A DNA stretch of 64,000 nucleotides, from contig JBFJXR010000002.1 in assembly GCA_041622995.1 (NCBI GenBank), positions 68,084 through 132,083 on the forward strand. The letters are read 5' to 3'. This stretch comes from Nevskiales bacterium (GTDB taxonomy: Bacteria > Pseudomonadota > Gammaproteobacteria > Nevskiales > CAJXLF01). Below are positions 1 through 64,000 of this stretch, piece after piece. A program made the translations under genes and the position numbers. How positions within the stretch are numbered: the stretch's first letter is position 1; every line of letters starts with the position of its first letter. The notes under the pieces are model-generated. The model searched no databases. It saw only the letters and a list, made by a program, of their open reading frames with translations, and was not told the origin of the DNA.

Positions 1-528
1 ATTTGTCATCAGTGGCCCGTATTTCGAGCTGCGTTTGGCATGAAGCCGGGCCAATTGAATGCCGAGGTTGCCTAGATGCTCAATCGGGGTATCGAGTTCG
101 AATATTTCTCCCTCAATATAATTGCTGACCAGATTAACTGATGCGTGTTGGAGGTAATACGGCCATGTCGTGTTGGAAGTAAGGACTTTCGGTGTATTTA
201 CCCCCAGATTAGGCGCCTGGGCAAGAAAACACGCCAGGTTACGCAAGCCTCTGGGGGTGTAATGTATATATACAATACACCTGCCTGCATATGTGTCGAG
301 CATGAGTTTGCGGAATTTGTAGTTTCTTCTGATCCGCTCAATGCGGAATTCAGCTGTATCGTACCCCGCTTCTTTGAGAACTCCATTCAGGTACCCCTTG
401 GATTCAAGGGAAGATTGCAGCGTGATAAGAAACCCGGGAAGCGAATTTCTTATGGATGTTTCCTTGCTAATGGGTTCAAGTGGCACGAAATAAGATTCTC
501 TATTGAAAATTTCATGGCTGGAAATCAT
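1..528 (-). CDS. Protein-kinase-like / aminoglycoside-phosphotransferase-fold protein. The 5' part lies in the window and the 3' end is cut off by the left edge.
   Basis: Manual reverse-strand translation from ATG (528..526) to base 1 gives 176 codons with no stop: MISSHEIFNRESYFVPLEPISKETS...LVSNYIEGEIFELDTPIEHLGNLGIQLARLHAKRSSKYGPLMTN. The YIEGE hinge plus LG..LA.LH pattern is typical of APH/ePK-like kinases and parallels the 14290..15186 protein (LIEYIEGSEP...IGISLAQMH). An AGGGG Shine-Dalgarno-like element sits just upstream. The ORF track misses it because the ORF runs off the edge. Confidence 0.55.
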   Translation of the reverse strand, partial: MISSHEIFNRESYFVPLEPISKETSIRNSLPGFLITLQSSLESKGYLNGVLKEAGYDTAEFRIERIRRNYKFRKLMLDTYAGRCIVYIHYTPRGLRNLACFLAQAPNLGVNTPKVLTSNTTWPYYLQHASVNLVSNYIEGEIFELDTPIEHLGNLGIQLARLHAKRSSKYGPLMTN

Positions 529-711
529 TGCCCCTACATCAGAGATATGGAACCGGACGCTGCCTGCCACAAGAGACTGCTACGGAGAGTATTCTACTTT
601 ACCCGGTCATTGAAAGTATTATTTATGGGGCATTAATATGGATACTTTCTCCCTTACTCTCTGACTGTAGTAGAATTTCGCCCTCATTAATTACATTTTA
701 CTGAGTTCCGA

Positions 712-1893
712 ATGCTGAAGAAGAAATTGCCTGTTATGACCGTTATGGCATTGGTTATTGCTGGCTGCGCCAATCTTCCCTCTCAAGGGCCCCGGGTTGC
801 TGATATTCAGCAGGAATATCAATCGGCTAAAGAGCGAAAGTTTGAACTCGTCGAAGTGAATGAGAAAACGATCACCGTGCTTAAGCGACAGTCCTCGGAA
901 GGGCTGTATGCCCGTTTCGGTGATTACCGTCCTTCGCCAAGCCCGACAATCGGCATAGGAGACGGACTGGCAATAACAATCTGGGAGACCGGCCAGAACA
1001 GCATGTTTGGTGGGGGAGGCGGTAAGTTCTCAGGTATAGAGGGCTTGAAAAGCCCAGGCAATAACGACTCTTCACTGCCAATTCTTACAGTTAATAGAGA
1101 AGGCCGGATCACCGTGCCCTATGTTGGGCAGGTAAGTGTTGTGGATCGTACGCCATTTGAAGTTCAATCTGTGATCCAGGAAGGCCTGGCTGGCAAGTCC
1201 GTTGAGCCTCAGGTGCTTGTGACTATTGCTAGGCGTGCATCGTCCGCGGTAACTATTGTTGGTGAGGTGGTTTCCGGTGCGCGTATTCCCCTTGATGAAT
1301 ATAGTTATCGATTGCTTGATGTGATCGCAACGACAGGCGGCATTAAGGTGCCTTTGCATGAGGCTTACGTACAGATAACGCGTTCTGGTAATACGGAAGT
1401 CGTACCGTTTAAGGATATTCTTGAAAATCCTATGGAAAACATACAGATGCACCCGGGGGATGTGGTTGCGGTTTTACGCCGACCACAAACCTATACGGTG
1501 TTTGGCGCAACGGGACGTAACTCACAGATTACGTTTGATACTCCAAAACTAAACTTGCTTGAGGCTCTGGCAAAATCAGGTGGTCTGTTAGACCCATTGG
1601 CAGACCCTAAGGGTGTTTATTTGCTCAGACATGAGCCAGTAGAGGTGGTTAACGAGCTTGTGGATGACCGACAGGCACCCTCGAGACAGGATGGCGTTCC
1701 AGTCATATATCAGATAGATATGAGCAAGGCCGGGAGTTACTTTACCGCGCAATCTCTTGAGGTAGAAAATAGAGATGTGCTCTATGTTTCCAGCGCTTCT
1801 GCAACAGAGCTGCAAAAATTCCTGTTATTGGTTGGTCTGATTTCCCAGCCGATTATTACCGGTGCAACGGTTACCAGTGTGGCTGATAACTAA
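712..1893 (+). CDS. Outer-membrane polysaccharide export lipoprotein (OPX family, CtrA/BexD/Wza-like)
   Basis: 393 aa. Lipoprotein signal peptide (MALVIAGC). Size and sequence pattern match Poly_export plus SLBB domain proteins such as Neisseria CtrA and Haemophilus BexD. It sits in the same locus as KpsE/M/T-type genes. Confidence 0.85.
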   Translation: MLKKKLPVMTVMALVIAGCANLPSQGPRVADIQQEYQSAKERKFELVEVNEKTITVLKRQSSEGLYARFGDYRPSPSPTIGIGDGLAITIWETGQNSMFGGGGGKFSGIEGLKSPGNNDSSLPILTVNREGRITVPYVGQVSVVDRTPFEVQSVIQEGLAGKSVEPQVLVTIARRASSAVTIVGEVVSGARIPLDEYSYRLLDVIATTGGIKVPLHEAYVQITRSGNTEVVPFKDILENPMENIQMHPGDVVAVLRRPQTYTVFGATGRNSQITFDTPKLNLLEALAKSGGLLDPLADPKGVYLLRHEPVEVVNELVDDRQAPSRQDGVPVIYQIDMSKAGSYFTAQSLEVENRDVLYVSSASATELQKFLLLVGLISQPIITGATVTSVADN

Positions 1894-1954
1894 CTTAATA
1901 ACTATAAGTGCCAATTTGTTTGTACATTCACCTAATAACCCGATGATTTAGTCT

Positions 1955-4900
1955 ATGACTTTTATTTCTTATGCACAGAATTATGAAGACGTAACACTTT
2001 GGCGTGCGTTGAAGCATGTCAAAAATGGCACTTATATTGATGTGGGTGCGCAACATCCTGAGGAGTGTTCAGTAACAAAAGCGTTTTACGATTCTGGTTG
2101 GACCGGTATAAATGTAGAGCCAGTAAAGCAGTGGTTTAAACTTATAAAGGAGAGCAGGCCTAAAGACATAAATTTAAATATTGCCTTAGCAGATAAAGTT
2201 GAAGCTAAAAGAACTTTATTTGAAGTTGAAGGCACAGGCATGTCAACGTGCAATCGTAAATACGCAGATATGCACGAAAAAGATGGTTTTAAAGTCAAAA
2301 AAATATTAGTGCCTACCTCAACTTTATCCGAATTGTGCGAAAAGTATATCTCGGATGAAATTCATTTCCTGAAAATAGACGTAGAAGGCGCTGAGAAAGC
2401 AGTGCTCGAAGGAGCGGACTTCTCAAAGTATCGACCATGGGTGATTTTAATTGAAGCAACTGAACCAAATAGCCCAATTAGTGCACATAAAAATTGGGAA
2501 GATATTTTGCTTAAGAATAATTATAAATTCGTATGGTTTGATGGGTTGAATCGCTTTTATGTGTCTGGCGAAAAAAGAAAAGAATTGGCGAAGCTGATTG
2601 CGCAGCCGCCCAACATTTACGATGAATTTACGCCTAATACCCAAAATGTCTATTTAAAAAATATAAAAGAATTAACTAATAAAATCGAAAGTCTTTCATG
2701 TGAGCTTACCGCACTTGAAAGCCAGAAAATTAGTATTTCAGATGAATTAGAATTGACCCACCAAACAAGTCATAGACTGTTATTAGAAAAGCAGCAGCTC
2801 GAGGCTGATTTATCCCAAGTTAATACTGTGCTTAATAACTATATTGCACTTTGGGAAAATTCTCAGAATGAAGTTAAAGGGCTTTATGAAACGAGAGGGG
2901 AATTAAGTACTCATATTTCTTACCTCGAAAATGAAAAAAATGAATTGATTAGAAAAACTAAAAAAACTGCAATTGAAATTTCGCAATTAGTAGAAAATTT
3001 AGAGGTTGCAAAGAATGAGGGGGATAAAGCTAAGTTGAAATGCGAGGAACTGAGTTCGCAGCTTTCAATATTAGAAGGTCAGCATTCTGAGTTAATACAG
3101 CAAAATAATTTAAATCGACAGCATATTGAGTACATAGACCCAAAGTATTCTTTATTGGAAGATGAGCATGTAAGGCAAGTTGCACAAGAGCAACTCTATA
3201 AAAGACATATTGCTTATATCGAAGCCAAACTATTAAAAATTGAAAATAGCAGTTCCTGGAAGTTAGTTAAGCCGTTCAGAGCAGGGAAACGTCGTTATAG
3301 AAAGGACACTAAGAAAATACGTAAGGCGCTGAAAAGGTTTTATGTAAAAGTATTCAGGCCGTTAAGTAAAAACGATGGTGTGAAGAGGACTGAATTTAAA
3401 GTAATTGATCGAGGAAATCTGAATCTGCCGAACACTGATACGGATTCGATACAATACGCGTTATCCGTAGGGCAAAGAATTATTTACTACTATGTGGATC
3501 ACACTTTAGATTGCCCGGTTAATACAGGTGTACAACGAGTAACGCGTAATCTGGCAACTAAGTTGATCGATAGTGGTGAGAAAATAGTATTTGTGAAGTG
3601 GGATGCGGAACTTAATAAAATAATTCTTCTAAATAGAAATGACCTAGATAATCTTGAAAAATGGCAAGGTCCTAAACTTGGATTTGAAGATAAAGCAATA
3701 TATCCGGCTAAAGGTGAAAAAGTAGAGATATCACAAGAGCATATTTATGACGAGGGACATTGGCTTTTAGTGCCAGAAGTACCATTCATAACCTTTCATC
3801 CTGAGCCGGTAACTTTAAACTTAATATTGGCTGCTAAGGTAGCAGGGCTACGCTCGGCATTTGTTTTTTACGATGCTATACCTCTTAAACGCCCAGAGTT
3901 TGTTGATATCGCTCCTGTTCACGAGGAGTATATGCAGCACTTGCTCCTGGCCGACCTTATCTTTCCAATTTCTGACTTTTCAGCAAACGACCTCCATGCG
4001 TTCTTTAAATATAGACTGGGAGCCGATAATTCGTCAGTTCCAAAGATAAAAAGTATACGGCTACCCGCGGAATCATTGTTTGCTAAAAGAGTAAGTGAGC
4101 CACTTCCTAAGCGGGAAAAGTTGATTCTATCTGTAGGCACTCTGGATAGACGTAAAAATCAACTCGCACTGGTTAGAGCCTTTTTGCATTGCATGGATAA
4201 AGGACCAGATATGGGTTGGAAACTCATATTGGTTGGGAGTGTTCATGATGATATTAAGGATGAATTGCATAACCTTATAAAGGACAACAAAGCAATAGAA
4301 CTGCGCAAAGATGTGGGAGATGATGAGTTAGAGAATCTGTATGAAGATTGTTCATTTACCGTCTTCCCTTCTGTTGAAGAGGGTTTTGGATTGCCAATTC
4401 TTGAAAGTCTTTGGCATGGCAAACCTTGTATTTGTGCAAGCTTTGGCGCAATGGCTGAAGTCGCAGTGGGTGGGGGTTGTATTCAGGTTGACGTTAATAA
4501 TGAAAGTAAAATTGCAAACGCCGTGGGACAATTGATTAATAATCCTAAGAAGCTTGAAAAGCTTTCTATAGAAGCAGTAGAAAGGCAGCTTTCAAGTTGG
4601 GCTGACTATGCTAAAGAGGTGTCTCAGCTGCTTGATACCACTTCTGATGCACGCTCCAGGATTGGAACAATATATTATTTGGTGGAGCATACTTTTAGTT
4701 TTGCTCATAACACAGGGATTCAACGTGTAGTAAGGAGTTTGGCTAAAGGATTGCTTGAATCTGGTTACCAATTACAAGCTGTTAAATGGAATAGCGAAAC
4801 TGGTAAATTCTATTCGCCGACTATAGATGAGTTATCCCATTTATCAAAGTGGAATGGTCCTGATGTAAACCTCTGGAAAATCGGTGAGCTGCCAGAAAGA

Positions 4901-6943
4901 TTTTCAATAAAAGATTGGCTTTTGATACCAGAGCTTACGGTTTATTCTGGAGCACATGATCTTAAGAAGCTTAAGGCCTCTACAGATGAAGTAGGGCTTC
5001 GAGTCGCATGGATATTTTATGATGCGATTCCATGGAAAATGTCTGATATTTATCCCCAACACTGGGGCGATGCTCACGCAGAATACATGAGGGCATTGAA
5101 TACTTTTGATCTGGTTCTGGCAATTTCACGACACAGCAGAAATGATCTGAAGGAATACTTGAAAACTACCGGTTGTAGAATGCCAGAAGTTGATCGCAGA
5201 ATCCTTGCTTGTCAGCTTCCAGGCGAATTTTCACACATTAAAAGAATTACTGAAGTTAAAAATGATGTTGATGACAAGGTTAGAATATTGTGCGTAGGAT
5301 CTGTGGAGTTAAGGAAAAACCAGACCACATTAATAAACGCATTTGACTTGGTTAACAAGAGCACGAAAAAAAATATTGAATTAGTAATAGCAGGTGGGTG
5401 TTACCTTCCAGAAGAATATATACAACCATTTAGGGATCTCGTGTCATCGACTGCCGGAGTGACTTGGATCGAATCCCCTGATGACAAGCAACTAAGTGAG
5501 TTATATGAATGTAGTGATTTTAGCGTTTATCCGTCCGTTGAAGAAGGTTTTGGTTTGCCAATTCTTGAGAGTCTTTGGCATTGTCGTCCTTCAATTTGTC
5601 ATAACAAAGGGGCAATGGCAGAAGTAGCAGAAGGTGGTGGATGTCTCACTGCGGACGTCACTGACGTTGACGCACTAGCAGAAGCTATTTCGACTCTAGT
5701 TGACAATAAAAGTAAAAGACTGGAACTTGCAAAGCATGCCAGCAAGATGACATTCCGTAGTTGGAAAGAGTATGCGAACGATGTCGTCTATAGGATGACC
5801 AATTCTGCTGTATTTAAAGTACCCAATAATGATCTGACCAACGTTTCTCTACCTGCTACAGCTTCTGCATTCAGCAAGAAATTTATCAATACTGATCAAA
5901 TGCCATTGTTGTCAATTTGCATATCTACATATAACCGTGCTCCTTGGTTGAAAGTAAGCTTGAGAAACTTGGAAAGGCTAATAGGTGAGGGCGAAGATGG
6001 TATTGAAGTAGTTGTTTGTGACAATGCCTCAACTGACAACACTTCTGAAATTGTAAAGCCTTACCTGTCACGTAAGGATTTTCATTACCATAGAAATAAA
6101 GTCAATGTTGGAATGTTGGGTAATTTAAGTGTTACAGCAAATAAAGCCAGAGGTAAATATGTCTGGATTCTCGGAGATGATGATTTGGTTTTACCAGGTG
6201 CTATCGAAAGGATTTTGCACACAATTAAGAGAAACAAAGACTTAGCACTCGTATATTTGAATTATTCGTATACACGAGAAGATGCGCCAGATTCTGTCGA
6301 GAACCTGGATAGCTTTCTACAAAAAGGAATTCCAATAGTTGCACCAGAGGAAGATTTCTATGGGTCAGTTGCTGAATGTTCAGTTAGATCAGAAAACTTC
6401 TTCACGGCAATATATTGTTTGGTATTTAGGCGAGATCACGCGATAAAAGCCTATTCGCAGAATACGGATGGACGACCATTCAGCACTATGCTTACCTGTA
6501 TACCAACAACTTATCACGTACTTAATGAAATGATGGACTTGCCTGCTGCTTGGATAGGTGAGCCGCAAGTTGTTATTAATATGAATGTTTCCTGGCTTAA
6601 ATATGCGTCTCTTTGGATATTGGAGAGATTCCCGGAAGTTTATGATCGAGCTGAGATTATGGGCGCAGACCCCAAGAGTGTGGATAAATGGCGAATAAAT
6701 TACATACCTCACATAAAAGACCAGTTTGCAGGAATATTTGAGAATGACCCTGAAGAAAACGCTATTTACTTCAATCCAAAAAAACTGGTTACAAGATATA
6801 AGCACCTTGAGGAATTCAGAGCGGAGTTTCCTTATTTAATAGATATATATAAGCGTGCCCATCAGGCTGGAAAGATAGGGGCGGAACTTCCTGTCTCACA
6901 AGTATTTCCCGCACTCAACGTTGAATCCAGAAGCGAGGGTTAA
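1955..6943 (+). CDS. Multidomain polysaccharide assembly protein. Approximate domain spans: FkbM-type methyltransferase 1955-2600, coiled coil 2650-3245, GT4 module 1 3470-4650, GT4 module 2 4655-5800, GT2 domain 5897-6600, followed by a C-terminal extension.
   Basis: 1662-aa ORF. The N-terminus (QNYEDV...YIDVGA...FLKIDVEGAEKAVL) is FkbM-like. About 200 aa are heptad-rich and Glu/Leu/Gln/Asn-rich (KNIKELTNKIESLSCELTALESQK...EAKLLKIENSSSW). Two GT4 cores each carry EEGFGLPILESLWH. The GT2 signature is LSICISTYNR...VCDNASTDNT...LGDDD. Confidence 0.85.
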   Translation: MTFISYAQNYEDVTLWRALKHVKNGTYIDVGAQHPEECSVTKAFYDSGWTGINVEPVKQWFKLIKESRPKDINLNIALADKVEAKRTLFEVEGTGMSTCNRKYADMHEKDGFKVKKILVPTSTLSELCEKYISDEIHFLKIDVEGAEKAVLEGADFSKYRPWVILIEATEPNSPISAHKNWEDILLKNNYKFVWFDGLNRFYVSGEKRKELAKLIAQPPNIYDEFTPNTQNVYLKNIKELTNKIESLSCELTALESQKISISDELELTHQTSHRLLLEKQQLEADLSQVNTVLNNYIALWENSQNEVKGLYETRGELSTHISYLENEKNELIRKTKKTAIEISQLVENLEVAKNEGDKAKLKCEELSSQLSILEGQHSELIQQNNLNRQHIEYIDPKYSLLEDEHVRQVAQEQLYKRHIAYIEAKLLKIENSSSWKLVKPFRAGKRRYRKDTKKIRKALKRFYVKVFRPLSKNDGVKRTEFKVIDRGNLNLPNTDTDSIQYALSVGQRIIYYYVDHTLDCPVNTGVQRVTRNLATKLIDSGEKIVFVKWDAELNKIILLNRNDLDNLEKWQGPKLGFEDKAIYPAKGEKVEISQEHIYDEGHWLLVPEVPFITFHPEPVTLNLILAAKVAGLRSAFVFYDAIPLKRPEFVDIAPVHEEYMQHLLLADLIFPISDFSANDLHAFFKYRLGADNSSVPKIKSIRLPAESLFAKRVSEPLPKREKLILSVGTLDRRKNQLALVRAFLHCMDKGPDMGWKLILVGSVHDDIKDELHNLIKDNKAIELRKDVGDDELENLYEDCSFTVFPSVEEGFGLPILESLWHGKPCICASFGAMAEVAVGGGCIQVDVNNESKIANAVGQLINNPKKLEKLSIEAVERQLSSWADYAKEVSQLLDTTSDARSRIGTIYYLVEHTFSFAHNTGIQRVVRSLAKGLLESGYQLQAVKWNSETGKFYSPTIDELSHLSKWNGPDVNLWKIGELPERFSIKDWLLIPELTVYSGAHDLKKLKASTDEVGLRVAWIFYDAIPWKMSDIYPQHWGDAHAEYMRALNTFDLVLAISRHSRNDLKEYLKTTGCRMPEVDRRILACQLPGEFSHIKRITEVKNDVDDKVRILCVGSVELRKNQTTLINAFDLVNKSTKKNIELVIAGGCYLPEEYIQPFRDLVSSTAGVTWIESPDDKQLSELYECSDFSVYPSVEEGFGLPILESLWHCRPSICHNKGAMAEVAEGGGCLTADVTDVDALAEAISTLVDNKSKRLELAKHASKMTFRSWKEYANDVVYRMTNSAVFKVPNNDLTNVSLPATASAFSKKFINTDQMPLLSICISTYNRAPWLKVSLRNLERLIGEGEDGIEVVVCDNASTDNTSEIVKPYLSRKDFHYHRNKVNVGMLGNLSVTANKARGKYVWILGDDDLVLPGAIERILHTIKRNKDLALVYLNYSYTREDAPDSVENLDSFLQKGIPIVAPEEDFYGSVAECSVRSENFFTAIYCLVFRRDHAIKAYSQNTDGRPFSTMLTCIPTTYHVLNEMMDLPAAWIGEPQVVINMNVSWLKYASLWILERFPEVYDRAEIMGADPKSVDKWRINYIPHIKDQFAGIFENDPEENAIYFNPKKLVTRYKHLEEFRAEFPYLIDIYKRAHQAGKIGAELPVSQVFPALNVESRSEG

Positions 6944-6944
6944 A

Positions 6945-8183
6945 ATGGATAATTATTGGAAAATTGATGGATGCCGGATCAGTGGTAGCAAAAATCTGGT
7001 TTCTGTACTTGATCTCGGGAAGCAGGCATTAACCGGTGTTTTTCCTACTCATCAGGATGAACATGTGACCGAGGGGCCGCTGGAGTTAGTTTGGTGTCCA
7101 GATAGTGGTTTATTACAGTTAAATCATTCATACGAGCCTACGGAAATGTATGGTGATAACTATGGATACCGTTCAGGTTTAAACCAGTCCATGGTGGATC
7201 ATCTCACTAGCAAAGTGGCATATCTTGAACGTCTTGCTTCACCTCAGGCAGGTGATGTCATTGTTGACATAGGAAGTAATGACTGCACCACTTTAAAAGC
7301 CTATAGAACTCAGGGGCTTAGACGCATAGGTATAGACCCAACTGGTAAGAAGTTTCTTCAGTATTATCCGAAAGAAATTACACTTGTTGCAGATTTCTTT
7401 TCAAGTGGCGCTTATCGAACTGTGGAGTCTTCAAAAGCGAAAATAGTCACTTCAATTGCGATGTTCTATGACCTGGAGTCTCCAGTAGAATTTGCCCGGC
7501 AGATCGCATCAATATTAGCGGACGATGGTATTTGGCATTTTGAACAAAGTTATATGCCCTCTATGCTCCGGACAAATTCGTATGACACCATTTGCCATGA
7601 GCACCTGGAGTATTACTCACTTGGCGCAGTTAAATACATTCTGGAAGAGGCAGGCTTGAGAATTGCTGACGTAGTTATGAATGGGGTAAATGGGGGAAGC
7701 TTCGCGGTGACTGCGGCGAAAAAAGAGAATCAAACCATCCCGACCAATAGTGCTGTGATTGATTGGCTACTTGAGCAGGAAGAACGAATGGGTTTGGGGA
7801 CGGATCAACCACTTCGTGAATTTAAAGAGCGTGTTTTCAGACATCGTGACGACCTGACAAGACTAATTCGTGCACTCAATGCTGACGGCAAAAAAGTCTT
7901 GGGCTACGGCGCATCCACCAAAGGTAATGTTCTATTACAGTTTTGTGGATTTACCGAGAAAGATATACCAGCAATAGCAGAGGTGAATCCTGATAAATTT
8001 GAATGTTTCACCCCGGGTTCACGCATCCCTATAATTTCAGAAGATGATGCGAAGGCCATGAATCCTGATTACTTCCTAGTGCTGCCCTGGCATTTTAAGA
8101 GTGGAATCCTGGAAAGAGAGAAGGATTATCTGGCTTCGGGTGGCAAGATGATTTTCCCGTTCCCTGAAATCGAGATAGTTTAA
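6945..8183 (+). CDS. Class I SAM-dependent methyltransferase of the NDP-sugar C-methyltransferase-like family (Methyltransf_13/14 architecture)
   Basis: Sequence pattern DGCRISG..LVSVLDLGKQALTGVFP...PLELVWCPDSGLLQL...YGYRSG.N.SM..HL, a SAM motif VVDIGSNDC, and a C-terminal domain with LGYGASTKGN and FLVLPWHF. I moved the start to the ATG at 6945, directly after the upstream stop; the ORF-track start at 6921 overlaps the previous gene. Confidence 0.75.
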   Translation: MDNYWKIDGCRISGSKNLVSVLDLGKQALTGVFPTHQDEHVTEGPLELVWCPDSGLLQLNHSYEPTEMYGDNYGYRSGLNQSMVDHLTSKVAYLERLASPQAGDVIVDIGSNDCTTLKAYRTQGLRRIGIDPTGKKFLQYYPKEITLVADFFSSGAYRTVESSKAKIVTSIAMFYDLESPVEFARQIASILADDGIWHFEQSYMPSMLRTNSYDTICHEHLEYYSLGAVKYILEEAGLRIADVVMNGVNGGSFAVTAAKKENQTIPTNSAVIDWLLEQEERMGLGTDQPLREFKERVFRHRDDLTRLIRALNADGKKVLGYGASTKGNVLLQFCGFTEKDIPAIAEVNPDKFECFTPGSRIPIISEDDAKAMNPDYFLVLPWHFKSGILEREKDYLASGGKMIFPFPEIEIV

Positions 8184-8197
8184 GGATAAACATATAA

Positions 8198-9234
<1,037 letters not shown>

Positions 9235-9235
<1 letters not shown>

Positions 9236-10101
9236 TGCGATTACTCATAACAGGAGCTGCAGGATTTACAGGTAGTTATGTTTCCAAGTCAGCAAAAGAG
9301 AATAACTACAAAGTGTACGAGCTTAAATCTAATCTATGCAATTCTACAGAAGTTGAAGATGAGATCGCTAACTTTAGGCCTACTCATGTTATACATTTGG
9401 CATCAATTAGTGCAGTTACTCACGCGGAAGAATTGGCTTTTTATCAGGTAAACCTATTTGGCTCCCTTAATTTGCTTAAGGCATTGACTAAGCTTGTCGT
9501 GCCGCCTGAAAAAATTATTCTTGCTAGTAGTGCTAATGTATATGGGAACACAGCTGTATCGCCCATATCTGAGGCTCAGATTCCTTGCCCGAATAATCAT
9601 TATGCCGTCAGTAAATTATCAATGGAGTATCTCTCGCAGACATACATGGGTGCGTTGCCAATTGTCTTGGCACGACCGTTTAATTACACTGGGGTAGGTC
9701 ATGATCAACGGTTCATAATTCCAAAGTTGATTAAGCATTTCACATCTAAAGAGGCCACTATCGAGCTAGGTAACATTAATGTAGAACGGGAATTTAATGA
9801 TGTTCGTTTTGTGTGTGAGGCCTACATGTCGCTCTTGGAGTCTGGCAGAGCTGGCGAAATTTATAATATATGTAGTGGCAAACCAACAAGTTTACGATCT
9901 GTTATAGACATACTAAGAAATATGACTAATCACGATATTGAGATAGTAACAAACAAAAAGTTTATGCGCGATAATGAAGTTTACAGCTTATGCGGCGACC
10001 CCAGTAAGTTAATTTCTTGTATTGGGGAAGTAAACTCAATTTCTCTAGAAGACACCTTAGGATGGATGCTTGATAGTTTTTCTCGTGGTGACTCGATCTA
10101 G
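9235..10101 (+). CDS. rmd: GDP-4-keto-6-deoxy-D-mannose reductase (Rmd-like; product GDP-D-rhamnose or possibly GDP-6-deoxy-D-talose)
   Basis: 288-aa SDR with TGAAGFTGSY and YAVSKL motifs. It is translationally coupled to gmd (the ATG overlaps the gmd stop), the same gmd-rmd pairing seen in D-rhamnan loci. The stereochemistry of the product cannot be read from sequence. Confidence 0.75.
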
Positions 10102-10126
10102 CTAGAAAATTTCAGGTACTCTGAGG

Positions 10127-10777
10127 TTACATGCTCCGAGAATATACTTCGATTGCCTCATGTATATTGCCAAAGTAACGAACGCCTTTATTCTCCACAA
10201 TTAAGGCGGAGTCACAAGTTTGTGCAAGAAGCCCAAGTTCGTGAGATGCGACTATTAGGGCTTTATTCTGTGATCTATCAAACAGTGCCTCCATGCATTT
10301 TGAGTGGAACCTTTGGTCTCCCACGAGCATAACTTCGTCAATTAAATAACAATCAAAGTCGATAGCTATGGACAGTGCGAAGGCTAATCGTGCTCGCATG
10401 CCAGAGGAATACGTTTTTACAGGCTTGTACAAATGAGCACCTAGTTCTGAGAAATCGTCAACATATTCGTATAAATCATCAAATTTTGTATCGTAAATTC
10501 TGGCAATAAAACGAATATTGTCAATCCCGGTGAGGCTTCCCTGAAATCCGCCAGAAAAACCTAAGGGCCACGATACTGACATTTTGTGGTGGATATAACC
10601 ACTACTTGGCAATTCAACCTTGCCAAGCATACGGATCAGAGTTGATTTCCCAGCGCCGTTTCGGCCAATGAGTGCCAGATGATGCCCCTTAGGAACCTGG
10701 AAGTTAATATTTTCGAGTATTGAATATTTTTTACCGTGTATAAAATAATGCTTATACAGTTCGTTTACTTCTATCAT
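10127..10777 (-). CDS. kpsT: Capsule/polysaccharide export ABC transporter, ATP-binding protein (KpsT/CtrD/BexA type)
   Basis: 216 aa. Walker A GRNGAGKST, SWPLGFSGGFQGSLTG, signature YSSGMRARLAF, and Walker B YLIDEV. Collinear with E. coli KpsT. No C-terminal carbohydrate-binding extension. Confidence 0.92.
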   Translation of the reverse strand: MIEVNELYKHYFIHGKKYSILENINFQVPKGHHLALIGRNGAGKSTLIRMLGKVELPSSGYIHHKMSVSWPLGFSGGFQGSLTGIDNIRFIARIYDTKFDDLYEYVDDFSELGAHLYKPVKTYSSGMRARLAFALSIAIDFDCYLIDEVMLVGDQRFHSKCMEALFDRSQNKALIVASHELGLLAQTCDSALIVENKGVRYFGNIHEAIEVYSRSM

Positions 10778-11577
10778 TCCATCTCAATATACTTTCTAAC
10801 ATTAACCGAGAGAATCAGGCCAATTAGGATCAAAAAAAGACAGGTATATGTCACATAAGGAATGTCATAGTGCATATGTAGAGCCGGGCCAAATTGTCCG
10901 GCTCGTATGAGTTCAAATCCATGCACGCTGGGAAGTAATAAGGCTACCTTCTGTGCGGGATAAGGAAGCCAGTCCACAAGATAAAATGCACCAGATAGGG
11001 GAGCCATGATATATAGCAATGGTGACGTAAGTTTTTCTATCCAATCAAACTGCTCACTTAAACATGAAACTATTAATGCAGTGCCTATACTAAATAGAAT
11101 CAGATATATCCAACCGAGGTAGAACAAGCCGTAATTGACTGGTGGATCGTAAATTCCAACCAGATAAAACCCGGAACAGATGACAATGAATGCCATAATC
11201 GTTCCGTAGACCTCCAGCATTATTCTTGCTACAAGTATATCCATCAGGCCAATTTGCTTATGGTAGAGCAGTCCGGCATTTGCCTGAAAGCAATTTGTGG
11301 AGCGGGAAACGGAATGCCTCCACATGGTTAACGGTGCATAGCCAGTTAAGACAAACGCAGCGACAGGCACACTATTGTCATTAGGAGATCTTACTGAATA
11401 CCACAGAAAGACAACTATAAGCGTAAATAGAAATGGTTCCCCTACTACCCAAAGTGCCCCGATATTATCCCTACCGAATCGTGTGTGCACTTCACGAATC
11501 ATTAGCGCACTAATGATTTTTATTCGATACCTTAAGTCCAGAATCAAAGATAATGGGGCAATAAATACGTTACTCAT
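10774..11577 (-). CDS. kpsM: Capsule/polysaccharide export ABC transporter permease (KpsM/CtrC/BexB type, ABC-2)
   Basis: 267 aa and multi-pass hydrophobic. Its ORF overlaps kpsT by 4 nt. Length and position match KpsM. Confidence 0.88.
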   Translation of the reverse strand: MSNVFIAPLSLILDLRYRIKIISALMIREVHTRFGRDNIGALWVVGEPFLFTLIVVFLWYSVRSPNDNSVPVAAFVLTGYAPLTMWRHSVSRSTNCFQANAGLLYHKQIGLMDILVARIMLEVYGTIMAFIVICSGFYLVGIYDPPVNYGLFYLGWIYLILFSIGTALIVSCLSEQFDWIEKLTSPLLYIMAPLSGAFYLVDWLPYPAQKVALLLPSVHGFELIRAGQFGPALHMHYDIPYVTYTCLFLILIGLILSVNVRKYIEME

Positions 11578-11592
11578 TAGATTATTTTGACG

Positions 11593-12777
11593 CTATCTCT
11601 GAGAATGTTCACGTAAGCCAGTCATTAATAATCGGGAAATTGAATACATCAGAAATAGACTCATAAAAATGATGCAGATAGATTTGAATTTTTGAGGGTA
11701 TTTGGCTTCATCTGGAACGTTGGGTTCAACTACTCGATCGAGATAAATTAATTGTCTCCGGGCTTCCGCTTTGGCGGAAGCTAACGATCCGACCGCAGAT
11801 GCCAGCTGCTTCGCTGCAAACTCCTGGCGCAGGACTAATTCTTCGTACATCCCAACTTTTGGCGCAAGTGATTTTTCATCGCCAGTGAGTTTAGCCATTT
11901 CATTATTATATTGACGTTCTATAGAGTTTATGTGAGCTTTTAAACCCCGTATCATCGGATTAGATGGAGAGGACTGCTGCATTTCACTCAAACGAGCCCG
12001 GCTCATGATCAGTTCTACTCGAAGTTTTGCCAATGATTCGGCAAATGCTTCTGTGGCTGATTTGGGGTCGAGCACCTCTTCCCTGTTTCTATAATTCAGC
12101 ATTTTTAACTGAATCTCTGTAACTTTCTCTTCTGCAATTTGAACGTCTTTTTCAGCATCGCCTATTGCATTATTTCTGGATCTTTCATTTAGCCTGTTAA
12201 CAAGCCCCTCACTCTCGTCAAGTAAAATATTTACAATCAATTGTGCGTCATCGGGAGAGAAGGCCCTTGCCGTTAAAGTTGTAATGCCCGTGGCTGAATC
12301 AAATACTATGGATATATTTTTCGAATAATATTCATATAAACCTTCAAATGAATTATCGTTAAGAATATTTGGATATTGCGAGAGAAAGTCAGCATCCTTG
12401 TTGCCATAAATATTTTTTAAATCAATGTGTTTCTGTAATGATTTAATGCCGTCTCGAGAAGTAATGAATTCATGAACAATAAAGAGACTGTCATGAGTTG
12501 GCGAAAGGCCTGCTTGCTGAAAAAAATTGGCGAACATGCTCATCTGTCGCTGCTGTGAACTGCGAACAATAAACCGGCCTTCAGACTCGTACATGTCAGT
12601 GGCAATAAAAGAATAATAAATTATGGCAAGTAGTGTGGGCAGTATTAAGAACAGGATTGCCCCAGAATTTTCGGTAATTGCTTTTAATAATGCGTTAGGC
12701 CGCTTTGGTTTTGCGGGTACAATCGTGTGAACTTCTAGGTTTTCTGTCGTCTGAATATCTATAGTATCTGTGTTCAC
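11593..12777 (-). CDS. kpsE: Capsule polysaccharide export inner-membrane protein (KpsE/CtrB/BexC, PCP-3 family)
   Basis: 394 aa. An N-terminal TM segment (ILFLILPTLLAIIYY), a long periplasmic coiled region and a C-terminal hydrophobic helix. Located upstream of kpsM-kpsT. Confidence 0.85.
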   Translation of the reverse strand: MNTDTIDIQTTENLEVHTIVPAKPKRPNALLKAITENSGAILFLILPTLLAIIYYSFIATDMYESEGRFIVRSSQQRQMSMFANFFQQAGLSPTHDSLFIVHEFITSRDGIKSLQKHIDLKNIYGNKDADFLSQYPNILNDNSFEGLYEYYSKNISIVFDSATGITTLTARAFSPDDAQLIVNILLDESEGLVNRLNERSRNNAIGDAEKDVQIAEEKVTEIQLKMLNYRNREEVLDPKSATEAFAESLAKLRVELIMSRARLSEMQQSSPSNPMIRGLKAHINSIERQYNNEMAKLTGDEKSLAPKVGMYEELVLRQEFAAKQLASAVGSLASAKAEARRQLIYLDRVVEPNVPDEAKYPQKFKSICIIFMSLFLMYSISRLLMTGLREHSQR

Positions 12778-12893
12778 TATATGTAATGGCCTGTGATGTG
12801 CTGCAAAATAGCAGCTAGTTTCAGTTTAAATGGATTACGAGTTAATGGTTGATTCGTTGGAAGCTCATTATAATGTATAAATAAAAGTAAGAT

Positions 12894-12905
12894 GACGGTA
12901 GTTTG
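12894..12905 (+). promoter_or_regulatory. Candidate ops-like (RfaH recruitment) element in the 5' leader of the GT4-kinase-fcl operon
   Basis: GACGGTAGTTTG matches the E. coli ops sequence GGCGGTAGCGTG at 9 of 12 positions and the GGCGGTAG core at 7 of 8. It lies on the coding strand about 85 nt upstream of the 12986 start. Confidence 0.25.
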
Positions 12906-12985
12906 TATTGTAAGCTACAGACTTTTACGACAATACCCATTTCAGGCTCATTATCTGCGCTTGTAATTAATGAACCTTAGACATT

Positions 12986-14293
12986 TTGATGGCAAACAAT
13001 AAACCAATTATATTTTTTGACGCTAGTCGGCTATTCAATCGTTTGCTTTCATCTACACCAGCTGGAATTGATCGTGTGGATTTGGCATATGCAAAAAAAT
13101 TCTTGCATGATCAAGAATACACAGTGGCATATATTGTTTATGGGAAAAAAGGACACTTTATATTTCCCAGATTAATAGTCATATTATTTTTGTGGGTTGC
13201 AGAATTCTCTTCAAGAAACCGGGATGCCAAGTTTAGTAGTAGGGTTGCCTTTCCACTAGTAACATCACTCGTTGCTTATTTCCTTCGCCCAAGTAATTTT
13301 CTCTGGATACTTAAGTTTTTTAGATGGATGAGTGTATTGGGTCTGCCACGTCATCCCGAAAGCATCATTTCAAAATCTACTCTCGTTGCGGTCTATATTA
13401 ATGTTTCTCACGGAAAGTTAACAAAATACAGGCGCTTTTCCTGGTTAAAAGATAATAATGTATCGGGTGTTTTTTTTGTACATGACCTGATTCCAATACT
13501 AAATCCAGAGTTTTGTACTGATAAGCAGGCTGAGAGACACCGTGCCCGTTTGGAAATGATTTCTCAGCATGCCGATTTGATTATTTCAATATCTGAAAAC
13601 ACAAAAGAAGAATTAGTGAGATATTTTTCGAAGGAAAAACTGTCATTGCCTGAAATTCAAGTGCTTCCACTTGCAGTTGATGGTATTTGTCATGCAAATG
13701 AAGTGAAGCCGGTAATTGAAAATCCAACTACGTATTTTGTAATTTTATCTACTATTGAGCCTCGAAAAAATCACCTAATGTTGCTGAAAATCTGGAAAAG
13801 GTTGGTTAAGGATTTTGGGCTTGCAGCGCCAAAATTAGTAATCATTGGTCGACGCGGGTGGAAGAATGACAAGGTATTCAGGTTGTTGGAGGATAAGGAG
13901 CTAGAGCCATATGTACATGAATACAATGACCTATCCGACGGCCAGGTTAAAAGTCTTTTGCTGGGTTCAAGGGCACTGATCTCGCCTTCTTTTGTTGAAG
14001 GATACGGGCTTCCTGTTGTTGAGGCATTAAGCTTAAAAGTGCCGGTTATCGCATCTGATATTCCTTCGCATCGTGAAATAGGAAAATCTGTTCCAGATTT
14101 CATTGATCCATATGATGCAGAATCTTGGTACGCTCATATCGTAGCTTATACAGATTCTGAGAATACGATGAGGGCTTCTCAACTGGAGCGCATGAGTGAT
14201 TTCAGCATCATAAGTTGGAAGGAGCATATGCTGACATTTGATAAGCTCTTGAAAGAACTTGTAGTCAAAAAATCAGTAGTTTCTAAAGCATGA
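12986..14293 (+). CDS. Glycosyltransferase family 4 (GT-B, retaining type)
   Basis: 435 aa. The C-terminal half has EPRKNH, GRRGW and SFVEGYGLPVVEALSLKVPVIASDIPSHREI (the EX7E region). The N-terminal half contains hydrophobic stretches. The start is either TTG at 12986 or ATG at 12989. Confidence 0.8.
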   Translation: MMANNKPIIFFDASRLFNRLLSSTPAGIDRVDLAYAKKFLHDQEYTVAYIVYGKKGHFIFPRLIVILFLWVAEFSSRNRDAKFSSRVAFPLVTSLVAYFLRPSNFLWILKFFRWMSVLGLPRHPESIISKSTLVAVYINVSHGKLTKYRRFSWLKDNNVSGVFFVHDLIPILNPEFCTDKQAERHRARLEMISQHADLIISISENTKEELVRYFSKEKLSLPEIQVLPLAVDGICHANEVKPVIENPTTYFVILSTIEPRKNHLMLLKIWKRLVKDFGLAAPKLVIIGRRGWKNDKVFRLLEDKELEPYVHEYNDLSDGQVKSLLLGSRALISPSFVEGYGLPVVEALSLKVPVIASDIPSHREIGKSVPDFIDPYDAESWYAHIVAYTDSENTMRASQLERMSDFSIISWKEHMLTFDKLLKELVVKKSVVSKA

Positions 14294-15186
14294 AAAGCCT
14301 GACGCCGGAAATCAGGGCAGAGTTAGAGGCTGTTATTGGTAATATTCAGCAGGTTACACTTTTGCACAAACGCTGGATTCGACGTCGCGAATCCTACAGA
14401 CCAGTGTCTAAAAGATCTCCCAAGGTTTACTTGTTGTCGTCAGAGTCTGGTGTGCGGTATAAATTATTGATCGGTAATGAGGGCGGCAGTCGTATCAGCC
14501 GAATCAGGCATTATTCAGAACAATGTGCTGGTTTCTCATTCTTCCCTGAGTTGGCTTCAAGCGGTGATGACTGGTTACTGATTGAATATATTGAAGGAAG
14601 TGAGCCCGATTTTTCTTCGAAAGGCTTTGCCTATGATATAGGCATCTCACTTGCACAAATGCATCTCCTAAATAGGAGGCCATGTGATGCTTCTAAGATT
14701 CAAGAGCATTTGCGAAAGGATATCCATCAGCTTCAAAAATACGGGCACCTGACTACTAATAAAGATGTGGCTCTTGTATGGAACGTTTTTGAGAGGCTGA
14801 ATTTGGGAGTCTGTCCCACCAGCCTGGATTATTTTGATGTCAAGCCGAGCAACTTTATACGCGCCACCAATGGACAGATATATTTTGTCGACCTGGGTGC
14901 GATAGGAGAAAACTGGCCTACGGGCCAATTTCTATTCGGTAGCTTGCATTACGATAAACTGAAAATGAGGTCGTTTGCTGAAGGATACCTTTCAGGTGGT
15001 GGAGATCAGGCTATATTAGATCGTGGCTTACCGTTCAGGGTTCTTCACTGCTTATGGTTGGCTGCACACTATTACAGAAGGGCTGCTGAAATACCGTTCT
15101 ACGTAGCACCGATGAAATATGGTTTTCAGATAATGGGTAGAAGACTGATTAATAAAAGTCTTCACCTTGCTTCGGATTGTATGTAG
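14290..15186 (+). CDS. Eukaryotic-protein-kinase-like kinase, candidate glycan (chain-end) kinase
   Basis: 298 aa. Hinge LIEYIEGSEP. Catalytic loop FDVKPSNFI (D-x-K-P-x-N, nt 14836-14853). DFG-equivalent FVDLG (nt 14890-14898). A lysine candidate lies in VRYKLLIG. The start overlaps the GT4 stop (ATGA). Confidence 0.65.
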   Translation: MKSLTPEIRAELEAVIGNIQQVTLLHKRWIRRRESYRPVSKRSPKVYLLSSESGVRYKLLIGNEGGSRISRIRHYSEQCAGFSFFPELASSGDDWLLIEYIEGSEPDFSSKGFAYDIGISLAQMHLLNRRPCDASKIQEHLRKDIHQLQKYGHLTTNKDVALVWNVFERLNLGVCPTSLDYFDVKPSNFIRATNGQIYFVDLGAIGENWPTGQFLFGSLHYDKLKMRSFAEGYLSGGGDQAILDRGLPFRVLHCLWLAAHYYRRAAEIPFYVAPMKYGFQIMGRRLINKSLHLASDCM

Positions 15187-15253
15187 ATATAATAGAATCA
15201 GAATGAGTGCGCGCTGGCTCTTTACTATTAAACGCATCCTTTAAGGGAAAAAC

Positions 15254-16210
15254 ATGCAAGAACAACCACGGGTATTTGTTGCTGGCCATCGTGGGATGGT
15301 TGGATCTGGAATTGTCCGTGCATTGAAGAGTCGAGGTTATGAATCAATTTTAACGGCTCCTCATTCCGAACTGGATCTTCAAGACCAACGTCAAGTTCAA
15401 AATTATTTTGCAAAGGAAAAACCAGACCAGGTATATATTGCGGCTGCTAGGGTAGGTGGCATATATGCAAATAATACTTTCCCAGCACAATTCATTTATG
15501 AAAACCTGATGATTCAGTGCAATATTGTCGATGCGGCATGGCGTGAAGGGGTAGAGAAATTGCTTTTTCTTGGCTCCAGTTGCATTTATCCCAGAGAAGC
15601 ATCCCAGCCCATTACCGAAGATTCGCTACTTACGGGAAAACTAGAGCCTACAAATGAGCCCTATGCCGTGGCCAAGATAGCCGGTATTAAACTTTGTGAG
15701 TCCTATAACCGCCAGTATGGATGCGATTTTCGGAGCGTTATGCCTACAAATTTATATGGTCCTGGTGATAACTATGACCCGGAATACTCGCATGTCATCC
15801 CGGCATTATTGCGTCGGTTCCATGAGGCAAAAGTAGAAGATAAGGATGAAGTGGTTATTTGGGGTACTGGCAAGGCAAGGCGTGAATTTCTACATGTTGA
15901 TGATATGGTTGATGCATCCGTATTTACAATGGAACTGGATTGCGAAAAATACAAAGACCATACCTTAGAGATGCAATCGCATATTAATGTTGGTACAGGT
16001 ACGGATACTACTATTGCTGATCTTGCCAATTTATTGAAGTCCACAGTAGGTTATGAAGGTGAGATCAAGTTTGATACATCAAAACCGGACGGACCACCCC
16101 GTAAACTACTGGATGTGAGTCGCTTGAGTTCTTTAGGTTGGCAATCCCGAATCAATCTTGAAGAGGGGTTGAAACTGGCCTATCAGGATTATATTAATGA
16201 GCATGTTTAA
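15254..16210 (+). CDS. fcl: GDP-L-fucose synthase (GDP-4-keto-6-deoxy-D-mannose 3,5-epimerase/4-reductase)
   Basis: 318 aa. [31 protein letters not shown] and [10 protein letters not shown] are the characteristic Fcl/WcaG pattern. Confidence 0.92.
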
Positions 16211-16365
16211 ATCAGCCTGAATTCACTGATTATAAGTATTAATGAGTAGTTTTTAGGTCGACAAGAAATCGTCCTTATCTAATTTATTTACTTTAATTGA
16301 AGCGTCTGGAAGTTCTATAGACTAGTCTTTAGCTATCCAAATCGCCAACAAATTGCTTTAGCATT

Positions 16366-17529
16366 ATGAATGCAGAAAAATTTATTAATTTCCTCTATCT
16401 ACTAATTTTTGAAAGAGAAGCCGATGCGGATGGCTTGAAAAATTGGAGTAATGAATTGCGGGCGGGGAAGCTCCCCATTGAGATTTTTAATATATTTTTG
16501 AATTCGGAAGAGTTTAAACAAAAATCAGTTACTCATCGCTACTTTAGAAATAATGTGGATGAGAATCAATTACTTTTTAAAGGACGCAACCGAACAGAGA
16601 TACAAAAAGAATTCGATGACAGTGTTGATTTGCTTGATTTGATAAATTTGGAGGATGATTGGGCTCGTTTTGCCGAAATAATCAGAAAAGACCATTTGCG
16701 GGCTAAATCAGATTCAGAATTTGCTTATTTTTTAGAGACCCTCTACCTGGAAGAAGATCGAGTTAAATCATTTGACCGGTTCCTTAAAAGCTATGAGTTG
16801 AAATATTCGATTGAAGTATTAAGGGCGATGAATGTTGAGAACGATGCTGCTATCTGTGAGGTAGGAGGGGGGAACGGCGCATTTTCCTGGGGGCTGATGA
16901 AAAAGGGTTTCAATAATTTACATTTATTCGAGCCGAACGGCGATTTTATTACAGGTACTGGATACCTGAAATCCAGAGAAGATAGTCAATCGCTCAAAGT
17001 TTATAACGATTTGCATGCTTGGCACGACGACTCATTATTGTATGAAACCATTATTAGTAAGGCGTGTATTCACCATTTCGGCAATATAAGTATGGTTGCC
17101 GGCTCCATCAGGCAAAAAATGAAGATGGGTGGTTTGTGGTTTGCATTTAGAGAGTGGTTCGCTGACAGCCCCAGTGAGTTGGCAAACCTAATGACGAATC
17201 ACCCCTATTGCCAGCAGTACAAATTGTATGAATGGCCCTCTCCGGCGTCAATCTATGTGGAATCTTTTGAAATGGTGGGATTAGAATTAATAGCAATTGT
17301 TCCTGAGGGATATGCAGATAATTCCATTGCTACGCATCATGAAATAGAACCATCTGAGGTCGCCAAGAGTTTTACTGAAGAAATTAACGATACATTACGA
17401 AATAATCCCGAGGAAACAGTTAATAAATTCTGGAAAGAGTATTTTTCTAGTAAAACAGGTTCTTCATTTGATGAAAAATATTCAAAGCCCCAGGTGATGA
17501 TATTTCGTAAGGTGCCAGTTTCTATTTAA
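16366..17529 (+). CDS. DUF4214-domain plus class I SAM-dependent methyltransferase fusion
   Basis: 387 aa. The N-terminus FINFLYLLIFEREADADGLKNWSNELRAGKLPIEIFNIFLNSEEFK fits the DUF4214 consensus. The central segment has SAM motif I, ICEVGGGNGAFSW. Confidence 0.65.
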   Translation: MNAEKFINFLYLLIFEREADADGLKNWSNELRAGKLPIEIFNIFLNSEEFKQKSVTHRYFRNNVDENQLLFKGRNRTEIQKEFDDSVDLLDLINLEDDWARFAEIIRKDHLRAKSDSEFAYFLETLYLEEDRVKSFDRFLKSYELKYSIEVLRAMNVENDAAICEVGGGNGAFSWGLMKKGFNNLHLFEPNGDFITGTGYLKSREDSQSLKVYNDLHAWHDDSLLYETIISKACIHHFGNISMVAGSIRQKMKMGGLWFAFREWFADSPSELANLMTNHPYCQQYKLYEWPSPASIYVESFEMVGLELIAIVPEGYADNSIATHHEIEPSEVAKSFTEEINDTLRNNPEETVNKFWKEYFSSKTGSSFDEKYSKPQVMIFRKVPVSI

Positions 17530-17552
17530 TCAGAATAGGTAGTCAACCGAAA

Positions 17553-18572
17553 CTAATCTTTATGTAGAGCATCTAGATATGGCAGGGCGGTGTTCTCGCC
17601 AGTTTGGTAATCGTGAATTTTGAGCTTTCCAAATGTGAGGTCATTCCAGCCGAACACAAAATGAGCTATAGCCGCTTGTTTTAGTAGTTGCTGTTTATTG
17701 ACGCACTCGTCTGATTTGAAGTAAACCGCATCACCCCACATCAGTTTGCTTCCTTTTTCTGGCCCAGCTAAACGCGAAAATTCTTCTGGCGCCAGCCTTC
17801 TTTGGAATAGCAAGTCGTGAAAATCAAAATTATTATCACGGAGCAAGCAGTCAACATCAGAAAATAGAGGTTGCCTTGAATAAATTTCCTGAAATTCAAC
17901 TTCAGTAAAAATACATAATGTTTTATTTAAGGCATTAATGCCGTTCTCTAATATTTTGTATTCAAAGCCCTGTACATCAAGTTTTAGAAAATCAATACTT
18001 TCAGGTAAATCTATTTCATCTAGACGAGTTGTTTTCATGTCTATTTCGTCAACGGTATACAGATTTATTAGCCCTTCGGTAACGCCCATTATTTTTTTGT
18101 TTATAGGGTACATTGATGATGTCGCATCAATATTATTTACATAAAGTGTTTGTGTTGTGCCATCACCTAATGCCGAAGGTCTTATGGATACATTATTTTC
18201 GCTATTATTTCGCTGAGTAGCTTTTTCTTCCAGAGGTTCAAAACCGATTGTAGTGCCAATTAGACTATGCTCATTTAATGGCGCGTAGATATGTCTTTCT
18301 TCATCAAGTATTTGTGCGCCTATATCGACTACATTTATTGGTTCCAAACCTGCGTCGATTAAGATTGTTTTTATACGTTCGTGGTTGATTTGCGATTGGT
18401 TTTTAGTTTGCTCGAATTCTTTGCATTCTTCCGATCTTGAAATTTCAATATAGATATCTTCAATATTCATACCACTCGTATAAAGAGACTCCCAGTGATC
18501 TAAGCCATTCTGGTCAATATTTCGACCAAGTAGCTGCAAATAAATTGCGTTCAGAACATGTTGTATTTTCAT
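17553..18572 (-). CDS. DUF4214-domain plus FkbM-family methyltransferase fusion
   Basis: 339 aa. The N-terminus [47 protein letters not shown] is DUF4214-like. FkbM motifs VVDIGAQ and [17 protein letters not shown] follow. Confidence 0.7.
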
Positions 18573-19936
18573 GAAGACATCAATAATTCTGCAAGTTCAT
18601 TAGTCTTGCTTCTTACTAATGCAGAATTATTTTTACTTTCTATGTTCAGACGGAGAAGTGGCTCAGTATTAGAAGCCCGGATATTGAAGCGCCAGTCAAG
18701 AAACTCCATGCTAATGCCATCCGTTTTATCTTCAGTTGGATTGTCAGAATGATAGTGCTGTCTGATTCTTTCGATTGATTCTGTTGAGTTTTCTACAGTG
18801 AAATTGATTTCCCCACTGCACGGGTATGCTTCTATTCGTTCTCTAACTAAAGTAGAGAGTGGAAGGCCAGTACCAGACAATAGCTCAGCTACCAGTAACC
18901 AGGGAATCATACCGCTATCACAGTAGGCGAAATCACGAAAATAATGATGAGCGCTCATTTCGCCGCCATATATGGCATTTTCCTTTCGCATGCGTTCTTT
19001 GATGAAAGCGTGCCCGGTTCTAGTTTGAATCGCCTGCCCACCTGCCTGCTTCACTATATCTATAGTGTTCCATGTCAGGCGTGGATCATGGATGATTTTC
19101 TCACCTGGTGATTTGTCAAGAAAGGCTTTTGCAAGAAGTCCAACTATGTAATAACCCTCGATAAACTCACCGTGTTCATCGAACAGAAAACAGCGATCAA
19201 AGTCGCCGTCCCATGCAATCCCCATATCAGCCTTGTGCTCTACGACAGCATTAGCGGTATCGATACGATTAGCAGGGATAAGTGGGTTGGGTATACCATG
19301 CGGGAAGTCCCCATCCGGCTCATGGTGAATCTTGATGAACTCTAATGGTACGCCGAGTTCTTTGAGGCGGTTCTCCATGGCGTCTATGACGTGACCCGCA
19401 GCTCCATTACCCGCATTGGTTACAACACGTAAAGGTTTGATTTTTTGCGGGTCAATATAACTCAGTAAGTGTTCTACATAGGGTTGAAGAATTGAGGCTT
19501 GAGAATAATTACCGGCCTTCTTCCCGGATTCCGAAAATTGATTAGCTTCGACTAATGCCTCAATATCACGTAAGCCACTGTCACCGCTTATCGGCACGGC
19601 ACCTTTTTTGACCAGTTTCATACCGTTGTAGTCGACCGGGTTATGGCTGGCTGTGACCTCTATACCCCCATCAACATCCAGGTGGAACGCAGCAAAATAG
19701 ATTTCCTCAGTGCCTGTCATGCCAATGTCAATTACATCGACACCTGCCTCCATTAAACCTCTGGCGATCGCTTTTTTTAGAGGTTCACTGCTGTGACGAA
19801 TGTCTGAGCCCAGAACCATCCTGCGTGGCGCAAAATGTTGTGCGTAAGCACGACCGATGCGATAGGAGAGTTCCTCATTGAGCTCATCACCTAACTTCCC
19901 ACGTATGTCATAGGCCTTAAAACAGGAGAGCGACAT
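18569..19936 (-). CDS. manB: Phosphomannomutase (alpha-D-phosphohexomutase family)
   Basis: 455 aa. [11 protein letters not shown], active-site TASHNP, and GDFDR. Adjacent to and overlapping manC. Confidence 0.92.
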
Positions 19937-21363
19937 TACGCGCGACCATAGATGTCATCAAACCGGACGATGTCGTCCTCACCCAGATAATCACCGCTTT
20001 GTACTTCGATCATGACAAGGTCGACTACACCAGGGTTTTCCAGACGATGTTTGTGGCCAGCGGGGATGTAAGTAGATTCATTGGTATTTACCATCAATTC
20101 TTTTTCGCCATTAATTACTCGTGCCATACCTTTGACGATAATCCAGTGCTCGCTGCGATGATGATGCATCTGCAGTGAGAGGGATGCGCCTGGTTTGACG
20201 ACGATGCGCTTGATTTTGAAACGTTTTCTTTCTTCGAGAACCGTATAAGTCCCCCAGGGGCGATGGACTTCGTTATGTATCTTATGGGCATCGTGACCAT
20301 TTTTCTTAAGTTGCCCGACTATCTTCTTTACATCCTGTGTACGCTTGCTGTCGACGACGAGGAGAGCATCAGCTGTATCGATGATGATCAGGTTCTCTAC
20401 GCCGACAACACCAATCATTCTGTTTTCACTTTGGACATAGCAGTTGGATACATCATGTAATAGCGCCTGTCCTACAACTCTGTTTCCGGAGGCGTCAGCT
20501 GACTGCAAGTCACTCATGGCATTCCACGAGCCAATGTCGTTCCATCCTATGTCACAGGCTACGACACCGACATGATCGGATTTTTCCATAACTGCATAAT
20601 CAATGGAGATATCTGGAACATTCTGAAAATCAGCGGGTTTGACTTCAATTTGTGTGAAGCCATCGCCGTTCGACTTTAGAGCATGGTCGTAGCAGTTTTG
20701 ACTTTCCCTGAGCACATCGGGAGCATGTTTTTCCAGTTCAGATAAATACTGTTTCGCCTTAAAGCAAAACATTCCAGCATTCCAAAGATAGTTTCCGGAT
20801 TGAAGGAATACTTCGGCCTTTTCGATCGATGGTTTTTCAATGAATTGCTTAACTAAATGCCCTGAGGATTCGATATAACCATAGCCCGTTTCTGCATGGC
20901 TTGGTCGAATGCCAAAAGTCACTATTAAGTCTTTCTCGGCAAGCACCACTGCCTCTGACACAGCTTCATTAAAGGCTGCCTGGTTGGATATCAGGTGGTC
21001 AGAAGGCAGGATGAGCAGGATGGCATCTTTGTCGTTATTCGCCGCATGGATTGCAGCCAGTGCTATTGCCGGTGCCGTATTACGCCCAAATGGCTCAAGA
21101 ATATAAGAGACAGGTAGATGCTGGTTGTTAACCGATTTGTATTCTTCTTCAGTTTTAAAAAACAACTCACGATTGGTGACTGTGAGCACCTCCCCAACGC
21201 CGGGTAATTCAGAGGCGCGGTTAAAGGCCTTTTGTAAAAGGCTTTGTCCGTCGCTCATACGCATGAAGGGCTTGGGGTGCATTTCTCTGGATACAGGCCA
21301 TAAACGTGTGCCGGCGCCGCCTGAGAGAATGACAGGGTATAGAGTGTGTTTAGTTTGGGGCAT
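19936..21363 (-). CDS. manC: Bifunctional mannose-1-phosphate guanylyltransferase / mannose-6-phosphate isomerase
   Basis: 475 aa. N-terminal [15 protein letters not shown] and a C-terminal cupin region ([11 protein letters not shown]...[11 protein letters not shown]-type). Equivalent to WbpW, AlgA and CpsB. Confidence 0.93.
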
Positions 21364-21402
21364 GTTTTCTACTAGCGAGTAACGTAAATAATGCTCATTG
21401 TA

Positions 21403-22629
21403 TCAATTTGGTCGTTCCAGAGTTGATCTGAAGTTATTGCGAATCTGGGGCGTCGCATGACGTGTACGTGTAATTTGCAATTGAAATACAGTTTGACTCA
21501 CGGTTTCAAATGCTACACGGCAAAGTGCGAGGTAGAACTCCCACATACGGAGAAACTGTTCGTCATACATGTTGAGTATGGTATCGCGATGAATCTGTAA
21601 TCGGTCAAACCAGTCTCTTAAAGTATAGACATAATGCATGCGCCAGACTTCTACATCAGATACCCACAGCCCGGCTTCTTCTATGGCTGCAATGGTTTCC
21701 GACAGAGAGGGTGTGTACCCCCCGGGAAATATGTATTTATTGAGCCAGGGGTCGGGAGCACCGGGTTTGCTTTTGCGGCCACTGAATTGCAGCACGCAAA
21801 TACCATCAATATGCAGGTTTGAACGAATCTTTTTAAAGTAATCAACGAAATGGCTCGGGCCTACATGCTCAAACATTTCAATCGACGCAATACGGTCGTA
21901 TAAGCCCTCGGTGTGCCTGTAGTCCTGCAATCGATAATTGGTGCTTTCCTTTAGGTTACATTCAAGCTGTTCGGTTTGGCATATCTGCAATTGTTCCTGG
22001 GATAGGGTAATCCCATCAACTTTTGCACCATACTCTTTGGCAAAAAAACGGCTCAGCCCGCCCCAGCCGCATCCGATGTCCAAAACATTCAATCCGGGTT
22101 TGTCCAGAACGAGTTTCCTGGCCAGATAGTGCATTTTATTCTGCTGGGCTGTTTCTAGGTCATCGTCAGGCGACAGGTAATAGCCACAGGAATACTGGAG
22201 ATAACTGTCCAGAAATAACTTGAAGAATGGCTCAGCCGTATCGTAATGGGCCGCATTCTTATGTGACTTGGCCGGCGGGTTATAAGTGGACAGGCGACGC
22301 ATCAGCATGCGGCCTATATGAAGGAATTTGGCTGATTGGCTATATTTCCTGAGTGCAGAGCGATTATTGGCAACCACCGTCAGGAATTCGTACAGCGAGC
22401 CCTCAAGTAACTCGATGCGGCCATCCATGTAGGCTTCTCCCAGCCCCAGACGCGGATGCCTGAGCAGTTGCCACTCAACGGCTGGGTCAGGTAGACGGAT
22501 AATTACCGGCCTTAAATTTTCTGGTCCAAAACGATGTGTCCGTCCTTCCCAGTCAACCACGTGGAGCGCATTTTTTCTTATGACTCCGTCGAGTAAGTCA
22601 AATAATGGTGAGCGCTTTATCTCACACAA
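21403..22629 (-). CDS. Cyclopropane-fatty-acyl-phospholipid synthase-like SAM-dependent methyltransferase (CMAS family)
   Basis: 408 aa. YSCGYY, VLDIGCGWGGLSRFFAKEYGAKVDGITLSQEQ, and IFPGGYTPSL. The substrate (lipid or other) is not deducible from sequence. Confidence 0.8.
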   Translation of the reverse strand: MCEIKRSPLFDLLDGVIRKNALHVVDWEGRTHRFGPENLRPVIIRLPDPAVEWQLLRHPRLGLGEAYMDGRIELLEGSLYEFLTVVANNRSALRKYSQSAKFLHIGRMLMRRLSTYNPPAKSHKNAAHYDTAEPFFKLFLDSYLQYSCGYYLSPDDDLETAQQNKMHYLARKLVLDKPGLNVLDIGCGWGGLSRFFAKEYGAKVDGITLSQEQLQICQTEQLECNLKESTNYRLQDYRHTEGLYDRIASIEMFEHVGPSHFVDYFKKIRSNLHIDGICVLQFSGRKSKPGAPDPWLNKYIFPGGYTPSLSETIAAIEEAGLWVSDVEVWRMHYVYTLRDWFDRLQIHRDTILNMYDEQFLRMWEFYLALCRVAFETVSQTVFQLQITRTRHATPQIRNNFRSTLERPN

Positions 22630-22874
22630 TTTTGAATCCTTTACATATGTTCTTAAGCATCATGGAGGGTGTCGCGGCTTTTTTGAAAATCGGAGAAAAG
22701 TGAGAGGCAGTATGCCTTGCAAGAAGAAGATGACAATTACATAGAAAATGCTTGGCAATGGCAAATTTTAAGTGTGGGATACAGCAACCAACAGCCTCGT
22801 GACATGTAAATCAGGTGAAAACCTGATTAGATATTATTGTAACGTTCGTATTATAGAATTCTGTTAATAGAGGA

Positions 22875-23714
22875 ATGATAGTGAGATTAAGGTGGAAGTT
22901 AGCACGACAGGCCAGAAAGGCTGCAAGATTCAAGAGCAAACTTGGCGCTCATGTGACCGCACTTTTGGTTGAGTCTGAAAATGGTGTCTTTGCTGTCGAT
23001 CCGGAAGATTTCGTTGTCGGTCGGCGTTTGCGTCGTAAAGGTAAATATGGTGCAGATGAAATCAGTCGACTAAAGAAATTTGTTTCTCCACAAAGCCGGG
23101 TGCTGGTTGTAGGCGCGCATATTGGCAGTGTTGCCATTCCATTGGCCAGGGTTTGTAAAGAAGTTATCGCCATTGAGGCAAATCCGCTTACTTTTGGGTT
23201 GCTGGAAAAGAATTTAGCGCTTAACAAAGTTGAAAATTGCCAAACAATTCAGATTGCAGCCAGTAGCAAGGAGGAAGAAATTGAATTTCTTCTGAGTCGG
23301 GCAAACTCAGGTGGAAGCAAGCGCGTTCCATTGATCACGGAGTACATGTACTACTACGACAACCCCGAGTCGGTAATGGTTAAGGCCAAAAAACTGGATG
23401 ATGTTCTTGAGGATAAGAAATTCGATTTGGTGATTATGGATATTGAAGGTTCCGAGTATTTTGCGCTGCAGGGAATGCCGGATGTGTTGGCACATGTAGA
23501 TACTTTAGCTGTTGAGTTTTTACCCCATCATCTGCGCAATGTAGGTGGTATAGGGGTCGAAGAATTCCTGGCCGTCATCCCGGAGCACCTATCCATGCTC
23601 TTTATTCCATCCAAGGATACGACCTTGGAAAGGAAAGATTTCCAAGCATATCTGACAGATATGTACCAGAAAGACGAGGGAGATGATGGGATTATTTTCC
23701 AGCGGTCAGGATAG
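22875..23714 (+). CDS. FkbM-family methyltransferase
   Basis: 279 aa. VLVVGAHIGSVAIPLA, IAIEANP, and LVIMDIEGSEYFALQG. Confidence 0.75.
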   Translation: MIVRLRWKLARQARKAARFKSKLGAHVTALLVESENGVFAVDPEDFVVGRRLRRKGKYGADEISRLKKFVSPQSRVLVVGAHIGSVAIPLARVCKEVIAIEANPLTFGLLEKNLALNKVENCQTIQIAASSKEEEIEFLLSRANSGGSKRVPLITEYMYYYDNPESVMVKAKKLDDVLEDKKFDLVIMDIEGSEYFALQGMPDVLAHVDTLAVEFLPHHLRNVGGIGVEEFLAVIPEHLSMLFIPSKDTTLERKDFQAYLTDMYQKDEGDDGIIFQRSG

Positions 23715-23742
23715 ACCGCGTCAGGCATAACAAAGAATGAAA

Positions 23743-24654
23743 TTAACTGGGTTGACTATTTTCACTTAAACATCGGGCCAAAGCCGTTTTCCAGTCGAGA
23801 GGCTGCTTGCTCCAAGCCAACTCTGCTTTAGAGTTATTTAGTGTAGATCGTTTGGGACGCTTGGCTGGTGTTGGGAATGACTCGGTCGTTATTGGCTCGA
23901 GTTTTGGTGCCATGTTCAATATTCCGTTTTTTACACTTAATTGGAATATCTCCTTGGCAAAGTCGTGCCATGTTGTTTCCCCGTCACAGGTTAGATGGTA
24001 AATGCCTGATTCAGGGGCGCGACCATTAATAATCCTGTCAATAAGTTTCGTGGTCTCTTCTGCGATGTGCTCTGCGGTGGTTGGGCTGCCATATTGATCA
24101 TCAACAACACTCAAGCTGTCCCGTTCACGTGCAAGTCGAAGCATGGTGTTCAGGAAATTCTTGCCTTTTGCGTCGTAGACCCAGCTGGTTCGCAAGATAT
24201 AGTGCTGGCAGCCCGAGTTCATTATTTCATTTTCACCCGCTAATTTGGTTTGTCCATAAATATTGATAGGACAGGGTGGGTCATCTTCGGTATAGGCAGA
24301 ATGTTTACTGCCATCAAAAACATAGTCCGTAGAATAATGAATAAAGGGAATATTTAGTCTGGCGCAGGTCATAGCGATTACAGACGGCGCTTTTGCATTA
24401 ATCAATTCGGCCAAATCAGGCTCGGACTCGGCCTTATCTACCGCCGTGTAAGCTGCAGCGTTGACTACAATATCGGGCTTGATGTTTTCTATTATCGACT
24501 GAAGTTTATCGGGTAAGCCAAGGTCGCCTGAGGGTGAGGAATGACGGGTAAGCGCGGTAATATTTGCTTTGTCTTTTAGTGCTTTAACCAGTGCACTTCC
24601 CACCTGTCCATTCGCGCCAAATACAAGAACTGCAGGTTTTTCCTTTTGAGACAT
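23743..24654 (-). CDS. rfbD: dTDP-4-dehydrorhamnose reductase
   Basis: 303 aa. VFGANGQVGSAL and YGQTKLAGE. It is the last gene of the rmlBADC block. Confidence 0.92.
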   Translation of the reverse strand: MSQKEKPAVLVFGANGQVGSALVKALKDKANITALTRHSSPSGDLGLPDKLQSIIENIKPDIVVNAAAYTAVDKAESEPDLAELINAKAPSVIAMTCARLNIPFIHYSTDYVFDGSKHSAYTEDDPPCPINIYGQTKLAGENEIMNSGCQHYILRTSWVYDAKGKNFLNTMLRLARERDSLSVVDDQYGSPTTAEHIAEETTKLIDRIINGRAPESGIYHLTCDGETTWHDFAKEIFQLSVKNGILNMAPKLEPITTESFPTPAKRPKRSTLNNSKAELAWSKQPLDWKTALARCLSENSQPS

Positions 24655-24657
24655 AGG

Positions 24658-25224
24658 TTAGATCTTGTACTGAGGCAGTTGATCTGCAGGCACATCCTTC
24701 AGGAAAGGTGTATGCGAATCCTTCTCCGAAATGGAGGCTTCTTCAATGGGCCACTGAATTCCCAGCTCAGGGTCATCCCAGCGAATGCCCGTGTCGCCTG
24801 CCGGGTTGTAGTAGTCAGTACATTTATAACAGAACAGGGCTTCTTTACTCGTCACGCAGAAGCCGTGTGCAAATCCAGGAGGGATATAGAGTTGATTGCC
24901 TGCTTCTGATGAAAGTGTAACACCCACCCATTGTCCGAATGCAGGTGAACCGTAACGAATATCTACGGCCACATCATAGACTTGCCCAATCGGGCAGTAG
25001 ACCAGTTTCCCCTGGGGGTTGGGTAATTGAAAATGCAGACCTCTTAATACGCCTTGCTGGGAAAAAGACATATTGTCCTGTACAAAACTTTCAGCCAATC
25101 CTGCTTCGTTGTAGTTCAATTCACGCCAGGTTTCCACGAAATAGCCACGGCTATCTCCGAATTTTCTCGGCCGAATCATTAAGACACCCGGTAATGAGGT
25201 TTCAGTGACCTCCATATCAGTCAA
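24658..25224 (-). CDS. rfbC: dTDP-4-dehydrorhamnose 3,5-epimerase
   Basis: 188 aa. [21 protein letters not shown] and PPGFAHGF. Confidence 0.95.
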
Positions 25225-26086
25225 CCTTGATCAGGTTATACAGGTACTCACCGTATTGATTCTTTTTCAGGTTGTCGGCCATCTTCAGTACATCCTCATC
25301 GCTGATCCATTTCTTTCGCCAGGCGATTTCTTCGAGGCAGCCTATTTTTAGGCCTTGCCTGCGTTCCAGGGTTTCGATGAATGTGGCGGCTTCAAGCAGG
25401 GAGTCATGTGTTCCTGTATCCAGCCAGGCGGAACCGCGGCCTAGTAAAGTGACTGATAGTTTGCCGTTATTGAGATAACGCCTGTTTACGTCAGTAATTT
25501 CCAACTCGCCGCGAGGTGAAGGCTGGATGTTTTTTGCTATCTCTACGACATCATTGTCGTAAAAGTACAGGCCGGTGACTGCATAATTGGAAGGGGGTTT
25601 GACCGGTTTTTCGATGATCTCTGTGACCGTGCCATTTTCATCGAAGTCAATGACACCGTAACGCTCCGGATCTCTGACACGATAGGCGAAAATATGGGCG
25701 CCATGGCTAAGTTCTGCACCATTCTCAAGCTGTCGGGCTAACTCATAGCCATAAAAGAGGTTATCGCCTAAAACAAGAGAGCAGGCATCGTTGCCGATAA
25801 ATTCCTCGCCGATAATGAATGCCTGGGCAAGGCCATCAGGCGAGGGCTGTACAGCGTAGCTCAGATTGATGCCCCACTGGTTGCCATCGCCAAGTGTGGT
25901 CTGAAAACGCGGGGTGTCTTGCGGTGTGGATATGATGAGCATATCGCGTATTCCAGCGAGCATTAAAGTGCTGATCGGGTAAAAAATCATGGGTTTGTCA
26001 TAAACGGGTAAAAGTTGTTTTGAGACGCCCAGAGTGAGGGGGTAGAGTCGAGTGCCGCTACCACCTGCGAGAATTATCCCTTTCAT
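25217..26086 (-). CDS. rfbA: Glucose-1-phosphate thymidylyltransferase
   Basis: 289 aa. [18 protein letters not shown]...[16 protein letters not shown]-type N-terminus. Confidence 0.96.
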
Positions 26087-27147
26087 GCTGTTTCCTTTGT
26101 GCCCAGTCCGAGCCTTTGCCCCTGTTGGTGACTTTCCTGAATATTTTCATTCCATTCGGGGTTGCTTAAGTACCAATCCACCGTTTTCGCAATACCGGTT
26201 TCAAAAGATTCCTCGGGAACCCACCCTAAATCATCTGCAATTTTACTGGCATCAATAGCATATCGCCTGTCATGACCGGGGCGGTCATCCACATAAGTGA
26301 TCTGATCTGCATACACCCCGTTATCCTTGGGTAGCTTTTGATCAAGGCAGGCGCATATTGTCTGCACAACTTCCAGATTGGTTTTTTCGTTATGTCCGCC
26401 GATATTGTAGGTCTCACCGACTTTTGCCTCGGTCAGTACTTTTAGCAGGGCTTTGGCATGATCATCCACAAAGAGCCAATCCCTGATTTGCAGGCCGTCA
26501 CCATAAATAGGCAGAGGCTTATCTGTCAGTGCATTCATAATCATCAGTGGAATCAGCTTTTCCGGAAATTGATAAGGCCCGTAATTATTTGAACAATTGG
26601 ATACAAGAACCGGGAGACCATAGGTGTTTTCCCAGGCTCGTACCAGATGATCGGATCCAGCCTTGCTTGATGAATAGGGTGATCTTGGGTCGTAAGGAGT
26701 ATCCTCGGTGAACAAGCCTGTATTGCCCAGACTTCCGTATACCTCATCCGTGGAAATATGATGAAAACGAAATTCAGACTTTTCTGTTTCAGGCAATCCA
26801 GACCAGTATTCACGGCTAACTTCAAGCAGATTAGCGGTGCCCATGATATTGGTTTGCAAGAAAACCATCGGGCCATCAATTGACCGGTCAACATGCGATT
26901 CAGCGGCAAGGTGCATAATGGCATCCGGGGCGAATTCCTCGAAGGCAGAGGTCATAGCCTGTGTGTCACAAATATCCGCTTGTAGAAAATCATAACTTGG
27001 TGAATCGGAAATCCCGCCCAATGTGGCCAGATTTCCGGCGTAGGTAAGTTTGTCCACATTCAGAACCTGATGTTCTGTATGAGTAATGATGTGTCTTATA
27101 ACTGCCGAGCCAATGAAGCCAGCGCCGCCCGTAACAATAATTTTCAT
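26083..27147 (-). CDS. rfbB: dTDP-glucose 4,6-dehydratase
   Basis: 354 aa. [19 protein letters not shown], and [17 protein letters not shown]. Confidence 0.96.
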
Positions 27148-27215
27148 GTTTTGACTAAGTAACTGGTGGAATTAATCTGGGTATTCTACAGGTCAGGGCA
27201 GTGTACGTAACAGAG

Positions 27216-29156
27216 TTACTGGGTGATCACTATATGGCGATTAATACTGGAGTTTTCAATTGTGGTCTCTGAGCCATCTGGCCATCGGACATGCACGTCG
27301 GCTGTGGCTGCATCCTCAAGGCCAAAGTGCACTTCTGTAGGATTTTGTGAGAGGTAATTGTTGCCTGCTTTAATTTCCCTCATCTGTCTGCCTTCAGGGG
27401 TAGTGACATATATTCGTGCACCAATCGCATCTGTATTGGGCGCCTTACCCTTCAATTTGATACTGAGATAGTGCTTTTGATTCCCTGATTCATTTCTGTA
27501 TGCACGGGCTGGCTGGTTGTTGTTGGCTATGAAAATATCAACGTCGCCATCGCGATCATAATCAAAGCAACTTATGCCGCGACCCTGTCGGTCATCATTG
27601 ATACCGGCTTCGACTGCGTATTCAGTGAATGTGCCGTTTTTATTTGATATAAACAGGCGAGATAGATCCTTGCCATATTCCGAGCCTGAAAGGTTTGTGG
27701 CGAAACCGTTCACATGGAAAATGTCGAGCCATCCATCATTATTGAAATCTGCGAAACAACTTCCCCAACCCCAGGAGCCATCGCGTACGCCAGATTCAGC
27801 AGTGGCATCAGTAACCCCGCAACCGTTATCGTTTTTGTAGAGACGATTACCCGATGTGCCCCAGTTTTCAGGTGATTGTACTTTTCCGTCGGGATCAAGA
27901 ATGCTGGATACGAACCAGTCCAGATCGCCATCATTGTCGTAGTCTTCTACCGCTGCACCCATGCCGTTTTCATCTGAGATGACATCCGGCGTGACATCGA
28001 CAAAGGTGCCGTTTCTGGCATTTAGGAGTATCTGGCTTGTTCCGAAGTCGGATGCGATCAACAAGTCAGGCCAGCCATCGTTATTTACATCTGCGAAATT
28101 CGGGGTAAAAGTAAAGTCCGTGCTGTTTTCATCTCCGGCAATATTCGAAACCTGAGGATAGGTTGCAGATATCCCGCTGGGTACACTTGTATCGGTAAAT
28201 GTGCCATTGCCTTCATTGCGCCATAAGTGTTGGGTGGATACGTCTTTAGTGACCTCAGAACCCCAGTGCGCCAGAAACAGATCCAGGTCACCATCACGGT
28301 CATAATCTGCGGCACTGGCGGATAGTGACAGGTTTCGATCGGTGAACAGGGCAGAGGATGTGGTGACGTTCTGGAAGCTGCCATCGCCCTTATTGCGGAA
28401 TAATTGGCTGGAATACCCGTTGATGGCATTAACGAGCAGATCGAGATGGCCATCCCCATCATAGTCAAAGAACAGGGGGGCAGCCGAGCAACCATTAGCG
28501 GGGTCTTCAGGCGGCAAGCCAACACCGGCAGGATCTGCGACATCTGTAAATGTGCCATCGCCATTGTTTCTGTATAAGCGATTGATTGAGCGATTGCCGG
28601 TGGGGAAGTAGAGGTCTACGTCTCCATCGGAATCATAATCGCCTGCCGCCACACCTGCGACCATGTGCTCGTAACCCGTGCGGCAGGTAGCACTTTGGTC
28701 AAAAGAGTGGCCATGGAAAATTCCGGTAGATTCTGTTGCGTCTGTGAATTGCACATTGTTTACTGGCGCCGACGTATCGGGGTCATCTTCTCCCGTTGAC
28801 GTTGGCGGTGTATCGACGTTTTCCGGGTGTTCAGGAATTGGGCTGCCATCTGTATCCGATCCGCCAGAATCTTCTGGGGGTGGCTCCTGAGGTGGGTCTT
28901 CCACTGGGGATCCCCCATCTGTCCCGCCATCTGTATCAACAGTGCTTGCAACGAAAGTAGAGCCGGTGAGTGTTATATCACCGAATTTATTCACACATTC
29001 GCCAGTTTGTTCATTCAAATTGGGCGCGCCTTGTTCAACTGTTGAAAGTGTAACATCGTCGCTTCCGCCACCACCTGGGCATCCACTGAGGGTAAATGAC
29101 AGTATGACAACAACGGAACTCACTCTGATTTTGCGCATGACTATTTTCTGCTTCAT
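27216..29156 (-). CDS. CRTAC1-family FG-GAP/VCBS-repeat lipoprotein with a C-terminal ASPIC/UnbV domain
   Basis: Lipobox FTLSGC, followed by an acidic Pro/Asp/Gly-rich linker. Repeated DYDxDGDxDL FG-GAP Ca-binding motifs occur at least 6 times. The C-terminus HYLSIKLKG...NTDAIGARIYV...AGNNYLSQNPTEVHFGL is UnbV_ASPIC-like. The start codon is uncertain; the ORF extends to 29192 and internal Met codons at 29156 and 29138 give better signal peptides. Confidence 0.8.
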   Translation of the reverse strand: MKQKIVMRKIRVSSVVVILSFTLSGCPGGGGSDDVTLSTVEQGAPNLNEQTGECVNKFGDITLTGSTFVASTVDTDGGTDGGSPVEDPPQEPPPEDSGGSDTDGSPIPEHPENVDTPPTSTGEDDPDTSAPVNNVQFTDATESTGIFHGHSFDQSATCRTGYEHMVAGVAAGDYDSDGDVDLYFPTGNRSINRLYRNNGDGTFTDVADPAGVGLPPEDPANGCSAAPLFFDYDGDGHLDLLVNAINGYSSQLFRNKGDGSFQNVTTSSALFTDRNLSLSASAADYDRDGDLDLFLAHWGSEVTKDVSTQHLWRNEGNGTFTDTSVPSGISATYPQVSNIAGDENSTDFTFTPNFADVNNDGWPDLLIASDFGTSQILLNARNGTFVDVTPDVISDENGMGAAVEDYDNDGDLDWFVSSILDPDGKVQSPENWGTSGNRLYKNDNGCGVTDATAESGVRDGSWGWGSCFADFNNDGWLDIFHVNGFATNLSGSEYGKDLSRLFISNKNGTFTEYAVEAGINDDRQGRGISCFDYDRDGDVDIFIANNNQPARAYRNESGNQKHYLSIKLKGKAPNTDAIGARIYVTTPEGRQMREIKAGNNYLSQNPTEVHFGLEDAATADVHVRWPDGSETTIENSSINRHIVITQ

Positions 29157-29300
29157 TTCTGACGTTAAAACTATTGTCTGAGCATAGCGCAATATGCCAA
29201 TTGTGGGTCGCGAATTTATAGGGATGCAATTTTAATCTGTTAGGCTACACTACAAGGGTATTTACAAGCCAAGAACCGACCTTAGGTCAGAGAGGGTAGT

Positions 29301-29807
29301 ATGCGTCAATCTCAATTTATACTGGCAAGTCAGAGGAAAAGGATTTCAAAATTCAGTCTGATGGTTCTGGGGGCGTTCATGACCTGCAATGCTGGTACTG
29401 CTCTCTCAGATGAAAACGCAATTCCTGCTTTGATCTCGATAGACGGGAATTCATTGCAAACATCTTCCTATGTACATGACGCTGTTGTTACTGTTTCTCA
29501 TCCCGGTGGCTCAGTCAGCGAGCACAGCATTCGAGGTGGCGAATCGCTCGGGCTGCATAATTTGGCATCAAATAAGAAGCATGCGAAATCAAGATGGGGG
29601 GCGGGCGGTTCCAGTCTGGAAGATGGTGTTTATAAGTATGAATTGACTAGCCTGCCGGATTATTTGCACACAAGAACAGCAGAAGAATTTGAAAGCAATC
29701 AATATGAAAATGTCTCAGCAGTAACTGATACAGTTTCCGGTTCTTTTCGTGTTCTCAATGGTCAGGTCGTTTCTGATCAGCTTGTTGAACCTGAAGCCTT
29801 TGAGTAG
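29301..29807 (+). CDS. Hypothetical secreted protein
   Basis: 168 aa with an N-terminal signal-like hydrophobic segment (FSLMVLGAFMTCNAGTALS). I recognise no family. It lies 9 nt upstream of the tail-fibre-like gene, so it is probably co-transcribed. Confidence 0.5.
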   Translation: MRQSQFILASQRKRISKFSLMVLGAFMTCNAGTALSDENAIPALISIDGNSLQTSSYVHDAVVTVSHPGGSVSEHSIRGGESLGLHNLASNKKHAKSRWGAGGSSLEDGVYKYELTSLPDYLHTRTAEEFESNQYENVSAVTDTVSGSFRVLNGQVVSDQLVEPEAFE

Positions 29808-29816
29808 GGGTGCATT

Positions 29817-31217
29817 ATGAATATCAATAAATACGTTACTTCTCATAAGAGGCAGGCATTCATTTTTTGTGCATCAGCTTCAATTATTCTTTACGCAACA
29901 CTCGCACGTGCCGATCAGGTGATTCTGGATGATTTGATTGTTGATGGCAGTATTTGCGTAGGTCTGGACTGCGTCAATGGTGAAAGCTTTGGTTTTGATA
30001 CCCTGCGCTTAAAGGAAAATAATCTTCGCATTAAATTTCAGGACACCTCCACTTCTGCAAGCTTTCCTACAAATGACTGGCAGATCACAGCTAATGACTC
30101 TTCCAATGGAGGCGCAAATAAATTTTCAATAGATGATATTGATGGAGGCCGTACCCCATTTACTTTGGAGGCAGGCGCGCCCAGCCATTCTTTGTATGTG
30201 GATGATGGAGGAAGGCTTGGTCTGGGCACGTCAACGCCAGTTGTTGATGTGCATGTTAAATCAGGCAATACGCCTACATTACGTCTGGAGCAGGATGGCA
30301 CTTCCGGGTTTTCGCCTCAAACCTGGGATGTGGCTGGAAACGAAGCGAATTTCTTTATCAGGGATACGACTAACGGTTCAAAATTGCCATTCAGGTTATT
30401 TCCAAATGCGCCTTCAAATGCTTTGACAATTGAAGGCGTGACTGGTGATATTGGACTGGGGACTACATCACCGGATAGCGTGCTTCATTTACGACGGACA
30501 AATGTAAATGAACCTAAGATAAAAGTTCATAATGCTGGTGGATTGGGAGGAGCTTCAATTGACCTGGTAAATGATTTTTCAGGTGACGCTTGGAAAATAA
30601 CGTCCAAGGAACAGGGGGGGTTTAAAATTCGGGATGATGCTAATAGCTTTGATGCTTTGGTGATTAATCGGGCTGAAGTAGCTGGTCAAAATAGACCATT
30701 TGTAGGTTTTAATGTTGAGCCACCCGTTCAGGCAATTGATACTTGGACAGGAGCGCAACTAACGATTGGTGGTGTGTGGACAAACGCTTCTGATGTCGCA
30801 TTAAAACAGGGATTTGAGAATGTCGATGCAAGAATTATCCTGGCAACTGTCAGTGAACTTCCAATAAGCAGTTGGAGCTATAAGAGCGAGGACTCAAGCA
30901 TTAAGCATATTGGCCCAACCGCGCAGGATTTTCACGCGGCCTTTGGATTAGGTGCCAGTTCAAAGAATATAGGTACAGTAGATGCTGATGGCATTGCCCT
31001 ACTTTCTATCCAAGCATTACATGACCTTGTGAAATCTCTCGAAGCGGCGAATGCATCTCTTCGTGAGGATCAAGCAAAAATGGATGAGCGAAATAGACTA
31101 TTAGAGGCTAAGGTTTCAGAAATGGAGCGAAGTAATGCCAAGCTGGCTGGTTTGCAAATCTCAGCCTCTGAGATAATGCGTCGACTGGAAAGTCTTGAAG
31201 CTTTAAGTTCGGAGTAG
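29817..31217 (+). CDS. Tail-fibre-domain protein with a C-terminal peptidase-S74 intramolecular chaperone domain and a terminal coiled coil
   Basis: 466 aa. N-terminal signal/anchor. Conserved N-domain LDDLIVDGSICVGLDCVNGESFGFDTLRLKENNLRIKFQDTS...NDWQITAND. S74 motif S-D-V-A-L-K (nt 30789-30806), then LPISSWSYK...KHIGPTAQDFHAAFGLG...VDADGIALLSIQAL, and a heptad-rich tail. Confidence 0.8.
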   Translation: MNINKYVTSHKRQAFIFCASASIILYATLARADQVILDDLIVDGSICVGLDCVNGESFGFDTLRLKENNLRIKFQDTSTSASFPTNDWQITANDSSNGGANKFSIDDIDGGRTPFTLEAGAPSHSLYVDDGGRLGLGTSTPVVDVHVKSGNTPTLRLEQDGTSGFSPQTWDVAGNEANFFIRDTTNGSKLPFRLFPNAPSNALTIEGVTGDIGLGTTSPDSVLHLRRTNVNEPKIKVHNAGGLGGASIDLVNDFSGDAWKITSKEQGGFKIRDDANSFDALVINRAEVAGQNRPFVGFNVEPPVQAIDTWTGAQLTIGGVWTNASDVALKQGFENVDARIILATVSELPISSWSYKSEDSSIKHIGPTAQDFHAAFGLGASSKNIGTVDADGIALLSIQALHDLVKSLEAANASLREDQAKMDERNRLLEAKVSEMERSNAKLAGLQISASEIMRRLESLEALSSE

Positions 31218-31250
31218 AGTTGAAAGTAAGACATGGGAGATAATGCCCAT

Positions 31251-31278
31251 AAAAAGCCCCCGATAGGGGGCTTTTTAT
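31251..31278. terminator. Bidirectional rho-independent terminator between the tail-fibre-like gene and tRNA-Val
   Basis: AAAAAGCCCCC-GATA-GGGGGCTTTTT is a perfect stem flanked by an A-run and a T-run. Confidence 0.8.
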
Positions 31279-31283
31279 TAAGT

Positions 31284-31360
31284 TGGTAGGCGCGATTGGA
31301 CTCGAACCAACGACCCCCACCATGTCAAGGTGGTGCTCTAACCAGCTGAGCTACGCGCCT
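31284..31360 (-). tRNA. tRNA-Val (anticodon GAC)
   Basis: The reverse complement AGGCGCGTAGCTCAGCTGGTTAGAGCACCACCTTGACATGGTGGGGGTCGTTGGTTCGAGTCCAATCGCGCCTACCA folds as a cloverleaf. The anticodon loop is TTGACAT and CCA is encoded. Confidence 0.95.
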
Positions 31361-31444
31361 GTTGAGGCCGCGAAGATTATACAATTTGTATCAAGACAGC
31401 AAGCATTAGACTGTAGGCAATCTCGCTTGATGATTTTTTTAGTG

Positions 31445-33499
31445 TTACAGCTTGCCGGTTTTCAGGGCATCCTCTAGCTGTTTAATCTGATCACGTGTTT
31501 TCGCAGCTTCCTCAAATTCCAGATCCCGGGCATGCTGATACATTTGCTTTTCCAGTTTCTCGAGTTCCTTGCCAAGCTTTGAAGCAGACATGCTGCTGTA
31601 ATCGATGGTGGGTTCGGCGACTTTCTGCTGCTTCCCTTTACCTGGTCGGTAGTTCTCGAAACCCTGATGCATGACATCAGCGACGGCTTTCTGGATACTT
31701 TTGGGCGTGATGCCGTGTTCAAGATTATGGGCGACCTGTTTTTGGCGCCTGCGGTCGGTTTCATCTATGGCGCGACGCATGGAGCCTGTAATGCGGTCTG
31801 CGTAGAGTATGGCCTTACCGTTGAGGTTACGCGCAGCACGTCCTATGGTCTGGATCAGGGAGCGATCTGAGCGAAGGAAGCCTTCCTTGTCGGCATCCAG
31901 AATGGCGACAAGTGAAACTTCCGGTATATCCAGGCCTTCGCGCAGCAGGTTTATGCCGACCAGCACATCAAATTCACCCAGCCTCAGGTCACGCAGAATC
32001 TCGGCACGCTCAACGGTATCAATATCTGAATGCAGGTAACGCACGCGTACGCCGTTCTCGTGCAGATAGTCGGTCAAGTCTTCTGCCATACGCTTGGTCA
32101 GTGTGGTGACCAGTACCCGTTCCTGCTTGGCAGTGCGCTCATTGACTTCACTTAGTAAATCGTCAACCTGTGTGCCTGCAGGTCGTATTTCTACTTCCGG
32201 ATCGACGAGGCCGGTAGGTCGTACAACCTGATCGATGATTTGTCCGGAATGCTCCATTTCATAGGTGCTGGGTGTTGCTGATATGAACAATGTCTGTGGG
32301 ATGATGCGCTCGAACTCTTCAAATTTGAGCGGGCGATTATCCAGCGCAGACGGCAATCGGAAGCCATATTCAACCAGTGTGGTTTTACGTGAGCGGTCGC
32401 CTTTATACATTGCGCCGATTTGCGGTGTGGTCACGTGACTTTCATCGATCACAAGCAAAGCGTCAGCGGGTAGGTAGTCCAGCAGGCAGGGGGGGGGTTG
32501 ACCGGGGCCACGACCCGAAAGATAACGTGAGTAGTTCTCAATGCCCGAGCAGTAGCCGAGTTCCTGGATCATCTCCATATCAAATATCGTGCGCTGCTCC
32601 AGGCGTTGCATCTCCACCAGTTTGTTCAGGCCTTTCAACTCTGCCAAACGTTCATGCAGCTCTTCCTTGATGGCATCCATCGCGCCCATCATGCGTTCAC
32701 GCGGTGTGACGTAATGCGTCTTGGGAAAGATGGTGTAGCGCGGTAATTTGCGCCGAATCTCGCCAGTCAAAGGATCAAACAGGCTGAGTGACTCGATTTC
32801 GTCGTCAAATAATTCTATGCGGACGGCTTCGTCGTCAGTATCGGCCGGGTGAATGTCAATAATGTCCCCACGCACTCGAAACGTACCGCGTCGGAGTTCG
32901 ACGTCGTTACGTGTGTATTGCAGTTCTGCCAAACGACGCAGAATTTCCCGCTGATCAATACGATCGCCCTTGTCCAGGTGCATGACCATTTCAAAATAAA
33001 GCTCGGGGTCACCCAGTCCATAAATGGCCGAGACGGATGCAACAATAATCACATCCGGTCGAGAGAGCAGGGCCTTGGTCGCTGACAGGCGCATCTGCTC
33101 GATGTGCTCGTTGATGGAGCTGTCTTTGTCTATAAAGGTATCGCTTGAAGGTATATAGGCTTCAGGCTGGTAGTAGTCGTAATAGGAAACAAAGTATTCC
33201 ACTGCGTTGTGCGGGAAAAAATCACGGAATTCGCCGTAGAGCTGTGCAGCCAGCGTCTTGTTTGGGGCCATGACAAGGGTAGGGCGCTGCACCTGCTGTA
33301 TGACATTGGCCACACTGAAGGTCTTTCCCGAGCCAGTCACACCGAGCAGTGTCTGATGGCTCAAGCCGCTTTCCAGACCTTCCACCATCTTTTCGATGGC
33401 AGCGGGCTGGTCACCCGCAGGTGCCCAGTCGGCCACTAATTTGAATCCTGCTTCTTCCATTCCTGCTTCGGTTTTAGTCGTGGTCATTGGTTTGGGCAT
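31445..33499 (-). CDS. uvrB: Excinuclease ABC subunit B
   Basis: 684 aa. [20 protein letters not shown], and the C-terminal UVR domain ([16 protein letters not shown]). The true start may be the internal Met at 33460 (MEEAGFKL...), which aligns with the E. coli N-terminus. Confidence 0.95.
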
Positions 33500-33572
33500 C
33501 CAGTATCATACCGCCCGTTTTCTATTCGGTCTTCAGACCTTTTGTTTTTGCAACAAACAGCAGAGTGCCCAG

Positions 33573-34751
33573 ATGCAACTTTCAGATCGTGTTCAACGAA
33601 TCAAACCCTCTCCAACGCTGGCTGTCACCGCCCGCGCAGCTGAACTGCGCGCTGCCGGTAAGGATATTATTGGCCTGGGTGCCGGTGAGCCGGATTTTGA
33701 TACGCCTGAGCACATAAAAGCAGCCGCTACTGCCGCTATCGCGGAAGGTTTTACCAAATACACGCCTGTTGGCGGTACGCCCGGACTCAAGCAGGCGGTT
33801 ATAGATAAATTCCAGCGCGATAACGGTTTGACCTACAGCGCTGCTCAACTACTCGTTTCCTGTGGGGGAAAGCAGAGCTTCTTTAATCTATGCCAGGCGC
33901 TGCTGAATGATGGCGACGAGGTTGTGATACCGGCGCCTTTCTGGGTCTCCTATCCCGATATGGCGCTGCTGGCCGGTGGTGAGCCGGTCATAGTACCGAC
34001 GACGATCGATGAGCATTTCAAACTGACGCCTGCGAAACTGGAAGCCGCGCTGACTGATAAAACCCGCCTGATGGTGATCAATAGCCCGTCAAATCCGACG
34101 GGTAAGGCTTACAGCCGTGCTGAACTGGAAGCCCTGGGTGAGGTGCTGCGTAAGTATCCTGATGTCATCATCGCGACGGATGACATGTACGAACATATCC
34201 TGTGGACGGAAGAGGGCTTCGTAAACATTCTTAATGCCTGTCCTGATCTATATGATCGTACGATGGTGCTGAACGGGGTGTCCAAGGCCTATTCGATGAC
34301 CGGTTGGCGAATTGGCTATGCTGCAGGGCCGGAAAAACTGATCAAGGCGATGACCAATATTCAGTCGCAGAGCACCTCCAACCCGACATCGATTTCGCAG
34401 CGTGCAGCAGAGGCCGCGCTGAATGGTGAGCAGGCATGTGTTGCCGAGATGGTCGTGGCCTTCAAGGCGCGGCATGACTATGTGCTGGAAACCCTGAATG
34501 CCATGCCGGGTGTTCGTTGTCTACCATCAGAAGGTACCTTTTACTCTTTCCCGGATTTCTCGGACGTCATTGAGCGTCTCGAAGGCATTGAAGACGATCT
34601 TCAGTTCGGTGAATTCCTGATTGAAAAGGCAGGCGTGGCGATGGTGCCGGGCTCAGCATTTGGCGCGCCAGGTGCTATGCGTATCTCATTTGCTACCAGT
34701 CAGGACAACTTGGAAAAGGCGCTGGAAAGAGTCGCAAGGGCGATTGCATAG
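33573..34751 (+). CDS. Aspartate aminotransferase (class I/II, type Ib)
   Basis: Starts MQLSDRVQRIKPSPTLAVTARAAELRAAGKDIIGLGAGEPDFDTP, then NSPSNPTG and SKAYSMTGWRIGY (PLP lysine). The ORF-track start at 33396 overlaps uvrB and is unlikely to be real. Confidence 0.9.
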   Translation: MQLSDRVQRIKPSPTLAVTARAAELRAAGKDIIGLGAGEPDFDTPEHIKAAATAAIAEGFTKYTPVGGTPGLKQAVIDKFQRDNGLTYSAAQLLVSCGGKQSFFNLCQALLNDGDEVVIPAPFWVSYPDMALLAGGEPVIVPTTIDEHFKLTPAKLEAALTDKTRLMVINSPSNPTGKAYSRAELEALGEVLRKYPDVIIATDDMYEHILWTEEGFVNILNACPDLYDRTMVLNGVSKAYSMTGWRIGYAAGPEKLIKAMTNIQSQSTSNPTSISQRAAEAALNGEQACVAEMVVAFKARHDYVLETLNAMPGVRCLPSEGTFYSFPDFSDVIERLEGIEDDLQFGEFLIEKAGVAMVPGSAFGAPGAMRISFATSQDNLEKALERVARAIA

Positions 34752-34810
34752 GTTTAAAGGCAAGTAGCGCTTGCCTCGGATGGCGTGTTTCTCTAAGATA
34801 CGCGCCCTCT

Positions 34811-34886
<76 letters not shown>

Positions 34887-34893
34887 AAAAAAC

Positions 34894-34926
34894 AAGGGGT
34901 GGCAGAAATGCCACCCCTTTTTTTTG
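34894..34926 (+). terminator. Rho-independent terminator after tRNA-Asn
   Basis: AAGGGGTGGC-AGAAAT-GCCACCCCTT followed by TTTTTTT. Confidence 0.85.
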
Positions 34927-35128
34927 GATCGAGTAAGGCTCACCTCCACAGGCGGCTGACGGATGCCGTCCATGGCATCCGCCCTTCGGGCGCGCTGTGC
35001 GCGTCCCATTCTGATCCAGTCAGAATGGTCGAGCCCGTAACTAACGTTGACAGTGATCCCCCGTCTACGGACAATTGCGCCCCAATTGATGCCTATATGG
35101 TTTCTTTGTCTTTTTACAGCTTAACCAC

Positions 35129-35149
35129 GCGGCCTTTCGTAGGGGTCGC
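35129..35149 (+). promoter_or_regulatory. Putative thrS translational operator (tRNA-Thr anticodon-arm mimic)
   Basis: A 7-bp stem GCGGCCT/GGGTCGC encloses a 7-nt loop UUCGUAG, that is U33-CGU-A37. It lies 4 nt upstream of the GGAGGA Shine-Dalgarno (35154-35159) and the ATG at 35163. This is analogous to the E. coli thrS operator. Confidence 0.5.
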
Positions 35150-35162
35150 CACTGGAGGAAAA

Positions 35163-37073
35163 ATGCCTGTTATTACATTACCCGATGGTTCCCAACGTGC
35201 TTTTGACGCGCCTGTCACTGTTTACCAGGTAGCAGAAGATATCGGCCCCGGTCTCGCCAAGGCTGCCTTGGCTGGCAAGGTCAACGGTACAGAGGTTGAT
35301 ACCAGCTTTCTGATTGAAGAAGACGCCGAGATTGCGATCATTACGGGTCGTGATGACGAAGGGCTAGAGATCATTCGCCACTCAACTGCGCATCTGCTCG
35401 CTCAAGCGGTTAAAGAGGTGTATCCGGAAGCGCAGGTTACAATCGGGCCCGTAATCGAAGACGGTTTTTATTACGACTTTGCTTACGAACGCCCGTTCAC
35501 ACCCGATGATCTGGAAAAGATCGAAGCACGCATGGCCGAGCTCGCGGCCGCTGATCATCAGGTTCAGCGTCAGGTGATGCCCCGCGATGAGGCGGTTGAG
35601 TTTTTCCGTAAGCAGGGCGAGGAATACAAAGCTGAAATCATTGAAAGCATTCCATCCAACGAAGATATCTCGCTCTATGGTCAGGGTGATTTCGTTGATC
35701 TTTGTCGTGGCCCGCACGTACCCGCTACAGGCAAGCTGGCGCATTTCAAATTGATGAAGGTTGCCGGTGCCTATTGGCGCGGTGATTCAAACAACGAGAT
35801 GCTGCAGCGTATTTACGGCACAGCCTGGAGCGACAAGAAGCAGCTCAAGCAGTATCTGCACCGTCTGGAAGAGGCGGGCAAGCGTGATCATCGTGTCATC
35901 GGCAAGAAGTTGGACCTGTTCCACATGCAGGAAGAAGCGCCCGGCATGGTGTTCTGGCATGACTCAGGCTGGACGGTTTATCGCGAGGTTGAGAACTACA
36001 TACGTGATTTGCTGAGAAACAACGGCTACGAGGAAGTGCGCACACCACAGGTGATCGACAAGGTCCTGTGGGAAAAATCCGGCCACATGGCCAAGTTCTC
36101 GGACGACATGTTCATGACGGCTTCCGAGAATCGTGAATATGCCATCAAGCCGATGAACTGTCCGGCGCATTTGCAGATTTATAATCAGGGTCTGAAAAGC
36201 TATCGTGACCTGCCTTTACGCATGGCGGAATTTGGCTGTTGCCATCGAAATGAGCTTTCTGGCGCTTTGCATGGTTTGATGCGCGTGCGCGGATTTGTGC
36301 AGGATGATGCGCATATCTTCTGTACCGAGGACCAAATCGAGTCAGAAGTGTCAGCTTTTATCGATTTGACCTTTCAGGCCTATAAAGACTTTGGATTTGA
36401 GGACGTAAAGCTGGCGTTATCGCTGCGTCCCGAGCAGCGTGTGGGCTCGGATGAGCTCTGGGACAAGGCTGAAGCTGACCTGAAATCCTGTCTGGATAAC
36501 AAGGATCTGGAATACAAAGTACAGCCGGGTGAGGGCGCATTTTACGGGCCTAAAATAGAATTCACACTGCTGGATTGTCTGGGGCGTGAATGGCAGTGTG
36601 GCACGGTACAGCTGGATTTCTCCATGCCTGAGCGCCTAGATGCCCAGTATGTTTCCGAGGAGGGTGAACGTCGTACACCGGTCATGATTCACCGTGCAAT
36701 CCTGGGTTCTCTGGAGCGATTCATTGGCATATTGATCGAGCAATATGCGGGATCACTGCCTTTATGGCTGTCACCGGTGCAGATTATGGTCATGAATATC
36801 ACTGACCGACAGGCTGATTACGCCCGTGAAATCACAGAAACCCTGAAAAATAGAGGGCTTAGAGCATCTTTCGACTTGAGAAACGAGAAGATCGGCTTTA
36901 AAATCCGCGAGCACACGATTCAGCGTATCCCTTATTTACTGGTAGTTGGTGATAAGGAACAAGAATCAAATACTGTGGCCGTACGAGCGCGAAACGGTGA
37001 TGATCTGGGCACTATGGGCCTTGATGAACTCACTGAACGGTTAAATACCGAGCGCGCACGTCGCGGCCGTTAA
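35163..37073 (+). CDS. thrS: Threonyl-tRNA synthetase
   Basis: 636 aa starting at [20 protein letters not shown] (TGS domain), with HSTAH and class II motifs. The ORF-track start at 34899 lies inside the upstream terminator hairpin and is rejected. Confidence 0.96.
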
Positions 37074-37111
37074 TATTTTTTACGTCCCGTATTTTAGCGG
37101 AGGAACTGGAT

Positions 37112-37639
37112 ATTTCAGATCGTCAAGACCGTCGTAACGAAGAAATTACGGCGCCCGAACTCAGATTGATTTCTGATGACGGAGAGCAACTCGGAATTTT
37201 GAGCCTGGCTGATGCATTAGCTAAAGCTGCAGAAATGGGAATGGATCTGGTTGAGGTGTCTCCAAATGCGACACCGCCTGTGGCCAAGGTTATGGATCAT
37301 GGCAAGTACCAGTTTCAGAAGAGCAAATCCCAGCAGGCTGCCCGAAAGAAGCAGAAACAGATTCAGGTTAAGGAAATCAAGTTTCGTCCGGGCACCGATA
37401 TAGGCGATTACAAGACCAAACTGAACAAACTGACTCAGTTTCTTGAGGATGGCGACAAGATCAAGGTGACTTTACGTTTCCGTGGTCGTGAAATGGCGCA
37501 TCAGGAACTGGGTCGTGATTTGTTGATACGTGTGCGTGATGATTTATCCGAGCTCGGTGTAGTCGAGCAGGAACCAAAGAGTGAAGGGCGCCTGATGGTG
37601 ATGGTCATGGCGCCGAAGAAATCCAGTAAATCGGATTGA
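37112..37639 (+). CDS. infC: Translation initiation factor IF-3, initiated at an AUU codon
   Basis: Extending the ORF in frame upstream of the TTG at 37166 gives (I)[31 protein letters not shown]..., which aligns with the IF-3 N-terminus. ATT at 37112 is preceded by GGAGGA with 6-nt spacing. An AUU start is the conserved autoregulatory feature of infC. Confidence 0.88.
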
Positions 37640-37661
37640 GTAGAGTTTTTAGGAGTTAGAT

Positions 37662-37856
37662 ATGCCGAAGATGAAGTCAAACCGTGGGGCCGCCAAGCGC
37701 TTTACGGCTACAGCAAATGGCTTTAAACGCAAGAAAGCGTTTAAAAACCATATCCTGACCAAAAAATCGCCGAAGACAATACGTCAGCTGCGTACAAGTG
37801 GTCAGGTTAACGAAAGCGATAAGGCTGCCGTTAAGAAGATGCTGCCATACGCCTAA
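37662..37856 (+). CDS. rpmI: 50S ribosomal protein L35
   Basis: 64 aa, [14 protein letters not shown]... Confidence 0.96.
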
Positions 37857-37950
37857 GGCCCCGGTCTTAGAGTTAGCAGTTGTAACGGGCGCGTTCGGGC
37901 CATTAGGCATTGCCTGGCCGCCCATGAAACCACTCACTTAGGAGAAGAAA

Positions 37951-38307
37951 ATGCCAAGAGTAAAGAGAGGCGTCACCAGCCACGCCAAGCACAAGAAGGT
38001 GCTCAAAAAGGCGAAAGGTTATTACGGCGCACGTAGCCGTACCTTTAAAGTTGCCAATCAGGCCGTCACCAAAGCCGGGCAGTATGCCTACCGTGACCGC
38101 CGTCAGCGCAAGCGTCAGTTCCGCGCGCTCTGGATAGTGCGTATTAACGCGGCTTCCAAGGAACTGGGACTTTCCTATAGCCGATTTATGAACGGGCTTA
38201 AGCTCGCCGACATTGAACTCGATCGCAAGGTGCTTGCTGATCTGGCAGTCAATGACAAGCCGGCCTTTACGGCATTGGTAGAGCAAGCCAAGCAAGCGCT
38301 GGCCTAG
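37951..38307 (+). CDS. rplT: 50S ribosomal protein L20
   Basis: 118 aa, [30 protein letters not shown]... Confidence 0.97.
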
Positions 38308-38365
38308 TCCGCTTCAGGACCCGTTCTGTTCGGCATTACCGAACCAGAATAAACTGTTGATCCAA

Positions 38366-38400
38366 GGGGAAAGGCCGCCCGCCTTTCCCCTTTATTTTTT
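38366..38400 (+). terminator. Rho-independent terminator/attenuator between rplT and pheS
   Basis: GGGGAAAGGC-CGCCC-GCCTTTCCCC followed by TTTATTTTTT. It ends 13 nt before the pheS ATG. Confidence 0.8.
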
Positions 38401-38410
38401 GGAACAGTAA

Positions 38411-39421
<1,011 letters not shown>

Positions 39422-39432
39422 GGGAAGGAACA

Positions 39433-41808
39433 ATGAAATTCAGTGAACAATGGCTGCGTGAATGGGTCAACCCCGAGCTGGATACGCAGGCTCTCTGTGA
39501 TCAGCTCAGTATGGCGGGTCTTGAAGTTGACTCAGTTGAGCCGGCTGCGCCGGACTTTGATCATGTTGTGGTCGCGAAGGTCTTGTCAGTTGATGCGCAT
39601 CCTGATGCCGACAAGTTGCGTGTCTGCAAGGTAGATGGCGGCGATGGCGTATCTGTACAAATTGTCTGTGGCGCCAGCAACGTGACAGCGGGAATGAAAG
39701 TACCTCTGGCAAAACTGGGCGCAGTGTTGCCTGGTGGTATGAAAATCAAGCAGGCGAAGCTGCGTGGCGTCGAATCCAGTGGCATGCTTTGTTCTGCGGT
39801 TGAGATTGGTATGGCCGAAGAGGCGGACGGTTTGATGCCGTTGCCGGAAGATGCGCCCGTCGGTACAGATATCCGGGAATATCTGGGTCTGAATGACAAT
39901 ATTATCGATATTGATCTCACGCCGAACCGCGGAGACTGCCTCAGCATCATCGGTGTTGCACGGGAAGTTGCGGCACTTAATGGTATTGCGCTCGTCAACC
40001 GGAAAATTGATGCGGTTAAGGCCCGGCATGACGAGACTCTTTCCGTGGCCATCAAAGATGAGCAGGACTGTTCGCGTTATGTCGGACGCATCATTAAGGG
40101 TCTGGACACAAATGCAACATCACCGCAGTGGATGGTTGAGCGGTTACGTCGTGCAGAAATAAGAAGTATTCACCCGGTCGTAGATGTTACCAATCTTGTC
40201 ATGCTCGAGTTGGGGCAGCCGATGCACGCTTTTGATCTGGCAAAATTGAGCGGTGGCGTACAGGTGCGTCGTGCACAGAACGGTGAAACCTTAAAAGCGC
40301 TTACAGAAGAAATGCTTTCTTTGAGTGCTGACGACCTGGTGATTGCTGACGACAACGGACCGATTGCATTGGCTGGTGTGATGGGCGGGCTTGATAGCGG
40401 TGTTACAGCGCTGACTCAGGATATTCTGTTGGAAAGCGCCTGCTTCCATCCACTCGCAGTAGCGGGTACCGGAAGGCGTCACAAGTTACATACCGATTCA
40501 TCGCATCGCTTTGAACGTGGTGTAGATCCTGAGTTGCAGGAAAAAGCCATTGAACGTGCAACGTCTCTGATCGTTGAGATATGTGGGGGACAGGCGGGCA
40601 GCTTGTTGAGTGCAGGAAAGGGGGCTGGAAAGCGTGCTCCCATTACTTTACGCAGTGCTCGCATCAATCGATTGTTAGGGTTTGAAGTACCAGCAGATCA
40701 GGTTGTCACAATTCTCAAGAGTCTGTTTATGAAGGTAGAGCCTGATGGTGATGGCCAATGGCAGGTCACGGCTCCCGGCTTTCGTTACGACATCCGGATT
40801 GAAGCAGATCTGATAGAAGAAGTCGTCAGGATATACGGTTACGAGCAGCTTCCAGATCGCCCCCAGCAGGTCGCACTCCCCGCAATGGAGTCCAGTGAGA
40901 AAAAGTTAGCGGTTACCCGGTTACGTGAGGCCATGATTCATCGTGGTTATCAGGAAGTGGTGACGTACAGTTTCGTCGACCCTGATAAGCAGGCAGCACT
41001 GATTCCGGATATCGAGGCTATTGATCTTGATAACCCCATCGCCAGACAACTGGGTCAGATGCGTACAAGTCTTTGGCCGGGATTACTAGAAGCGCTGAAT
41101 CACAATATAAAGCGGCAACAGCAAAGGTTGCGCTTGTTCGAGATTGGTATGCGCTTCGAGTCCCGTGCAGAAGAAATTTTCCAGACCCGTGTATTAGGTG
41201 GCCTGGTCTACGGCAATGAATATGTGGAGCAATGGGCAGAAAAGGGCCGGCAAAGTGATTTTTATGCAGTCAAGTCCGATCTTGAAGCCCTGCTGTCACT
41301 GGGGGGTGAGCAGCGTAAAATCCGCTTCGAAGCCACATCACATGTAGCACTGCATCCGGGCATATCTGCCGCTATCAATGTGAATGGGAATGCCATAGGT
41401 AGTTTAGGAAGCATTCACCCTAAGTATTTGAAATTATTTGATTTAGATAATCCTGTCTTCCTATTTGAATTAGACCTGGATGCTTTATGTCAGGTAGAGG
41501 TGCCCAGCTATGAGTCAATGTCGGAATTTCCAGCCACGCGGCGTGATCTGGCACTCGTCATGCCGGAGTCTGTATCTGCAGATGATTTGATTACCTGCAC
41601 AACAGCTTCCGATATAGCACTATTGAATAATGCCTTTGTATTTGACGTTTATCGGGGCGAAGCCTTACCCTCAGGATGTAAAAGTGTCGCTTTAGGCTTG
41701 ATTTTCCAAGATAAATCGCGCACGCTTACCGAGCAAGAGGTAGATGCGAGTGTCATTCGCATTCAGGAGCGACTCAGTCAGGAGCTGGGCGCGAACATCA
41801 GGGGATAA
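39433..41808 (+). CDS. pheT: Phenylalanyl-tRNA synthetase beta subunit
   Basis: 791 aa. MKFSEQWLREWVNP and a tRNA-binding domain, followed by B3/4, B5 and FDX-ACB regions. Confidence 0.96.
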   Translation: MKFSEQWLREWVNPELDTQALCDQLSMAGLEVDSVEPAAPDFDHVVVAKVLSVDAHPDADKLRVCKVDGGDGVSVQIVCGASNVTAGMKVPLAKLGAVLPGGMKIKQAKLRGVESSGMLCSAVEIGMAEEADGLMPLPEDAPVGTDIREYLGLNDNIIDIDLTPNRGDCLSIIGVAREVAALNGIALVNRKIDAVKARHDETLSVAIKDEQDCSRYVGRIIKGLDTNATSPQWMVERLRRAEIRSIHPVVDVTNLVMLELGQPMHAFDLAKLSGGVQVRRAQNGETLKALTEEMLSLSADDLVIADDNGPIALAGVMGGLDSGVTALTQDILLESACFHPLAVAGTGRRHKLHTDSSHRFERGVDPELQEKAIERATSLIVEICGGQAGSLLSAGKGAGKRAPITLRSARINRLLGFEVPADQVVTILKSLFMKVEPDGDGQWQVTAPGFRYDIRIEADLIEEVVRIYGYEQLPDRPQQVALPAMESSEKKLAVTRLREAMIHRGYQEVVTYSFVDPDKQAALIPDIEAIDLDNPIARQLGQMRTSLWPGLLEALNHNIKRQQQRLRLFEIGMRFESRAEEIFQTRVLGGLVYGNEYVEQWAEKGRQSDFYAVKSDLEALLSLGGEQRKIRFEATSHVALHPGISAAINVNGNAIGSLGSIHPKYLKLFDLDNPVFLFELDLDALCQVEVPSYESMSEFPATRRDLALVMPESVSADDLITCTTASDIALLNNAFVFDVYRGEALPSGCKSVALGLIFQDKSRTLTEQEVDASVIRIQERLSQELGANIRG

Positions 41809-41812
41809 ATAG

Positions 41813-42118
41813 ATGGCTCTGACTAAAGCTGAAATAGCTGATGTTCTATTTGAACAACTTGGCCTAAATAAAAGAGAAGCAAAGGAATTTGTTGATCTTT
41901 TTTTTGAGGAGATTAGGACCAAGCTTGAGTCTGGCGAGCAGGTAAAGCTCTCCGGCTTTGGGAACTTTGAGCTACGAGATAAAAACCAAAGACCAGGACG
42001 TAATCCTAAAACAGGCGAGGAGATTCCAATCTCTGCACGTCGTGTCGTTACATTCCGTCCCGGCCAGAAATTACGTGCCAGGGTGGAGAATTATGCGAAC
42101 GGCAACAGCAGAGAGTAA
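41813..42118 (+). CDS. ihfA: Integration host factor alpha subunit
   Basis: 101 aa. [34 protein letters not shown]...[26 protein letters not shown]. Confidence 0.96.
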
Positions 42119-42467
42119 AGAAGTCGCAGAACTGCCGCCGATTCCGCAAAAACGTTATTTTGCTATCGGTGAAGTCAGTGAACTATGTGGCGTAAAGCCA
42201 CATGTGCTTCGGTACTGGGAGCAGGAATTCCCGCAGTTAAAGCCCGTTAAGCGCCGAGGTAATCGTCGCTATTACCAGCATCATGATGTAGTGATGGTCA
42301 GACGTATCCGTGATCTGCTTTATCGTCAGGGTTTTACCATTGGTGGAGCGCGTCAGCGCCTTCGTGAGCAACCCAAAGCCGTTAGATCGGCAGAAACGGC
42401 ACCCAGTTCACCATTGTCACAGCTACGAATCGAGCTTGAATCTCTTATAGAGCTACTTGATAGCTGA
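42093..42467 (+). CDS. MerR-family transcriptional regulator (conserved partner downstream of ihfA)
   Basis: 124 aa from [10 protein letters not shown]. The helix-turn-helix is [25 protein letters not shown]. Its start overlaps the end of ihfA. The longer ORF-track start at 41958 lies wholly inside ihfA. Confidence 0.8.
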
Positions 42468-42515
42468 TTAACGCTTTCCAAGAAGACCCTCTTGCGATAG
42501 GATACGCCGCCTTGT

Positions 42516-42592
42516 CGGGGTGTGGCGCAGTCTGGTAGCGCACTTGTCTGGGGGACAAGGGGTCGCAGGTTCGAATCCTGCCTCCCCGACCA
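42516..42592 (+). tRNA. tRNA-Pro (anticodon GGG)
   Basis: CGGGGTGTGGCGCAGTCTGGTAGCGCACTTGTCTGGGGGACAAGGGGTCGCAGGTTCGAATCCTGCCTCCCCGACCA. The anticodon stem is CTTGT/ACAAG and the loop is CTGGGGG. Confidence 0.94.
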
Positions 42593-42864
42593 AATTTTGA
42601 GGCCTATTCAGGCAGCTTACTCAATTATTATTTTCCTACTTTGTATTCGCATTATGTGAATAATTTGTTTTGGCCTGAACTGACAGGGAATTAGGCATAC
42701 ATTGCGCTTCACGTTTGAATTGGCTAATTGCATACTTGCTTCATTCTTGGCCTAATCCTTTTGTATTCATGGAATTTTTTGTGTCTTAAGTGTCATTACT
42801 TTGATGCATGCGATTGAACTGCTAGTATCACTCCGGTCCAGATGAAACTTTAGTTTCATTAGAA

Positions 42865-43410
42865 ATGAATTCGATTTTTGATTTGAAAATACGTATGCAC
42901 CGATTTCTGAAAATTCTGCCGGTACTGGCCATTATCTGGTCATCAAATGCGTTTGCAGTCGGTATCGGTCAACCGGCCCCGGCCTTTGAACGTGTGCCTT
43001 TAATGGGTGGCGAGCCTATAGAGTTAAAGGATTATCTGGGTCAGGTTGTATATCTGGACTTTTGGGCCTCCTGGTGTGGACCCTGTCGTCAGGCAATGCC
43101 GCTCATGAATTCCATGTATCAGGAGCTATCAGGCCAGGGGTTTACAGTGTTGGCTGTTAATCTTGATGCCTATGTTGATGAGGCCTTGAGGTTTATCAAG
43201 CAACACCCGGTTCAATATCCCATGGTTAGAGATACGGGGGGCGTGTTGCCTGAGTTGTATGGTTTAACAGGTATGCCAACAGCGTACCTTATAGATAGAA
43301 ATGGAAAGGTTCGATATATACACCACGGATTCAAAAGAAGCGATGTCGTACGTATTCGTCATGCTGTCGAGAGTTTGCTGGCAGAATCACAATATAAAAC
43401 AGATCATTAA
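42865..43410 (+). CDS. Periplasmic thiol:disulfide oxidoreductase (TlpA/ResA-like thioredoxin fold)
   Basis: 181 aa with a signal peptide and the active site WASWCGPCRQ. Confidence 0.88.
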   Translation: MNSIFDLKIRMHRFLKILPVLAIIWSSNAFAVGIGQPAPAFERVPLMGGEPIELKDYLGQVVYLDFWASWCGPCRQAMPLMNSMYQELSGQGFTVLAVNLDAYVDEALRFIKQHPVQYPMVRDTGGVLPELYGLTGMPTAYLIDRNGKVRYIHHGFKRSDVVRIRHAVESLLAESQYKTDH

Positions 43411-43436
43411 GTGGCGAGACAATCATGGGTGAGGTC

Positions 43437-43661
43437 ATGAAATACATTATTTGCGTAGTGACAAGTGTTTTCCTGCTGACCTTGAGCAGTGGATGTGCAA
43501 TCAAGAAGGTAGAAGCCTGGGAGCGTGGTGATCTTGCCCGTACGGAAATGGCATTTGAACCTGATGCCCAGCAGGCGGCTTACCGCTCACATGTTTATTT
43601 CAGCAAGGAAGCCAGTTCCGGCGGAGCATCGGCGGGTGGTGGTGGATGTGGCTGCAACTAA
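43437..43661 (+). CDS. DUF4266-type small lipoprotein
   Basis: 74 aa from MKYIICVV. Lipobox LSSGC. Contains WERGDLARTEMAFEPD. The C-terminus is Gly-rich and ends GGGGCGCN. A GTGAGG Shine-Dalgarno precedes the 43437 ATG. Confidence 0.7.
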   Translation: MKYIICVVTSVFLLTLSSGCAIKKVEAWERGDLARTEMAFEPDAQQAAYRSHVYFSKEASSGGASAGGGGCGCN

Positions 43662-43670
43662 GGACTATCT

Positions 43671-44894
43671 ATGAGCGCAGGTAATGGGCAAAAGAAGAAA
43701 GCCAGTCGCACACTCATTGCCCTTGCGGGGTCCGCACTGGGCTTGCCGGGTATTTCAGGCAAGGCCCTGGCGGTAACCCAGGGTGAAGCTGAAGTAGACT
43801 ATAGCTATTCTCTTTATCAAGAAGAGGATATGCCGAGGGAGAAACAGTCCGGCGCGACGAGTGATACGGAGCGGTACACCATTGATACACATCAACTCCG
43901 GGTTGTGCGTCCATGGGGTGATACTTACGATCTCACGGTCGATTTACTCTACGAAACCATGTCAGGTGCATCACCCTGGTATGTATTGCCCAATCCTGAT
44001 CCTAATCAAAGTGAAAAACCGTTACAGGTCATGAGCGGCGCGTCTGGCATTGAAGATACCCGTAAGGATGTGCTGGCAAAAGTACGAAAAATTTATGACG
44101 ATTCTGCTGGAGCAGTCTCGCTGGGTTATTCAACTGAAGACGACTACACCTCCGTTAATATGGCCCTGGAAGGTGTCTGGGAACTCGACGACAAACAAAA
44201 AACCGTTACGTTGGGCATCGGAGGCAGTGACGATGACATCGAGCCTGTCGATACGCATCGTTTTCCCGGTCGCGTAGAACATGAAACAAAAACCAGCATT
44301 AGTGCGTATGCCGGTTTGTCTATGGTCATTGATGCCCAGACCATTGTTCAAAGCAGTGTAAGCTTTACCCGTCAAAATGGTTTTCTATCTGATCCCTATA
44401 AGCTGGCATTCGTCTCCGGGACTCTGGTGCAGGACAGTCGCCCAGATGGCCGGGAGCAATTCACCTGGCTTACACGCCTAAGGCGTTTTTTTCCTGAATG
44501 GCTGGGTGCGTTACACGCAGATTATCGATTCTATGATGACGATTGGGGAGTAGAATCGCACACGATTGATCTTGGATGGCATCAGAATTTTTCCGGGCAA
44601 TTGCAGTTGATACCTTCAATCAGGTATTACACCCAGAGTCAGGCTTATTTCTATGCGCCTTATTACAATGCGCCTCGTAATGACAATTTCGCCTCCAGTG
44701 ATTACCGTTTGTCACCTTATGGTGCTTTGAGTTTTAGACTTGATGCTGTCAAGAAAATTGGCACATGGGCCTTCAGGCTGGGTTGGGAGATGTATGACAG
44801 TGATTCCGATCTTGCCATCAAGAGTGTGAAAGTCGAAAACCCGGGGCTGATTGAGTTCAGTAACTTCAGGATAAGTATCAGTAAATACTTCTAA
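43671..44894 (+). CDS. DUF3570-type protein, predicted outer-membrane beta-barrel
   Basis: 407 aa. Signal peptide ending GKALA. Alternating aromatic/polar beta-strand-like sequence. The C-terminus FRISISKYF ends in Phe, like an OMP beta-signal. It contains SGAT (43848-43859) and two SGAS motifs (43962-43973 and 44034-44045). Confidence 0.65.
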   Translation: MSAGNGQKKKASRTLIALAGSALGLPGISGKALAVTQGEAEVDYSYSLYQEEDMPREKQSGATSDTERYTIDTHQLRVVRPWGDTYDLTVDLLYETMSGASPWYVLPNPDPNQSEKPLQVMSGASGIEDTRKDVLAKVRKIYDDSAGAVSLGYSTEDDYTSVNMALEGVWELDDKQKTVTLGIGGSDDDIEPVDTHRFPGRVEHETKTSISAYAGLSMVIDAQTIVQSSVSFTRQNGFLSDPYKLAFVSGTLVQDSRPDGREQFTWLTRLRRFFPEWLGALHADYRFYDDDWGVESHTIDLGWHQNFSGQLQLIPSIRYYTQSQAYFYAPYYNAPRNDNFASSDYRLSPYGALSFRLDAVKKIGTWAFRLGWEMYDSDSDLAIKSVKVENPGLIEFSNFRISISKYF

Positions 44895-44911
44895 TTACGG
44901 GGTTTTGGATC

Positions 44912-45817
44912 GTGGCTGAAAAATTGCTGGAATGGCATTTTTCATTCTTTGCCATGGGCAGTCCATGTCAGTTGCGAATTTACCTTGAGGAAAAGGAAGA
45001 GGCCGAAGAAGTCTCGTACCGGATTCAGAGCGAAGTGGCTCGTCTTGAACAACTCTACTCCCGATATCGGGACGATAGTGTTGTAACAAAAATCAATCGT
45101 TCGGCGGGCAAGGCTGCACTGACAGTCGATCCGGAAACTGCGGGATTACTCGATTATGCTCAAACCGTCTACGAGCAAAGCGATGGCCTTTTTGATATTA
45201 CTTCCGGGATATTACGATCTGCATGGGATTTTAAATCCGGCATATTTCCTGAACCGGTTCAGATTGAAAAAATTCTTCCACTCGTAGATTGGTCAATGGT
45301 TGAATGGAATTCGCCAAATATACGGCTACCAGAAATAGGGATGGAACTGGATTTTGGTGGCTACGTTAAAGAGTATGCTGTTGATGCCGCAGCCAGGCTT
45401 TGTGGTGAACTGGGTGTAAGCCACGGCATGATTGATCTGGGTGGGGATATTCACATTATCGGCCCACATCCCGACGGGAGTGCCTGGCATGTGGGGATTC
45501 GAAACCCTCGTTCACCTGAAGATGCAATTGTAAGTGTGGATTTGCAGTCCGGAGCAATCGCAAGCAGTGGTGATTACGAACGTTTTATGGAAGTTGATGG
45601 AAAGCGATATTGCCATATTCTTAACCCGAAGACGGGCTGGCCATGTGAGGGCCTGGCGGCAGTGGCTGTGGCAGCACCTATTTGTCTTCTGGCTGGCACT
45701 GCGAGCACCATCGCCATGCTGAAAGGTCGAGAGGCTGGGCCTGAATGGCTTAAAGAACTCGGGTTACCGTATTTCTGGGTGGCTACAGACGGTGAATCTG
45801 GCGGTGATCTGGTTTGA
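44912..45817 (+). CDS. apbE: FAD:protein FMN transferase (ApbE family)
   Basis: 301 aa. FFAMGSPCQL, FGGYVKEYAVD, DLGGDIHIIG, and SSGDYERF...HILNPKTG. GTG start. A stop codon at 44882-44884 leaves no room for a signal peptide. Confidence 0.88.
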   Translation: MAEKLLEWHFSFFAMGSPCQLRIYLEEKEEAEEVSYRIQSEVARLEQLYSRYRDDSVVTKINRSAGKAALTVDPETAGLLDYAQTVYEQSDGLFDITSGILRSAWDFKSGIFPEPVQIEKILPLVDWSMVEWNSPNIRLPEIGMELDFGGYVKEYAVDAAARLCGELGVSHGMIDLGGDIHIIGPHPDGSAWHVGIRNPRSPEDAIVSVDLQSGAIASSGDYERFMEVDGKRYCHILNPKTGWPCEGLAAVAVAAPICLLAGTASTIAMLKGREAGPEWLKELGLPYFWVATDGESGGDLV

Positions 45818-45831
45818 CAGGTTGATTTACC

Positions 45832-46281
45832 TTACCAACGATTCTGATTCCACCTCTCCGGGTTAGCCCAATGTTTGGCATTTAGCCAGTCCGGTGTGCT
45901 CTTGTAGTTGTTGATGTCGAAACCATAAAGGGTAAAACCTTTATCTTGCTGTAACTGATGAAAGCCGAGCGATATCGCGTCTTTGGGCGTCCACGGTGCT
46001 GCTTCGCCTAATACCCAGAATACCTTTTGTGCATTAATGTCGCGCATACGTGCGATGAGTGCCTCAGCAGAGGCATGGGTTAATGCGCCGGGTAGATCGG
46101 TGAGTACCGCATAGTCGAAATGCACATTTTCATGCTTTTCAATTTCTGCTTCATCAGGGATGCAGTGAGTGCAGGGCAAGTTCAGCGGCAGGTCATCGGA
46201 GGTGGTTGAGACCCATAACACTGTCGTGGCTGTGTCGGCATCAATATGTTGGCAAATGCCGTTAATTATTTCTGGAGTCAT
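45832..46281 (-). CDS. Conserved hypothetical protein
   Basis: 149-aa ORF with coding-like composition, convergent with apbE. I cannot assign a family with confidence. Confidence 0.5.
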   Translation of the reverse strand: MTPEIINGICQHIDADTATTVLWVSTTSDDLPLNLPCTHCIPDEAEIEKHENVHFDYAVLTDLPGALTHASAEALIARMRDINAQKVFWVLGEAAPWTPKDAISLGFHQLQQDKGFTLYGFDINNYKSTPDWLNAKHWANPERWNQNRW

Positions 46282-46353
46282 GCGAATTTCTTGTCGTGAC
46301 GGAGAGTCGGCCTTCCTGTAGTATACGCGCCCTCACATCGCAAGCGTTTAAAC

Positions 46354-47452
46354 ATGAGCGAAATCAACCATATAAAGTCCAGGATCAAAGCTCTGCAGGA
46401 CCGCTTCGCGGCTCTGCGGAGCTATCTTTGAATACGAAGAGAAGTGTGACCGCCTCGCTGAAGTAGAGGGCGAACTTGAAAATCCCGATGTCTGGAACAA
46501 GCCTGAGCAGGCACAGGAGCTAGGTCGGGAGCGTGCGCGTCTGGAAGCCATAATTCAGCCCCTCAAAACAGCCGCAACAAGTCTTGATGATGCTGCAGAA
46601 CTGCTGGATATGGCAGTTGAAGAAGGGGATGATTCAGCAGTCGCGGAAATTGAATCCGAAGTGACAGAGTTTGAGGCCGCTGCAGATAAACTTGAATTCC
46701 AACGCATGTTTTCCGGTGAAGCTGATACCTGTAATGCCTTTCTTGATATTCAGGCAGGGTCCGGCGGTACTGAAGCGCAGGACTGGGCAGAAATGATTTT
46801 GCGTATGTATCTGCGCTGGGGCGAGGCGCATGGCTACAAAACCGAGCTGACTGAATGTTCTTCAGGCGATGTAGCGGGAATCAAAAGCGCCACCATTCGT
46901 TTTGAGGGTGACTATGCTTTTGGCTGGTTGAGGACAGAAACGGGTGTGCATCGTCTTGTACGCAAATCGCCTTTTGATTCAGGCGCACGTAGACATACAT
47001 CATTTGCATCCGTATTTGTTTCTCCGGAAATCGATGACAGCTTCGAGGTTGAGATTAACCCGGCTGATCTCAGGGTGGATGTCTATCGTGCCAGTGGCGC
47101 CGGTGGGCAGCATGTGAACCGTACCGAATCAGCCGTGCGTATCACGCATGAACCGACCAATATTGTGGTTCAATGTCAGAGCGAGCGATCACAGCATCAA
47201 AATAAAGACCGATGCATGAAACAGCTGCGGGCCAAGCTTTATGAGTTTGAAATGCAGAAGCGCCGCGCCGACCAGCAAGTAATTGAAGACAATAAGGCGG
47301 ATATCGGCTGGGGCAGCCAGATACGTTCTTACGTGCTGGACCAGTCGCGCATCAAGGATTTACGTACTGGCGTTGAAACCGGTAATACACAAGCGGTACT
47401 TGATGGGTCGCTTGATCAGTTTATTGAAGAAAGTTTAAAGCAGGGTCTCTAG
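46354..47452 (+). CDS. prfB: Peptide chain release factor 2, expressed through a programmed +1 frameshift: join(46354..46428, 46430..47452)
   Basis: Frame 0 reads [25 protein letters not shown] and then TGA at 46429-46431. The slippery site is CGGAGC-UAU-CUU-UGA. The +1 frame continues [34 protein letters not shown]...MAVEEGDD into the 46610 ORF. SPF and GGQ (SGAGGQHVN) motifs are present. Total length is 365 aa, the same as E. coli RF2. Confidence 0.93.
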
Positions 47453-47455
47453 GAC

Positions 47456-48958
47456 ATGTCAGACGATAATCAATCGCCACAAGACGAAAACAAGCTCATT
47501 GCTGAACGTCGTAACAAGCTGGGTGCACTACGTGAGCAGGGAAACGCCTTCCCGAATGACTTTCGACGAGACAGTCTGGCAGCGGATTTAACTTCCGAGC
47601 TGGGTGAACTGGACAACGACGGTCTGGAAACTGCCAACAGGCAGGTCAGTATTGCAGGCCGAATGATGGCCAAGCGTGTGATGGGTAAGGCCAGCTTCTG
47701 CCAACTCCAGGATATGTCAGGCCGTATGCAGGCTTTCGTACAACGTGATGCTGTAGGCGAGGATATCTACAGGGATTTTAAAACCTGGGATGTGGGAGAC
47801 ATCGTTGCAGTACAGGGCACGATGTTTAAAACCAAGACCGGTGAGTTATCCGTACGCGCCGAGTCGATTCGCCTGTTAACCAAATCATTGCGCCCTTTGC
47901 CTGAAAAATGGCATGGACTTACCGATACCGAAACCCGTTATCGCCAGCGTTATGTCGATCTAATCATGAATCCCGAAGCACGCGAGGTGTTCACCGTGCG
48001 CAATCAGGCGATTCGTTATATCCGGGACTTTCTGGACGCGCGTGGATTTCTTGAAGTGGAAACGCCGATGCTGCAACCACTGGCCGGTGGCGCTGCAGCA
48101 CGTCCGTTCACAACCCATCACAATGCGCTGGATACCGATATGTATCTGCGAATCGCACCCGAGCTTTACTTAAAGCGCCTGGTGGTAGGTGGTTTTGAGA
48201 AAGTTTATGAAATTAACCGTAACTTCCGGAATGAGGGCCTTTCGACACGTCACAATCCCGAATTCACTATGCTGGAGTTCTATCAGGCCTATGCGGACTA
48301 TCGTGACCTGATCGATCTTACCGAAGAACTCTTGCGCGGCATGGTGCAGAAAATCACAGGCAGTGACCAGATTAATTATCAGGGTGATGTATACGACTTC
48401 GGTAAACCTTTCGCTCGCTTCACCATGAAAGAGTCCGTTGTGCACTTCAATCCTGATATTGATGCGGCGAGGCTGGATGATGTCGACTACCTGCGTGAGC
48501 AACTTGTCGCCAATAAGGCTAAAGTCGACGATAGCTGGGGCGCGGGCAAACTGCTTACCGAACTATTCGAGAAAGTGGCTGAACATCTTCTGATGCAGCC
48601 GACATTTATTACAGAGTACCCAACCGAAGTTTCGCCATTGGCACGCCGCAATGACGACAACCCGGAAGTAACCGATCGCTTCGAATTTTTCTGTGGCGGC
48701 CGTGAAATCGGCAATGGCTTCTCGGAGCTTAATGACGCCGAGGATCAGGCAGAACGATTCCAGGCACAAGTTGATGCCAAGGAAGCCGGCGACGATGAAG
48801 CAATGTTTTACGATGCCGACTACGTACGTGCTCTGGAATACGGTCTGCCACCCACAGCAGGCGAGGGTATTGGTATAGATCGGCTGGTCATGCTGCTCAC
48901 TGACAGTCCCTCAATCAGGGATGTTTTACTTTTCCCGCAGATGCGGCCAGAGGCATAA
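47456..48958 (+). CDS. lysS: Lysyl-tRNA synthetase (class II)
   Basis: 500 aa. [30 protein letters not shown], and [12 protein letters not shown]. prfB-lysS synteny matches E. coli. Confidence 0.96.
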
Positions 48959-49013
48959 CACTGTCATTCCGACTGCAGGCACAACGTGCCGGAATGGAAA
49001 ATCACTTAATTAA

Positions 49014-49589
49014 ATGAGCATAGTTCTATCGCGCTTCGCCAGGAAACGACTTTTCCCTTCTGACGGTCGGCGTAACGCAATTACAGGTACGGATGCCGCG
49101 TCATTTGAAGCTTATCTGAACGAGCACGAACCGGAATGTGTGCTGGATGGCTACGCGCCTTTCTGCAAATTGCATGTGCATCGCAACTGGACCACAACCC
49201 GCTGTGCCGCTGTACCCATTACCGATGAAAATCGACATCTCCTGCGCTCCGGGTATGAGGCGCGTAATAGCAGGGAACTGCCCGTATTGGCGCGTTGGTT
49301 CGAAGGTCTGGAAGCGCCTGTAGGTGAATATCTGATGGTCATTCTTTATGACCGGGAACAGATGGCCAAAGAAGGTGACAGGATCAAGGCTGACTGGGCC
49401 GTGGTCGGCTGCCTGGCCACGATGACGCCTGATGCCACACCGCTGAACCCGATCACCATGATGCGTAATGCGCTGGGTGTAGATGAGGGTGGATCCGGCG
49501 TGAGTATAGACCGTGATGCCTATAAAAATGCAGTAGAGTTCTGGGACACTCACGCCAATTGGCGAGACGCCGATTCGAAAAAATCATGA
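49014..49589 (+). CDS. Conserved hypothetical protein (possibly DUF3228-like)
   Basis: 191-aa ORF. Its stop overlaps the recQ start (ATGA at 49586-49589). The family assignment is from memory only and should be checked. Confidence 0.5.
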   Translation: MSIVLSRFARKRLFPSDGRRNAITGTDAASFEAYLNEHEPECVLDGYAPFCKLHVHRNWTTTRCAAVPITDENRHLLRSGYEARNSRELPVLARWFEGLEAPVGEYLMVILYDREQMAKEGDRIKADWAVVGCLATMTPDATPLNPITMMRNALGVDEGGSGVSIDRDAYKNAVEFWDTHANWRDADSKKS

Positions 49590-51382
49590 CTGCGGTTTCG
49601 ATACTGCAGGAGACCTTTGGTTACGACAGCTTCCGGGGAAAACAGCTCGCCGTCATTGAAAATGTCATGGCGGCCCAGCATGGTCTCGTCATCATGCCTA
49701 CAGGCGGCGGCAAGTCACTGTGCTACCAGATTCCTGCGTTGTTACTTGATGGTGTAACGGTCGTGGTCTCGCCATTGATTGCCCTGATGCAGGATCAGGT
49801 GGCTGCGCTCCGGGCCAATGGCGTTAATGCGGCATTCCTGAACTCAAGCATGACAGGCGAGGAACAGGATCATGTAGAGCGGGCAATAGCCAATGGGAAC
49901 CTGGATCTTGTGTATTTTGCCCCTGAGCGTCTGCTTCAGGAACGTACCCTGAATCTGTTGGATAACGCGAATGTCAGCCTGTTCGCCATTGATGAAGCCC
50001 ATTGCGTTTCTCAATGGGGGCATGATTTCCGTCCGGAATATCGCAAACTGACCCAGCTCATCGTGCGTTTTCCTGATGTGCCTCGGATGGCGCTTACCGC
50101 CACCGCCGATGCACCCACCCGAAAAGAGATTTGTGACCAGCTGGGCATAGGGGTGTCGCAACAGTTTATCGATGGTTTTGACCGCCCGAATATCCGATAT
50201 CGCATTGCCGAGAAAGACCGGGGCAAGCAGCAGATACTGGATTTCATACGCGAGCATCCGAAGCAGGCGGGGATTGTCTATTGTCTGTCTCGCGCCGGTA
50301 CCGACGGTCTGGCGGAATGGTTGAATGAGAACGGTGTGCCTGCCTTGCCTTATCACGCTGGCCTGTCATCTGAAGATCGTGCCTTCAATCAGCAACGCTT
50401 TCTGAATCAGGATGGTCTGGTGATGTGTGCCACGGTTGCCTTTGGCATGGGCATAGACAAGCCGGACATTCGCTTCGTCGCCCATCTCGACATGCCCAGC
50501 TCAATCGAATCTTATTACCAGGAGACTGGCCGCGCTGGGCGTGATGGTGCGCCTGCCGAAGCGCTGATGCTCTACGGCCTGCAGGACATGGTGAGGCGCA
50601 GCCAGATGCTTCAGAACGGTGAAGCGTCTGATGAGCGCCGTTTGTTGGAGCGCCGCAAGCTCGATGCTTTGCTGGGGCTGTGTGAAGTCACGTCCTGTCG
50701 CCGTCAGACACTACTGCGTTATTTCGGCGATGAACTGCCTGTGCCCTGTGGCAACTGCGATACCTGTCTGGCACCGCCCATCACTTTCGATGGCACCGTA
50801 GTTGCCCAGAAAGCTCTGTCAGCGGTTTACCGTACCGGACAACGTTTTGGCGTCGCCCATCTCATTGATTTGCTACTGGGGAATGAGACAGACAAGGTGC
50901 AGCAGTTCGGTCACCAGCAGCTCCCCACCTTTGGCTGCGGAACAGAGTTCAATAAATCCCAGTGGAGCGCCATCTTCCGGCAATTGGTGGCGATGGGGCT
51001 GGTAAGTGTTGATATCGCAGGTTATGGCGGCCTACAGCTCGGTATAGGGGCAAAGGAAGTGCTTAGGGGTGAACGATCCTTGCAACTGCGAGAACCGCCT
51101 AAGAAGAAATCCCGCAGCAAGCTGAAAGTCGGCCGCCAGGAGTTGGTCAGCAGCGAAGACGAGAACCTGTTCGAGCTTCTCAGGCTGTGGCGTAAGGATA
51201 CGGCCGAGGAACTCGGCGTGCCGCCCTATGTCATCTTTCATGATGCGACGCTGGCCGCGATCACCAAGACAAGGCCGGACAATATTGCAGCCCTGGGAGA
51301 GGTGTCCGGGGTAGGCGAGAAGAAGCTGGATGCATATGGTGATGAGATTCTGCGCCTGGTTGCAGAGCACATTCCGGCCTGA
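49586..51382 (+). CDS. recQ: ATP-dependent DNA helicase RecQ
   Basis: 598 aa from MTAVSILQETFGYDSFRGKQ. MPTGGGKSLCYQ, DEAHCVSQWGHDFR, the zinc-binding cysteines CRRQ...CGNCDTC, and a C-terminal HRDC domain. Confidence 0.95.
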   Translation: MTAVSILQETFGYDSFRGKQLAVIENVMAAQHGLVIMPTGGGKSLCYQIPALLLDGVTVVVSPLIALMQDQVAALRANGVNAAFLNSSMTGEEQDHVERAIANGNLDLVYFAPERLLQERTLNLLDNANVSLFAIDEAHCVSQWGHDFRPEYRKLTQLIVRFPDVPRMALTATADAPTRKEICDQLGIGVSQQFIDGFDRPNIRYRIAEKDRGKQQILDFIREHPKQAGIVYCLSRAGTDGLAEWLNENGVPALPYHAGLSSEDRAFNQQRFLNQDGLVMCATVAFGMGIDKPDIRFVAHLDMPSSIESYYQETGRAGRDGAPAEALMLYGLQDMVRRSQMLQNGEASDERRLLERRKLDALLGLCEVTSCRRQTLLRYFGDELPVPCGNCDTCLAPPITFDGTVVAQKALSAVYRTGQRFGVAHLIDLLLGNETDKVQQFGHQQLPTFGCGTEFNKSQWSAIFRQLVAMGLVSVDIAGYGGLQLGIGAKEVLRGERSLQLREPPKKKSRSKLKVGRQELVSSEDENLFELLRLWRKDTAEELGVPPYVIFHDATLAAITKTRPDNIAALGEVSGVGEKKLDAYGDEILRLVAEHIPA

Positions 51383-51393
51383 TGTAAATCCAG

Positions 51394-52347
51394 CTAGTTA
51401 CTGCTTCCTATTACATTAATTACGATCTTGCCTCTGGCGCGTCCTGAGCGGCTGCGATCATAGGCGCCCTGACTATCCTCCAGTGGAAACTGGCTATCTA
51501 TGATGCTGCGTAGCTGCCCGGATTCAACCCAGGATTTTAATATTTCCAGATCGCTGCGGCGTGACTTCACGGTTACGCTCTTTATGCGCTTATTAATAGG
51601 TAGTGCTGTGCTGATCAGACCCGGGGCATGACCGAAGGTAGAAATAAATATGCCCGTATCGCCCATGAGTTTTGCGCAGCTTCTGGGTGTGTCGTAGGAG
51701 GCGATATCAAACACTACGTCGAATGCGCCGGCGGTCTGACGAAATTCACCCAGGGTGTAGTCAATCGTTTCATCAGCACCTAATTTCTTAACCAGTTCAG
51801 CGTTACGCCCGCTGCAAACAGCGGTCACCCTAGCCCCGAGCACCTTGGCTATCTGAACGGCATAGGTGCCAACGCCACCCGATGCGCCAATCAGCAAAAC
51901 ACTGGAGCCCACCTTTGTATTACCCAGTTTCAGGCCTTGCAGAGCGGTAAGCGCTGCAAGTGGCATGGCTGCGGCTTCCGGGTAAGTCATATTGTCCGGC
52001 ATACGCGCGATGCAGTTCTGGTCAATGACGGCCTCTTCAGCGAGTGAGGCCGTTCTTAGTCGCATGTCCATTCCGTAAACCTTGTCGCCTACGACAAAGT
52101 CTTTTACGTTGTCGCCCACTGAGATCACGACACCAGCAATATCGTCGCCAAATAGAGGCGGAAGGCTGCGTCGCAGTAATGGTGTCGCCAGTACTGAGCC
52201 AGTCAGGTTGAGCTTCCAGTCTTTCGGATTTACCGATGAGGCATGGACTTGCACATGGACATCATCTCGACCTGGGCGGGGTGTGGGACGATTTTCCAGT
52301 ACAAGGCGGGGCCGTAGGCTCCAGCCAGTGGTGGTAATAGCTTTCAT
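51394..52347 (-). CDS. NAD(P)H-dependent quinone oxidoreductase / zinc-type alcohol dehydrogenase-like (MDR family)
   Basis: 317 aa with a GASGGVGTYAVQIAK Rossmann motif and an N-terminal GroES-like domain. Confidence 0.8.
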   Translation of the reverse strand: MKAITTTGWSLRPRLVLENRPTPRPGRDDVHVQVHASSVNPKDWKLNLTGSVLATPLLRRSLPPLFGDDIAGVVISVGDNVKDFVVGDKVYGMDMRLRTASLAEEAVIDQNCIARMPDNMTYPEAAAMPLAALTALQGLKLGNTKVGSSVLLIGASGGVGTYAVQIAKVLGARVTAVCSGRNAELVKKLGADETIDYTLGEFRQTAGAFDVVFDIASYDTPRSCAKLMGDTGIFISTFGHAPGLISTALPINKRIKSVTVKSRRSDLEILKSWVESGQLRSIIDSQFPLEDSQGAYDRSRSGRARGKIVINVIGSSN

Positions 52348-52391
52348 GAATTATTGAGTCCAGAAGTGCGGATAGGGAAAAGGGTATTGGA

Positions 52392-53294
52392 TCAGTTGAT
52401 TTCAACAGTAAGAATTTCCTGCCCCTCAAAAAGATGTGATTTATTCGACGCCTCTAGTCTCGAAACCACCAGTAGCCAACAGGTATTGGAGAGATAGCCT
52501 ACATCGATAATAGTGCCGACTTTATTGCCATCCTGATCAGTGACTACAGATCCTGTCTCTGGCTTGTTTGATGGTGCTTCAATACGGCCAAGTTGGAGAC
52601 GTTGTTTCAGCCCTCCTTTGTAATGTAGCTTGGCGACGATTTCCTGTCCGGGGTAGCAGCCTTTCCTGAAGTCGATTGCATCCAGCCTGTCCAGGTTAAG
52701 CATCTGCGGTATCCACTCTTCGCGCTGATTCAGAAAGACCTCTGGTATGCCTGCCAGTATGCGGGGCAGGTTGATCAGTTCCTGTGGCAGCGCTGGCAGA
52801 TCGCTGTCTATTTCCTGCGGACACCATGCCTCATACAATGGCCAGGCTGCTGGCAGAGGGATACTTTGAATTTGACCATTAGCGGAATCGACGTATTGCT
52901 CCACCTGTACTTCAGATTTGGGGCCGATGAACTGATTAGCTATCCAGTCCAGAGGTTCGAGTTGCACATCACTGCGCATGACGAACATACGTAATCGTTT
53001 AAGCGTGTCTTCGACCTGATCTGCAGGTAATCTCAGGATGATGTCTTCACTACTCTTCCAGTATCGAAGCAAAGTCCATATCCGACCCTTGGCATTGCAC
53101 CATGCAGCCAGGCGAACTTCTCCATCCGGTAATCCCGTAACCGAGTTGCTGAGTTGCGCATGCAGGAAGCTTTCGGCATCACTGCCAGTTACTTTTACCA
53201 GCGCATGCAGTGGGTTACTTACATGTAGGCAAAGGGCGTCTTCCGGTTGGTTGGCCTGTTTTAGAAAGTCTTGCCAATTCAAAGGGCTAGTCAT
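52392..53294 (-). CDS. ygfZ: Folate-binding Fe-S cluster repair / tRNA-modification protein YgfZ
   Basis: The signature KGCYPGQEIVAKLHYKG is present. The start at the internal Met (MTSPLNWQDF...) aligns with the E. coli YgfZ N-terminus. The ORF extends to 53372. Confidence 0.85.
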   Translation of the reverse strand: MTSPLNWQDFLKQANQPEDALCLHVSNPLHALVKVTGSDAESFLHAQLSNSVTGLPDGEVRLAAWCNAKGRIWTLLRYWKSSEDIILRLPADQVEDTLKRLRMFVMRSDVQLEPLDWIANQFIGPKSEVQVEQYVDSANGQIQSIPLPAAWPLYEAWCPQEIDSDLPALPQELINLPRILAGIPEVFLNQREEWIPQMLNLDRLDAIDFRKGCYPGQEIVAKLHYKGGLKQRLQLGRIEAPSNKPETGSVVTDQDGNKVGTIIDVGYLSNTCWLLVVSRLEASNKSHLFEGQEILTVEIN

Positions 53295-53407
53295 ATGTCG
53301 TGTGCGTGTCTGATGTCTTGGTGTGGGAAGTATAGAGTAGGCGAGCCTTTGATGTTTTGTCAGATTCTGCACTGCAACACTTACCTCATCTGATGCTTTT
53401 TGCGATA

Positions 53408-53593
53408 ATGCCGGCCGCTATGAATGACGTCACACAACCCAAGAAGCTCGAAGAGGTAGTACACCTCTATAAGCCTGCAGCTAACAAGGACGCAGAGCCG
53501 AATGAGCAGCCAGAAGAATTCGGTGGTCCGACCGGGCCTGAGCCGACTCGTTATGGTGATTGGGAGAAAAAGGGGCGCTGCATCGATTTTTGA
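53408..53593 (+). CDS. DUF1674 protein (SDHAF4-like succinate dehydrogenase assembly factor homologue)
   Basis: The C-terminus EFGGPTGPEPTRYGDWEKKGRCIDF is the DUF1674/SDHAF4 signature. The start codon is uncertain: Met codons occur at 53408 and 53420, and the ORF opens at 53357. Confidence 0.7.
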   Translation: MPAAMNDVTQPKKLEEVVHLYKPAANKDAEPNEQPEEFGGPTGPEPTRYGDWEKKGRCIDF

Positions 53594-53625
53594 TGTCAGC
53601 TGATTCCATTGAAAGAGATTCTTAA

Positions 53626-54012
53626 ATGAGCACAGCATCGGATAATCGTCCGCTTTCACCGCATCTTCAGATTTACCGTCCGCAACTCACTGCCACCCTT
53701 TCCATATTGCATCGTGCAACAGGTGTATTCCTGTCGCTGGGTAGCCTTTTTCTGGCAACCTGGTTAGTCGCACTCGCAACTGGCGGTGAAGCTTACGATT
53801 GTGTAGATGTGGTTCTGAAGAGCTGGTTTGGTCAGCTTTGCCTGCTGGGATGGAGCTATGCATTGTTCTATCACCTGTGTAATGGCGTACGTCACCTTGT
53901 CTGGGACACCGGCAGAGGCTTGGAAATCAAAGCGGTATACACCAGTGGATACATTGTGGTGTTTGCATCTTTGCTTCTGACTGCTGCGGTTTGGGCCGTG
54001 GCCTGCCTGTAA
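53626..54012 (+). CDS. sdhC: Succinate dehydrogenase cytochrome b556 subunit
   Basis: 128 aa. RPLSPHLQIYRPQLTATLSILHRATG and three TM helices. Confidence 0.93.
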   Translation: MSTASDNRPLSPHLQIYRPQLTATLSILHRATGVFLSLGSLFLATWLVALATGGEAYDCVDVVLKSWFGQLCLLGWSYALFYHLCNGVRHLVWDTGRGLEIKAVYTSGYIVVFASLLLTAAVWAVACL

Positions 54013-54074
54013 CACTGAATATTAATTGATAGACGCTGGATGACTGGCGCAATGAAACTCTCTGGAGAGAAACA

Positions 54075-54467
54075 ATGAGTTTACGTTCTCCTTTGAGCCA
54101 GGCCAAAGGCCTTGGCTCGGCGAAGGAAGGTGTTCATCACTGGTGGGCACAGCGCCTCACTGCGATTGCACTGGTGCCTTTGACACTATGGTTTGTTTTT
54201 TCAATTGCCAGTATTGCTGGGGCTGAAAAGGCTGAGGTGCTGGCCTGGATTGCCAGTCCGGTCAATGCAGTGGCACTTATCCTGTTTCTTGCGACCCTGC
54301 TACATCACTCACAGTTGGGTGTGCAGGTGGTCATAGAAGATTATGTGCATTCCGAAGGTCTGAAGCTTGTATCGATGGTGCTGATGAAATTCACCCATGT
54401 AGTACTTGCCGTCGCATCCATATTTTCTGTTCTCAAAATTGCCCTTAGCGGCCCGATAGGAGGCTGA
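54075..54467 (+). CDS. sdhD: Succinate dehydrogenase hydrophobic membrane anchor subunit
   Basis: 130 aa. [23 protein letters not shown], and its position between sdhC and sdhA. Confidence 0.9.
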
Positions 54468-54471
54468 GCGA

Positions 54472-56262
54472 ATGGCCCAGTCTTATGAAATTATTGATCA
54501 CGTTTATGATGTTGTTGTCGTAGGCGCAGGTGGCGCGGGTCTCCGTGCTGTTCGTGGTTTGTCTGAAGCCGGATTATCAACGGCATGTATCACCAAGGTA
54601 TTTCCTACCCGTAGTCATACGGTGGCTGCACAGGGCGGCGTATCCGCTGCGCTGGGCAACATGGGTGAGGATGACTGGCGCTGGCATATGTATGACACCG
54701 TCAAAGGGTCAGACTGGTTAGGCGATCAGGATGCGATCGAATACATGTGTCGTGAAGCGATTCCGGCCATTATTGAGCTCGAGCACGACGGCGTACCGTT
54801 CTCGCGCACTGAAGACGGCAAGATTTATCAGCGTCCCTTTGGTGGTATGACCACCAACTATGGTGAAGGCACAGCGCAACGTACCTGTGCAGCTGCTGAC
54901 CGTACCGGTCATGCCATGTTGCATGCGCTTTACCAGCAGGCGTTGAAAAACAAGGCTGAATTCTTCATTGAATATTTTGCGCTTGATCTATACATGAGTA
55001 CCGACGGACGTTGTCTGGGTGTACTGGCCATGGATATGGCAACTGGCAAACTTCACCGGTTCCGCTCACAGCAGACCATCATGGCCTGTGGTGGTTACGG
55101 TCGTGCCTTCTTTTCCTGTACCTCGGCACATACCTGTACAGGTGATGGTGTCGGCATGGCATTACGTGCTGGCCTGCCGGCACAGGATATGGAATTCGTG
55201 CAGTTTCACCCGACAGGCATCTACGGTTCAGGCTGCCTGATTACCGAAGGCGCACGAGGCGAGGGGGGGTATCTGACCAACTCCAAGGGTGAGCGCTTTA
55301 TGGAGCGTTATGCGCCGAATGCCAAGGATCTGGCATCGCGTGATGTGGTATCCCGTTCCATGTCGGTTGAAATCAACGAAGGTCGAGGTGTGGGCGATGA
55401 AGCAGATCATATTCATCTTCACCTTGAACACCTGGGTCCGGATGTACTGGCCGAGCGCCTGCCGGGTATCTCCGAAACCGCGCAGATTTTTGCCGGTGTG
55501 GATGTGACCAAGGAACCCATTCCTGTATTGCCGACTGTGCACTACAACATGGGCGGCACGCCGACCAACTTCAAGGGTGAAGTGTTGAGTATGAAGGACG
55601 GTGATCCTGATGCCATCGTGCCGGGCCTGATGGCCATTGGTGAGAATGCCTGTGTATCCGTACATGGCGCGAATCGCCTGGGTTCCAATTCATTGCTCGA
55701 CCTGGTTGTATTTGGCCGTGCTGCTGCCTTGCACGCTGCGGAGATTATCAAGCCGGGTGCTAATGTGTCTGAAGTAACGAAGGAATCGGAAGAGAAGATT
55801 CTGGATCGTCTTGATGGCCTGCGTTATGCCAAGGGCAGCACCTCGACTGCCGATATTCGACTGAACATGCAGAAGACCATGCAGGGTAACTGTGCGGTAT
55901 TCCGTACCGGTGACGTACTGCAGAACGGTATTAATAAGCTGCATGGTGTTATCGACAGCTTTGAAGATGTTTCAGTGTCTGATTCGTCCATGATCTGGAA
56001 TACCGATCTGGTCGAGACGCTGGAACTGGATAACTTGCTGGGGCAGGCGCTGGTCACCATCGTCGGTGCCGAGAACCGCAAGGAAAGTCGCGGTGCCCAG
56101 GCCCGTGAGGACTTCCCGGATCGTGACGATGAGAACTGGATGAAACACACCATGGCCTGGAGAACCGGTGCCAAGGAAGTGAAGCTCGATTACCGTCCTG
56201 TGCATATGTACACATTGACCGATGAGGTGGAAGTTGTGCCACCGAAAGCACGCGTCTACTAG
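54472..56262 (+). CDS. sdhA: Succinate dehydrogenase flavoprotein subunit
   Basis: 596 aa. [22 protein letters not shown] (the FAD-linked His) and HGANRLG. Confidence 0.97.
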
Positions 56263-56283
56263 GCTTATTGGAGAGATAAAAGA

Positions 56284-57063
56284 ATGGCTCAATTCACGCT
56301 ACCGAAGAACTCCAAAGTCCAGAAGGGTAAAACCTTCAAGGCTGCAGAAGGCGCAAAGAACGTCAAGACTTTCCGCGTCTATCGCTATGACCCGGATACC
56401 GGCGCAAACCCTCGTATCGACTCCTATGAACTCGATATGGATAAATGTGGACCAATGGTGCTGGATGCCCTGATCAAGATCAAAAATGAAATTGATCCCA
56501 CGCTGACGTTCCGGCGTTCATGCCGTGAAGGCATCTGTGGCTCCTGCGCCATGAATATCGACGGTACCAATACGCTGGCCTGTACCAAGGGCTGCGATGA
56601 GATGAAGGGTGATGCCAAGATCTATCCGCTGCCGCATATGCCAGTGGTTAAGGATCTGGTGCCAGACCTGACGCATTTTTACGCCCAGTACGCATCCATT
56701 GAGCCATGGTTGAAGACTGACTCACCCGCACCGAGTCGTGAGCGTCTGCAGTCCAAGGAAGACCGCTCCAAGCTGGATGGTCTCTACGAGTGTATTCTTT
56801 GTGCCTGTTGCTCGACCTCCTGCCCAAGTTACTGGTGGAACGGCGACAAGTACCTCGGCCCGGCTGTATTGCTGCAGGCCTATCGCTGGATAGCTGATTC
56901 ACGTGATGAGGCAACCGGTGAGCGCCTGGACCAGCTTCAGGATCCGTTCAAGCTGTATCGCTGCCACACCATCATGAACTGCACCAATACCTGTCCGAAG
57001 GGGCTGAATCCGGGGCAGGCGATTGCTGAGACCAAGAAATTAATGCTGGAACGTCAGGGTTAG
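56284..57063 (+). CDS. sdhB: Succinate dehydrogenase iron-sulfur subunit
   Basis: 259 aa. [25 protein letters not shown] and [15 protein letters not shown]. Confidence 0.97.
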
Positions 57064-57070
57064 TGTCAGT

Positions 57071-57180
57071 GGCCACAGAGCACGCAATCTTCACGCGTGC
57101 TCGTGGCTCCTAGCCTCGACGTACTACTTGTACGCCTGCGTTAGTCGCCACTGCGCTCGCGTGAATCTCACGCACTCTGG
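57071..57180. repeat. Two imperfect palindromic (REP-like) units downstream of sdhB
   Basis: Unit A (57071-57107) is GGCCACAGAGCACGC-AATCTTCAC-GCGTGCTCGTGGC, a stem of about 13 bp with one bulge. Unit B (about 57147-57180) is GCCACTGCGCTCGCGTGAATCTCACGCACTCTGG. The two share the GCCAC...AATCT(T)CACGC...CTC(G)TGG core. Confidence 0.4.
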
Positions 57181-57213
57181 AACCGCCTTAGCAGCTACAG
57201 TCAGGAATAAACA

Positions 57214-57480
57214 ATGATCACAGCTCAACAAAAAAGGGCAAAGCTTCGCTGGCTCTGCCGTCGGGGAATGAAGGAGCTGGATGTGTTACTTGAGGGGTTC
57301 CTCAAGGATAAATACGACGAATTGAGTGAAAGTCTGCAGAAGGCTTTTCATCGGCTGATGGGTCTGGAAGACCCTGATCTCTACGCAATATTAATGGGTA
57401 AGCAGGATGCGCCCGACCAGGAATGTGCTGATGTTATTGAACAGCTTAGAAACCAGATGTCATCTCATGGTTCTGCATAG
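57214..57480 (+). CDS. sdhE: FAD assembly factor SdhE (SDHAF2/YgfY family)
   Basis: 88 aa. RAKLRWLCRRGMKELDVLLEGFL contains the RGxxE motif. Confidence 0.92.
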   Translation: MITAQQKRAKLRWLCRRGMKELDVLLEGFLKDKYDELSESLQKAFHRLMGLEDPDLYAILMGKQDAPDQECADVIEQLRNQMSSHGSA

Positions 57481-57504
57481 CTGCCACATATGGGAGACCA
57501 TAAA

Positions 57505-57969
57505 ATGACTTCTCGAATTGAATTCAAGCCGCGCCCATCGGTATTGCTGGCGCGATTGTTATTCGTGATGCATGGTTCTGCCGCTTTGCTGGTTTTTATG
57601 TTTGTGCATCACAAGTTTTTAATGCCGGTTTTACTGCTGCTGATTGCCTATTCGTATTACAGCAGCTATCGCAAGCATGTTTTACATAAAGGCAGCGGAG
57701 CAATCCGGCGGATTGTCTGGCAGGCAGACGGCAGCTGGTTTCTCGAAGATTCCGCGAGCGTTATACGTGAGGCTGAATTGCGTCCGTCCAGTTACATTCA
57801 TCCACGCCTGGTGATTCTTAGCTTTAATTTTTTGAGAACCAAAAGGCGACTCAACGTTGTACTGTGTCCAGATAGCATGGATCACGACACACTCAGACGT
57901 ATTCGCAGCAGGTTACGTATCTCTCGACCGGTTGATAACACGTCGACTGTGGACTTGAATAAGGTCTGA
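57505..57969 (+). CDS. ygfX: YgfX/CptA-like inner-membrane protein
   Basis: Two N-terminal TM helices, a C-terminal DSMDHDTLRRIRSRLR resembling E. coli YgfX (DSMDEAEWRDLRRIL), and a position immediately after sdhE. A GGGAGA Shine-Dalgarno precedes the 57505 ATG. The ORF opens at 57490. Confidence 0.7.
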   Translation: MTSRIEFKPRPSVLLARLLFVMHGSAALLVFMFVHHKFLMPVLLLLIAYSYYSSYRKHVLHKGSGAIRRIVWQADGSWFLEDSASVIREAELRPSSYIHPRLVILSFNFLRTKRRLNVVLCPDSMDHDTLRRIRSRLRISRPVDNTSTVDLNKV

Positions 57970-59577
57970 TTAAGTACCTGGAGCTTTAGGGTTCAGTATG
58001 CTGTCTTGAGCGATTTCGAGTTGCTCCGGATAATCAAGGTTGTAATGTAAACCGCGGCTTTCTTTTCTTAGCATTGCGGACTGGACTATCAGCTCAGCTA
58101 TCTGAACCAGATTACGTAGTTCCAGCAAATCTGCAGTGATGCGGAAGTTGCCGTAATACTCTGCAATTTCCTGCTTGAGTAAATCAATTCGGTGCTGTGC
58201 ACGGGCCAGTCGCTTGTCTGTACGCACAATGCCCACGTAGTCCCACATAAACCGTCGGACTTCCTGCCAGTTGTGACTTACCACAACTTCTTCGTCTGAA
58301 TCGGTCACCCTGCTTTCGTCCCATTCGGGAAGGTTCTGTGGCCCAGAGGTTGTGAGTGTTTCCTGAATATGTTCAGCTGCCGATGATGCAAATACGAGGC
58401 ATTCGAGTAGGGAGTTGCTCGCCATACGGTTGGCGCCATGCAAGCCGGTTGAAGCTGCTTCTCCGATTGCATACAGGCCGGGTATGTCCGTACTGCCATT
58501 CAGGTCACTAATGATTCCACCGCAGGTGTAATGGGCGGCAGGTACGACGGGTAAAGGCTCATTGCACATGTCGAAACCCAGCGCACGACACTGTTTTAGA
58601 ATGGTTGGAAAGTGTTCTTCTATAAATTCATCAGACTGGTGACTGATATCTAGAAGAACATGATCAATACCCAGGCGTTTCATCTCATGATCGATGGCGC
58701 GTGCGACTATGTCACGGGGCGCCAGTTCAGCCCGGTTATCAAATTGTCCCATGAAGGCTGTACCGTCAGGCAACAGTAATCGGCCACCTTCGCCACGCAC
58801 AGCCTCGCTGATTAAAAATGAGCGGGACTGTGGATGAAACAGGCAGGTGGGGTGAAACTGCATGAATTCCATATTGGCGATTCTGCAGCCGGCACGCCAG
58901 GCCATGGCGATACCATCACCGCTGGCTCCGAAAGGATTGCTGGAGTATAGATAAGCCATATTCGCGCCGCCAGTGGCCAATACCACAGCAGGTGCGGAAA
59001 TTGCCTCAATCACCCCACGTTGTGTGTCCAGAACGTAGGCACCCAGGCAACGGTTTCCGGACACACCAATTTTCTCAGCAGTAATCAGATCAACTACTAC
59101 CTGATGCTCACGTACGTGGATTAGCGGGTGTGCACGCGCCAGTGTTTCCAAGGTGGTTTCTATCGCATGACCAGTGGCATCTGCTGCATGGATAACCCTG
59201 CGATGACTATGTCCGCCTTCCCGGGTGAGGTGGAAGCCACTCGCATCTTCACTTCGTGTGAACGGCACGCCCATTTTGACCAGCCAGCCAATGCATTCAG
59301 GCCCGCGCTCTACCGTATGCCGTACAACTTTTTCATTACAAAGTCCGACGCCTGCTGCGAGTGTATCCGCAACATGAGAATCGATTGAATCCTGTTCATC
59401 CAGTACGGCTGAAATACCACCTTGTGCATAGAATGTGCTGCCATCAGTCAGTCTGCCTTTTGACAGTACGGTGACGGGAATATTGGCAGCAGACAGCCGC
59501 AACGCCAGCGTCAGGCCGGCAGCACCGCTTCCGATGATCAGTACATCTTTGTTTCTTTGTGATTTCGTGGTTGGCAC
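57970..59577 (-). CDS. nadB: L-aspartate oxidase
   Basis: 535 aa. [17 protein letters not shown], and [13 protein letters not shown]. It is divergent from rpoE, as in many gammaproteobacteria. Confidence 0.95.
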
Positions 59578-59663
59578 GTCAGTCGACTGTTAAACTACTG
59601 CTTATATTTCAGGGTTGTTACCCGTGTTGGTAACGGGGGCAGCGAGTTTAACACGCGGATGAA

Positions 59664-59690
59664 GAACTAATCGCCAGCGAATTGGTCTTA
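59664..59690 (+). promoter_or_regulatory. Candidate sigma-E (AlgU/RpoE)-dependent autoregulated promoter of rpoE
   Basis: GAACTA, then 16 nt, then TCTTA, compared with the consensus GAACTT-N16/17-TCtgA/TCAAA. Located about 90 nt upstream of the rpoE ATG. Confidence 0.4.
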
Positions 59691-59779
59691 CAAGCAGTCG
59701 GATGACCCCTTTCGGGCTCCGGGTGTTGCAAGCACATTGTGGCATTGCTGCTTTGTAGCCGGATAGGGGAAGAGCCCGT

Positions 59780-60355
59780 ATGGGCAAGGAAAACACCGAC
59801 GAAGTATTGGTTGCACGCGCACAGCGAGGGGAGAAGGGTGCCTTTGACCTTCTGGTGCGCAAGTATCAGCATAAGGTGGTGAATCTGGTTGGACGGTACG
59901 TAAATGACGGTGATGCACAGGATGTAGCGCAGGAGGCCTTTGTAAAGGCTTACCGGGCGCTCAAAGGCTTTCGTGGGAATAGTGCTTTTTATACCTGGTT
60001 ATATCGTATTGCGATTAATACGGCCAAGAACCACCTTGTGGCACGAAGTCGCAGACCTGCAAGTCAGGATGTAGATGTGGCCGACGCTGAATTATTTGGC
60101 CATACGGACCAGATGAGCGATGTCGAGTCTCCAGAGGCGCTGGCAATGACGGAAGAACTTAAAAGGACAGTGATATCGGCAATTACAGCACTGCCTGCGG
60201 AATTGAAGACAGCCATTACACTACGCGAGCTCGAAGGAATGTCGTATGAAGAAATTGCAGAATCGATGGATTGTCCTATTGGAACAGTCAGATCGCGTAT
60301 CTTCAGGGCCAGAGCTGCAATTGATGAAGTTATCGGACCACTGATTAATGATTAG
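59780..60355 (+). CDS. rpoE: RNA polymerase sigma-E factor (RpoE/AlgU)
   Basis: 191 aa. LVARAQRGEKGAFDLLVRKYQHKV...DVAQEAFVKAYRAL..FRG.SAFYTWLYRIAINTAKNHLVAR. Confidence 0.96.
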   Translation: MGKENTDEVLVARAQRGEKGAFDLLVRKYQHKVVNLVGRYVNDGDAQDVAQEAFVKAYRALKGFRGNSAFYTWLYRIAINTAKNHLVARSRRPASQDVDVADAELFGHTDQMSDVESPEALAMTEELKRTVISAITALPAELKTAITLRELEGMSYEEIAESMDCPIGTVRSRIFRARAAIDEVIGPLIND

Positions 60356-60372
60356 TTTATTGAGGATCAAGC

Positions 60373-60948
60373 ATGTTGGATGAAAAACTTTCTGCGCTGA
60401 TGGACGATGAACTGGATTCATCTGAACTAAATGCATGTCTGGAAAAGCTCAACAATGATGCTGAAGCCAGACAGGCCTGGTCGCGACAACATTTATTACG
60501 TGCCGTCCTGAATGAGCAGGCTACAAAAACAGATTCATGTTTTTCAGAACGGGTTATGAGTGTACTTGAGTCATCTGGTCATGAAAATGATGTCTCTGCC
60601 AATCAGAACGTTATTAATTTTCCCCGGAACAAATGGCGTTCGAATCGGTGGATGGGTGGGCTTGCAGTTGCGGCAAGTGTTGCTGCTGTCGCCATGTTTG
60701 TACCGTATTCACTGGAAAATCAGAGGAGTACTGAGGGTGGTACAGTAGCTGTGCTTGATTCAACACAAAGAACAACAAGCGTGGCACTAAAGCAACGTAG
60801 CCAGGCAACTGCCGAGGCACGTCGAGAACTTCAGCAATATTTACTTAATCATGAAGCATTGGTCAGTGGTCATGGGCTTAATGGTCAACGGGGCTATATG
60901 CGCATGGCATCACCCAGCACTACATATGTAGCTTATTCACCTGAATGA
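60373..60948 (+). CDS. rseA: Anti-sigma-E factor RseA/MucA
   Basis: 191 aa. N-terminal LSALMDDELD...W..HLL, a central TM segment (GGLAVAASVAAVAMF), and its position after rpoE. Confidence 0.88.
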   Translation: MLDEKLSALMDDELDSSELNACLEKLNNDAEARQAWSRQHLLRAVLNEQATKTDSCFSERVMSVLESSGHENDVSANQNVINFPRNKWRSNRWMGGLAVAASVAAVAMFVPYSLENQRSTEGGTVAVLDSTQRTTSVALKQRSQATAEARRELQQYLLNHEALVSGHGLNGQRGYMRMASPSTTYVAYSPE

Positions 60949-61952
60949 AAACTGACGTGATTCCCCTCTGGCTTAAAAAATCAGCCTGGGCCTGTGCATT
61001 ATTGCTGGGTTCAACTTCGGTACTGGCAGATGATGCTGATATTTTGAATGCAGTCGGAGATGCAGTACGCAGTCTCAATTATCAAGGCGTTATGGTATAT
61101 GCCCGTGGCGGTGAGATGCATAGTCTCCAGATAGTTCACCGTTACAAAGAGGGCCGCGAACAGGAGCGCTTGCAGGCATTGACCGGCGAAGCAAGGGAAG
61201 TTCTGCGTGATAACGATGTGGTCACCTGTATTCTTCCCGAAGAAAAAAAGGTATTGGTAGATCGGCATGAGATGAGTGGTCCGTTGTCAACGGTCGCTGC
61301 CATGTCTGCGGAAAGCCTGGCGCCGCATTACGGCATTAAACTGGAAGACGATCAACGTCTGGTGGATCGAAACTGTAAAGTGGTTTCACTGGTTCCGAAT
61401 GATACTTACCGATATGGGTATCGAATCTGGGTCGATGAAGAAACAAGCCTGCCTTTGCGAATCGATTTACTCGGTAATGAGGGTGAGACACTTGAGCATG
61501 TCATGTTTACCCAGGTGAGCTTTCCGGATGAGATTGACGACAGTGCTCTTAAGCCTGATGTGGATCCTAAAAATTACCAGTGGGTACGGGCAAACCCTGC
61601 CAGTAATATGCGTGTGAAAAAGAATTTGGGCACAGGCAATTGGCAGATCAACGATTTGCCACCTGGTTTTAAAAAAGTCAGTCATAACCTGATTGAGACC
61701 AGTGCAGCGTCCCCGCCGATGGAAACTTTTCTCTTTTCAGACGGGCTGGCGACAGTTTCAGCCATTATCAAGCCAATAGGAGACAAACCCTCCTCATTAA
61801 TGGGTTTATCCCAAATGGGTGCCATGCATGCCTATGGCAAGCAATCAGATGACTACCATGTGGCGGTCATGGGAGAGGTTCCGGCAAGTACGGTGCAGTT
61901 CATTGCAGACAGGCTTGTAACGCCATCAGTTGCTTCTACTACGCAACCTTGA
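60945..61952 (+). CDS. rseB: Sigma-E regulatory protein RseB/MucB
   Basis: 335 aa with a signal peptide and the LNYQGVMVYARGGEMHSLQIVH pattern. Overlaps the rseA stop. Confidence 0.9.
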   Translation: MKTDVIPLWLKKSAWACALLLGSTSVLADDADILNAVGDAVRSLNYQGVMVYARGGEMHSLQIVHRYKEGREQERLQALTGEAREVLRDNDVVTCILPEEKKVLVDRHEMSGPLSTVAAMSAESLAPHYGIKLEDDQRLVDRNCKVVSLVPNDTYRYGYRIWVDEETSLPLRIDLLGNEGETLEHVMFTQVSFPDEIDDSALKPDVDPKNYQWVRANPASNMRVKKNLGTGNWQINDLPPGFKKVSHNLIETSAASPPMETFLFSDGLATVSAIIKPIGDKPSSLMGLSQMGAMHAYGKQSDDYHVAVMGEVPASTVQFIADRLVTPSVASTTQP

Positions 61953-61959
61953 AATTAAT

Positions 61960-62442
61960 ATGCTGGAAGAGCGCGCGAAAATATTAAGTGTTGAATCAGG
62001 ACGGGTCTGGGTAAGTGCTGATCGTAGTCAGGGCTGTGCCAAATGTGAGGCAGGTGAGGGCTGTGGTGGCGGAATGCTGACCAAGCTGGTGAAAAGAAAA
62101 GCAGCCCGCATAGAAGTTCGTAATGAACTTGCTGATATCTGTAAAGGCGATGAAGTCGTTATTGGCTTGAACGAAAAAGTCTTGCTGAAAAGTTCTGTCG
62201 TGGCATATTTTGTACCGTTAGCTGGTCTTTTTACAGGTGCATTAATTGCTGAATTCTTTATGGAAGCTCATGATCTGATTGTCGCAGCAATGGGAATGAT
62301 TGGTCTTGCAGCTGGCTTTCTGATATTTAGGCAGTTCAGTGCCTCAACAATCACAGATAAAAACTATCAGCCTGTTGTATTGCGAAAAGCGACGAATGCT
62401 TCAGGTGGATGTCAGGTATATGTAGTGAAAAATGATGATTAA
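61960..62442 (+). CDS. rseC: RseC/MucC family protein (SoxR-reducing system component)
   Basis: 160 aa from MLEERAKILSVESGRVWV. The cysteine motif CAKCEAGEGCGGG and two C-terminal TM helices. Confidence 0.85.
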   Translation: MLEERAKILSVESGRVWVSADRSQGCAKCEAGEGCGGGMLTKLVKRKAARIEVRNELADICKGDEVVIGLNEKVLLKSSVVAYFVPLAGLFTGALIAEFFMEAHDLIVAAMGMIGLAAGFLIFRQFSASTITDKNYQPVVLRKATNASGGCQVYVVKNDD

Positions 62443-62446
62443 TACT

Positions 62447-63934
62447 ATGAAGAAACTAACAATGCCGTCCTGCCGCAAACTACTGTGGCTTTACCTCCTG
62501 GCCGTAAGCCTGACCGCCTGTAACTGGGTCGGTGGCAATAACGACAAGTCTGTATCTCAGAATCAACCGACAAAATTGGTTCAGCTCCCGGACTTTACGC
62601 AATTGGTAGAGCAGGCCAGTCCGGCTGTTGTGAATATCAGTACACTTCAGGAACGCAAGCAGCAGCCAGAAAGGCAACAGGGCATGCCTGATGCCGAGGG
62701 CTTTGGAGACTGGTTGAAGCGATTTTTCGAGAATCCTGGAGAAATACCCAGAGGTTTTCAGGACGCCCCCCCCAAACGTTCACCTTACGTGCCGGAAGAA
62801 TCATTGGGGTCGGGATTCATCATTTCAGAAGATGGCGATATTCTGACAAATTATCATGTTGTTGCAGATGCTGATGAAATAGTTGTTCGAATGAGTGACC
62901 GCAGGCAGTTTACTGCGACTATTGTTGGTCATGATGAACTCAGTGATCTGGCCCTGTTAAGTATTGATGCTGACGACTTGCCTGTAGTAAAGATAGGACA
63001 GGTAGAAAATTTGAAGGTAGGTGAGTGGGTATTGGCAATCGGTTCACCGTTTGGCTTTGATCATTCAGTCACTGCAGGTATTGTTTCAGCTAAAAGCCGG
63101 CATCTGAATACCGAACGCTATGTTCCATTTATTCAAACAGATGTCGCGATCAACCCCGGTAATTCGGGTGGCCCATTGTTCAACCTGAATGGGGAAGTTG
63201 TTGGCGTGAACTCCCAGATATTCAGCCGCACAGGCGGGTACATGGGGCTTTCATTCGCTATTCCCATGGACGTTGCATTAGATGTAGTGCAACAGCTCCG
63301 TACAAATGGCAGCGTCAGTCGTGGTTGGCTAGGCGTTGTGATTCAGGAACTCGACAGGGAACTTGCAGAGTCATTTGGCTTAAGCAAACCAGAAGGCGCA
63401 CTTGTTGTTCGTGTAATGCCCGAAAGTCCTGCAGAAGCTGCAGGGTTTCAAGTTGGCGATGTCATTCTGACGTTTAATGGGGAGCCGGTAACAGGTGCCT
63501 CCTCCTTGCCGCCTTTGGTTGGTATTGTAAGACCCGGAGAAAAGGCCAAAGTAAAAGTGTTGCGTGAGGGTGAAGAGCAGACACTGAAGGTCGCCATCGG
63601 TGAACTGAGTGGAGATGATCCTGAGGCTATAGATAAATCTCCTGATGAAATTCAGAAACAGAATCTTGGGCTTGAGTTCAAGGACCTCAATGCAGATGAA
63701 CGATTACGCTTTAAGGTTGAGAAAGGCGGCGTGCTGGTCATTTCCGTAAGCAAAGGTCCCGCTCAGGATGCTGGCCTTCAAAGAGGTGATGTGATCCTGC
63801 GTTGGGGCGGTACAGCCATTGAAGACAGCAAGCAGTTAAAGGGAATGATCAAGCAGAAAACCGATAAATCCAGCGTGCCCGTGCTGGTTCAACGTGACGG
63901 CTCACCAAGATTTTTGGCAATCGGCAGCAATTGA
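62447..63934 (+). CDS. degP: DegP/DegQ/MucD-family periplasmic serine endoprotease with two PDZ domains
   Basis: TNYHVV, the catalytic GNSGGPL, and two PDZ regions. The N-terminus MKKLTMPSCRKLLWLYLLAVSLTAC carries a lipobox-like LTAC. The ORF opens at 62432. Confidence 0.92.
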   Translation: MKKLTMPSCRKLLWLYLLAVSLTACNWVGGNNDKSVSQNQPTKLVQLPDFTQLVEQASPAVVNISTLQERKQQPERQQGMPDAEGFGDWLKRFFENPGEIPRGFQDAPPKRSPYVPEESLGSGFIISEDGDILTNYHVVADADEIVVRMSDRRQFTATIVGHDELSDLALLSIDADDLPVVKIGQVENLKVGEWVLAIGSPFGFDHSVTAGIVSAKSRHLNTERYVPFIQTDVAINPGNSGGPLFNLNGEVVGVNSQIFSRTGGYMGLSFAIPMDVALDVVQQLRTNGSVSRGWLGVVIQELDRELAESFGLSKPEGALVVRVMPESPAEAAGFQVGDVILTFNGEPVTGASSLPPLVGIVRPGEKAKVKVLREGEEQTLKVAIGELSGDDPEAIDKSPDEIQKQNLGLEFKDLNADERLRFKVEKGGVLVISVSKGPAQDAGLQRGDVILRWGGTAIEDSKQLKGMIKQKTDKSSVPVLVQRDGSPRFLAIGSN

Positions 63935-64000
63935 GCAGCCTGATTCTGTATTCACGCCATGCCTGTCACTTGTGTGAGGTGATGCAGGTAGAGTTGCAAC

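Follow-up and report, generated by a model that had tools for sequence, protein, structure and literature searches.

A Probable Kps-Type Capsule Locus with a Proposed Ruler Polymerase Pathway in a Nevskiales Bacterium

The gene clusters for the group 2 and group 3 (kps) capsules of Escherichia coli and for those of Neisseria (ctr) and Haemophilus (bex) share KpsM, KpsT, KpsE, an OPX protein, KpsC and KpsS, whose genes flank variable serotype genes. The common polysaccharide antigen (CPA) of Pseudomonas aeruginosa is an Und-PP-linked, WaaL-ligated O-antigen made by separate glycosyltransferase (GT) proteins. Within E. coli, the conserved regions defining the group 3 kps clusters consist of kpsDMTE and kpsCS only (PMC10433991), and many of these clusters contain putative methyltransferase genes with coiled coils of variable length (PMC13171606). 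The Vi system of Salmonella Typhi (VexABCDE), with its KpsMTED-like Vex proteins, is the textbook exception without KpsC and KpsS (PMC12220298). How ABC-transporter capsules control their chain length is a recognized gap, and "a yet-to-be identified factor" is called for in a 2025 review (PMC12220298). The literature regards a terminator domain held at the far end of a coiled coil as the marker of the terminator/ruler strategy, and in WbbB (K. pneumoniae O12/Raoultella), K. pneumoniae O7 ORF6 and WbdD/WbdA (E. coli O9a) an extended coiled coil separates this domain from the polymerizing GTs, all within one protein or one complex (PMC11231755).

The DNA considered here is a stretch of 64 kb from a Nevskiales bacterium, which we will refer to as the window. 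This window probably holds most of a complete Kps (group 2/3-like) ABC-transporter capsule locus with a proposed ruler polymerase pathway. Domain and family searches recovered, at the same positions, every gene between 712 and 12777 that the original prediction had named. The locus is wider than this region, extending from ~3.9 kb left of the window to ~27147 (~31 kb), and its GC content of 37–46%, compared with 50–55% in the flanks, constitutes an island signature. PheT homologues with 63% identity are found in Nevskiales and Salinisphaeraceae MAGs, which places this uncultured gammaproteobacterium near Nevskiales/Salinisphaerales. In this locus, KpsS, KpsC and a kinase are encoded on the left, followed by OPX and biosynthetic genes, then by kpsT-kpsM-kpsE on the opposite strand, with more biosynthetic genes to the right.

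The OPX lipoprotein, which is of the CtrA/BexD/Wza type (712–1893, +), contains the domains PF02563 (Poly_export) and PF22461 (SLBB) and a lipobox, LVIAG|C, and it matched Wza structures with an E value of 1e-18 in a PDB search. At ~390 aa, it resembles the lipoproteins CtrA and BexD. When it was used alone as a query against genome contigs, no relative was found. The exporter is encoded by a KpsT-type ABC ATPase (10127–10777, −), a KpsM-type ABC-2 permease (10774–11577, −), for which the best NCBIfam match was NF050053 KpsM (82.5 bits, below its cut-off), and a periplasmic adaptor of the KpsE/CtrB/BexC (PCP-3) family (11593–12777, −; TIGR01010, 280 bits with a cut-off of 437, E = 2e-83). KpsM, KpsE and the KpsS described below all score below the NCBIfam equivalog cut-offs. 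For KpsT, KpsM and KpsE, the best or only PDB match was in each case the KpsMT-KpsE complex 8TSH/8TSI. The top solved structure for KpsT was the ATPase of this complex (8TSI_A, 2.3e-57, full length), with the best Wzt entries reaching only ~2e-34 in the same search; the sole match of KpsM was 8TSH_C (6e-13), and KpsE matched 8TSH_E (3.7e-31). This ATPase of 216 aa is the sole ABC ATPase of the locus, and it consists of PF00005 alone, lacking the C-terminal carbohydrate-binding module (CBM; PF14524) by which Wzt-type proteins read a cap.

The original prediction had noted that KpsC, KpsS, KpsF and KpsU are absent from the 64 kb, that the linker genes may be located outside it, and that the lipid anchor could be a different one. 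A domain scan agrees with the first of these observations, as no KpsC/S (PF05159), KpsF-type SIS/CBS or KpsU-type cytidylyltransferase protein was present among the scanned ORFs of at least 100 aa in the 64 kb. As regards KpsC/S, this absence is an artefact of the window edge. A contig from a separate metagenomic assembly (L001) reaches 9.3 kb farther left than the window, the synteny resting on a 2.4-kb overlap in which positions 9290–11700 of L001 correspond to window positions 1–2411 with 99.917% identity. Next to the OPX gene, this contig encodes an APH-family kinase of 395 aa (L001 8672–9859, −; PF01636, E = 1.6e-8), the first 190 codons of which are found at window positions 1–570 (−), where the gene is cut by the window edge; the two are 100% identical over these 190 aa. 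The ORF at 145–636 (+) of the window, which has no family match, is a shadow ORF opposite this gene. Beyond the kinase lies KpsC (L001 6608–8659, −), a protein of 683 aa with two PF05159 stretches, of which residues 28–316 match KpsC-N (6MGB, 1e-60) and residues 365–652 match KpsC-C (6MGD, 4e-69) in PDB searches, and H-P-D/E-V-type motifs are aligned in both of these modules. KpsS (L001 5349–6611, +) is a single-module protein of 420 aa (PF05159, 249 bits), whose gene is ~2.7–3.9 kb left of the window; the NF050054 KpsS model matches it end to end, from position 14 to 389 of its 390, with E = 9e-111, although the score stays under the equivalog cut-off of 600 bits.

On the 99.9%-identical L001, the linker genes KpsC and KpsS are thus found directly left of the window, which was one of the two options in the original prediction, and no other lipid anchor has to be assumed. 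A capsule independent of KpsC/KpsS, with some other anchor as in the Vi antigen, was suggested by a 64-kb window without KpsC/S/F/U. However, it is contradicted by the adjacent KpsC and KpsS on the 99.9%-identical contig, by the scores of the VexA-D models, which are far below those of the Kps models, and by the VexE model, which had no match in an NCBIfam scan of the locus genes from 145–18572 and 22875–23714. This reading is already refuted, unless the window's own genome happens to be rearranged precisely where the window begins, and we regard its likelihood as minute. No SIS/CBS or CTP_transf_3 protein, corresponding to kpsF and kpsU, was detected by domain scans of the window or of L001. 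Since the group 3 clusters are defined by their kpsDMTE and kpsCS genes only, the missing kpsF and kpsU carry no weight.

The polymerase of the locus is a multidomain protein of 1662 aa (1955–6943, +), in which Pfam identifies FkbM, GT4, GT4 and GT2 domains. Its FkbM domain is located at residues ~20–220, followed by a coiled coil (~228–471), the two GT4 modules (~505–900 and ~905–1290) and the GT2 module (~1314–1600). The coiled coil that had been predicted here is real in the AF2 model, where it consists of three very long helices (228–309, 315–430 and 433–471) with a pLDDT of ~83, the FkbM domain (20–220) being modelled with a pLDDT >90; the coiled-coil segment is Pro-free and heptad-like. 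About 80 full-length homologues of this polymerase show 35–52% identity to it, and in an alignment of 26 sequences the domains were conserved, the FkbM domain strictly so, whereas the linker varied in both length and sequence. The median linker length was 485 aa in the Kps-linked versions versus 231 aa. The idea that the longer linkers are simply additional coiled coil was considered and rejected, as the extra length in three of the loci (L010, L020 and L026) consists in part of DUF4214 domains. A Foldseek search with the N-terminal model retrieved nothing more specific than class-I methyltransferases and coiled coils, and a search of the PDB showed no detectable sequence relationship of the polymerase to WbbB, O7 ORF6 or WbdD/WbdA. 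A tblastn search of plasmids with its N-terminal 450 aa (FkbM and coiled coil) yielded no Escherichia match, so that homology with the methyltransferases of the E. coli group 3 clusters is improbable. In its modelled structure, the polymerase has the architecture of an O-antigen terminator/ruler, and in this locus it may both cap and measure the chain.

The polymerase gene is followed by a sugar C-methyltransferase (6921–8183, +), comprised of PF08421 (Zn-binding), PF13489 (SAM methyltransferase) and the C-terminal domain PF08484, by gmd, encoding GDP-mannose 4,6-dehydratase (8198–9235, +; TIGR01472, 481 bits versus a cut-off of 415), and by an rmd-like SDR reductase (9235–10101, +; PF01370/PF16363). 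The placement of this rmd-like gene right behind gmd is retained across homologous loci, and the product is probably a GDP-4-keto-6-deoxy-mannose reductase. To the right of the exporter is a standalone GT4 glycosyltransferase (12986–14293, +; PF00534). Orthologues of it, scoring 166–218 bits, were present in 5 of the 12 Kps-linked loci described below (L007, L010, L016, L074 and L079), and nothing above 89 bits was found in the Wzm/Wzt-linked loci, making it a candidate for a transition or adaptor enzyme acting on the Kdo linker. Its end is overlapped by the start of a putative, weakly APH-like kinase gene (14290–15186, +; PF01636, E = 3.5e-4, below the gathering score), which has no PDB relative and no homologue in the other loci of our census. 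As neither of the two kinases gave significant matches in the PDB, assignment of a WbdD-like kinase is impossible. The remaining genes encode GDP-L-fucose synthase (fcl, 15254–16210, +; NF047922, 515.6 bits versus a cut-off of 500), a DUF4214 protein with a SAM methyltransferase domain (16366–17529, +; PF13946, PF13489), another with an FkbM methyltransferase domain (17553–18572, −; PF13946, PF05050), the phosphomannomutase ManB and the GDP-mannose pyrophosphorylase/isomerase ManC (18569–21363, −; PGM_PMM I-IV, NTP_transferase and MannoseP_isomer), an FkbM-family methyltransferase (22875–23714, +; PF05050; TIGR01444, 88 bits), and the dTDP-L-rhamnose pathway (rmlD, rmlC, rmlA and rmlB; 23743–27147, −; PF04321, PF00908, PF00483 and PF16363).

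In a census of 80 loci with a homologous polymerase, a homologue of the C-methyltransferase was detected in 69, and the polymerase, C-methyltransferase, gmd and rmd form a portable module. Approximately 30 of the 80 loci adjoin Wzm/Wzt O-antigen exporters and 12 adjoin KpsE/M/T. In 23 of the former, Wzt is extended to 340 aa or more, and ~19 of these have a recognizable Wzt C-terminal domain, an example being L004, where a homologous cassette is found beside a Wzt with Wzt_C. Among the Wzm/Wzt-linked loci, the presence of a fused FkbM domain in relation to a long Wzt (11/12 vs. 12/18) was a trend only (Fisher p = 0.19), and this association was therefore dropped as evidence. An identical gene order was observed in L016, L020 and L026, and L022 is a compact KpsC-KpsS-OPX-cassette-KpsMTE locus. 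In a NJ tree, which is without proper support values, the Kps-linked polymerases fell into more than one clade, and the nearest labelled neighbours of the window polymerase were Wzt-linked in 200 of 200 resamples. Our literature search revealed no characterized Kps capsule with gmd/rmd or 3-C-methyl sugars. The locus is thus a member of a recurrent, uncharacterized capsule type. According to the original prediction, kpsC and kpsS directly to the left, where L001 carries them, would make this an ordinary group 2 locus; as the same cassette occurs with Wzm/Wzt in ~30 genomes and with KpsE/M/T in 12, this label is not quite right. Of the hybrid that was proposed, the joining of capsule-type export to O-antigen terminator/ruler-style biosynthesis is upheld by the census, and the different anchor is not. 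Because the cassette is coupled elsewhere to Wzm/Wzt O-antigen exporters, the locus is best described as a mosaic of capsule anchoring and export with O-antigen-style polymerization.

From the roles of their families, KpsS and KpsC would build a beta-Kdo oligomer on phosphatidylglycerol, upon which the serotype-specific chain would be begun by a transition glycosyltransferase, possibly the GT4 at 12986–14293. The GT4-GT4-GT2 modules would then use GDP- and dTDP-sugars to polymerize a methylated glycan rich in 6-deoxyhexoses, the likely residues of which are D-rhamnose, a C-methyl derivative, L-fucose and L-rhamnose. KpsMT would export the lipid-linked polymer, and KpsE and OPX would carry it to the cell surface. 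In the most speculative step, which is modelled by analogy on WbbB, WbdD and K. pneumoniae O7 ORF6, the N-terminal FkbM domain, ~200 coiled-coil residues away from the GTs, may cap the non-reducing end and thereby limit chain length. That the polymer has a Kdo-lipid anchor, this sugar composition and a terminal methyl group is what we infer from these gene assignments. FkbM enzymes can act on internal residues as well, and the locus encodes four further methyltransferases that could either cap the chain or methylate it internally. The full combination, viz. a Kdo-lipid-anchored Kps capsule made by a self-capping, methylating polymerase with a coiled-coil ruler, whose cassette has repeatedly moved between the Und-based O-antigen and Kdo-PG pathways with an adaptor GT4 switching the acceptor, is put forward tentatively, as a possibility that we hold to be somewhat less than even.

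It is also conceivable, although less likely, that this complete Kps locus makes neither a cap nor a ruler, the FkbM domain methylating internal residues of the repeat, the coiled coil serving for oligomerization or as a scaffold, and chain length depending on how synthesis and export are balanced, which is what is presumed for the E. coli group 2 capsules. Such an interpretation is consistent with the lack in KpsT of a CBM able to read a cap, with the several further methyltransferases of the locus, with the non-significant association of FkbM fusion and long Wzt, and with reviews according to which no terminator is known for ABC-transporter capsules (PMC11231755; PMC12220298). What argues against it is the location of a catalytic domain across a long coiled coil from the GTs, as in the experimentally defined WbbB and O7 ORF6, the strict conservation of FkbM in spite of the varying linker length, and the occurrence of close homologues beside an extended Wzt with a C-terminal domain, a hallmark of cap-dependent export. 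The mainly Wzm/Wzt-linked occurrence of the cassette in other genomes could also mean that two glycans are involved, the cassette producing a WaaL-ligated O-antigen via a Wzm/Wzt whose genes lie elsewhere, with another polymer being exported by the Kps system. However, the cassette is bracketed by OPX and kpsTME both here and in 12 distant genomes, among them the one with the compact L022 locus and two Sphingomonas species; the 64 kb and the 9.3 kb to its left contain no gene of the Wzm/Wzt, WaaL or WecA type; and without the cassette, a single standalone GT4 would be left for the Kps exporter. WecA/WbpL and WaaL genes, of which none was found in the 64 kb or L001, are often unlinked. We consider the involvement of two glycans very improbable.

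The capsule type to which this locus belongs sets a recognizable terminator/ruler architecture within a full Kps system. If the proposed combination is correct, it would be the first mechanism by which chain length is set in an ABC-transporter capsule, and the longer linkers of the Kps-linked polymerases would encode longer capsule chains. A polymerase cassette pluggable into two lipid-acceptor/export systems also bears on the evolution of surface-glycan diversity and on glycoengineering. As this locus type recurs in the cultured strains Sphingomonas trueperi, S. pituitosa NBRC 102491, Limnohabitans sp. MMS-10A-178 and Azorhizobium doebereinerae UFLA1-100, the idea is directly testable. If the terminator assignment is wrong, the locus would simply add one more divergent capsule cluster of the group 2/3-like kind, found in an uncultured gammaproteobacterium.

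In comparison with the known systems, the E. coli group 3 clusters likewise lack kpsF and kpsU and contain rml genes (PMC10433991). In contrast to the kps, ctr and bex clusters, the gene order here has kpsS, kpsC, a kinase and OPX to one side with kpsTME to the other, the Kps proteins have diverged, with scores that fall below the NCBIfam equivalog cut-offs, and the polymerase is one FkbM-coiled-coil-GT4-GT4-GT2 protein with relatives mostly in Wzm/Wzt systems. The N-terminal domain of K. pneumoniae O7 ORF6 is also a methyltransferase, that of the window polymerase being of the FkbM type. However, WbbB, O7 ORF6 and WbdD work with Wzm/Wzt-CBM on an undecaprenyl-linked glycan, whereas a KpsMT without CBM occurs here together with KpsC/S. 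The Vi antigen is an ABC-transporter capsule as well, but KpsC and KpsS are present here and the Vex models score much lower than those of Kps. The CPA of P. aeruginosa (a D-rhamnan; gmd, rmd, wbpXYZ and wzm/wzt) presumably shares with this locus the gmd/rmd supply of GDP-D-rhamnose, and we also take GT4-type rhamnosyltransferases, export by an ABC transporter and methylated residues to be common to both; in contrast to it, the Nevskiales locus has fused GT modules, a C-methyltransferase and Kps-type export and anchoring.

The genes that the original prediction had placed at 712-12777, namely capsule-type export genes together with O-antigen-style biosynthetic genes, were all recovered there by an ORF map and family scans of the window. 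On the forward strand, an OPX lipoprotein (712-1893; Poly_export and SLBB domains, lipobox LVIAG|C, matching Wza structures at 1e-18) is followed by a 1662-aa multidomain protein (1955-6943) containing an FkbM methyltransferase, two GT4 modules and one GT2 module, a C-methyltransferase (6921-8183; PF08421, PF13489, PF08484), gmd (8198-9235; TIGR01472 above cut-off) and an rmd-like reductase with SDR domains (9235-10101). The reverse strand carries a 216-aa ABC ATPase, KpsT (10127-10777; PF00005 only), an ABC-2 permease whose best NCBIfam match is KpsM (10774-11577) and a KpsE/CtrB/BexC-family protein (11593-12777; TIGR01010). Among solved structures, the KpsMT-KpsE complex (8TSH/8TSI) was the best or only match for all three transporter proteins, and KpsT matched it at 2.3e-57, as compared with ~2e-34 for the best Wzt entries. 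The transporter at 10127-12777 is of the Kps type, not of the Wzm/Wzt type.

A domain scan of the remaining ORFs of ≥100 aa in the 64-kb window detected no PF05159 (KpsC/S), KpsF or KpsU domain, as had been noted originally. However, the different lipid anchor that had been considered on this ground is unnecessary, because KpsC and KpsS are encoded immediately left of the window, a finding which the prediction itself had named as speaking against it. They are found on L001, a 14-kb metagenomic contig retrieved by exact-sequence look-up of the OPX. Window positions 1-2411 correspond to L001 9290-11700 with 2 mismatches (99.917% identity), and L001 therefore covers 9.3 kb beyond the window's left edge; it is from a different assembly than the window's own 151-kb contig and is the sole source for this flank. 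A 395-aa APH-family kinase (L001 8672-9859), whose first 190 residues are encoded at window 1-570 (-) and are 100% identical, is followed by a 683-aa protein containing two stretches of PF05159, the halves of which matched the solved N- and C-terminal modules of KpsC at 1e-60 and 4e-69, respectively, and then by a divergently transcribed 420-aa protein matching the KpsS model end to end (E = 9e-111). Beyond these lie leucine-catabolism genes (GC 51-55%). A 163-aa ORF antisense to the kinase gene (145-636, +), without family matches, is almost certainly a shadow ORF and no gene. The missing KpsC/S is an edge artefact, and the lack of kpsF and kpsU is unremarkable, since just two conserved regions, kpsDMTE and kpsCS, serve to define group 3 clusters in E. 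coli (PMC10433991). Judged by its gene content, the locus is a Kps capsule cluster that is divergent yet complete, with a full set for anchoring and export.

On the right, the locus extends beyond 712-12777 to rmlDCAB, which ends at 27147. This part comprises a standalone GT4 (12986-14293), a weak APH-like kinase (14290-15186, +), a GDP-L-fucose synthase, two DUF4214-methyltransferases (16366-17529, +; 17553-18572, -), manB, manC and a further FkbM methyltransferase; between manC and the latter, within the sugar cluster, lies a cyclopropane-fatty-acid-synthase-family methyltransferase (21403-22629, -; PF02353, E = 6e-79), which may act on a lipid anchor or be a bystander. The locus encodes pathways leading to GDP-D-rhamnose-type sugars, GDP-L-fucose and dTDP-L-rhamnose. 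The GC content of the locus is 37-46% versus 50-55% for its flanks. The low-GC block holding it spans ~35 kb, starting ~3.9 kb outside the window's left edge and ending at ~31200; it resembles an island gained by horizontal transfer and lies next to a tRNA gene. The tRNA-Val(gac) (31284-31360, -) marks its right edge, and gammaproteobacterial housekeeping genes (uvrB, thrS, infC, pheST, ihfA, sdh, rpoE-rseABC-degP) are present from 31445 on. Two genes separate rmlB from this tRNA, one for a 658-aa FG-GAP/ASPIC-UnbV repeat protein (27216-29192, -) and one for a 466-aa Peptidase_S74-domain protein (29817-31217, +). In endosialidase-type tailspikes, Peptidase_S74 acts as the intramolecular chaperone, which makes it odd company for a capsule locus. 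Farther right, a 280-aa release-factor ORF (46610-47452, +), whose PCRF match begins at profile position 61, is as expected if this ORF is prfB with its programmed +1 frameshift and the N-terminal part is in another frame.

The 1662-aa protein, or polymerase, has ~80 full-length homologues (35-52% identity) of identical architecture, whose sole annotation is "FkbM family methyltransferase". In Variovorax (L003) it is accompanied by Wzm and a short Wzt, and in another locus (L004) Wzm and a 407-aa Wzt with Wzt_C precede it and C-methyltransferase, gmd and rmd come after; both contexts are O-antigen-like. For a census, 80 loci from named genomes were collected by an alignment-based scan, and their six-frame ORFs were then scored with seed proteins over ±10 kb around the polymerase gene. 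A C-methyltransferase homologue was present in 69/80 loci, a Wzm/Wzt exporter in ~30 (23 with an extended Wzt of ≥340 aa, ~19 with recognisable Wzt_C) and KpsE, KpsM and KpsT together in 12. Seven of these 12 had an OPX in range, and three (L010, L016, L022) also KpsC and/or KpsS. The Kps-linked carriers include Gallionella, Limnohabitans, Piscinibacter, Rhodobiaceae, Hyphomicrobiales, Aestuariivirga, Azorhizobium and two Sphingomonas species. The window's gene order is repeated exactly in L016, L020 and L026, and L022 holds KpsC, KpsS, OPX, gmd, rmd, polymerase, C-methyltransferase, GT4 and KpsM/T/E within ~18 kb. For the two APH-fold kinase-like genes, no homologue was detected in any of the 80 loci and no relative in the PDB; by this comparison they are specific to the window's locus, and they may phosphorylate the glycan or its terminus.

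In a NJ tree, the Kps-linked polymerases were scattered at several places among the Wzm/Wzt-linked ones. In its GT region, the window polymerase shares 51-53% identity with Wzt-linked L004, L005, L006 and L008 and 49% with the best Kps-linked sequence, and its nearest labelled neighbour, like that of the L022 polymerase, was Wzm/Wzt-linked in 200/200 resamples. These relationships indicate that the cassette of polymerase, C-methyltransferase, gmd and rmd is a portable module whose exporter type has changed more than once. The hybrid system originally proposed thus holds as a pairing of Kps export with a cassette seen beside Wzm/Wzt elsewhere, but not as one with a different anchor.

Residues ~232-430 of the polymerase are heptad-like and Pro-free, and an AlphaFold model of residues 1-520 places helices 228-309, 315-430 and 433-471 after a confidently modelled FkbM domain; both bear out the coiled coil in the prediction, and a terminator-coiled-coil-GT architecture is apparent from the sequence. 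After the coiled coil, a motif S-x-S-W-x-x-T-x-P-x-R (residues 432-442, window 3248-3280) was observed, which may serve in docking or in membrane association; across 26 homologues S432 and R442 never vary, and S434, W435, T438 and P440 are ≥90% conserved, the surrounding linker being otherwise unconserved. Median linker length is 485 aa in Kps-linked proteins versus 231 aa (Mann-Whitney p 0.002; 0.011 with sister pairs collapsed), part of the extra length consisting of inserted DUF4214 domains. DUF4214, which heads the two standalone window methyltransferases and also occurs inside the polymerase linkers of the Kps-linked loci L010, L020 and L026, may serve to recruit modifying enzymes to the polymerase.

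From established knowledge of these families, a Kdo-phosphatidylglycerol primer would be made by KpsS and KpsC (PMC12220298), the chain would be started by a transition GT, for which the standalone GT4 is a candidate, and polymerised by the three GT modules of the giant protein, and export would proceed via KpsMT, KpsE and OPX. Orthologues of the standalone GT4 (166-218 bits) occur in 5/12 Kps-linked loci, and no Wzm/Wzt-linked locus scored >89 bits. In the most speculative step, the FkbM domain may cap the chain at its non-reducing end, the coiled coil serving as ruler, by analogy with WbbB, WbdD and K. pneumoniae O7 ORF6, whose terminator/ruler function was shown experimentally (PMC11231755). 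Capping is favoured by the domain order, by conservation of the methyltransferase alongside a variable linker and by extended Wzt partners with the Wzt C-terminal domain in related loci, but KpsT without a carbohydrate-binding domain disfavours it, and the association of FkbM fusion with long Wzt, which was not significant, also counts against it.

Capsule ABC pathways are described as being without a chain-terminating residue (PMC11231755), and their chain-length control as unknown (PMC12220298). No description of a Kps capsule with this polymerase cassette was found in the literature. What is notable about the locus is that Kps export is paired with a polymerase cassette of the O-antigen terminator/ruler type, a recurrent combination that is as yet uncharacterised. 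A 2026 E. coli survey reported many group 3 kps clusters with coiled-coil methyltransferase genes, without functional study (PMC13171606). As no Escherichia plasmid was matched by tblastn with the window's FkbM-coiled-coil region, these E. coli methyltransferases probably belong to a different family from the window's FkbM.

What the first reader, a model, noticed from the sequence alone, without database searches (positions are those of the whole stretch)
14290..15186. Stand-alone eukaryotic-like kinase translationally coupled to a GT4: a candidate glycan-end kinase (split WbdD logic)
**What the sequence shows.** The 298-aa protein carries a protein-kinase catalytic loop FDVKPSNFI, a DFG-like FVDLG and a YIEG hinge. 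Its ATG overlaps the stop of the upstream GT4 (ATGA). The locus also contains several methyltransferases.

**Established background.** E. coli O9a WbdD terminates mannan chains by phosphorylating the non-reducing end and then methylating the phosphate. It uses fused kinase and methyltransferase domains.

**Inference.** Here the kinase and methyltransferase functions may be distributed over separate proteins, giving a phospho or methyl-phospho cap.

**An inconsistency to resolve.** The exporter ATPase (KpsT-like, 216 aa) has no C-terminal carbohydrate-binding module of the kind that reads such caps in Wzt proteins. If a cap exists, it is not sensed in the O9a manner.
Basis: partly seen in the sequence, partly recalled or inferred. 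Interest (0 to 1): 0.6.

Follow-up and report, generated by a model that had tools for sequence, protein, structure and literature searches.

The report
Rare capsule-locus sugar kinase family
The gene encodes a real, catalytically intact kinase from a very rare unnamed family found only in bacterial surface-sugar gene clusters, but the evidence places it near the start or linker of the sugar chain rather than at a WbdD-style end cap.

Summary
ORF 14290-15186 encodes a 298-aa protein with the stated motifs, and its ATG overlaps the stop of the upstream GT4.

It belongs to a small, divergent family: 66 representatives among 1.84 billion proteins, with no Pfam or NCBIfam model of its own. The catalytic K58, D183, N188 and D201 are conserved. 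The alignment-based AlphaFold model is confident (pLDDT 94.9) and has an APH/choline-kinase-like fold.

It shows no specific link to WbdD, WaaP or WaaY. It has no fused methyltransferase and no long coiled coil, and the 216-aa KpsT has no carbohydrate-binding module.

Family members occur in KpsMT, MsbA-like ABC and Wzx/Wzy polysaccharide loci. Its nearest clade ("kinB") follows KpsC and a paralogue ("kinA") in three independent loci. Homologues of the coupled GT4 lie directly beside KpsC/KpsS-type genes in 5 of 7 contexts. The window itself has no KpsC or KpsS.

The locus already carries a methyltransferase-spacer-polymerase protein of 1662 aa that looks like a canonical terminator.

Best reading: a cytoplasmic glycan kinase acting on the lipid-linked capsule intermediate, probably near the primer or linker. 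A WbdD-like cap remains a minority possibility. The substrate is unproven.

The parts
14290..15186 (+). 298-aa stand-alone protein-kinase-like (APH/choline-kinase-like) kinase of the 'kinB' clade of a rare unnamed family. Catalytic residues: K58 (14461-14463), D183 (14836-14838), N188 (14851-14853), D201 (14890-14892). Hinge YIEG at 14587-14598.
   Evidence: Translation. Family search. Conservation. AlphaFold model pLDDT 94.9. Foldseek matches to APH(2''), choline kinase, LicA and Mph enzymes. Pfam APH 20.8 bits, below the 23.2 cut-off.
14290..14293 (+). ATGA start/stop overlap between the GT4 and the kinase, showing co-transcription and possible translational coupling.
   Evidence: Sequence. 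Such overlaps occur at 8 gene pairs in this locus.
12989..14293 (+). GT4 glycosyltransferase, 434 aa from the ATG at 12989 (the listed ORF starts at TTG 12986). It belongs to a large family whose members usually lie directly beside KpsC/KpsS-type (PF05159) genes. It is a candidate primer or transition glycosyltransferase.
   Evidence: Pfam Glycos_transf_1 E = 1.4e-19. More than 4298 homologues, none of the best 120 fused to a kinase. Contexts.
10127..10777 (-). KpsT-like ABC ATPase of 216 aa with no C-terminal carbohydrate-binding module.
   Evidence: ABC_tran is the only Pfam match above its curated cut-off. 60% identical to the ATPase of the L023 wcb-like capsule locus.
10774..11577 (-). KpsM-like ABC-2 permease.
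   Evidence: Pfam ABC2_membrane and a weak NCBIfam KpsM hit.
11593..12777 (-). KpsE/CtrB/BexC-family inner-membrane export protein (PCP-3), transcribed divergently from the GT4-kinase operon.
   Evidence: TIGR01010 E = 2.2e-83.
712..1893 (+). KpsD/Wza-like outer-membrane polysaccharide export protein (OPX).
   Evidence: Pfam Poly_export and SLBB_2. 38% identical to the L023 OPX.
1955..6943 (+). 1662-aa protein with an FkbM methyltransferase (residues 29-192), a heptad-rich coiled-coil-like spacer of about 230 aa (residues about 205-435), two GT4 modules and one GT2 module. It is the likely polymerase with a built-in methyl terminator or ruler. It is context that competes with a terminator role for the kinase.
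   Evidence: Pfam domains. Sequence and crude coiled-coil score. No kinase-family domain inside it.
15254..16210 (+). GDP-L-fucose synthase (Fcl), the next gene in the same orientation, 67 bp downstream of the kinase.
   Evidence: NCBIfam NF047922, 515.6 bits, above its cut-off.
16366..17529 (+). DUF4214 + class I SAM methyltransferase. It is the nearest candidate if a phosphate were methylated, but it shows no similarity to the WbdD methyltransferase.
   Evidence: Pfam. No PDB sequence hit. No BLAST similarity to WbdD.

Best explanation
The gene encodes an active, ATP-dependent, cytoplasmic sugar (glycan) kinase of a rare, previously undescribed clade of the protein-kinase-like (APH/choline-kinase-like) superfamily. 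This clade is dedicated to surface-polysaccharide assembly.

In this locus it is co-transcribed with a GT4 that belongs to the glycosyltransferase family normally found beside KpsC/KpsS. The most likely mechanism is this: the GT4 adds a sugar to the lipid-linked capsule intermediate at the inner face of the cytoplasmic membrane. The kinase then phosphorylates a hydroxyl of that intermediate. Its basic surface and tail fit an anionic, membrane-bound substrate.

The gene-neighbourhood evidence places this step near the reducing-end primer or linker. That is the junction between the lipid anchor and the serotype-specific polymer, not the non-reducing end.

What is shown: the fold, the intact catalytic residues, the family's restriction to glycan loci, and the KpsC association of both partners. 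What is inferred: the glycan substrate, the position of the phosphate and its purpose.
For: **Kinase identity.**
- K58, N188 and D201 are invariant and D183 is at least 90% conserved in 38 relatives.
- The model has pLDDT 94.9.
- Foldseek gives probability 1.0 for APH(2''), choline kinase, LicA and macrolide kinases.

**Restriction to glycan loci.** Eight of the ten distinct contexts with readable flanks, and every long one, are polysaccharide loci:
- KpsMT type: the window, L002, L006 and L007;
- fused ABC exporter type: L011 and L012;
- Wzx or Wzx/Wzy type: L009/L010/L018 and L021.

**No route for a small phosphorylated product.** The nucleotidyltransferases found among the scanned ORFs are ManC and RmlA, both already assigned, and no LicC/LicD-type gene was found.

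**Position near the linker.**
- The window protein falls in the kinB clade (E = 1e-48 and 1e-45, against 1e-31 and 1e-33 for kinA).
- KpsC-kinA-kinB recurs in three independent loci. One carries GDP-mannose genes and another carries UDP-ManNAc(3NAc)A-type genes. The conserved feature of these loci is therefore the Kdo linker, not the polymer.
- Homologues of the coupled GT4 lie immediately next to a PF05159 gene in 5 of 7 contexts. One of these (L023) has exporter genes 38-60% identical to the window's.

**Charge.** The family is basic, with a median net charge of +11 overall and +6.5 in the last 45 residues.

**Precedent.** In E. coli K-12 the waaG (GT4) stop overlaps the start of the waaP heptose kinase.
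Against: - No biochemical data exist for any family member.
- The window has no KpsC or KpsS homologue anywhere in its 64 kb. If a Kdo linker exists here, its genes lie elsewhere.
- The GT4-kinase pairing is seen only in this window. None of 7 GT4-homologue contexts has a kinase, and none of the other kinase contexts has this GT4.
- The sample of contexts is small.
- Genes next to KpsC can simply be the first serotype-specific genes.
- The best structural matches are small-molecule kinases.
- Two short contigs place family members next to non-glycan genes: MTHFR and HIT in L014, and a phosphodiesterase in L008.
Confidence: 0.45

Rival explanations
1. This is the first reader's reading: a WbdD-like non-reducing-end cap. 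The kinase phosphorylates the terminal sugar of the growing chain. One of the locus methyltransferases may then methylate the phosphate, which stops polymerisation.
For: - The locus is ABC-transporter-dependent and rich in methyltransferases.
- K. pneumoniae O7 ORF6 shows that a divergent APH/AmiN-like kinase domain can add a methyl-phosphate cap to rhamnose (PMC11231755).
- AmiN is among the five best PDB sequence matches of the family profile, at E = 7.7e-4.
- The 1662-aa polymerase carries an N-terminal methyltransferase on a coiled-coil-like spacer. That methyltransferase could in principle methylate a phosphate supplied in trans.
Against: - The kinase has no coiled coil and no fused methyltransferase, so a ruler could not position it.
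- The only WbdD similarity is the generic catalytic loop, and no WbdD chain is in the Foldseek top 50.
- KpsT has no carbohydrate-binding module.
- The export genes are capsule-type (KpsE and OPX), which recognise the lipid end.
- Family members occur in Wzx/Wzy loci.
- The nearest relatives are fixed beside KpsC regardless of polymer sugars.
- No methyltransferase partner is conserved across loci.
Confidence: 0.17
2. The protein is a small-molecule or precursor kinase. It would phosphorylate a free sugar at C1 (as NahK and AmgK do) or an alcohol or amine substituent (as LicA does with choline, or an ethanolamine kinase). The product would later be activated and transferred to the polymer.
For: - The top fold matches are aminoglycoside, choline (including LicA), ethanolamine and macrolide kinases.
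- The Pfam hits of family members are APH, then ABC1 and Fructosamin_kin.
- One relative lies next to a HIT-family gene and another next to a phosphodiesterase-family gene.
Against: - No unassigned nucleotidyltransferase or cytidylyltransferase, and no LicD or CDP-alcohol-type transferase, was found among the ORFs scanned in the window locus or among the genes called in the KpsC-kinA-kinB loci. Nothing there could use such a product.
- The proven glycan kinase of K. pneumoniae O7 also best matches a small-molecule kinase (PMC11231755), so the fold match does not discriminate.
- TM-scores are only 0.5-0.67.
Confidence: 0.18
3. The protein decorates repeat units. It would add phosphate to an internal sugar of every, or many, repeat units as a side group, possibly as a handle for further substitution.
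For: - Relatives sit in Wzx/Wzy loci, where only the Und-PP-linked repeat unit is available in the cytoplasm.
- Several relatives co-occur with sulfotransferases, another class of anionic decoration.
Against: - The kinB clade keeps its KpsC-adjacent position in loci with different sugar chemistry.
- In the window, the large multi-module protein, not the stand-alone GT4, looks like the polymerase. A kinase coupled to the stand-alone GT4 therefore fits a once-per-chain step better.
Confidence: 0.15
4. The protein is a protein kinase or a regulatory (pseudo)kinase that controls capsule expression or the export machinery.
For: - The catalytic loop DVKPSN resembles the Ser/Thr-kinase D-[LIV]-K-P-x-N motif.
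- Weak profile hits to eukaryotic protein kinases cover the catalytic-loop region.
Against: - The K and P of that loop are not conserved in the family, and the alignment shows no GxGxxG or APE motif.
- The full-length fold matches are APH/choline-kinase enzymes with their C-terminal helical substrate subdomain.
- Only 2 of 38 members hit Pfam Pkinase.
Confidence: 0.05

Closest known systems
WbdD kinase domain (E. coli O9a / K. pneumoniae O3 O-antigen terminator)
   Same: - Both are protein-kinase-like enzymes in an ABC-transporter-dependent polysaccharide locus.
- The catalytic loops look alike: DVRPWN in WbdD and DVKPSN here.
- WbdD's kinase also has no dedicated Pfam family and gives the same generic APH/Pkinase/ABC1 hits.
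   Different: - WbdD is a 708-aa fusion of methyltransferase, kinase, coiled-coil ruler and membrane/WbdA-binding region. The window protein is a 298-aa single domain.
- Profile similarity is limited to 51 columns around the catalytic loop.
- No WbdD chain is among the 50 best fold matches.
- The partner exporter lacks the carbohydrate-binding module that reads the cap.
K. pneumoniae O7 ORF6 N-terminal methyltransferase-kinase terminator (PMC11231755)
   Same: - Both are divergent kinases unrecognisable by standard annotation. The closest solved relative of the O7 domain is the APH-type amicoumacin kinase AmiN, which is also among the top five PDB sequence matches here.
- Both belong to deoxyhexose (rhamnose-type) polymer loci with ABC export.
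   Different: - The O7 kinase is a 223-aa domain fused to a methyltransferase, a carbohydrate-binding module, a coiled coil and GT2 polymerase modules.
- Here the kinase stands alone, and the methyltransferase-spacer-polymerase protein of the locus contains no kinase domain.
WaaG-WaaP (and WaaY, KdkA) of LPS core assembly
   Same: - A GT4 gene overlaps the start of a kinase-fold sugar kinase gene (waaG/waaP in E. coli K-12).
- The kinase phosphorylates a sugar of a lipid-linked glycan at the cytoplasmic face. The modification lies in the conserved inner part of the glycan, not at the chain end.
- KdkA phosphorylates Kdo immediately after a Kdo transferase acts (established knowledge).
   Different: - None of 38 family members hit PF06293 (Kdo/WaaP) or PF06176 (WaaY).
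- hhalign against WaaP finds nothing, and against WaaY only 46 columns.
- The context here is capsule export, not the LPS core.
APH / choline-kinase family small-molecule kinases (APH(2''), LicA, ChoK, Mph, SrkA)
   Same: - These are the best structural matches: Foldseek E = 7e-10 to 6e-8 and TM 0.5-0.67.
- APH is the best Pfam match.
- The bilobal fold with a helical C-terminal substrate subdomain aligns over the full length with SrkA.
   Different: - The window protein is below the APH gathering score (20.8 against 23.2 bits).
- Identity is only 9-16%.
- The genomic context is exclusively polysaccharide assembly, and nothing downstream could use a phosphorylated small molecule.
Transition transferases of group 2 capsules (CpsA/CpsC of A. 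pleuropneumoniae; PMC11666461)
   Same: Both would work at the junction between the conserved KpsS/KpsC glycolipid and the serotype-specific polymer. The gene neighbourhoods place the GT4 family and the kinB clade at that step.
   Different: - CpsA and CpsC are a TagF-like glycerol-phosphate transferase and a nucleotidyltransferase-fold polymerase.
- That paper's main text never uses the words 'kinase' or 'phosphorylat-'.
- Membership is a hypothesis only.

Membership tests
WbdD-type chain terminators | Kinase and SAM methyltransferase on one polypeptide | tested here: not met
   The protein is a 298-aa single kinase-fold domain with no methyltransferase domain.
WbdD-type chain terminators | Long coiled-coil molecular ruler with a membrane- and polymerase-binding C-terminus | tested here: not met
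   The model is a compact bilobal fold whose longest C-terminal helix spans residues 273-297. The coiled-coil-like spacer of the locus lies in the separate 1662-aa protein.
WbdD-type chain terminators | Specific sequence or structural relatedness to the WbdD kinase domain | tested here: not met
   hhalign of the family profile against WbdD gives 72% probability over 51 columns, covering only the catalytic loop and DxG. No WbdD chain is in the Foldseek PDB top 50 or in the best 60 PDB sequence matches.
WbdD-type chain terminators | Cap read by a C-terminal carbohydrate-binding module on the ABC ATPase (Wzt) | tested here: not met
   The ATPase is 216 aa, and ABC_tran is its only Pfam match above the curated cut-off.
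WbdD-type chain terminators | Phosphorylates the non-reducing terminal sugar and thereby sets chain length | not testable with these tools
   Needs enzymology and polymer end-group analysis.
Protein-kinase-like superfamily, APH/choline-kinase branch (Pfam PF01636) | Bilobal kinase fold | tested here: met
   The model has pLDDT 94.9. Foldseek gives probability 1.0 for APH(2''), ChoK, LicA and Mph, with TM 0.5-0.67.
Protein-kinase-like superfamily, APH/choline-kinase branch (Pfam PF01636) | Catalytic Lys, D-x4-N catalytic loop and metal-binding D-x-G | tested here: met
   K58, N188 and D201 are invariant and D183 is at least 90% conserved in 38 sequences.
Protein-kinase-like superfamily, APH/choline-kinase branch (Pfam PF01636) | Score above the Pfam gathering threshold | tested here: not met
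   The window protein scores 20.8 bits against a cut-off of 23.2. 19 of 38 relatives hit APH at E <= 0.01, the best at 1.5e-9. The protein is a distant relative, not a curated member.
LPS sugar kinases WaaP/KdkA (PF06293) and WaaY (PF06176) | Match to the family HMM | tested here: not met
   None of 38 family members match. The positive controls WaaP and WaaY match at 5e-69 and 1.5e-134.
K. pneumoniae O7 ORF6-type methyltransferase-kinase terminators | Kinase domain embedded in a methyltransferase-kinase-CBM-coiled-coil-GT2 protein | tested here: not met
   The kinase stands alone. The 1662-aa methyltransferase-spacer-glycosyltransferase protein has no kinase-family domain.
K. pneumoniae O7 ORF6-type methyltransferase-kinase terminators | Sequence relatedness of the kinase domains | not tested
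The only indirect link is that both resemble AmiN.
Group 2-type (KpsMT) ABC-transporter capsule system (locus context) | KpsM, KpsT, KpsE (PCP-3) and KpsD/OPX export genes | tested here: met
   The genes are 38-60% identical to those of a wcb-like capsule locus.
Group 2-type (KpsMT) ABC-transporter capsule system (locus context) | KpsS and KpsC beta-Kdo transferases (PF05159) in the locus | tested here: not met
   No hit in the 64-kb window by tblastn, by phmmer with 12 PF05159 proteins, or by a profile built from them. They may lie elsewhere in the genome.

The most novel reading that the evidence does not exclude
The kinA/kinB kinases and the KpsC-adjacent GT4 family may be unrecognised components of the step that joins the conserved lipid anchor or linker to the serotype-specific polymer in ABC-transporter capsules.

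On this reading, phosphorylation of the last linker sugar or the first primer sugar would act as the hand-over or stop signal. It could end KpsC-type linker extension or license the polymerase. Fam20B does something comparable when it phosphorylates xylose in the proteoglycan linkage region.

In this window, which lacks KpsC and KpsS, the GT4-kinase pair would build an alternative, phosphorylated primer.
Probability: 0.2. Interest if true: 0.75.

Novelty: new variant of a known kind. Interest (0 to 1): 0.45.

Why it matters
Kinase-fold sugar kinases are known in LPS core assembly (WaaP, WaaY, KdkA) and in O-antigen termination (WbdD, O7 ORF6). None is known in KpsMT-type capsule assembly.

Two questions about ABC-transporter capsules are explicitly open in the literature (PMC11666461, PMC12220298):
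- how the conserved glycolipid is joined to the variable polymer;
- what sets chain length.

Three findings bear on them:
- a rare kinase family is fixed next to KpsC in three loci;
- here it is coupled to a GT4 that is itself a KpsC neighbour elsewhere;
- this capsule-export locus also carries a ruler-type methyltransferase-polymerase but no KpsC or KpsS.

Together they give concrete, clonable candidates for testing both questions. If the enzyme is only a side-group or precursor kinase, the finding is a routine new family annotation.

Tried and rejected
- **Single-sequence AlphaFold** gave pLDDT 34.5 and was unusable. It was replaced by the alignment-based model.
- **The word-indexed homologue search** found only the protein itself, and only 3 proteins when given the family profile. 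Only the exhaustive HMMER search exposed the family.
- **Scans of the GTDB species genomes** with the protein and with a subfamily alignment found no relative. The family was therefore not found in that collection with the patterns used, and the source organism was not identified.
- **The plasmid collection** holds no homologue of the kinase.
- **hhalign of the family profile against single sequences** of WbdD, WaaP, WaaY and SrkA gave only generic or low-probability matches. These are poorly calibrated and cannot rank the families.
- **A conserved methyltransferase partner** across kinase-bearing loci, or a WbdD-like methyltransferase in the window, was not found. The only similarities were the generic SAM-binding similarity of the CMAS-like protein and of one L012 methyltransferase.
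- **A GT4-kinase fusion (Rosetta stone)** was absent from the best 120 GT4 homologues.
- **The N-terminal extensions** of the 407-462-aa family members showed no recognisable domain.
- **Promoter and terminator scans** around the operon were at or below the shuffled expectation.
- **An amphipathic C-terminal anchor helix** was not flagged in the window protein (hydrophobic moment 0.42). Only the basic charge is a family-wide feature.


Full report
**1. The observation**

ORF 14290-15186 (+) is real. It starts at the first possible start codon and encodes 298 aa. The translation contains FDVKPSNFI (residues 182-190), FVDLG (residues 199-203) and YIEG (residues 100-103).

The ATG at 14290 overlaps the TGA of the upstream GT4 ORF as ATGA. 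That GT4 most likely starts at the ATG at 12989. Such overlaps are frequent in this locus: eight same-strand pairs overlap by 1-23 nt, including unrelated pairs. The overlap therefore shows co-transcription and nothing more.

**2. The locus**

Positions 712-27147 form a low-GC island (37-43% through its first 20 kb and 43-48% beyond, against mostly 50-55% in the core genes). It encodes the following:

| Coordinates | Product |
|---|---|
| 712-1893 | outer-membrane export protein (OPX) |
| 1955-6943 | 1662-aa multidomain protein |
| 6921-8183 | C-methyltransferase |
| 8198-9235 | Gmd |
| 9235-10101 | short-chain dehydrogenase/reductase |
| 10127-12777 (-) | KpsT-, KpsM- and KpsE-like export proteins |
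| 12989-14293 | GT4 |
| 14290-15186 | the kinase |
| 15254-16210 | Fcl |
| 16366-17529, 17553-18572 | two DUF4214 methyltransferases |
| 18569-21363 | PMM and ManC |
| 21403-22629 | CMAS-like methyltransferase |
| 22875-23714 | FkbM methyltransferase |
| 23743-27147 | RmlDCAB |

This is a capsule-type ABC export system for a methylated deoxyhexose polymer.

The 1662-aa protein has an FkbM methyltransferase, then about 230 residues of heptad-rich, coiled-coil-like sequence, then two GT4 modules and one GT2 module. That is the architecture of ruler-type terminator-polymerases such as WbbB and O7 ORF6 (PMC11231755). The coiled coil is inferred from sequence composition only.

No KpsC or KpsS (PF05159) homologue exists anywhere in the 64 kb.

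**3. The protein and its family**

Standard annotation fails on this protein:
- Pfam gives only APH at 20.8 bits, below the 23.2 cut-off.
- NCBIfam gives nothing meaningful.
- PDB sequence search gives nothing.
- The word-indexed search of 5.8 billion proteins finds only the protein itself.

An exhaustive HMMER scan of 1.84 billion cluster representatives finds 66 relatives at E <= 1e-3, 39 at E <= 1e-10 and only 3 at E <= 1e-30, the protein itself among them. Almost all are stand-alone proteins of about 290 aa.

In an alignment of 38 of them (18-31% identity to the query), K58, N188, D201 and F229 are invariant. D183, P44, P86, G103, F113 and Y233 are at least 90% conserved. These are the ATP-binding lysine, the D-x4-N catalytic loop and the metal-binding D-x-G, so the enzymes should be active.

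With this alignment AlphaFold gives pLDDT 94.9 and pTM 0.90. Foldseek against the PDB returns APH(2''), choline and ethanolamine kinases, LicA, macrolide kinases and YihE. Probability is 1.0, TM is 0.5-0.67 and identity is 9-16%.

Family members hit Pfam APH (19 of 38), ABC1 (10), Fructosamin_kin (3) and Pkinase (2). None hits the LPS-kinase families.

The K and P of DVKPSN are not conserved in the family, and there is no GxGxxG or APE motif. 'APH/choline-kinase-like' describes the protein better than 'eukaryotic-like protein kinase'.

The family is basic, with a median net charge of +11 overall and +6.5 in the last 45 residues.

**4. Test of the WbdD idea**

I fetched WbdD from E. coli HS (O9), and WaaP, WaaY and SrkA from K-12. 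The results against the family profile were:

| Protein | hhalign result |
|---|---|
| WbdD | 72% probability, 51 columns around the catalytic loop |
| WaaY | 68% probability, 46 columns |
| WaaP | nothing |
| SrkA | full-length alignment, low probability |

WbdD's own kinase domain has no dedicated Pfam family. No WbdD chain is in the Foldseek top 50.

Further points against the WbdD idea:
- The window protein has no methyltransferase and no coiled coil.
- The exporter has no carbohydrate-binding module.
- No methyltransferase is conserved next to family members, and none in the window resembles WbdD's beyond generic SAM-binding similarity.

The experimentally proven methyl-phosphate terminator kinase of K. 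pneumoniae O7 also best matches an APH-type enzyme, AmiN (PMC11231755). AmiN is also among the five best PDB sequence matches here.

**5. Where the family lives**

I read ten distinct contexts.

*Nearest relatives.* P0002 and P0003 are 30-33% identical to the window protein. They lie in KpsMT capsule loci directly after KpsC and a paralogous kinase, giving the order KpsC-kinA-kinB with overlapping genes. A third, independent instance is on L007. The window protein belongs to the kinB clade. L002 carries GDP-mannose genes, whereas L006 carries UDP-ManNAc(3NAc)A-type genes. The module is thus conserved across different polymer chemistries.

*Other members.*
- Some sit with a PF05159 protein of about 500 aa, nonulosonic-acid genes and a conserved unknown protein of about 360 aa. 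These loci have either a fused ABC exporter or Wzx/Wzy.
- Others are wedged between a sulfotransferase and Wzx, or lie near a methyltransferase, a sulfotransferase and a deacetylase.
- Two short contigs are uninformative or non-glycan.

*What this shows.* The presence of family members in Wzx/Wzy loci shows that the family is not intrinsically a chain terminator.

**6. The coupled GT4**

The GT4 has more than 4298 homologues at E <= 1e-10. None of the best 120 is fused to a kinase.

In 5 of 7 readable contexts the homologue lies immediately beside a PF05159 KpsC/KpsS-type gene:
- metagenomic locus L023;
- a Paraburkholderia plasmid;
- a Phyllobacterium plasmid;
- a Novosphingobium plasmid;
- a Polaromonas plasmid.

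In a sixth context, an E. fergusonii plasmid, KpsC is 5 kb away. In the seventh, a Methylobacterium plasmid, no PF05159 gene lies within 6 kb.

In L023 the order is KpsC-like, GT4, OPX, KpsE, KpsM, KpsT. Its exporter proteins are 38-60% identical to the window's. From memory, this resembles the wcbA-wcbB arrangement of the Burkholderia pseudomallei capsule locus.

So both partners of the window's GT4-kinase pair are, elsewhere, neighbours of the enzyme that builds the poly-Kdo linker.

**7. Interpretation**

*Shown:*
- the protein is an intact kinase-fold enzyme;
- its family is rare and restricted to glycan loci;
- both the kinB clade and the GT4 family associate with KpsC.

*Inferred:*
- it phosphorylates a sugar of the lipid-linked intermediate made by the GT4 at the membrane;
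- it probably acts at the primer or linker end.

The precedent is waaG-waaP, a GT4 gene whose stop overlaps the start of a heptose kinase gene. KdkA acting after the Kdo transferase is a second precedent, from established knowledge.

The nature of the junction between the conserved glycolipid and the polymer, and the control of chain length in ABC capsules, are stated open questions (PMC11666461; PMC12220298).

*Against this reading:*
- the window has no KpsC or KpsS;
- the GT4-kinase pairing is unique to this window;
- the sample is small;
- there is no biochemistry.

*Rivals:* a WbdD-like end cap, a repeat-unit decoration, a small-molecule or precursor kinase, and a protein kinase. I rank them as given in the rival list.

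**8. Verdict**

- **Observation:** confirmed.
partly supported. The protein is a kinase of polysaccharide assembly, but the split-WbdD cap logic is not supported and is partly contradicted.
- **Novelty:** a new, unnamed family within a known kind, the kinase-fold sugar kinases of glycan assembly, in a context (KpsMT capsules, next to KpsC) where no kinase is known.
- **Interest:** moderate. It would rise substantially if the linker or primer role were shown.

Noticed in passing
window 1955-6943 (+): This 1662-aa protein has an FkbM methyltransferase, a heptad-rich coiled-coil-like spacer of about 230 aa (residues about 205-435), two GT4 modules and one GT2 module. That is a ruler-type terminator-polymerase architecture typical of O-antigen systems. 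Here it sits in a capsule-type KpsMTE/OPX export locus.
   Followed up: partly
window 1-64000: The window has no KpsC or KpsS (PF05159) homologue, although KpsM, KpsT, KpsE and an OPX are present. Either the linker genes lie elsewhere or this exporter handles a polymer without a poly-Kdo linker, as the Vi system does.
   Followed up: yes
L002 9120-10915; L006 3518-5308; L007 580-1568: A conserved three-gene module, KpsC then kinase paralogue A then kinase paralogue B, has overlapping genes. It occurs in three independent capsule loci with different sugar-supply genes.
   Followed up: partly
L009 6971-12016; L011 791-10861; L012 8442-15678: A second conserved set comprises a PF05159 protein of about 500 aa, a kinase-family member and an unknown protein of about 360 aa with no Pfam match. 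It occurs in loci that make nonulosonic acids, some with Wzx/Wzy and some with a fused ABC exporter.
   Followed up: partly
L023 6908-13106; L025, L026, L028, L030: Homologues of the window GT4 lie immediately beside KpsC/KpsS-type genes in 5 of 7 contexts. The L023 exporter genes are 38-60% identical to the window's. This GT4 family may be a conserved primer or transition glycosyltransferase.
   Followed up: partly
window 16366-17529 (+) and 17553-18572 (-): Two convergent methyltransferases, one Methyltransf_23 and one FkbM, each carry an N-terminal DUF4214 of about 50 aa. This may be a shared docking module.
   Followed up: no
window 6921-8183 (+): A sugar C-methyltransferase (Methyltransf_13/14) overlaps the end of the 1662-aa ORF by 23 nt. 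It lies next to Gmd and a short-chain dehydrogenase/reductase, which predicts a C-methylated 6-deoxyhexose in the polymer.
   Followed up: no
window 21403-22629 (-): A CMAS-family (cyclopropane-fatty-acid-synthase-like) methyltransferase lies inside the polysaccharide locus, between ManC and an FkbM methyltransferase. It is the only locus methyltransferase with BLAST similarity to the WbdD methyltransferase domain, and that similarity is generic SAM-binding (E = 2e-8 over 104 aa).
   Followed up: partly
window 712-31360: The polysaccharide locus is a low-GC island (37-43% through its first 20 kb and 43-48% beyond, against mostly 50-55% for the core genes). It ends near tRNA-Val (31284-31360), which suggests horizontal acquisition.
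   Followed up: no
window 27216-31217: An FG-GAP/ASPIC repeat protein (27216-29192, -) lies close to a 466-aa protein (29817-31217, +) that carries a Peptidase_S74 (endosialidase intramolecular chaperone) domain. The latter is a tailspike-like feature next to a capsule locus.
   Followed up: no
window 46610-47452 (+): The release-factor ORF begins at position 61 of the PCRF domain. This fits the usual programmed +1 frameshift of prfB (RF2) rather than a truncation.
   Followed up: no

Follow-up and report, generated by a model that had tools for sequence, protein, structure and literature searches.

Genes and context of the locus

The analysed sequence (referred to here as the window) is a stretch of 64,000 nucleotides from the genome of a Nevskiales bacterium, and all three open reading frames that an initial annotation had singled out in it were found at the positions given there. 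The first, on the reverse strand (27216..29138), encodes an FG-GAP/ASPIC (CRTAC1-type) beta-propeller lipoprotein of 640 aa when read from the called ATG, although the longest open reading frame extends to 29192. Divergently from it, on the forward strand, lies the gene for a 168-aa exported protein (p168; 29301..29807), which is followed by the gene for a 466-aa fibre protein (29817-31217), with 9 nt between the p168 stop and the fibre start codon, just as originally noted. Shine-Dalgarno-like sequences were observed upstream of both genes by inspection, in the case of p168 the motif GAGAGGG immediately 5' of its ATG. The divergent intergenic region, as delimited by direct reading of the sequence (29139..29300), presumably contains the promoters in both directions, but a consensus promoter scan of this region revealed nothing above chance and the promoters were not located.

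On the other side of the lipoprotein gene, the dTDP-rhamnose genes rmlB-rmlA-rmlC-rmlD (23743..27147, reverse strand; Pfam assignments of the called genes) form the proximal end of a polysaccharide locus that reaches to approximately nt 700. It had been annotated as a capsule locus; more accurately, it is a polysaccharide locus of the ABC-transporter-dependent type that includes a Wza-like exporter, and capsule and O-antigen are indistinguishable here. We consider these genes as context and not as an established part of the cassette. The fibre gene is followed by a tRNA-Val(GAC) gene (31284..31360, reverse strand; ARAGORN), which marks the right-hand boundary of a segment of lower GC content (ca. 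2-32 kb) that contains both the polysaccharide locus and the fibre cassette. The GC3 of the p168 and fibre genes is 0.35-0.38, compared to 0.50-0.58 for the flanking housekeeping genes. The neighbours in the window comprise the rml genes, sugar-nucleotide and methyltransferase genes, tRNA-Val, uvrB and translation genes and, in agreement with the initial annotation, no phage structural gene.

Domain structure of the fibre protein

The fibre protein starts with a signal peptide (aa 1-32; 29817..29912) with a basic n-region, a hydrophobic core and an A-x-A motif, for which inspection predicts cleavage at A-R-A / D-Q-V. The boundary before DQVILDD is common to all short-form homologues in our alignment and coincides with the domain junction in the fused forms discussed below. 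It is followed by a base (aa 33-226; 29913..30494), which is conserved in an alignment of 20 homologues from several phyla. The conserved N-terminal motif quoted previously is present in the protein. The base consists of a cap with two invariant cysteines (Cys47 and Cys52) and two tandem modules of ca. 80 aa, which are 32% identical (E=1e-9) and each end in G-x-(L/I)GLGT-x-x-P...H(V/L). These two G-x-(L/I)GLGT motifs (aa 135-138 and 213-216) represent the repeated LGLGT/IGLGT segments noted earlier. Mean pairwise identity is as high as 0.80 for aa 33-146 and 0.68 for aa 147-226, while it falls to 0.16, with zero invariant columns, in the adjoining tip module (aa 227-324; 30495..30788). Among ca. 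250 family proteins only one (P0021, 38% identity) has this tip in common.

The tip is followed by the chaperone/autoprotease core (aa 325-387; 30789..30977), of which aa 325-376 match Peptidase_S74 (PF13884) with an E-value of 1.7e-8 and 35 bits, above the gathering cut-off of 22. Its S-D-x-x-x-K motif reads S-D-V-A-L-K (aa 325-330), and Ser325 is encoded by the TCT codon at nt 30789-30791, exactly where the initial annotation had placed it. Ser325 and Lys330 are both invariant in the alignment, with a mean pairwise identity of 0.50 for the chaperone. Cleavage at this site is predicted to yield products of 31.0 kDa (aa 33-324) and 15.3 kDa (aa 325-466). The remainder of the protein is a coiled-coil tail (aa 388-466 and the stop codon; 30978..31217), modelled by AF2 as one long helix (aa 388-465; pLDDT ca. 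88-97). LIVM residues fill 55% of its best a/d heptad register versus 29% overall, in line with its earlier description as heptad-rich. Length and sequence of the tail differ between homologues, and the AF2 model of the full fibre monomer is poor (pLDDT 57.8). As judged from the alignment, the combination of a conserved base, a hypervariable tip and a conserved chaperone is the layout of a receptor-binding protein, with the tip, which S74 cleavage would expose, as the presumed ligand-binding end.

The fibre could also be a secreted polysaccharide-processing enzyme, similar to endosialidases or tailspikes, and trim or remodel the product of the adjacent locus, whether capsule or O-antigen. We consider this improbable, and of the roles offered by the initial annotation that of a depolymerase is the least likely one. 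The region between base and S74 core comprises only ca. 100 aa, is hypervariable, lacks conserved catalytic residues, and did not match any domain or enzyme family in our family searches, whereas the beta-helices of known depolymerases are several hundred residues long. S74 chaperones do classically occur on endosialidases and tailspikes (Pfam description; PMC10769870), and 30 of the 79 loci have polysaccharide genes no more than 10 kb from the cassette (immediately adjacent to it on roseobacter plasmids and in the window), which agrees with a connection to surface glycans. However, the closest structural relatives of the fibre, the Bdellovibrio MAT fibres, are binders and not enzymes (PMC10769870).

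Partner proteins, distribution and conserved neighbourhood

The pairing of the fibre with a small secreted protein is real and firmer than could be known initially. A profile of the N-terminal extensions of 86 fused (“long-form”) fibres matches p168 with an E-value of 1.8e-17 and 60.6 bits, while the best of 2,000 shuffles scored 9.2 bits. p168 is a free-standing version of the FN3/Ig-like beta-sandwich domain found at the N-terminus of the fused fibres, and p168 and fibre together are the split version of one fused gene. A stand-alone p168 homologue directly precedes the fibre gene in at least 21 of the 30 short-form (split) loci, with gaps mostly of -50 to +30 nt, so that stop and start codons usually overlap or nearly do so. 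The AF2 model of p168 is a beta-sandwich (pLDDT 75.7), whose best Foldseek matches are FN3 domains, although these are not significant (E ca. 0.07, TM ca. 0.5); no match was found in Pfam, NCBIfam, PHROG or PADLOC. The p168 homologues are very divergent (24% mean identity), whereas the base of the fibre is ca. 80% conserved, and p168 is therefore not what constrains the base. We nonetheless propose that p168 serves as a base adaptor or anchor subunit.

The divergently encoded protein carries a lipobox (L-S-G-C), ca. 110 aa of acidic linker rich in Pro, Gly and Asp, an FG-GAP propeller rich in calcium loops (seven D-x-D/N-x-D-G loops) and a C-terminal ASPIC/UnbV domain (FG-GAP_3 E=1e-47, UnbV_ASPIC E=3e-20, FG-GAP E=2e-14), consistent with its first description as a calcium-binding FG-GAP/ASPIC lipoprotein. 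ASPIC homologues occur within 10 kb of the fibre genes in 39 of the 79 loci and are absent from half. Their density decays 7.5-fold, from 1.70 per 10 kb in the first kb to 0.23 at 8-10 kb, which supports a recurrent partnership and not a coincidence. Lipid anchoring is not general, since a lipobox-like motif was found in only 7 of 50 ASPIC neighbours.

The fibre had been called an orphan, which is correct with respect to its lack of phage context but not to its occurrence: the family has more than 6,600 homologues in at least 538 species genomes of many phyla, including lineages with very different envelopes. Giant adhesins of the isopeptide-type DUF7933, some of them with an OmpA-like barrel, flank the cassette in 26 of 79 loci. 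The gene order recurs in plasmid records that were annotated independently, and on roseobacter plasmids the cassette occurs together with genes for EPS export. Tandem arrays contain up to eight fibre paralogues with different tips, and some family members possess other C-terminal modules in place of S74. This comparison shows that the fibre belongs to a widespread, uncharacterised set of putative surface genes, comprising a fibre, a small partner, a propeller lipoprotein and, often, a giant adhesin.

Does the fibre nevertheless derive from a prophage, tailocin or gene transfer agent, either as a leftover viral receptor-binding protein or as a component assembled onto particles encoded elsewhere? 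Weak PHROG matches to a tail fibre (E=3e-6) and a virion protein (E=6e-6), the names (“tail fiber domain-containing protein”) and virion GO terms of NCBI homologues, the low GC3 of the cassette and its position next to a tRNA gene could all be read this way, as could the module it has in common with cyanophage tail fibres. These three remote fibres (25-36% identity to the module) are, however, the only viral matches, and no relative was found among the 2.9 M viral contigs of IMG/VR. Phage structural genes are absent from the window and do not recur in 78 homologous loci, and the recurrent neighbours across phyla are instead cellular surface proteins and polysaccharide genes. Furthermore, assembly of viral fibres takes place in the cytoplasm, which does not fit a conserved, cleavable Sec signal peptide. 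A remnant of this kind is, therefore, highly improbable, and the protein is, as proposed initially, encoded by the cell; indeed, all testable parts of the earlier interpretation held.

Proposed function and comparison with known systems

We favour, with moderate confidence, the interpretation that the fibre is a Sec-exported, self-processing trimeric adhesive fibre, i.e., a compact fibre of the MAT type. The p168 and fibre genes would form a two-gene operon, with a fibre that descended from phage tail fibres but is now owned by the cell. Both proteins would pass the inner membrane by means of their own signal peptides, and the S74 chaperone and coiled coil may then align three fibre chains in register. 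After folding of the trimer, Ser325, with Lys330, would cut the chain, freeing a 15-kDa chaperone fragment and leaving a fibre of 31 kDa per chain. The hypervariable tip (aa 227-324) would become the new distal end and bind a strain-specific ligand, for which a surface glycan, although speculative, seems the best candidate, while the nearly invariant base (aa 33-226) would form the proximal end. The FN3-like p168, which in other phyla forms the N-terminal domain of the fibre polypeptide itself, would here be a distinct adaptor at the base and link the fibre to the envelope, plausibly via the divergently encoded propeller lipoprotein.

No route for translocation across the outer membrane is encoded nearby, which counts against surface exposure in a diderm. 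It could also be argued that the trimer is shed and builds a matrix, cross-linking exopolysaccharide with the ASPIC propeller and DUF7933 proteins, or that it remains periplasmic. The proximity to genes of EPS export on roseobacter plasmids and the variety of envelopes in the family agree with this, as does the lack of a lipobox, sortase signal or beta-barrel in fibre and p168 and of a secretion system encoded nearby. We nonetheless deem it rather unlikely: the extremely high conservation of the base speaks for docking to a conserved partner, attachment to the cell is suggested by the fused FN3-like domain and by neighbouring DUF7933 giants anchored through OmpA barrels, and the MAT relatives are localised to the cell surface of Bdellovibrio (PMC10769870).

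The adhesive fibre proposed here can be compared with several known systems. A PDB profile search with the fibre revealed no phage protein at threshold; the best matches were three MAT fibres to the base modules (Bd2133, 8OND, E=1.5e-9; Bd1334, E=0.005; Bd3182, E=0.006) and the ICA domain of MyRF to the S74 region (7DC3, E=7.6e-5). Among solved structures MyRF ICA is the best match to this region, covering S-D-x-x-x-K as well as the strand ahead of the cleavage site, but MyRF is a eukaryotic membrane-bound transcription factor and has only the chaperone/protease module in common with the fibre. Phage S74 proteins such as the K1F endosialidase and the L-shaped tail fibre pb1 of T5 possess the same C-terminal chaperone and Ser-Lys dyad, which in these proteins drives folding of the trimer before cutting itself off, as described in the part of PMC10769870 dealing with them. 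Phage S74 receptor-binding proteins also share the conserved proximal and variable distal end, whereas the fibre in the window has a Sec signal peptide, no virion context and no IMG/VR relative. The lipoprotein resembles CRTAC1/ASPIC-UnbV propellers in its FG-GAP_3 repeats, C-terminal UnbV_ASPIC domain and Dx[DN]xDG calcium-binding loops, but differs as a lipoprotein of bacterial origin whose acidic linker is long and whose gene is coupled to fibre cassettes in the genome; our literature search revealed no described function for bacterial ASPIC-UnbV FG-GAP members.

The closest studied relatives of the fibre family are the prey-recognition (MAT) fibres of Bdellovibrio, specifically their S74 subgroup (e.g., Bd3182; Caulton et al., 2024, PMC10769870). 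In Bd3182, S74 self-cleavage has been demonstrated and is lost in a Ser-to-Ala mutant. The initial statement that the function of the family is not established thus holds for this subfamily, but for the wider kind it overlooked this precedent. Both are chromosomal and non-viral, have a signal peptide directly followed by a conserved N-terminal beta-rich region, shaft modules beginning with G-x-(L/V)G(L/I)GT-x-x-P...LHV, a variable C-terminal end and the S74 SDxxxK autoprotease, and occur as paralogue repertoires. Another common trait is that in some members a different C-terminal module takes the place of S74. The main text of the MAT paper mentions neither FG-GAP proteins nor an operon. The fibre in the window is less than half as long (466 versus ca. 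1,000 aa) and its base consists of two tandem copies of the shaft module, while its family, in contrast to the MATs, is found across many phyla in non-predatory lineages from marine and sediment habitats and is equipped with a dedicated FN3-like partner domain, either fused or split, and with recurrent ASPIC and DUF7933 neighbours.

The fibre protein and its upstream partner

All three ORFs described in the initial annotation are present: the 466-aa fibre protein (29817-31217, forward strand), a 168-aa partner protein encoded just upstream (p168; 29301-29807, forward strand) and a divergent FG-GAP neighbour. The fibre contains the N-terminal block quoted as conserved (LDDLIVDGSICVGLDCVNGESFGFDTLRLKENNLRI), and the LGLGT/IGLGT repeats correspond to two G-x-(L/I)GLGT motifs. 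The Pfam model of the proposed S74 chaperone domain (Peptidase_S74, PF13884) matches aa 325-376 (E = 1.7e-8; 35 bits vs. a cut-off of 22). The S-D-x-x-x-K motif reads S325-D-V-A-L-K330, with the Ser codon TCT at nt 30789, and the C-terminal part is, as suggested, helical and heptad-patterned. Ser325 and Lys330 are invariant in an alignment of 20 homologues from several phyla, as are Cys47 and Cys52; the Asp of the motif is not.

Conservation is distributed very unevenly along the protein. Mean pairwise identity in this alignment is 0.80 for the cap plus module A (aa 33-146), 0.68 for module B (aa 147-226), 0.16 for the tip (aa 227-318), 0.50 for the S74 region (aa 319-400) and 0.19 for the tail (aa 401-466). 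The N-terminus is basic-hydrophobic and ends A-R-A|D-Q-V; this signal peptide, with its A-x-A|DQV boundary, directly precedes the beta-rich base, which is 68-80% conserved. Modules A and B are duplicates of one another arranged in tandem (32% identity; E = 1e-9), each closing with GLGT...P...H(V/L), the motif that opens the beta-helix modules of Bd2133, Bd1334, and Bd3182, which belong to the mosaic adhesive trimer (MAT) fibres of Bdellovibrio. The tip is shared with just one other protein among the approximately 250 examined. The fibre is thus laid out like a receptor-binding protein, its proximal end being conserved, its distal end hypervariable and its C-terminal chaperone presumably removable. 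The AlphaFold2 monomer model had a mean pLDDT of 57.8 with only the C-terminal helix confident, and was therefore kept out of the fold search. Conservation of the base does not track taxonomy. Structural constraint, a conserved socket or horizontal spread may account for it, whereas p168 varies too much to do so.

The stop codon of p168 lies, as initially noted, 9 nt ahead of the fibre ATG, and a Shine-Dalgarno-like sequence precedes both genes. Two architectures occur in the fibre family: a short form, in which the base directly follows the signal peptide as in the window, and a long form extended at its N-terminus by 130-290 aa. A profile of 86 such extensions matched p168 with E = 1.8e-17 (60.6 bits; the top of 2,000 shuffles scored 9.2 bits), with the common pattern V.VSgPgG...f..Ge...f......G..L.DG.Y.YEL...P......SG.F.v.NG.vV. 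The pairing of fibre and partner is conserved: at least 21 of the 30 testable short-form loci have a stand-alone p168 homologue directly upstream on the same strand, mostly with gaps of -50 to +30 nt, and three more pairs were hidden by overlapping ORF calls. Since p168 matches the long-form extension and sits beside short forms, p168 and the fibre are related by fission/fusion, as a “Rosetta stone” pair; in the window, both halves carry a signal peptide of their own. The split form accounts for 25 out of 26 ORFs in Alphaproteobacteria and 12 out of 20 in Gammaproteobacteria, the fused form for 46 out of 51 in Acidobacteriota and 5 out of 5 in Chloroflexota.

The p168 domain has a mean identity of 24%, and an exhaustive phmmer search with p168 retrieved 5 relatives only. 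A word-indexed search found p168 itself alone, a false negative that is explained by the strong divergence of the domain and was corrected by the profile searches. The AlphaFold2 model of p168 (pLDDT 75.7) is a beta-sandwich. Foldseek searches of it against the PDB and BFVD gave nothing at E <= 0.001, and its closest folds were FN3 domains, a weak and non-significant FN3/Ig-like resemblance (E about 0.07; TM about 0.5).

A cellular family with mosaic ends

The initial annotation spoke of a widespread family, and more than 6,600 of the 8,000 candidates scored were indeed fibre homologues; a scan of one genome per species gave at least 538 stretches encoding them. The best homologues share ca. 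50-57% identity across some 90% of the length. Sources include Rhodobacterales, Shewanella, Kangiellaceae, Acidobacteriota, Chloroflexota, and others; none of the lineages named is a known predator. Source records usually label these proteins “tail fiber domain-containing protein” and attach virion GO terms, which would suit a prophage remnant. That reading is essentially excluded by several results. No relative was found in 2.9 million IMG/VR contigs, in agreement with the cell-encoded origin proposed at the outset, and neither the window nor, recurrently, the homologous loci have phage structural genes adjacent to the fibre. Thus, neither a viral genome nor structural-gene neighbours place the fibre among phage tail fibres or tailspikes. 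Among 50,697 GenBank phage records (INPHARED), the only matches to the base were the tail fibres of three distinct cyanophages (two records each), the Synechococcus phages S-CBP1 (KC310802.1), S-B28 (MK016662.1), and KBS-S-2A (HQ634187.1), at 25-36% identity and mostly over module B; these phages may mark the viral lineage from which the cellular family came. A sequence-profile search of the PDB with the fibre returned Bd2133 (8OND; 1.5e-9), the MyRF ICA domain (7.6e-5), Bd1334 (8OML; 0.005) and Bd3182 (8OJN; 0.006), and no phage protein. With no IMG/VR relatives, three remote cyanophage matches and PDB hits to MAT fibres and MyRF, the family is cellular and its tail-fibre ancestry only distant. 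This indicates that one large coherent subset of the “tail fiber domain-containing” proteins is non-viral; its members look like exported fibres that belong to the cell and have accessory genes of their own.

The C-terminal ends are mosaic. Among 128 complete family ORFs, 98 end in the family's own S74 domain, 2 in a more canonical S74 and 1 in a short cysteine-containing end, while ca. 27 carry another conserved module followed by a coiled coil. The latter has the pattern PDYVF..DY.L..L.EV..FI..N.HLP.VPSA...EELTLYTL or CDLVF...LNELEKAHIYI and occurs, for instance, in four homologous loci (L007:2223-13934, L011:1789-13192, L055, and L076). Pfam has no model of it, and the PDB no sequence match. 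Hhalign sets it at the S74 position (probability 90%, identity 10%) without the Ser/Lys dyad, and it may serve for trimerisation without cleavage.

In L007, L011, and L045, fibre paralogues with a common base and different tips, up to 8 of them, lie in tandem, and in such arrays a p168-like gene precedes the first fibre gene only. A 76-kb Roseovarius plasmid (NZ_CP034347.1, L081) has 9 places matching the fibre.

Gene neighbourhood of the cassette

For the neighbourhood analysis, 78 homologous loci were fetched with 10-kb flanks. The divergent FG-GAP lipoprotein of the initial annotation (27216-29192, reverse strand) is borne out by FG-GAP_3 (1e-47) and C-terminal UnbV_ASPIC (3e-20) matches and an L-S-G-C lipobox; a long acidic linker and seven Dx[DN]xDG loops are also present. 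Clustering of neighbouring ORFs revealed such FG-GAP/ASPIC genes at 39 out of 79 loci, giant genes with DUF7933 repeats at 26, either of the two at 49, and polysaccharide genes (GT1, Wzt, RmlD, DegT, CapD, sulfotransferase) at 30. ASPIC genes cluster close to the cassette of p168 and fibre: their density is 1.70 per 10 kb in the first kb beside it vs. 0.23 at 8-10 kb, and at least 16 lie less than 250 nt away. ASPIC is missing from half of the loci, and a lipobox-like motif occurs in 7 of the 50 ASPIC neighbours. The DUF7933 domain, of a type usual in adhesin stalks, is predicted to contain an intramolecular isopeptide (PMC12617251); the one giant scanned (L022) has an OmpA-like barrel at its end. 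Among the neighbours of the 79 loci, neither phage genes nor secretion systems or defence models recur. A defence role finds no support, as PADLOC models matched none of the three proteins.

ASPIC neighbours fall into two size classes, ca. 510-700 aa, as in the window, and ca. 1,000-1,190 aa (L077:11258-14380, L002:3505-6615, L044:13981-16992, and others); the long protein of L077 has an additional N-terminal stretch of ca. 500 aa without a Pfam match. A Hahella MAG encodes a DsbD-N/thioredoxin-like (DUF255) protein between the DUF7933 and ASPIC genes (L048:3953-6133, reverse strand). This neighbour family occurs in 5 loci and is of interest beside the invariant Cys pair of the fibre cap.

In Gammaproteobacteria, the recurring order is ASPIC and DUF7933 on the reverse strand, then p168 and the fibre on the forward strand, then polysaccharide genes on the reverse strand; the window has this order minus DUF7933. 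Independent annotation of roseobacter plasmids gives a small hypothetical protein, the fibre, a methyltransferase and an “FG-GAP-like repeat-containing protein”, in that order. On the Roseovarius plasmid, a sulfotransferase lies ahead of the methyltransferase, with more sulfotransferases and an ABC-transporter permease nearby; on a Phaeobacter plasmid, the FG-GAP gene is followed by that of a giant “Ig-like domain-containing protein”, and EPS export genes adjoin the module. The latter plasmid, from Phaeobacter sp. G2 out of an Emiliania huxleyi culture (CP104103.1, L082; 10066-24576), has the module right after a Wza-type exporter and YjbF/YjbH EPS genes. These genes go unmentioned in the roseobacter biofilm-plasmid paper, so that any link to the roseobacter attachment phenotype is contextual. 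Next to such export genes, a fibre that is released or builds a matrix is a reasonable rival to the attached fibre that we propose, and no outer-membrane route for the fibre is evident.

In the window, rmlBADC lies beside the cassette, and an ABC-transporter-dependent polysaccharide locus farther upstream contains a Wza-like exporter, a 1,662-aa fusion, Gmd, Wzm/Wzt, ManB/ManC, and several methyltransferases; the other flank consists of tRNA-Val, uvrB and translation genes. A depolymerase role for the fibre, considered in the initial annotation, is unlikely. The 1,662-aa polypeptide (1955-6943, forward strand), beside Wzm/Wzt, combines an FkbM-type methyltransferase with two GT1 domains and a GT2 domain; it is an unusual fusion, a polymerase and possibly also a chain-terminator for the ABC-transporter-dependent glycan. 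Two further proteins of the locus (11593-12777, reverse strand, 394 aa; 14290-15186, forward strand, 298 aa) had no Pfam match at E <= 1e-5. The polysaccharide locus and the cassette (2000-32000) have a GC content of 0.37-0.48 vs. 0.50-0.55 beyond, a block that ends at tRNA-Val (31284-31360, reverse strand) and looks island-like. The genes for p168 and the fibre have a GC3 of 0.35-0.38 vs. 0.50-0.58 for uvrB, thrS and pheT; this and the presence of the cassette on roseobacter replicons would agree with horizontal spread. Consensus scans for promoters and terminators gave counts no higher than in shuffles and located no promoter between the divergent genes.

Proposed mechanism and comparison with Bdellovibrio fibres

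Our model follows the Bdellovibrio MAT precedent by analogy. We infer that both p168 and the fibre would be Sec-exported, that the S74 domain and coiled coil would drive trimerisation, and that autocleavage before Ser325 would yield predicted products of 31.0 and 15.3 kDa, laying bare the variable tip as the binding end at the cell surface. The conserved base would attach the fibre with p168 as an adaptor, plausibly onto the ASPIC lipoprotein; the identity of the ligand is speculative. A more far-reaching reading, which we put forward as a rather doubtful one, is that the fibre, the FN3-like adaptor, the ASPIC beta-propeller and, in many genomes, an isopeptide-stabilised giant DUF7933 stalk form an undescribed multi-phylum surface apparatus displaying exchangeable phage-like recognition fibres. 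The near-invariant base would then be a universal plug in a conserved socket, with tips and C-terminal modules swapped by recombination and tandem duplication. If true, non-predatory bacteria would have a programmable repertoire recognising glycans, surfaces or other cells.

Virion-labelled genes of this sort occur in thousands of bacterial genomes. If the model holds, the MAT concept, so far tied to one predator, would take in many non-predatory bacteria of various phyla, chiefly those of marine and sediment samples, and a first functional context would be provided for uncharacterised bacterial CRTAC1/ASPIC propellers and for a new FN3-like domain family. Under this model, the fibre would also be a small scaffold (31 kDa per chain) that processes itself and whose tips are exchangeable by nature, of use in studying or engineering glycan recognition. 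Rhamnose/ABC-exporter polysaccharide loci determine attachment in roseobacters (PMC5030684); since the cassette adjoins such loci, a role in surface colonisation would, under the same model, be directly testable.

MATs are trimeric fibres with a signal peptide, a conserved N-terminal domain and mosaic tips, of which 13 out of 21 end in S74; Bd3182 self-cleaves at Ser782, S782A blocking cleavage, and MATs sit on the predator surface, where one binds prey glycans (PMC10769870). The fibre likewise has a signal peptide followed by a conserved beta-rich N-terminal domain, and its family has mosaic C-terminal ends with S74 or other modules. Its GLGT modules match the trimeric beta-helix shaft modules of Bd2133, Bd1334, and Bd3182 by sequence profile, and a trimeric fold of the fibre would follow by analogy. 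The comparison covers these shaft modules, as MAT N-terminal domains are absent from the PDB, and a search for full-length Bdellovibrio MATs seeded with a Bd2133 fragment gave no match to this fragment query. However, at 466 aa the fibre is less than half as long as the typical MAT of ca. 1,000 aa, its base is a duplicated shaft module, unlike that of described MATs, and its lineages, unlike Bdellovibrio, include no known predators. The FN3-like partner domain and the ASPIC/DUF7933 neighbours are features of the fibre family that described MATs do not share, and for such fibres they are undescribed in the searchable literature. On sequence grounds, the fibre family likely belongs to the MAT superfamily and, by analogy, the fibre would work like a MAT fibre of the S74 type.

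Follow-up and report, generated by a model that had tools for sequence, protein, structure and literature searches.

A DUF3570 flavinylation cassette with a signal-less ApbE and a predicted outer-membrane beta-barrel as its substrate

Where is FMN attached to a protein that is exported, if the transferase that modifies it seems to stay inside the cell? This question, which is worth pursuing, is raised by a block of four genes on the + strand of the window (the whole 64-kb stretch of DNA analysed here). The block encodes a TlpA-like thioredoxin-fold protein (42865-43410), a DUF4266 protein (43425-43661), a DUF3570 protein (43671-44894) and an ApbE-family protein (44912-45817), and the gaps between the genes are 14, 9 and 17 nt. 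A tRNA-Pro(GGG) gene (42516-42592, + strand; ARAGORN), directly followed on its 3' side by an AT-rich spacer of 272 nt, marks the upstream boundary of the cassette, whose neighbors are tRNA-Pro, DUF6231, prfB, lysS, DUF3228 and recQ. ORF calls, the tRNA-Pro prediction and Pfam searches reproduce every coordinate of this layout as given in the initial annotation. Overall, the locus is probably a typical, ordinary example of the DUF3570 flavinylation cassette already described in the literature, and belongs to the subtype that lacks a DsbD gene in cis; a cytoplasmic ApbE would flavinylate the DUF3570 precursor before its export.

Co-expression of Chlorobium luteolum DUF3570 with its cognate ApbE results in covalent flavin on DUF3570, which is lost only when both conserved [S/T]GA[S/T] serines are mutated (Méheust et al., 2021; eLife 10:e66878, PMC8238504). 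The C. luteolum protein was flavinylated in the E. coli cytoplasm though it was insoluble, and the ApbE construct was made by a 'similar cloning strategy' to that of a signal-truncated construct, a wording compatible with a native ApbE either with or without a signal. The same study described gene clusters of ApbE, DUF3570, a thioredoxin-like protein and DUF4266, in which a CXC motif was noted; 227 clusters include DsbD and 316 do not. The idea that DUF3570 is an ApbE substrate and acts together with the Cys-rich DUF4266 and a thioredoxin-fold partner, which was proposed for this locus from its sequence, is thus supported and already published, and the module is not wholly 'uncharacterised' as had been stated. 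What is added here is the conservation of the flavinylation sites, a barrel model of DUF3570 and the conserved absence of a signal from ApbE; the parts of PMC8238504 that could be searched mention neither the beta-barrel nature of DUF3570 nor a missing ApbE signal peptide.

The gene order is widely conserved. Among 80 genome loci compared, about 65 have the same order (41-63% DUF3570 identity), and it is also present in distant loci with about 30% identity. DUF4266 is directly upstream of DUF3570 in 79 loci, and a TlpA-like homolog occupies the same position in 75. ApbE is directly downstream of DUF3570 in 66 of the 76 loci with sufficient downstream sequence to judge its presence (87%); at the other 10 loci no ApbE is nearby and both flavinylation motifs are kept. 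DsbD (PF02683), an optional component, is absent from the cluster here, and neither a DsbD/CcdA gene nor an acceptor was seen in the checked parts of the window. A DsbD-like gene is directly upstream in only 17 related loci.

DUF3570 is a protein of 407 aa (Pfam PF12094, E=1.4e-69; 235 bits, cut-off 25). The three SGA[T/S] motifs previously pointed out in it are all present, at 43848-43859 (SGAT), 43962-43973 (SGAS) and 44034-44045 (SGAS), but conservation is restricted to the last two. This number exceeds chance: across the window's remaining ORFs of 250 aa or more, some 17,100 residues together, 2 such motifs occur, which corresponds to about 0.05 per 407 aa. The excess is due to two conserved sites plus one extra. 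Site 1, E-T-M-S-G-A-S (residues 95-101; 43953-43973, + strand), has [ST]GA[ST] (residues 98-101) in 120 of 120 homologs, with E95, G99, A100 and P102 invariant; its counterpart in C. luteolum is among the two experimentally validated sites (PMC8238504). Site 2, Q-V-M-S-G-A-S (residues 119-125; 44025-44045, + strand), has the motif (residues 122-125) in 114 of the 120. Ser101 and Ser125 are the predicted FMN acceptors, and 93 of 135 diverse representatives have both sites in canonical form.

The remaining motif, SGAT at residues 60-63 (EKQSGATS, + strand), lies in the variable loop L1. It was suggested initially that all three motifs may be flavinylated. In E-K-Q-S-G-A-T, an acidic residue occupies the canonical Asp position as in site 1, loop L1 adjoins the loop L2 that carries the conserved sites, and a short motif suffices for ApbE, seven residues being enough for its action (PMC12052999). 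On the other hand, SGAT 60-63 is found in only 2 of 120 homologs and 2 of 135 diverse representatives, a chance-level frequency, and homologs with three motifs (4 of 120) likewise agree with the chance rate. Also, Gln precedes SGAT 60-63, whereas Met precedes the two conserved motifs in 117 and 118 of 120 homologs. Modification of all three sites in the source organism is therefore rather unlikely, and SGAT 60-63 probably arose by chance or is an extra motif specific to the lineage, chance being the likeliest origin.

Structure prediction gives DUF3570, with good confidence, the fold of an outer-membrane barrel of 16 strands. The AlphaFold2 model (mean pLDDT 87.2, pTM 0.85) contains 16 long strands whose connections alternate between turns of 2-5 residues and loops mostly of 14-27 residues, with two short ones of 2 and 4, and Foldseek matches it to the outer-membrane barrels BcsC, PelB, OmpG and Occ, with E-values down to 2e-10. 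This bears out the beta-barrel-like character first noted from the sequence. Ser101 is located at the end of strand beta3 and Ser125 just before strand beta4, suggesting that both conserved sites, at the base of the long loop L2, face the extracellular side or the lumen. Outer-membrane-protein termini are usually periplasmic, and the orientation of L2 is derived from this rule and the strand order.

Both ends of DUF3570 are consistent with an outer-membrane destination. The C-terminal SKYF (44880-44891, + strand) ends in an aromatic residue typical of the outer-membrane-protein beta-signal, and the last residue is Phe in 106 of 120 homologs. At the other end, the signal-like region MSAGNGQKKKASRTLIALAGSALGLPGISGKALA (43671-43772, + strand; pLDDT below 50 for residues 1-35) contains, as judged by eye, a basic n-region, an h-region and an A-L-A cleavage site. 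Its core (43710-43751) is unusually conserved, with the consensus ALLALT[AS][SA]ALALPG among the 120 homologs and representatives at about 30% identity. A twin-arginine motif (S/T-R-R-x-F-L-K) was not found in DUF3570, which has KKKASR instead, and RR occurs at most 8 residues from the h-region in only 19 of 120 homologs.

ApbE, in contrast to its target, has no signal peptide or lipobox. The 301-aa protein (44912-45817, + strand; Pfam PF02424, E=1.9e-76, 258 bits) begins 14 residues ahead of the conserved F-A-M-G-S motif, and a TAA stop in its frame (44882-44884, + strand), 27 nt upstream of the GTG at 44912, rules out an N-terminal extension or signal peptide. Two other assemblies, with gene calls made independently, have the same 301-aa ApbE. 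Solved ApbE structures are matched (7ESA, 3e-43; 1VRM, 5e-38) from query residue 11, and the alignment to the NCBIfam model of E. coli ApbE does not begin until profile position 41, with 115 bits against an equivalog cut-off of 498. At 67 cassette loci ApbE starts about 10 residues before the AMG motif without a hydrophobic N-terminus, and 4 distant loci show the same picture; thus, none of 71 cassette ApbEs, down to about 30% DUF3570 identity, has a hydrophobic N-terminal segment or a lipobox. Lengths of 286-357 aa and a modal N-terminus of 10 residues are seen among the 120 closest relatives of this ApbE. The puzzle of a signal-less ApbE, raised when the locus was first described, is thus a valid one and a conserved trait, and the literature that could be searched does not address it.

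Modification of the DUF3570 precursor by ApbE in the cytoplasm, while the chain is still unfolded and before Sec exports it, is the reading that fits best. As the cassette ApbE has no export signal, it would remain in the cytoplasm, where, with FAD and Mg2+, it would form a phosphoester bond between FMN and each of Ser101 and Ser125 in the unfolded precursor; this chemistry is shown for the homolog, the two serines are assigned by homology and the compartment is inferred. The modified chain would then be exported post-translationally through SecYEG and folded by BAM into the 16-strand barrel, as the model and the terminal Phe suggest, placing both flavins side by side at the base of L2. A signal-less cytosolic ApbE is on record in Klebsiella pneumoniae (Bertsova et al., 2014, as reported in PMC12052999). 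The open SecYEG channel tolerates rigid adducts of up to about 2.4 nm (PMC6028853), and no direct precedent was found in the literature for a natural Sec substrate that is exported with two anionic FMN groups attached.

The cassette ApbE might instead reach the periplasm non-classically, by an unrecognized internal signal or by co-export with a partner, and act there as usual. A general expectation that ApbE acts at the final location of its substrate is all that speaks for this, together with the unusually conserved N-terminal segment of DUF3570, which hints at special handling. Such a route is very improbable in view of the uniform lack of N-terminal hydrophobic segments and lipoboxes in the 71 cassette ApbEs and of the absence of a twin-arginine motif from both DUF3570 and ApbE. 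Sec is not known to carry folded passengers, which also speaks against such a route.

The active site bears on another possibility, that is, whether the cassette ApbE is the enzyme responsible. In Vibrio cholerae ApbE (Vc), the proposed conserved triad consists of Ser241, His257 and Asp285 (PMC12052999). When the cassette ApbE is aligned with 7ESA, 1VRM and the E. coli enzyme, its active-site region falls at 45563-45637 (+ strand), including SSGDYER with Ser219 and HILNPKTG with His235 at the general-base position; both residues are at least 95% conserved in 120 homologs. Position 238 is Asn (94 of 120 homologs) where canonical ApbEs have Asp. In the A-G-T-A-S-T segment (45692-45709, + strand) Thr266 is kept, but Gly262 replaces the canonical Asp, aligning to the Asp of ADALST (TM1553), DGDGLST (FmnB, Asp301) and EADAWDT (E. 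coli) and to that of Salmonella ApbE. At least 95% of 120 cassette-type ApbEs share this Gly. The full Ser-His-Asp triad was thus not found in the cassette ApbE, and Gly in place of an active-site/Mg-site Asp suggests that its chemistry may differ in detail.

Such altered activity would fit an arrangement in which a second, lipoprotein-type ApbE encoded elsewhere (e.g., next to nqr or rnf) flavinylates unfolded DUF3570 in the periplasm after Sec export, leaving the cassette ApbE with a cytoplasmic target or another activity (FAD hydrolysis or chaperone-like action, for instance). Most characterized ApbEs are indeed periplasmic lipoproteins with secreted targets (PMC12052999), and ApbE acting in trans can suffice, because both motifs are kept at the 10 loci where ApbE is not nearby. 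Nevertheless, the adjacency of ApbE and DUF3570 in 87% of loci, across about 30-100% identity, points to a dedicated partnership, DUF3570 flavinylation in E. coli needs no more than the cognate ApbE (PMC8238504), Ser219 and His235 are conserved, and the window has no other ApbE. Modification by a periplasmic enzyme is therefore improbable, and cytoplasmic modification by the cassette ApbE is the preferred reading.

The two upstream genes provide candidate thiol partners for the flavins. The TlpA/ResA/DsbE-like periplasmic thiol-disulfide oxidoreductase (181 aa; 42865-43410, + strand; Pfam AhpC-TSA/Redoxin/Thioredoxin_8, E=5e-25) has a thioredoxin fold, a redox-active CxxC in WCGPC (43072-43086, + strand) and a likely Sec signal MHRFLKILPVLAIIWSSNAFA (42895-42957, + strand; judged by eye), as expected for a TlpA/ResA/DsbE-type protein. 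The NCBIfam ResA, TlpA and DsbE models all match it below cut-off, and no equivalog passes. CxxC (CGPC, CAPC, CPPC and others) is present at the WCGPC position in 68 of 75 homologs. DUF4266 is a small lipoprotein (43425-43661, + strand; Pfam PF14086, E=1e-21) whose length is 78 aa if translation begins at the first ATG and 74 aa if it begins at the ATG at 43437, with a mature form of about 55 aa. Its lipoprotein signal peptide MKYIICVVTSVFLLTLSSG-C (43437-43496, + strand) ends in a lipobox Cys (43494-43496) with Ala at +2, and a hydrophobic segment followed by [AGS]-C is present at this position in nearly all 79 homologs. The Gly-rich C-terminal tail GGGGCGCN (43635-43658, + strand) carries a C-G-C vicinal dithiol, a candidate shuttle disulfide. 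The GCGCN end singled out in the initial annotation is indeed conserved, in 75 of the 79 homologs, and CxC is present at the C-terminus in all 79. The putative relay cysteines of both proteins are thus conserved.

According to the published hypothesis, electrons would pass from the TlpA-like CxxC by thiol-disulfide exchange to the C-G-C tail of DUF4266, as an outer-membrane lipoprotein, and then to the flavins, which would reduce some acceptor located in the outer membrane or outside it. TlpA would be kept reduced by a DsbD or CcdA whose gene lies elsewhere. Electrons might also flow in reverse, from periplasmic thiols through TlpA and the DUF4266 C-G-C to the flavins, with O2 or an external oxidant as the final acceptor, in an Erv-like flavin-dependent system generating disulfides. 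A flexible Gly-rich C-G-C tail beside a flavin resembles the shuttle cysteines of the Erv family, the DUF4266 CxC is invariant and the window has no DsbD gene in cis. We nonetheless give reverse flow little probability. TlpA, ResA and DsbE-type proteins are usually reductants. A DsbD-like supplier of reductant lies directly upstream in the 17 related loci and occurs in the 227 clusters mentioned above (PMC8238504), which suggests reductive flow.

Compared with known systems, the cassette is closest to that of Méheust et al. (2021), sharing ApbE, DUF3570, a thioredoxin-like protein, DUF4266 with a C-terminal CXC, two conserved [S/T]GA[S/T] sites in DUF3570 and, with 316 clusters of that study, the lack of DsbD. 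It differs in the extra non-conserved SGAT and in the thioredoxin-like gene, which is of the AhpC-TSA/Redoxin (TlpA) type, whereas PF13899 was cited there. Its ApbE belongs to the fold family of the periplasmic lipoprotein ApbE/Ftp proteins of E. coli, Salmonella, V. cholerae and T. pallidum (PDB 2O18, 3PND, 6NXI and 4IFU) and keeps the Ser and His of the proposed triad, GDYER and H-I-L-x-P-x-T-G; unlike them, it has no signal peptide or lipobox, Gly for Vc Asp285 and Asn for the Asp of HILDP. It resembles the cytoplasmic K. pneumoniae enzyme, as summarized in PMC12052999, in being a signal-less paralog whose specificity is set by the compartment occupied. There, the soluble fumarate reductase substrate stays in the cytoplasm, whereas DUF3570 has an export signal and a predicted outer-membrane destination.

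DUF3570 shares the barrel fold with the 16-strand BcsC and PelB and the 14-strand OmpG (Foldseek probability 1.00, TM-score about 0.5), but at about 10% identity, without a link to polysaccharide export and with covalent-flavin motifs in L2. The Erv/ALR sulfhydryl oxidases resemble the cassette in having a flexible tail with closely spaced cysteines that may exchange electrons with a flavin: Erv2p has C-terminal C-G-C shuttle cysteines. Shuttle cysteines are also known in Erv1 (PMC4019985). The two systems are not homologous; in the cassette, the cysteines and flavin are on separate proteins and the predicted cofactor is covalent FMN, whereas Erv/ALR proteins use FAD. More speculatively, DUF3570 shares with the MtrCAB porin-cytochrome conduits the concept of an outer-membrane barrel with redox cofactors that moves electrons across the membrane; in MtrCAB, hemes are held on separate proteins inside a 26-strand barrel, whereas here the flavins are predicted to be covalently bound to the barrel itself.

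In the window, four tightly packed co-directional genes follow tRNA-Pro(GGG) (42516–42592), as delineated by an ORF map, a tRNA scan and a Pfam scan. All four lie on the + strand and encode, in order, a TlpA-like AhpC-TSA/Redoxin protein with WCGPC at 43072–43086 (42865–43410), a DUF4266 protein with a lipobox Cys and the C-terminus GGGGCGCN (43425–43661; 74 aa if translated from the ATG at 43437), a 407-aa DUF3570 protein ending in SKYF (43671–44894) and an ApbE with a GTG start (44912–45817). The identical four proteins, including the 301-aa ApbE, were obtained from gene callers on two independent assemblies. The DUF4266 and DUF3570 genes (43425–44894) share a reading frame, with one TAA and three codons between them (GCGCN-stop-GLSM); in about 11 of 80 related loci the two genes are likewise in frame and interrupted by just one stop. 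A perfect palindrome, ATGAAAC-TTTA-GTTTCAT (42842–42859), stops 5 nt short of the tlpA ATG. It occurs as a single copy in the window, is absent upstream of the cassette in the related loci L001 and L002, and might act as an operator or fold into a hairpin in the mRNA. A Fur box in front of tlpA was rejected, since the best candidate (11/19) does not rise above the window background.

The initial annotation proposed that DUF3570 is an ApbE substrate acting with the thioredoxin-like and DUF4266 partners, which agrees with published experiments. 'Orphan' apbE genes were found to have DUF3570 as a partner, two conserved [S/T]GA[S/T] motifs were identified in 228 proteins, and the C. luteolum DUF3570 is flavinylated on co-expression with its cognate ApbE, loss of the modification requiring mutation of both serines (Méheust et al., 2021, eLife, PMC8238504). 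The same study described gene clusters that combine ApbE and DUF3570 with a thioredoxin-like protein and DUF4266 (227 of them with DsbD, 316 without), remarked on the 'highly conserved C-terminal CXC' of DUF4266, and proposed a hybrid thioredoxin/flavin electron-transfer system, possibly iron-linked (PMC8238504). The proposal is therefore correct and, as such, contains nothing new: that DUF3570 is linked to ApbE, carries two motifs and is accompanied by a thioredoxin-like protein and by DUF4266 with its CXC was published, with experiments, in 2021. What keeps its value is the reduction of three sites to two, the barrel topology of DUF3570 and the universality of a signal-less ApbE in the cassette.

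A scan using one genome per species yielded 80 loci, mainly from Nevskiales, Salinisphaerales, Spongiibacteraceae and Myxococcota, the closest DUF3570 relative being that of a Salinisphaerales MAG (63% identity). The order TlpA–DUF4266–DUF3570–ApbE is found in about 65 of the 80 loci, and ApbE is present in 66 of the 76 with enough downstream sequence; in the 10 that lack it, both DUF3570 motifs are retained. Representatives at about 30% identity have the four-gene order unchanged, and two variants also occur. In one (L091:3969–10007), a 266-aa protein with weak cytochrome-like matches is followed by DUF4266, DUF3570, a signal-less ApbE, a Redoxin protein and a 735-aa RoxA-like cytochrome c; in the other (L089:87–2198), ApbE is missing from the vicinity and the gene after DUF4266 and DUF3570 encodes a CbiX/CDGSH iron-sulfur protein.

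Beyond the four genes, no conserved neighbour is present in the 80 loci, except for an ORF for a DsbD-like membrane protein (about 650–840 aa) located directly upstream of the cassette in 17, mostly Myxococcota-type MAGs (including L015, L029, L036, L040, L043, L045, L054, L056, L059, L061 and L065). This ORF ends just upstream of tlpA; its product has a PCVLP segment in the interior and, at the C-terminus, a thioredoxin module with WCVTCK. The ORF is missing from most gammaproteobacterial loci, the window among them, and no DsbD was found among the neighbouring window genes scanned with Pfam. The whole 64-kb window has no second ApbE, TlpA, DUF3570 or DUF4266 homologue, and the flanks of the cassette are housekeeping genes (pheST, ihfA, prfB, lysS, recQ and sdh). 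The window locus belongs to the DsbD-less cassette subtype and is unremarkable within it. On the minus strand, a DUF6231 gene (45832–46281) converges on apbE with a gap of 14 nt, an adjacency not conserved in the 80 related loci. Farther along, prfB (46352–47452) shows the classical programmed +1 frameshift of release factor 2, in which frame 0 stops at CTT TGA (46426) and the protein resumes in the +1 frame.

Three SGA[T/S] motifs had been reported in DUF3570, and their positions (residues 60–63, 98–101 and 122–125) are exact. The background rate of [ST]GA[ST] in other long ORFs of the window is about 0.05 per 407 residues; three motifs in one DUF3570 are therefore not a matter of chance. As conserved flavinylation sites, only two of them stand. 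In alignments of 120 DUF3570 homologues, the 98–101 motif is present in all 120, with E95, G99, A100 and P102 invariant, and the 122–125 motif in 114, whereas the 60–63 motif, which lies in a variable, gapped stretch, is present in 2; three motifs occur in just 4 of the 120, approximately the chance rate. An exhaustive profile search (E ≤ 1e-3) gave 3148 DUF3570 clusters at 50% identity, and among 135 full-length representatives from the best 150 of these, 93 have both canonical motifs, 36 have one and 6 have variants only. The 60–63 motif is likewise rare in this wider sample, and a third conserved site was rejected. The conserved sites read [E/Q]-x-M-S-G-A-[S/T] and the extra site E-K-Q-S-G-A-T, so that on sequence alone the extra site might still serve as an ApbE substrate.

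The beta-barrel character suggested for DUF3570 is supported by an AlphaFold2 model built on a 50-sequence alignment (mean pLDDT 87.2, pTM 0.85), in which disorder is confined to residues 1–35 and DSSP assigns 16 long strands. Strand connections alternate between short (2–5 residues) and mostly long ones, six of the latter having 14–27 residues and two having 2 and 4. Foldseek searches of the PDB returned outer-membrane barrels only (among them BcsC, PelB, OmpG, Occ and TonB-dependent receptors; best E-value 2e-10, TM-score about 0.5), and a C-terminal Phe is present in 106 of 120 homologues. DUF3570 is thus predicted by the model to be an outer-membrane barrel. As a standard rule, the termini and short turns of outer-membrane proteins face the periplasm. 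In the model, Ser101 is at the end of strand β3 (86–99) and Ser125 is just before β4 (127–141), which, together with this rule, would place both predicted FMN acceptors at the base of the 27-residue loop L2 between these neighbouring strands, on the extracellular or lumen side. The searched text of PMC8238504 contains no discussion of a DUF3570 barrel or outer-membrane location, and a 2025 ApbE review does not mention DUF3570 (PMC12052999).

The N-terminal region of DUF3570 has a further feature. The core at residues 14–27 (43710–43751), TLIALAGSALGLPG, is kept as ALLALT[AS][SA]ALALPG even at about 30% overall identity, and some homologues with this core have no basic n-region; no twin-arginine is found. 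Cleaved Sec signals are not usually conserved to this degree, a hint that the segment is recognised in a specific step.

The initial annotation also pointed out that this ApbE cannot encode a signal peptide. Indeed, its frame contains TAA at 44882–44884, 27 nt before the GTG, and the trait is general to the cassette. In 67 cassette loci, the furthest plausible ApbE start typically precedes the conserved F-x-A-M-G by 10 residues; longer upstream frames, seen only in high-GC loci, overlap the DUF3570 gene and have no signal-like or hydrophobic segment. Four distant cassettes have the same short N-terminus, giving 71 of 71 in total. Independent gene calls give the 120 closest ApbE proteins lengths of 286–357 aa and a modal N-terminus of 10 residues, alignment with solved, signal-truncated ApbEs begins at query residue 7–11, and the match to the E. 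coli ApbE model starts no earlier than model position 41. The in-frame stop in the window, together with the short N-terminus of all 71 cassettes, rules out a hidden or mis-called start. Since the other three cassette products have export signals, the short N-terminus throughout suggests that a cytoplasmic location of ApbE is part of the conserved design of the cassette.

Cassette-type ApbEs also differ from canonical ones at two positions, with Gly262 (in the segment 45692–45709) in place of the conserved Asp (Asp285 in Vibrio cholerae ApbE, Asp301 in FmnB) and Asn238 (in H-I-L-N-P, 45614–45637) in place of Asp. Ser219 and His235 are kept in this clade, and Cys19 and Cys258 are at least 95% conserved.

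The universality of the signal-less ApbE turns the puzzle raised in the initial annotation into a specific, testable hypothesis. The question left is well defined: every cassette examined has a flavin transferase without an export signal, yet the substrate is, according to the model, an outer-membrane barrel whose flavin sites lie on the outer side. An inner-membrane-anchored periplasmic ApbE would not reach outer-loop sites on a folded barrel. Tat export of a pre-folded, flavinylated DUF3570 was rejected: the twin-arginine is missing, and Tat is unlikely to carry a beta-barrel outer-membrane protein. From indirect support, we infer that flavinylation of the unfolded precursor by ApbE in the cytoplasm is the best-supported reading. 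ApbE would modify the unfolded DUF3570 chain where FAD and Mg2+ are at hand, and the modified chain would be delivered to the outer membrane by Sec and then BAM. Precedent for pre-export modification is provided by the cytoplasmic glycosylation of Sec-exported adhesins and autotransporters. Cytosolic ApbEs exist, their specificity being set by localisation, and a seven-residue motif is enough for ApbE action (PMC12052999). A signal-less C. luteolum DUF3570 is flavinylated in the E. coli cytoplasm although insoluble (PMC8238504), and rigid adducts of up to about 2.4 nm can pass SecYEG (PMC6028853). If modification is cytoplasmic, DUF3570 would be one of the rare proteins to receive a covalent redox cofactor ahead of Sec/BAM export, which would also suggest a new heme-free electron route across the outer membrane.

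The two remaining products could supply electrons to such a route. In 79 DUF4266 homologues, a hydrophobic leader ends in [AGS]-C, with A, S, T or G at +2 in most, and the mature protein has about 55 residues. The Cys-rich tail is conserved: GGGGCGCN occurs in 75 of the 79 and CxC in all 79. CxxC is kept in 68 of 75 TlpA-like homologues. Following a published idea, electrons would pass from a DsbD encoded elsewhere to TlpA, DUF4266, the flavins and finally an acceptor; the opposite, oxidative direction is possible. A joint reading can be offered tentatively, and with more doubt than confidence: a dedicated cytoplasmic ApbE modifies the unfolded barrel precursor before Sec, the conserved DUF3570 N-terminus maybe aiding hand-over, and the two FMNs come to lie on the extracellular or lumen side, forming a heme-free flavin conduit across the outer membrane fed by a TlpA-to-DUF4266 C-G-C relay. 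Shuttle cysteines are known in Erv-family oxidases, and the flexible Gly-rich tail of DUF4266, whose C-G-C would lie beside a flavin, resembles them by way of analogy only.
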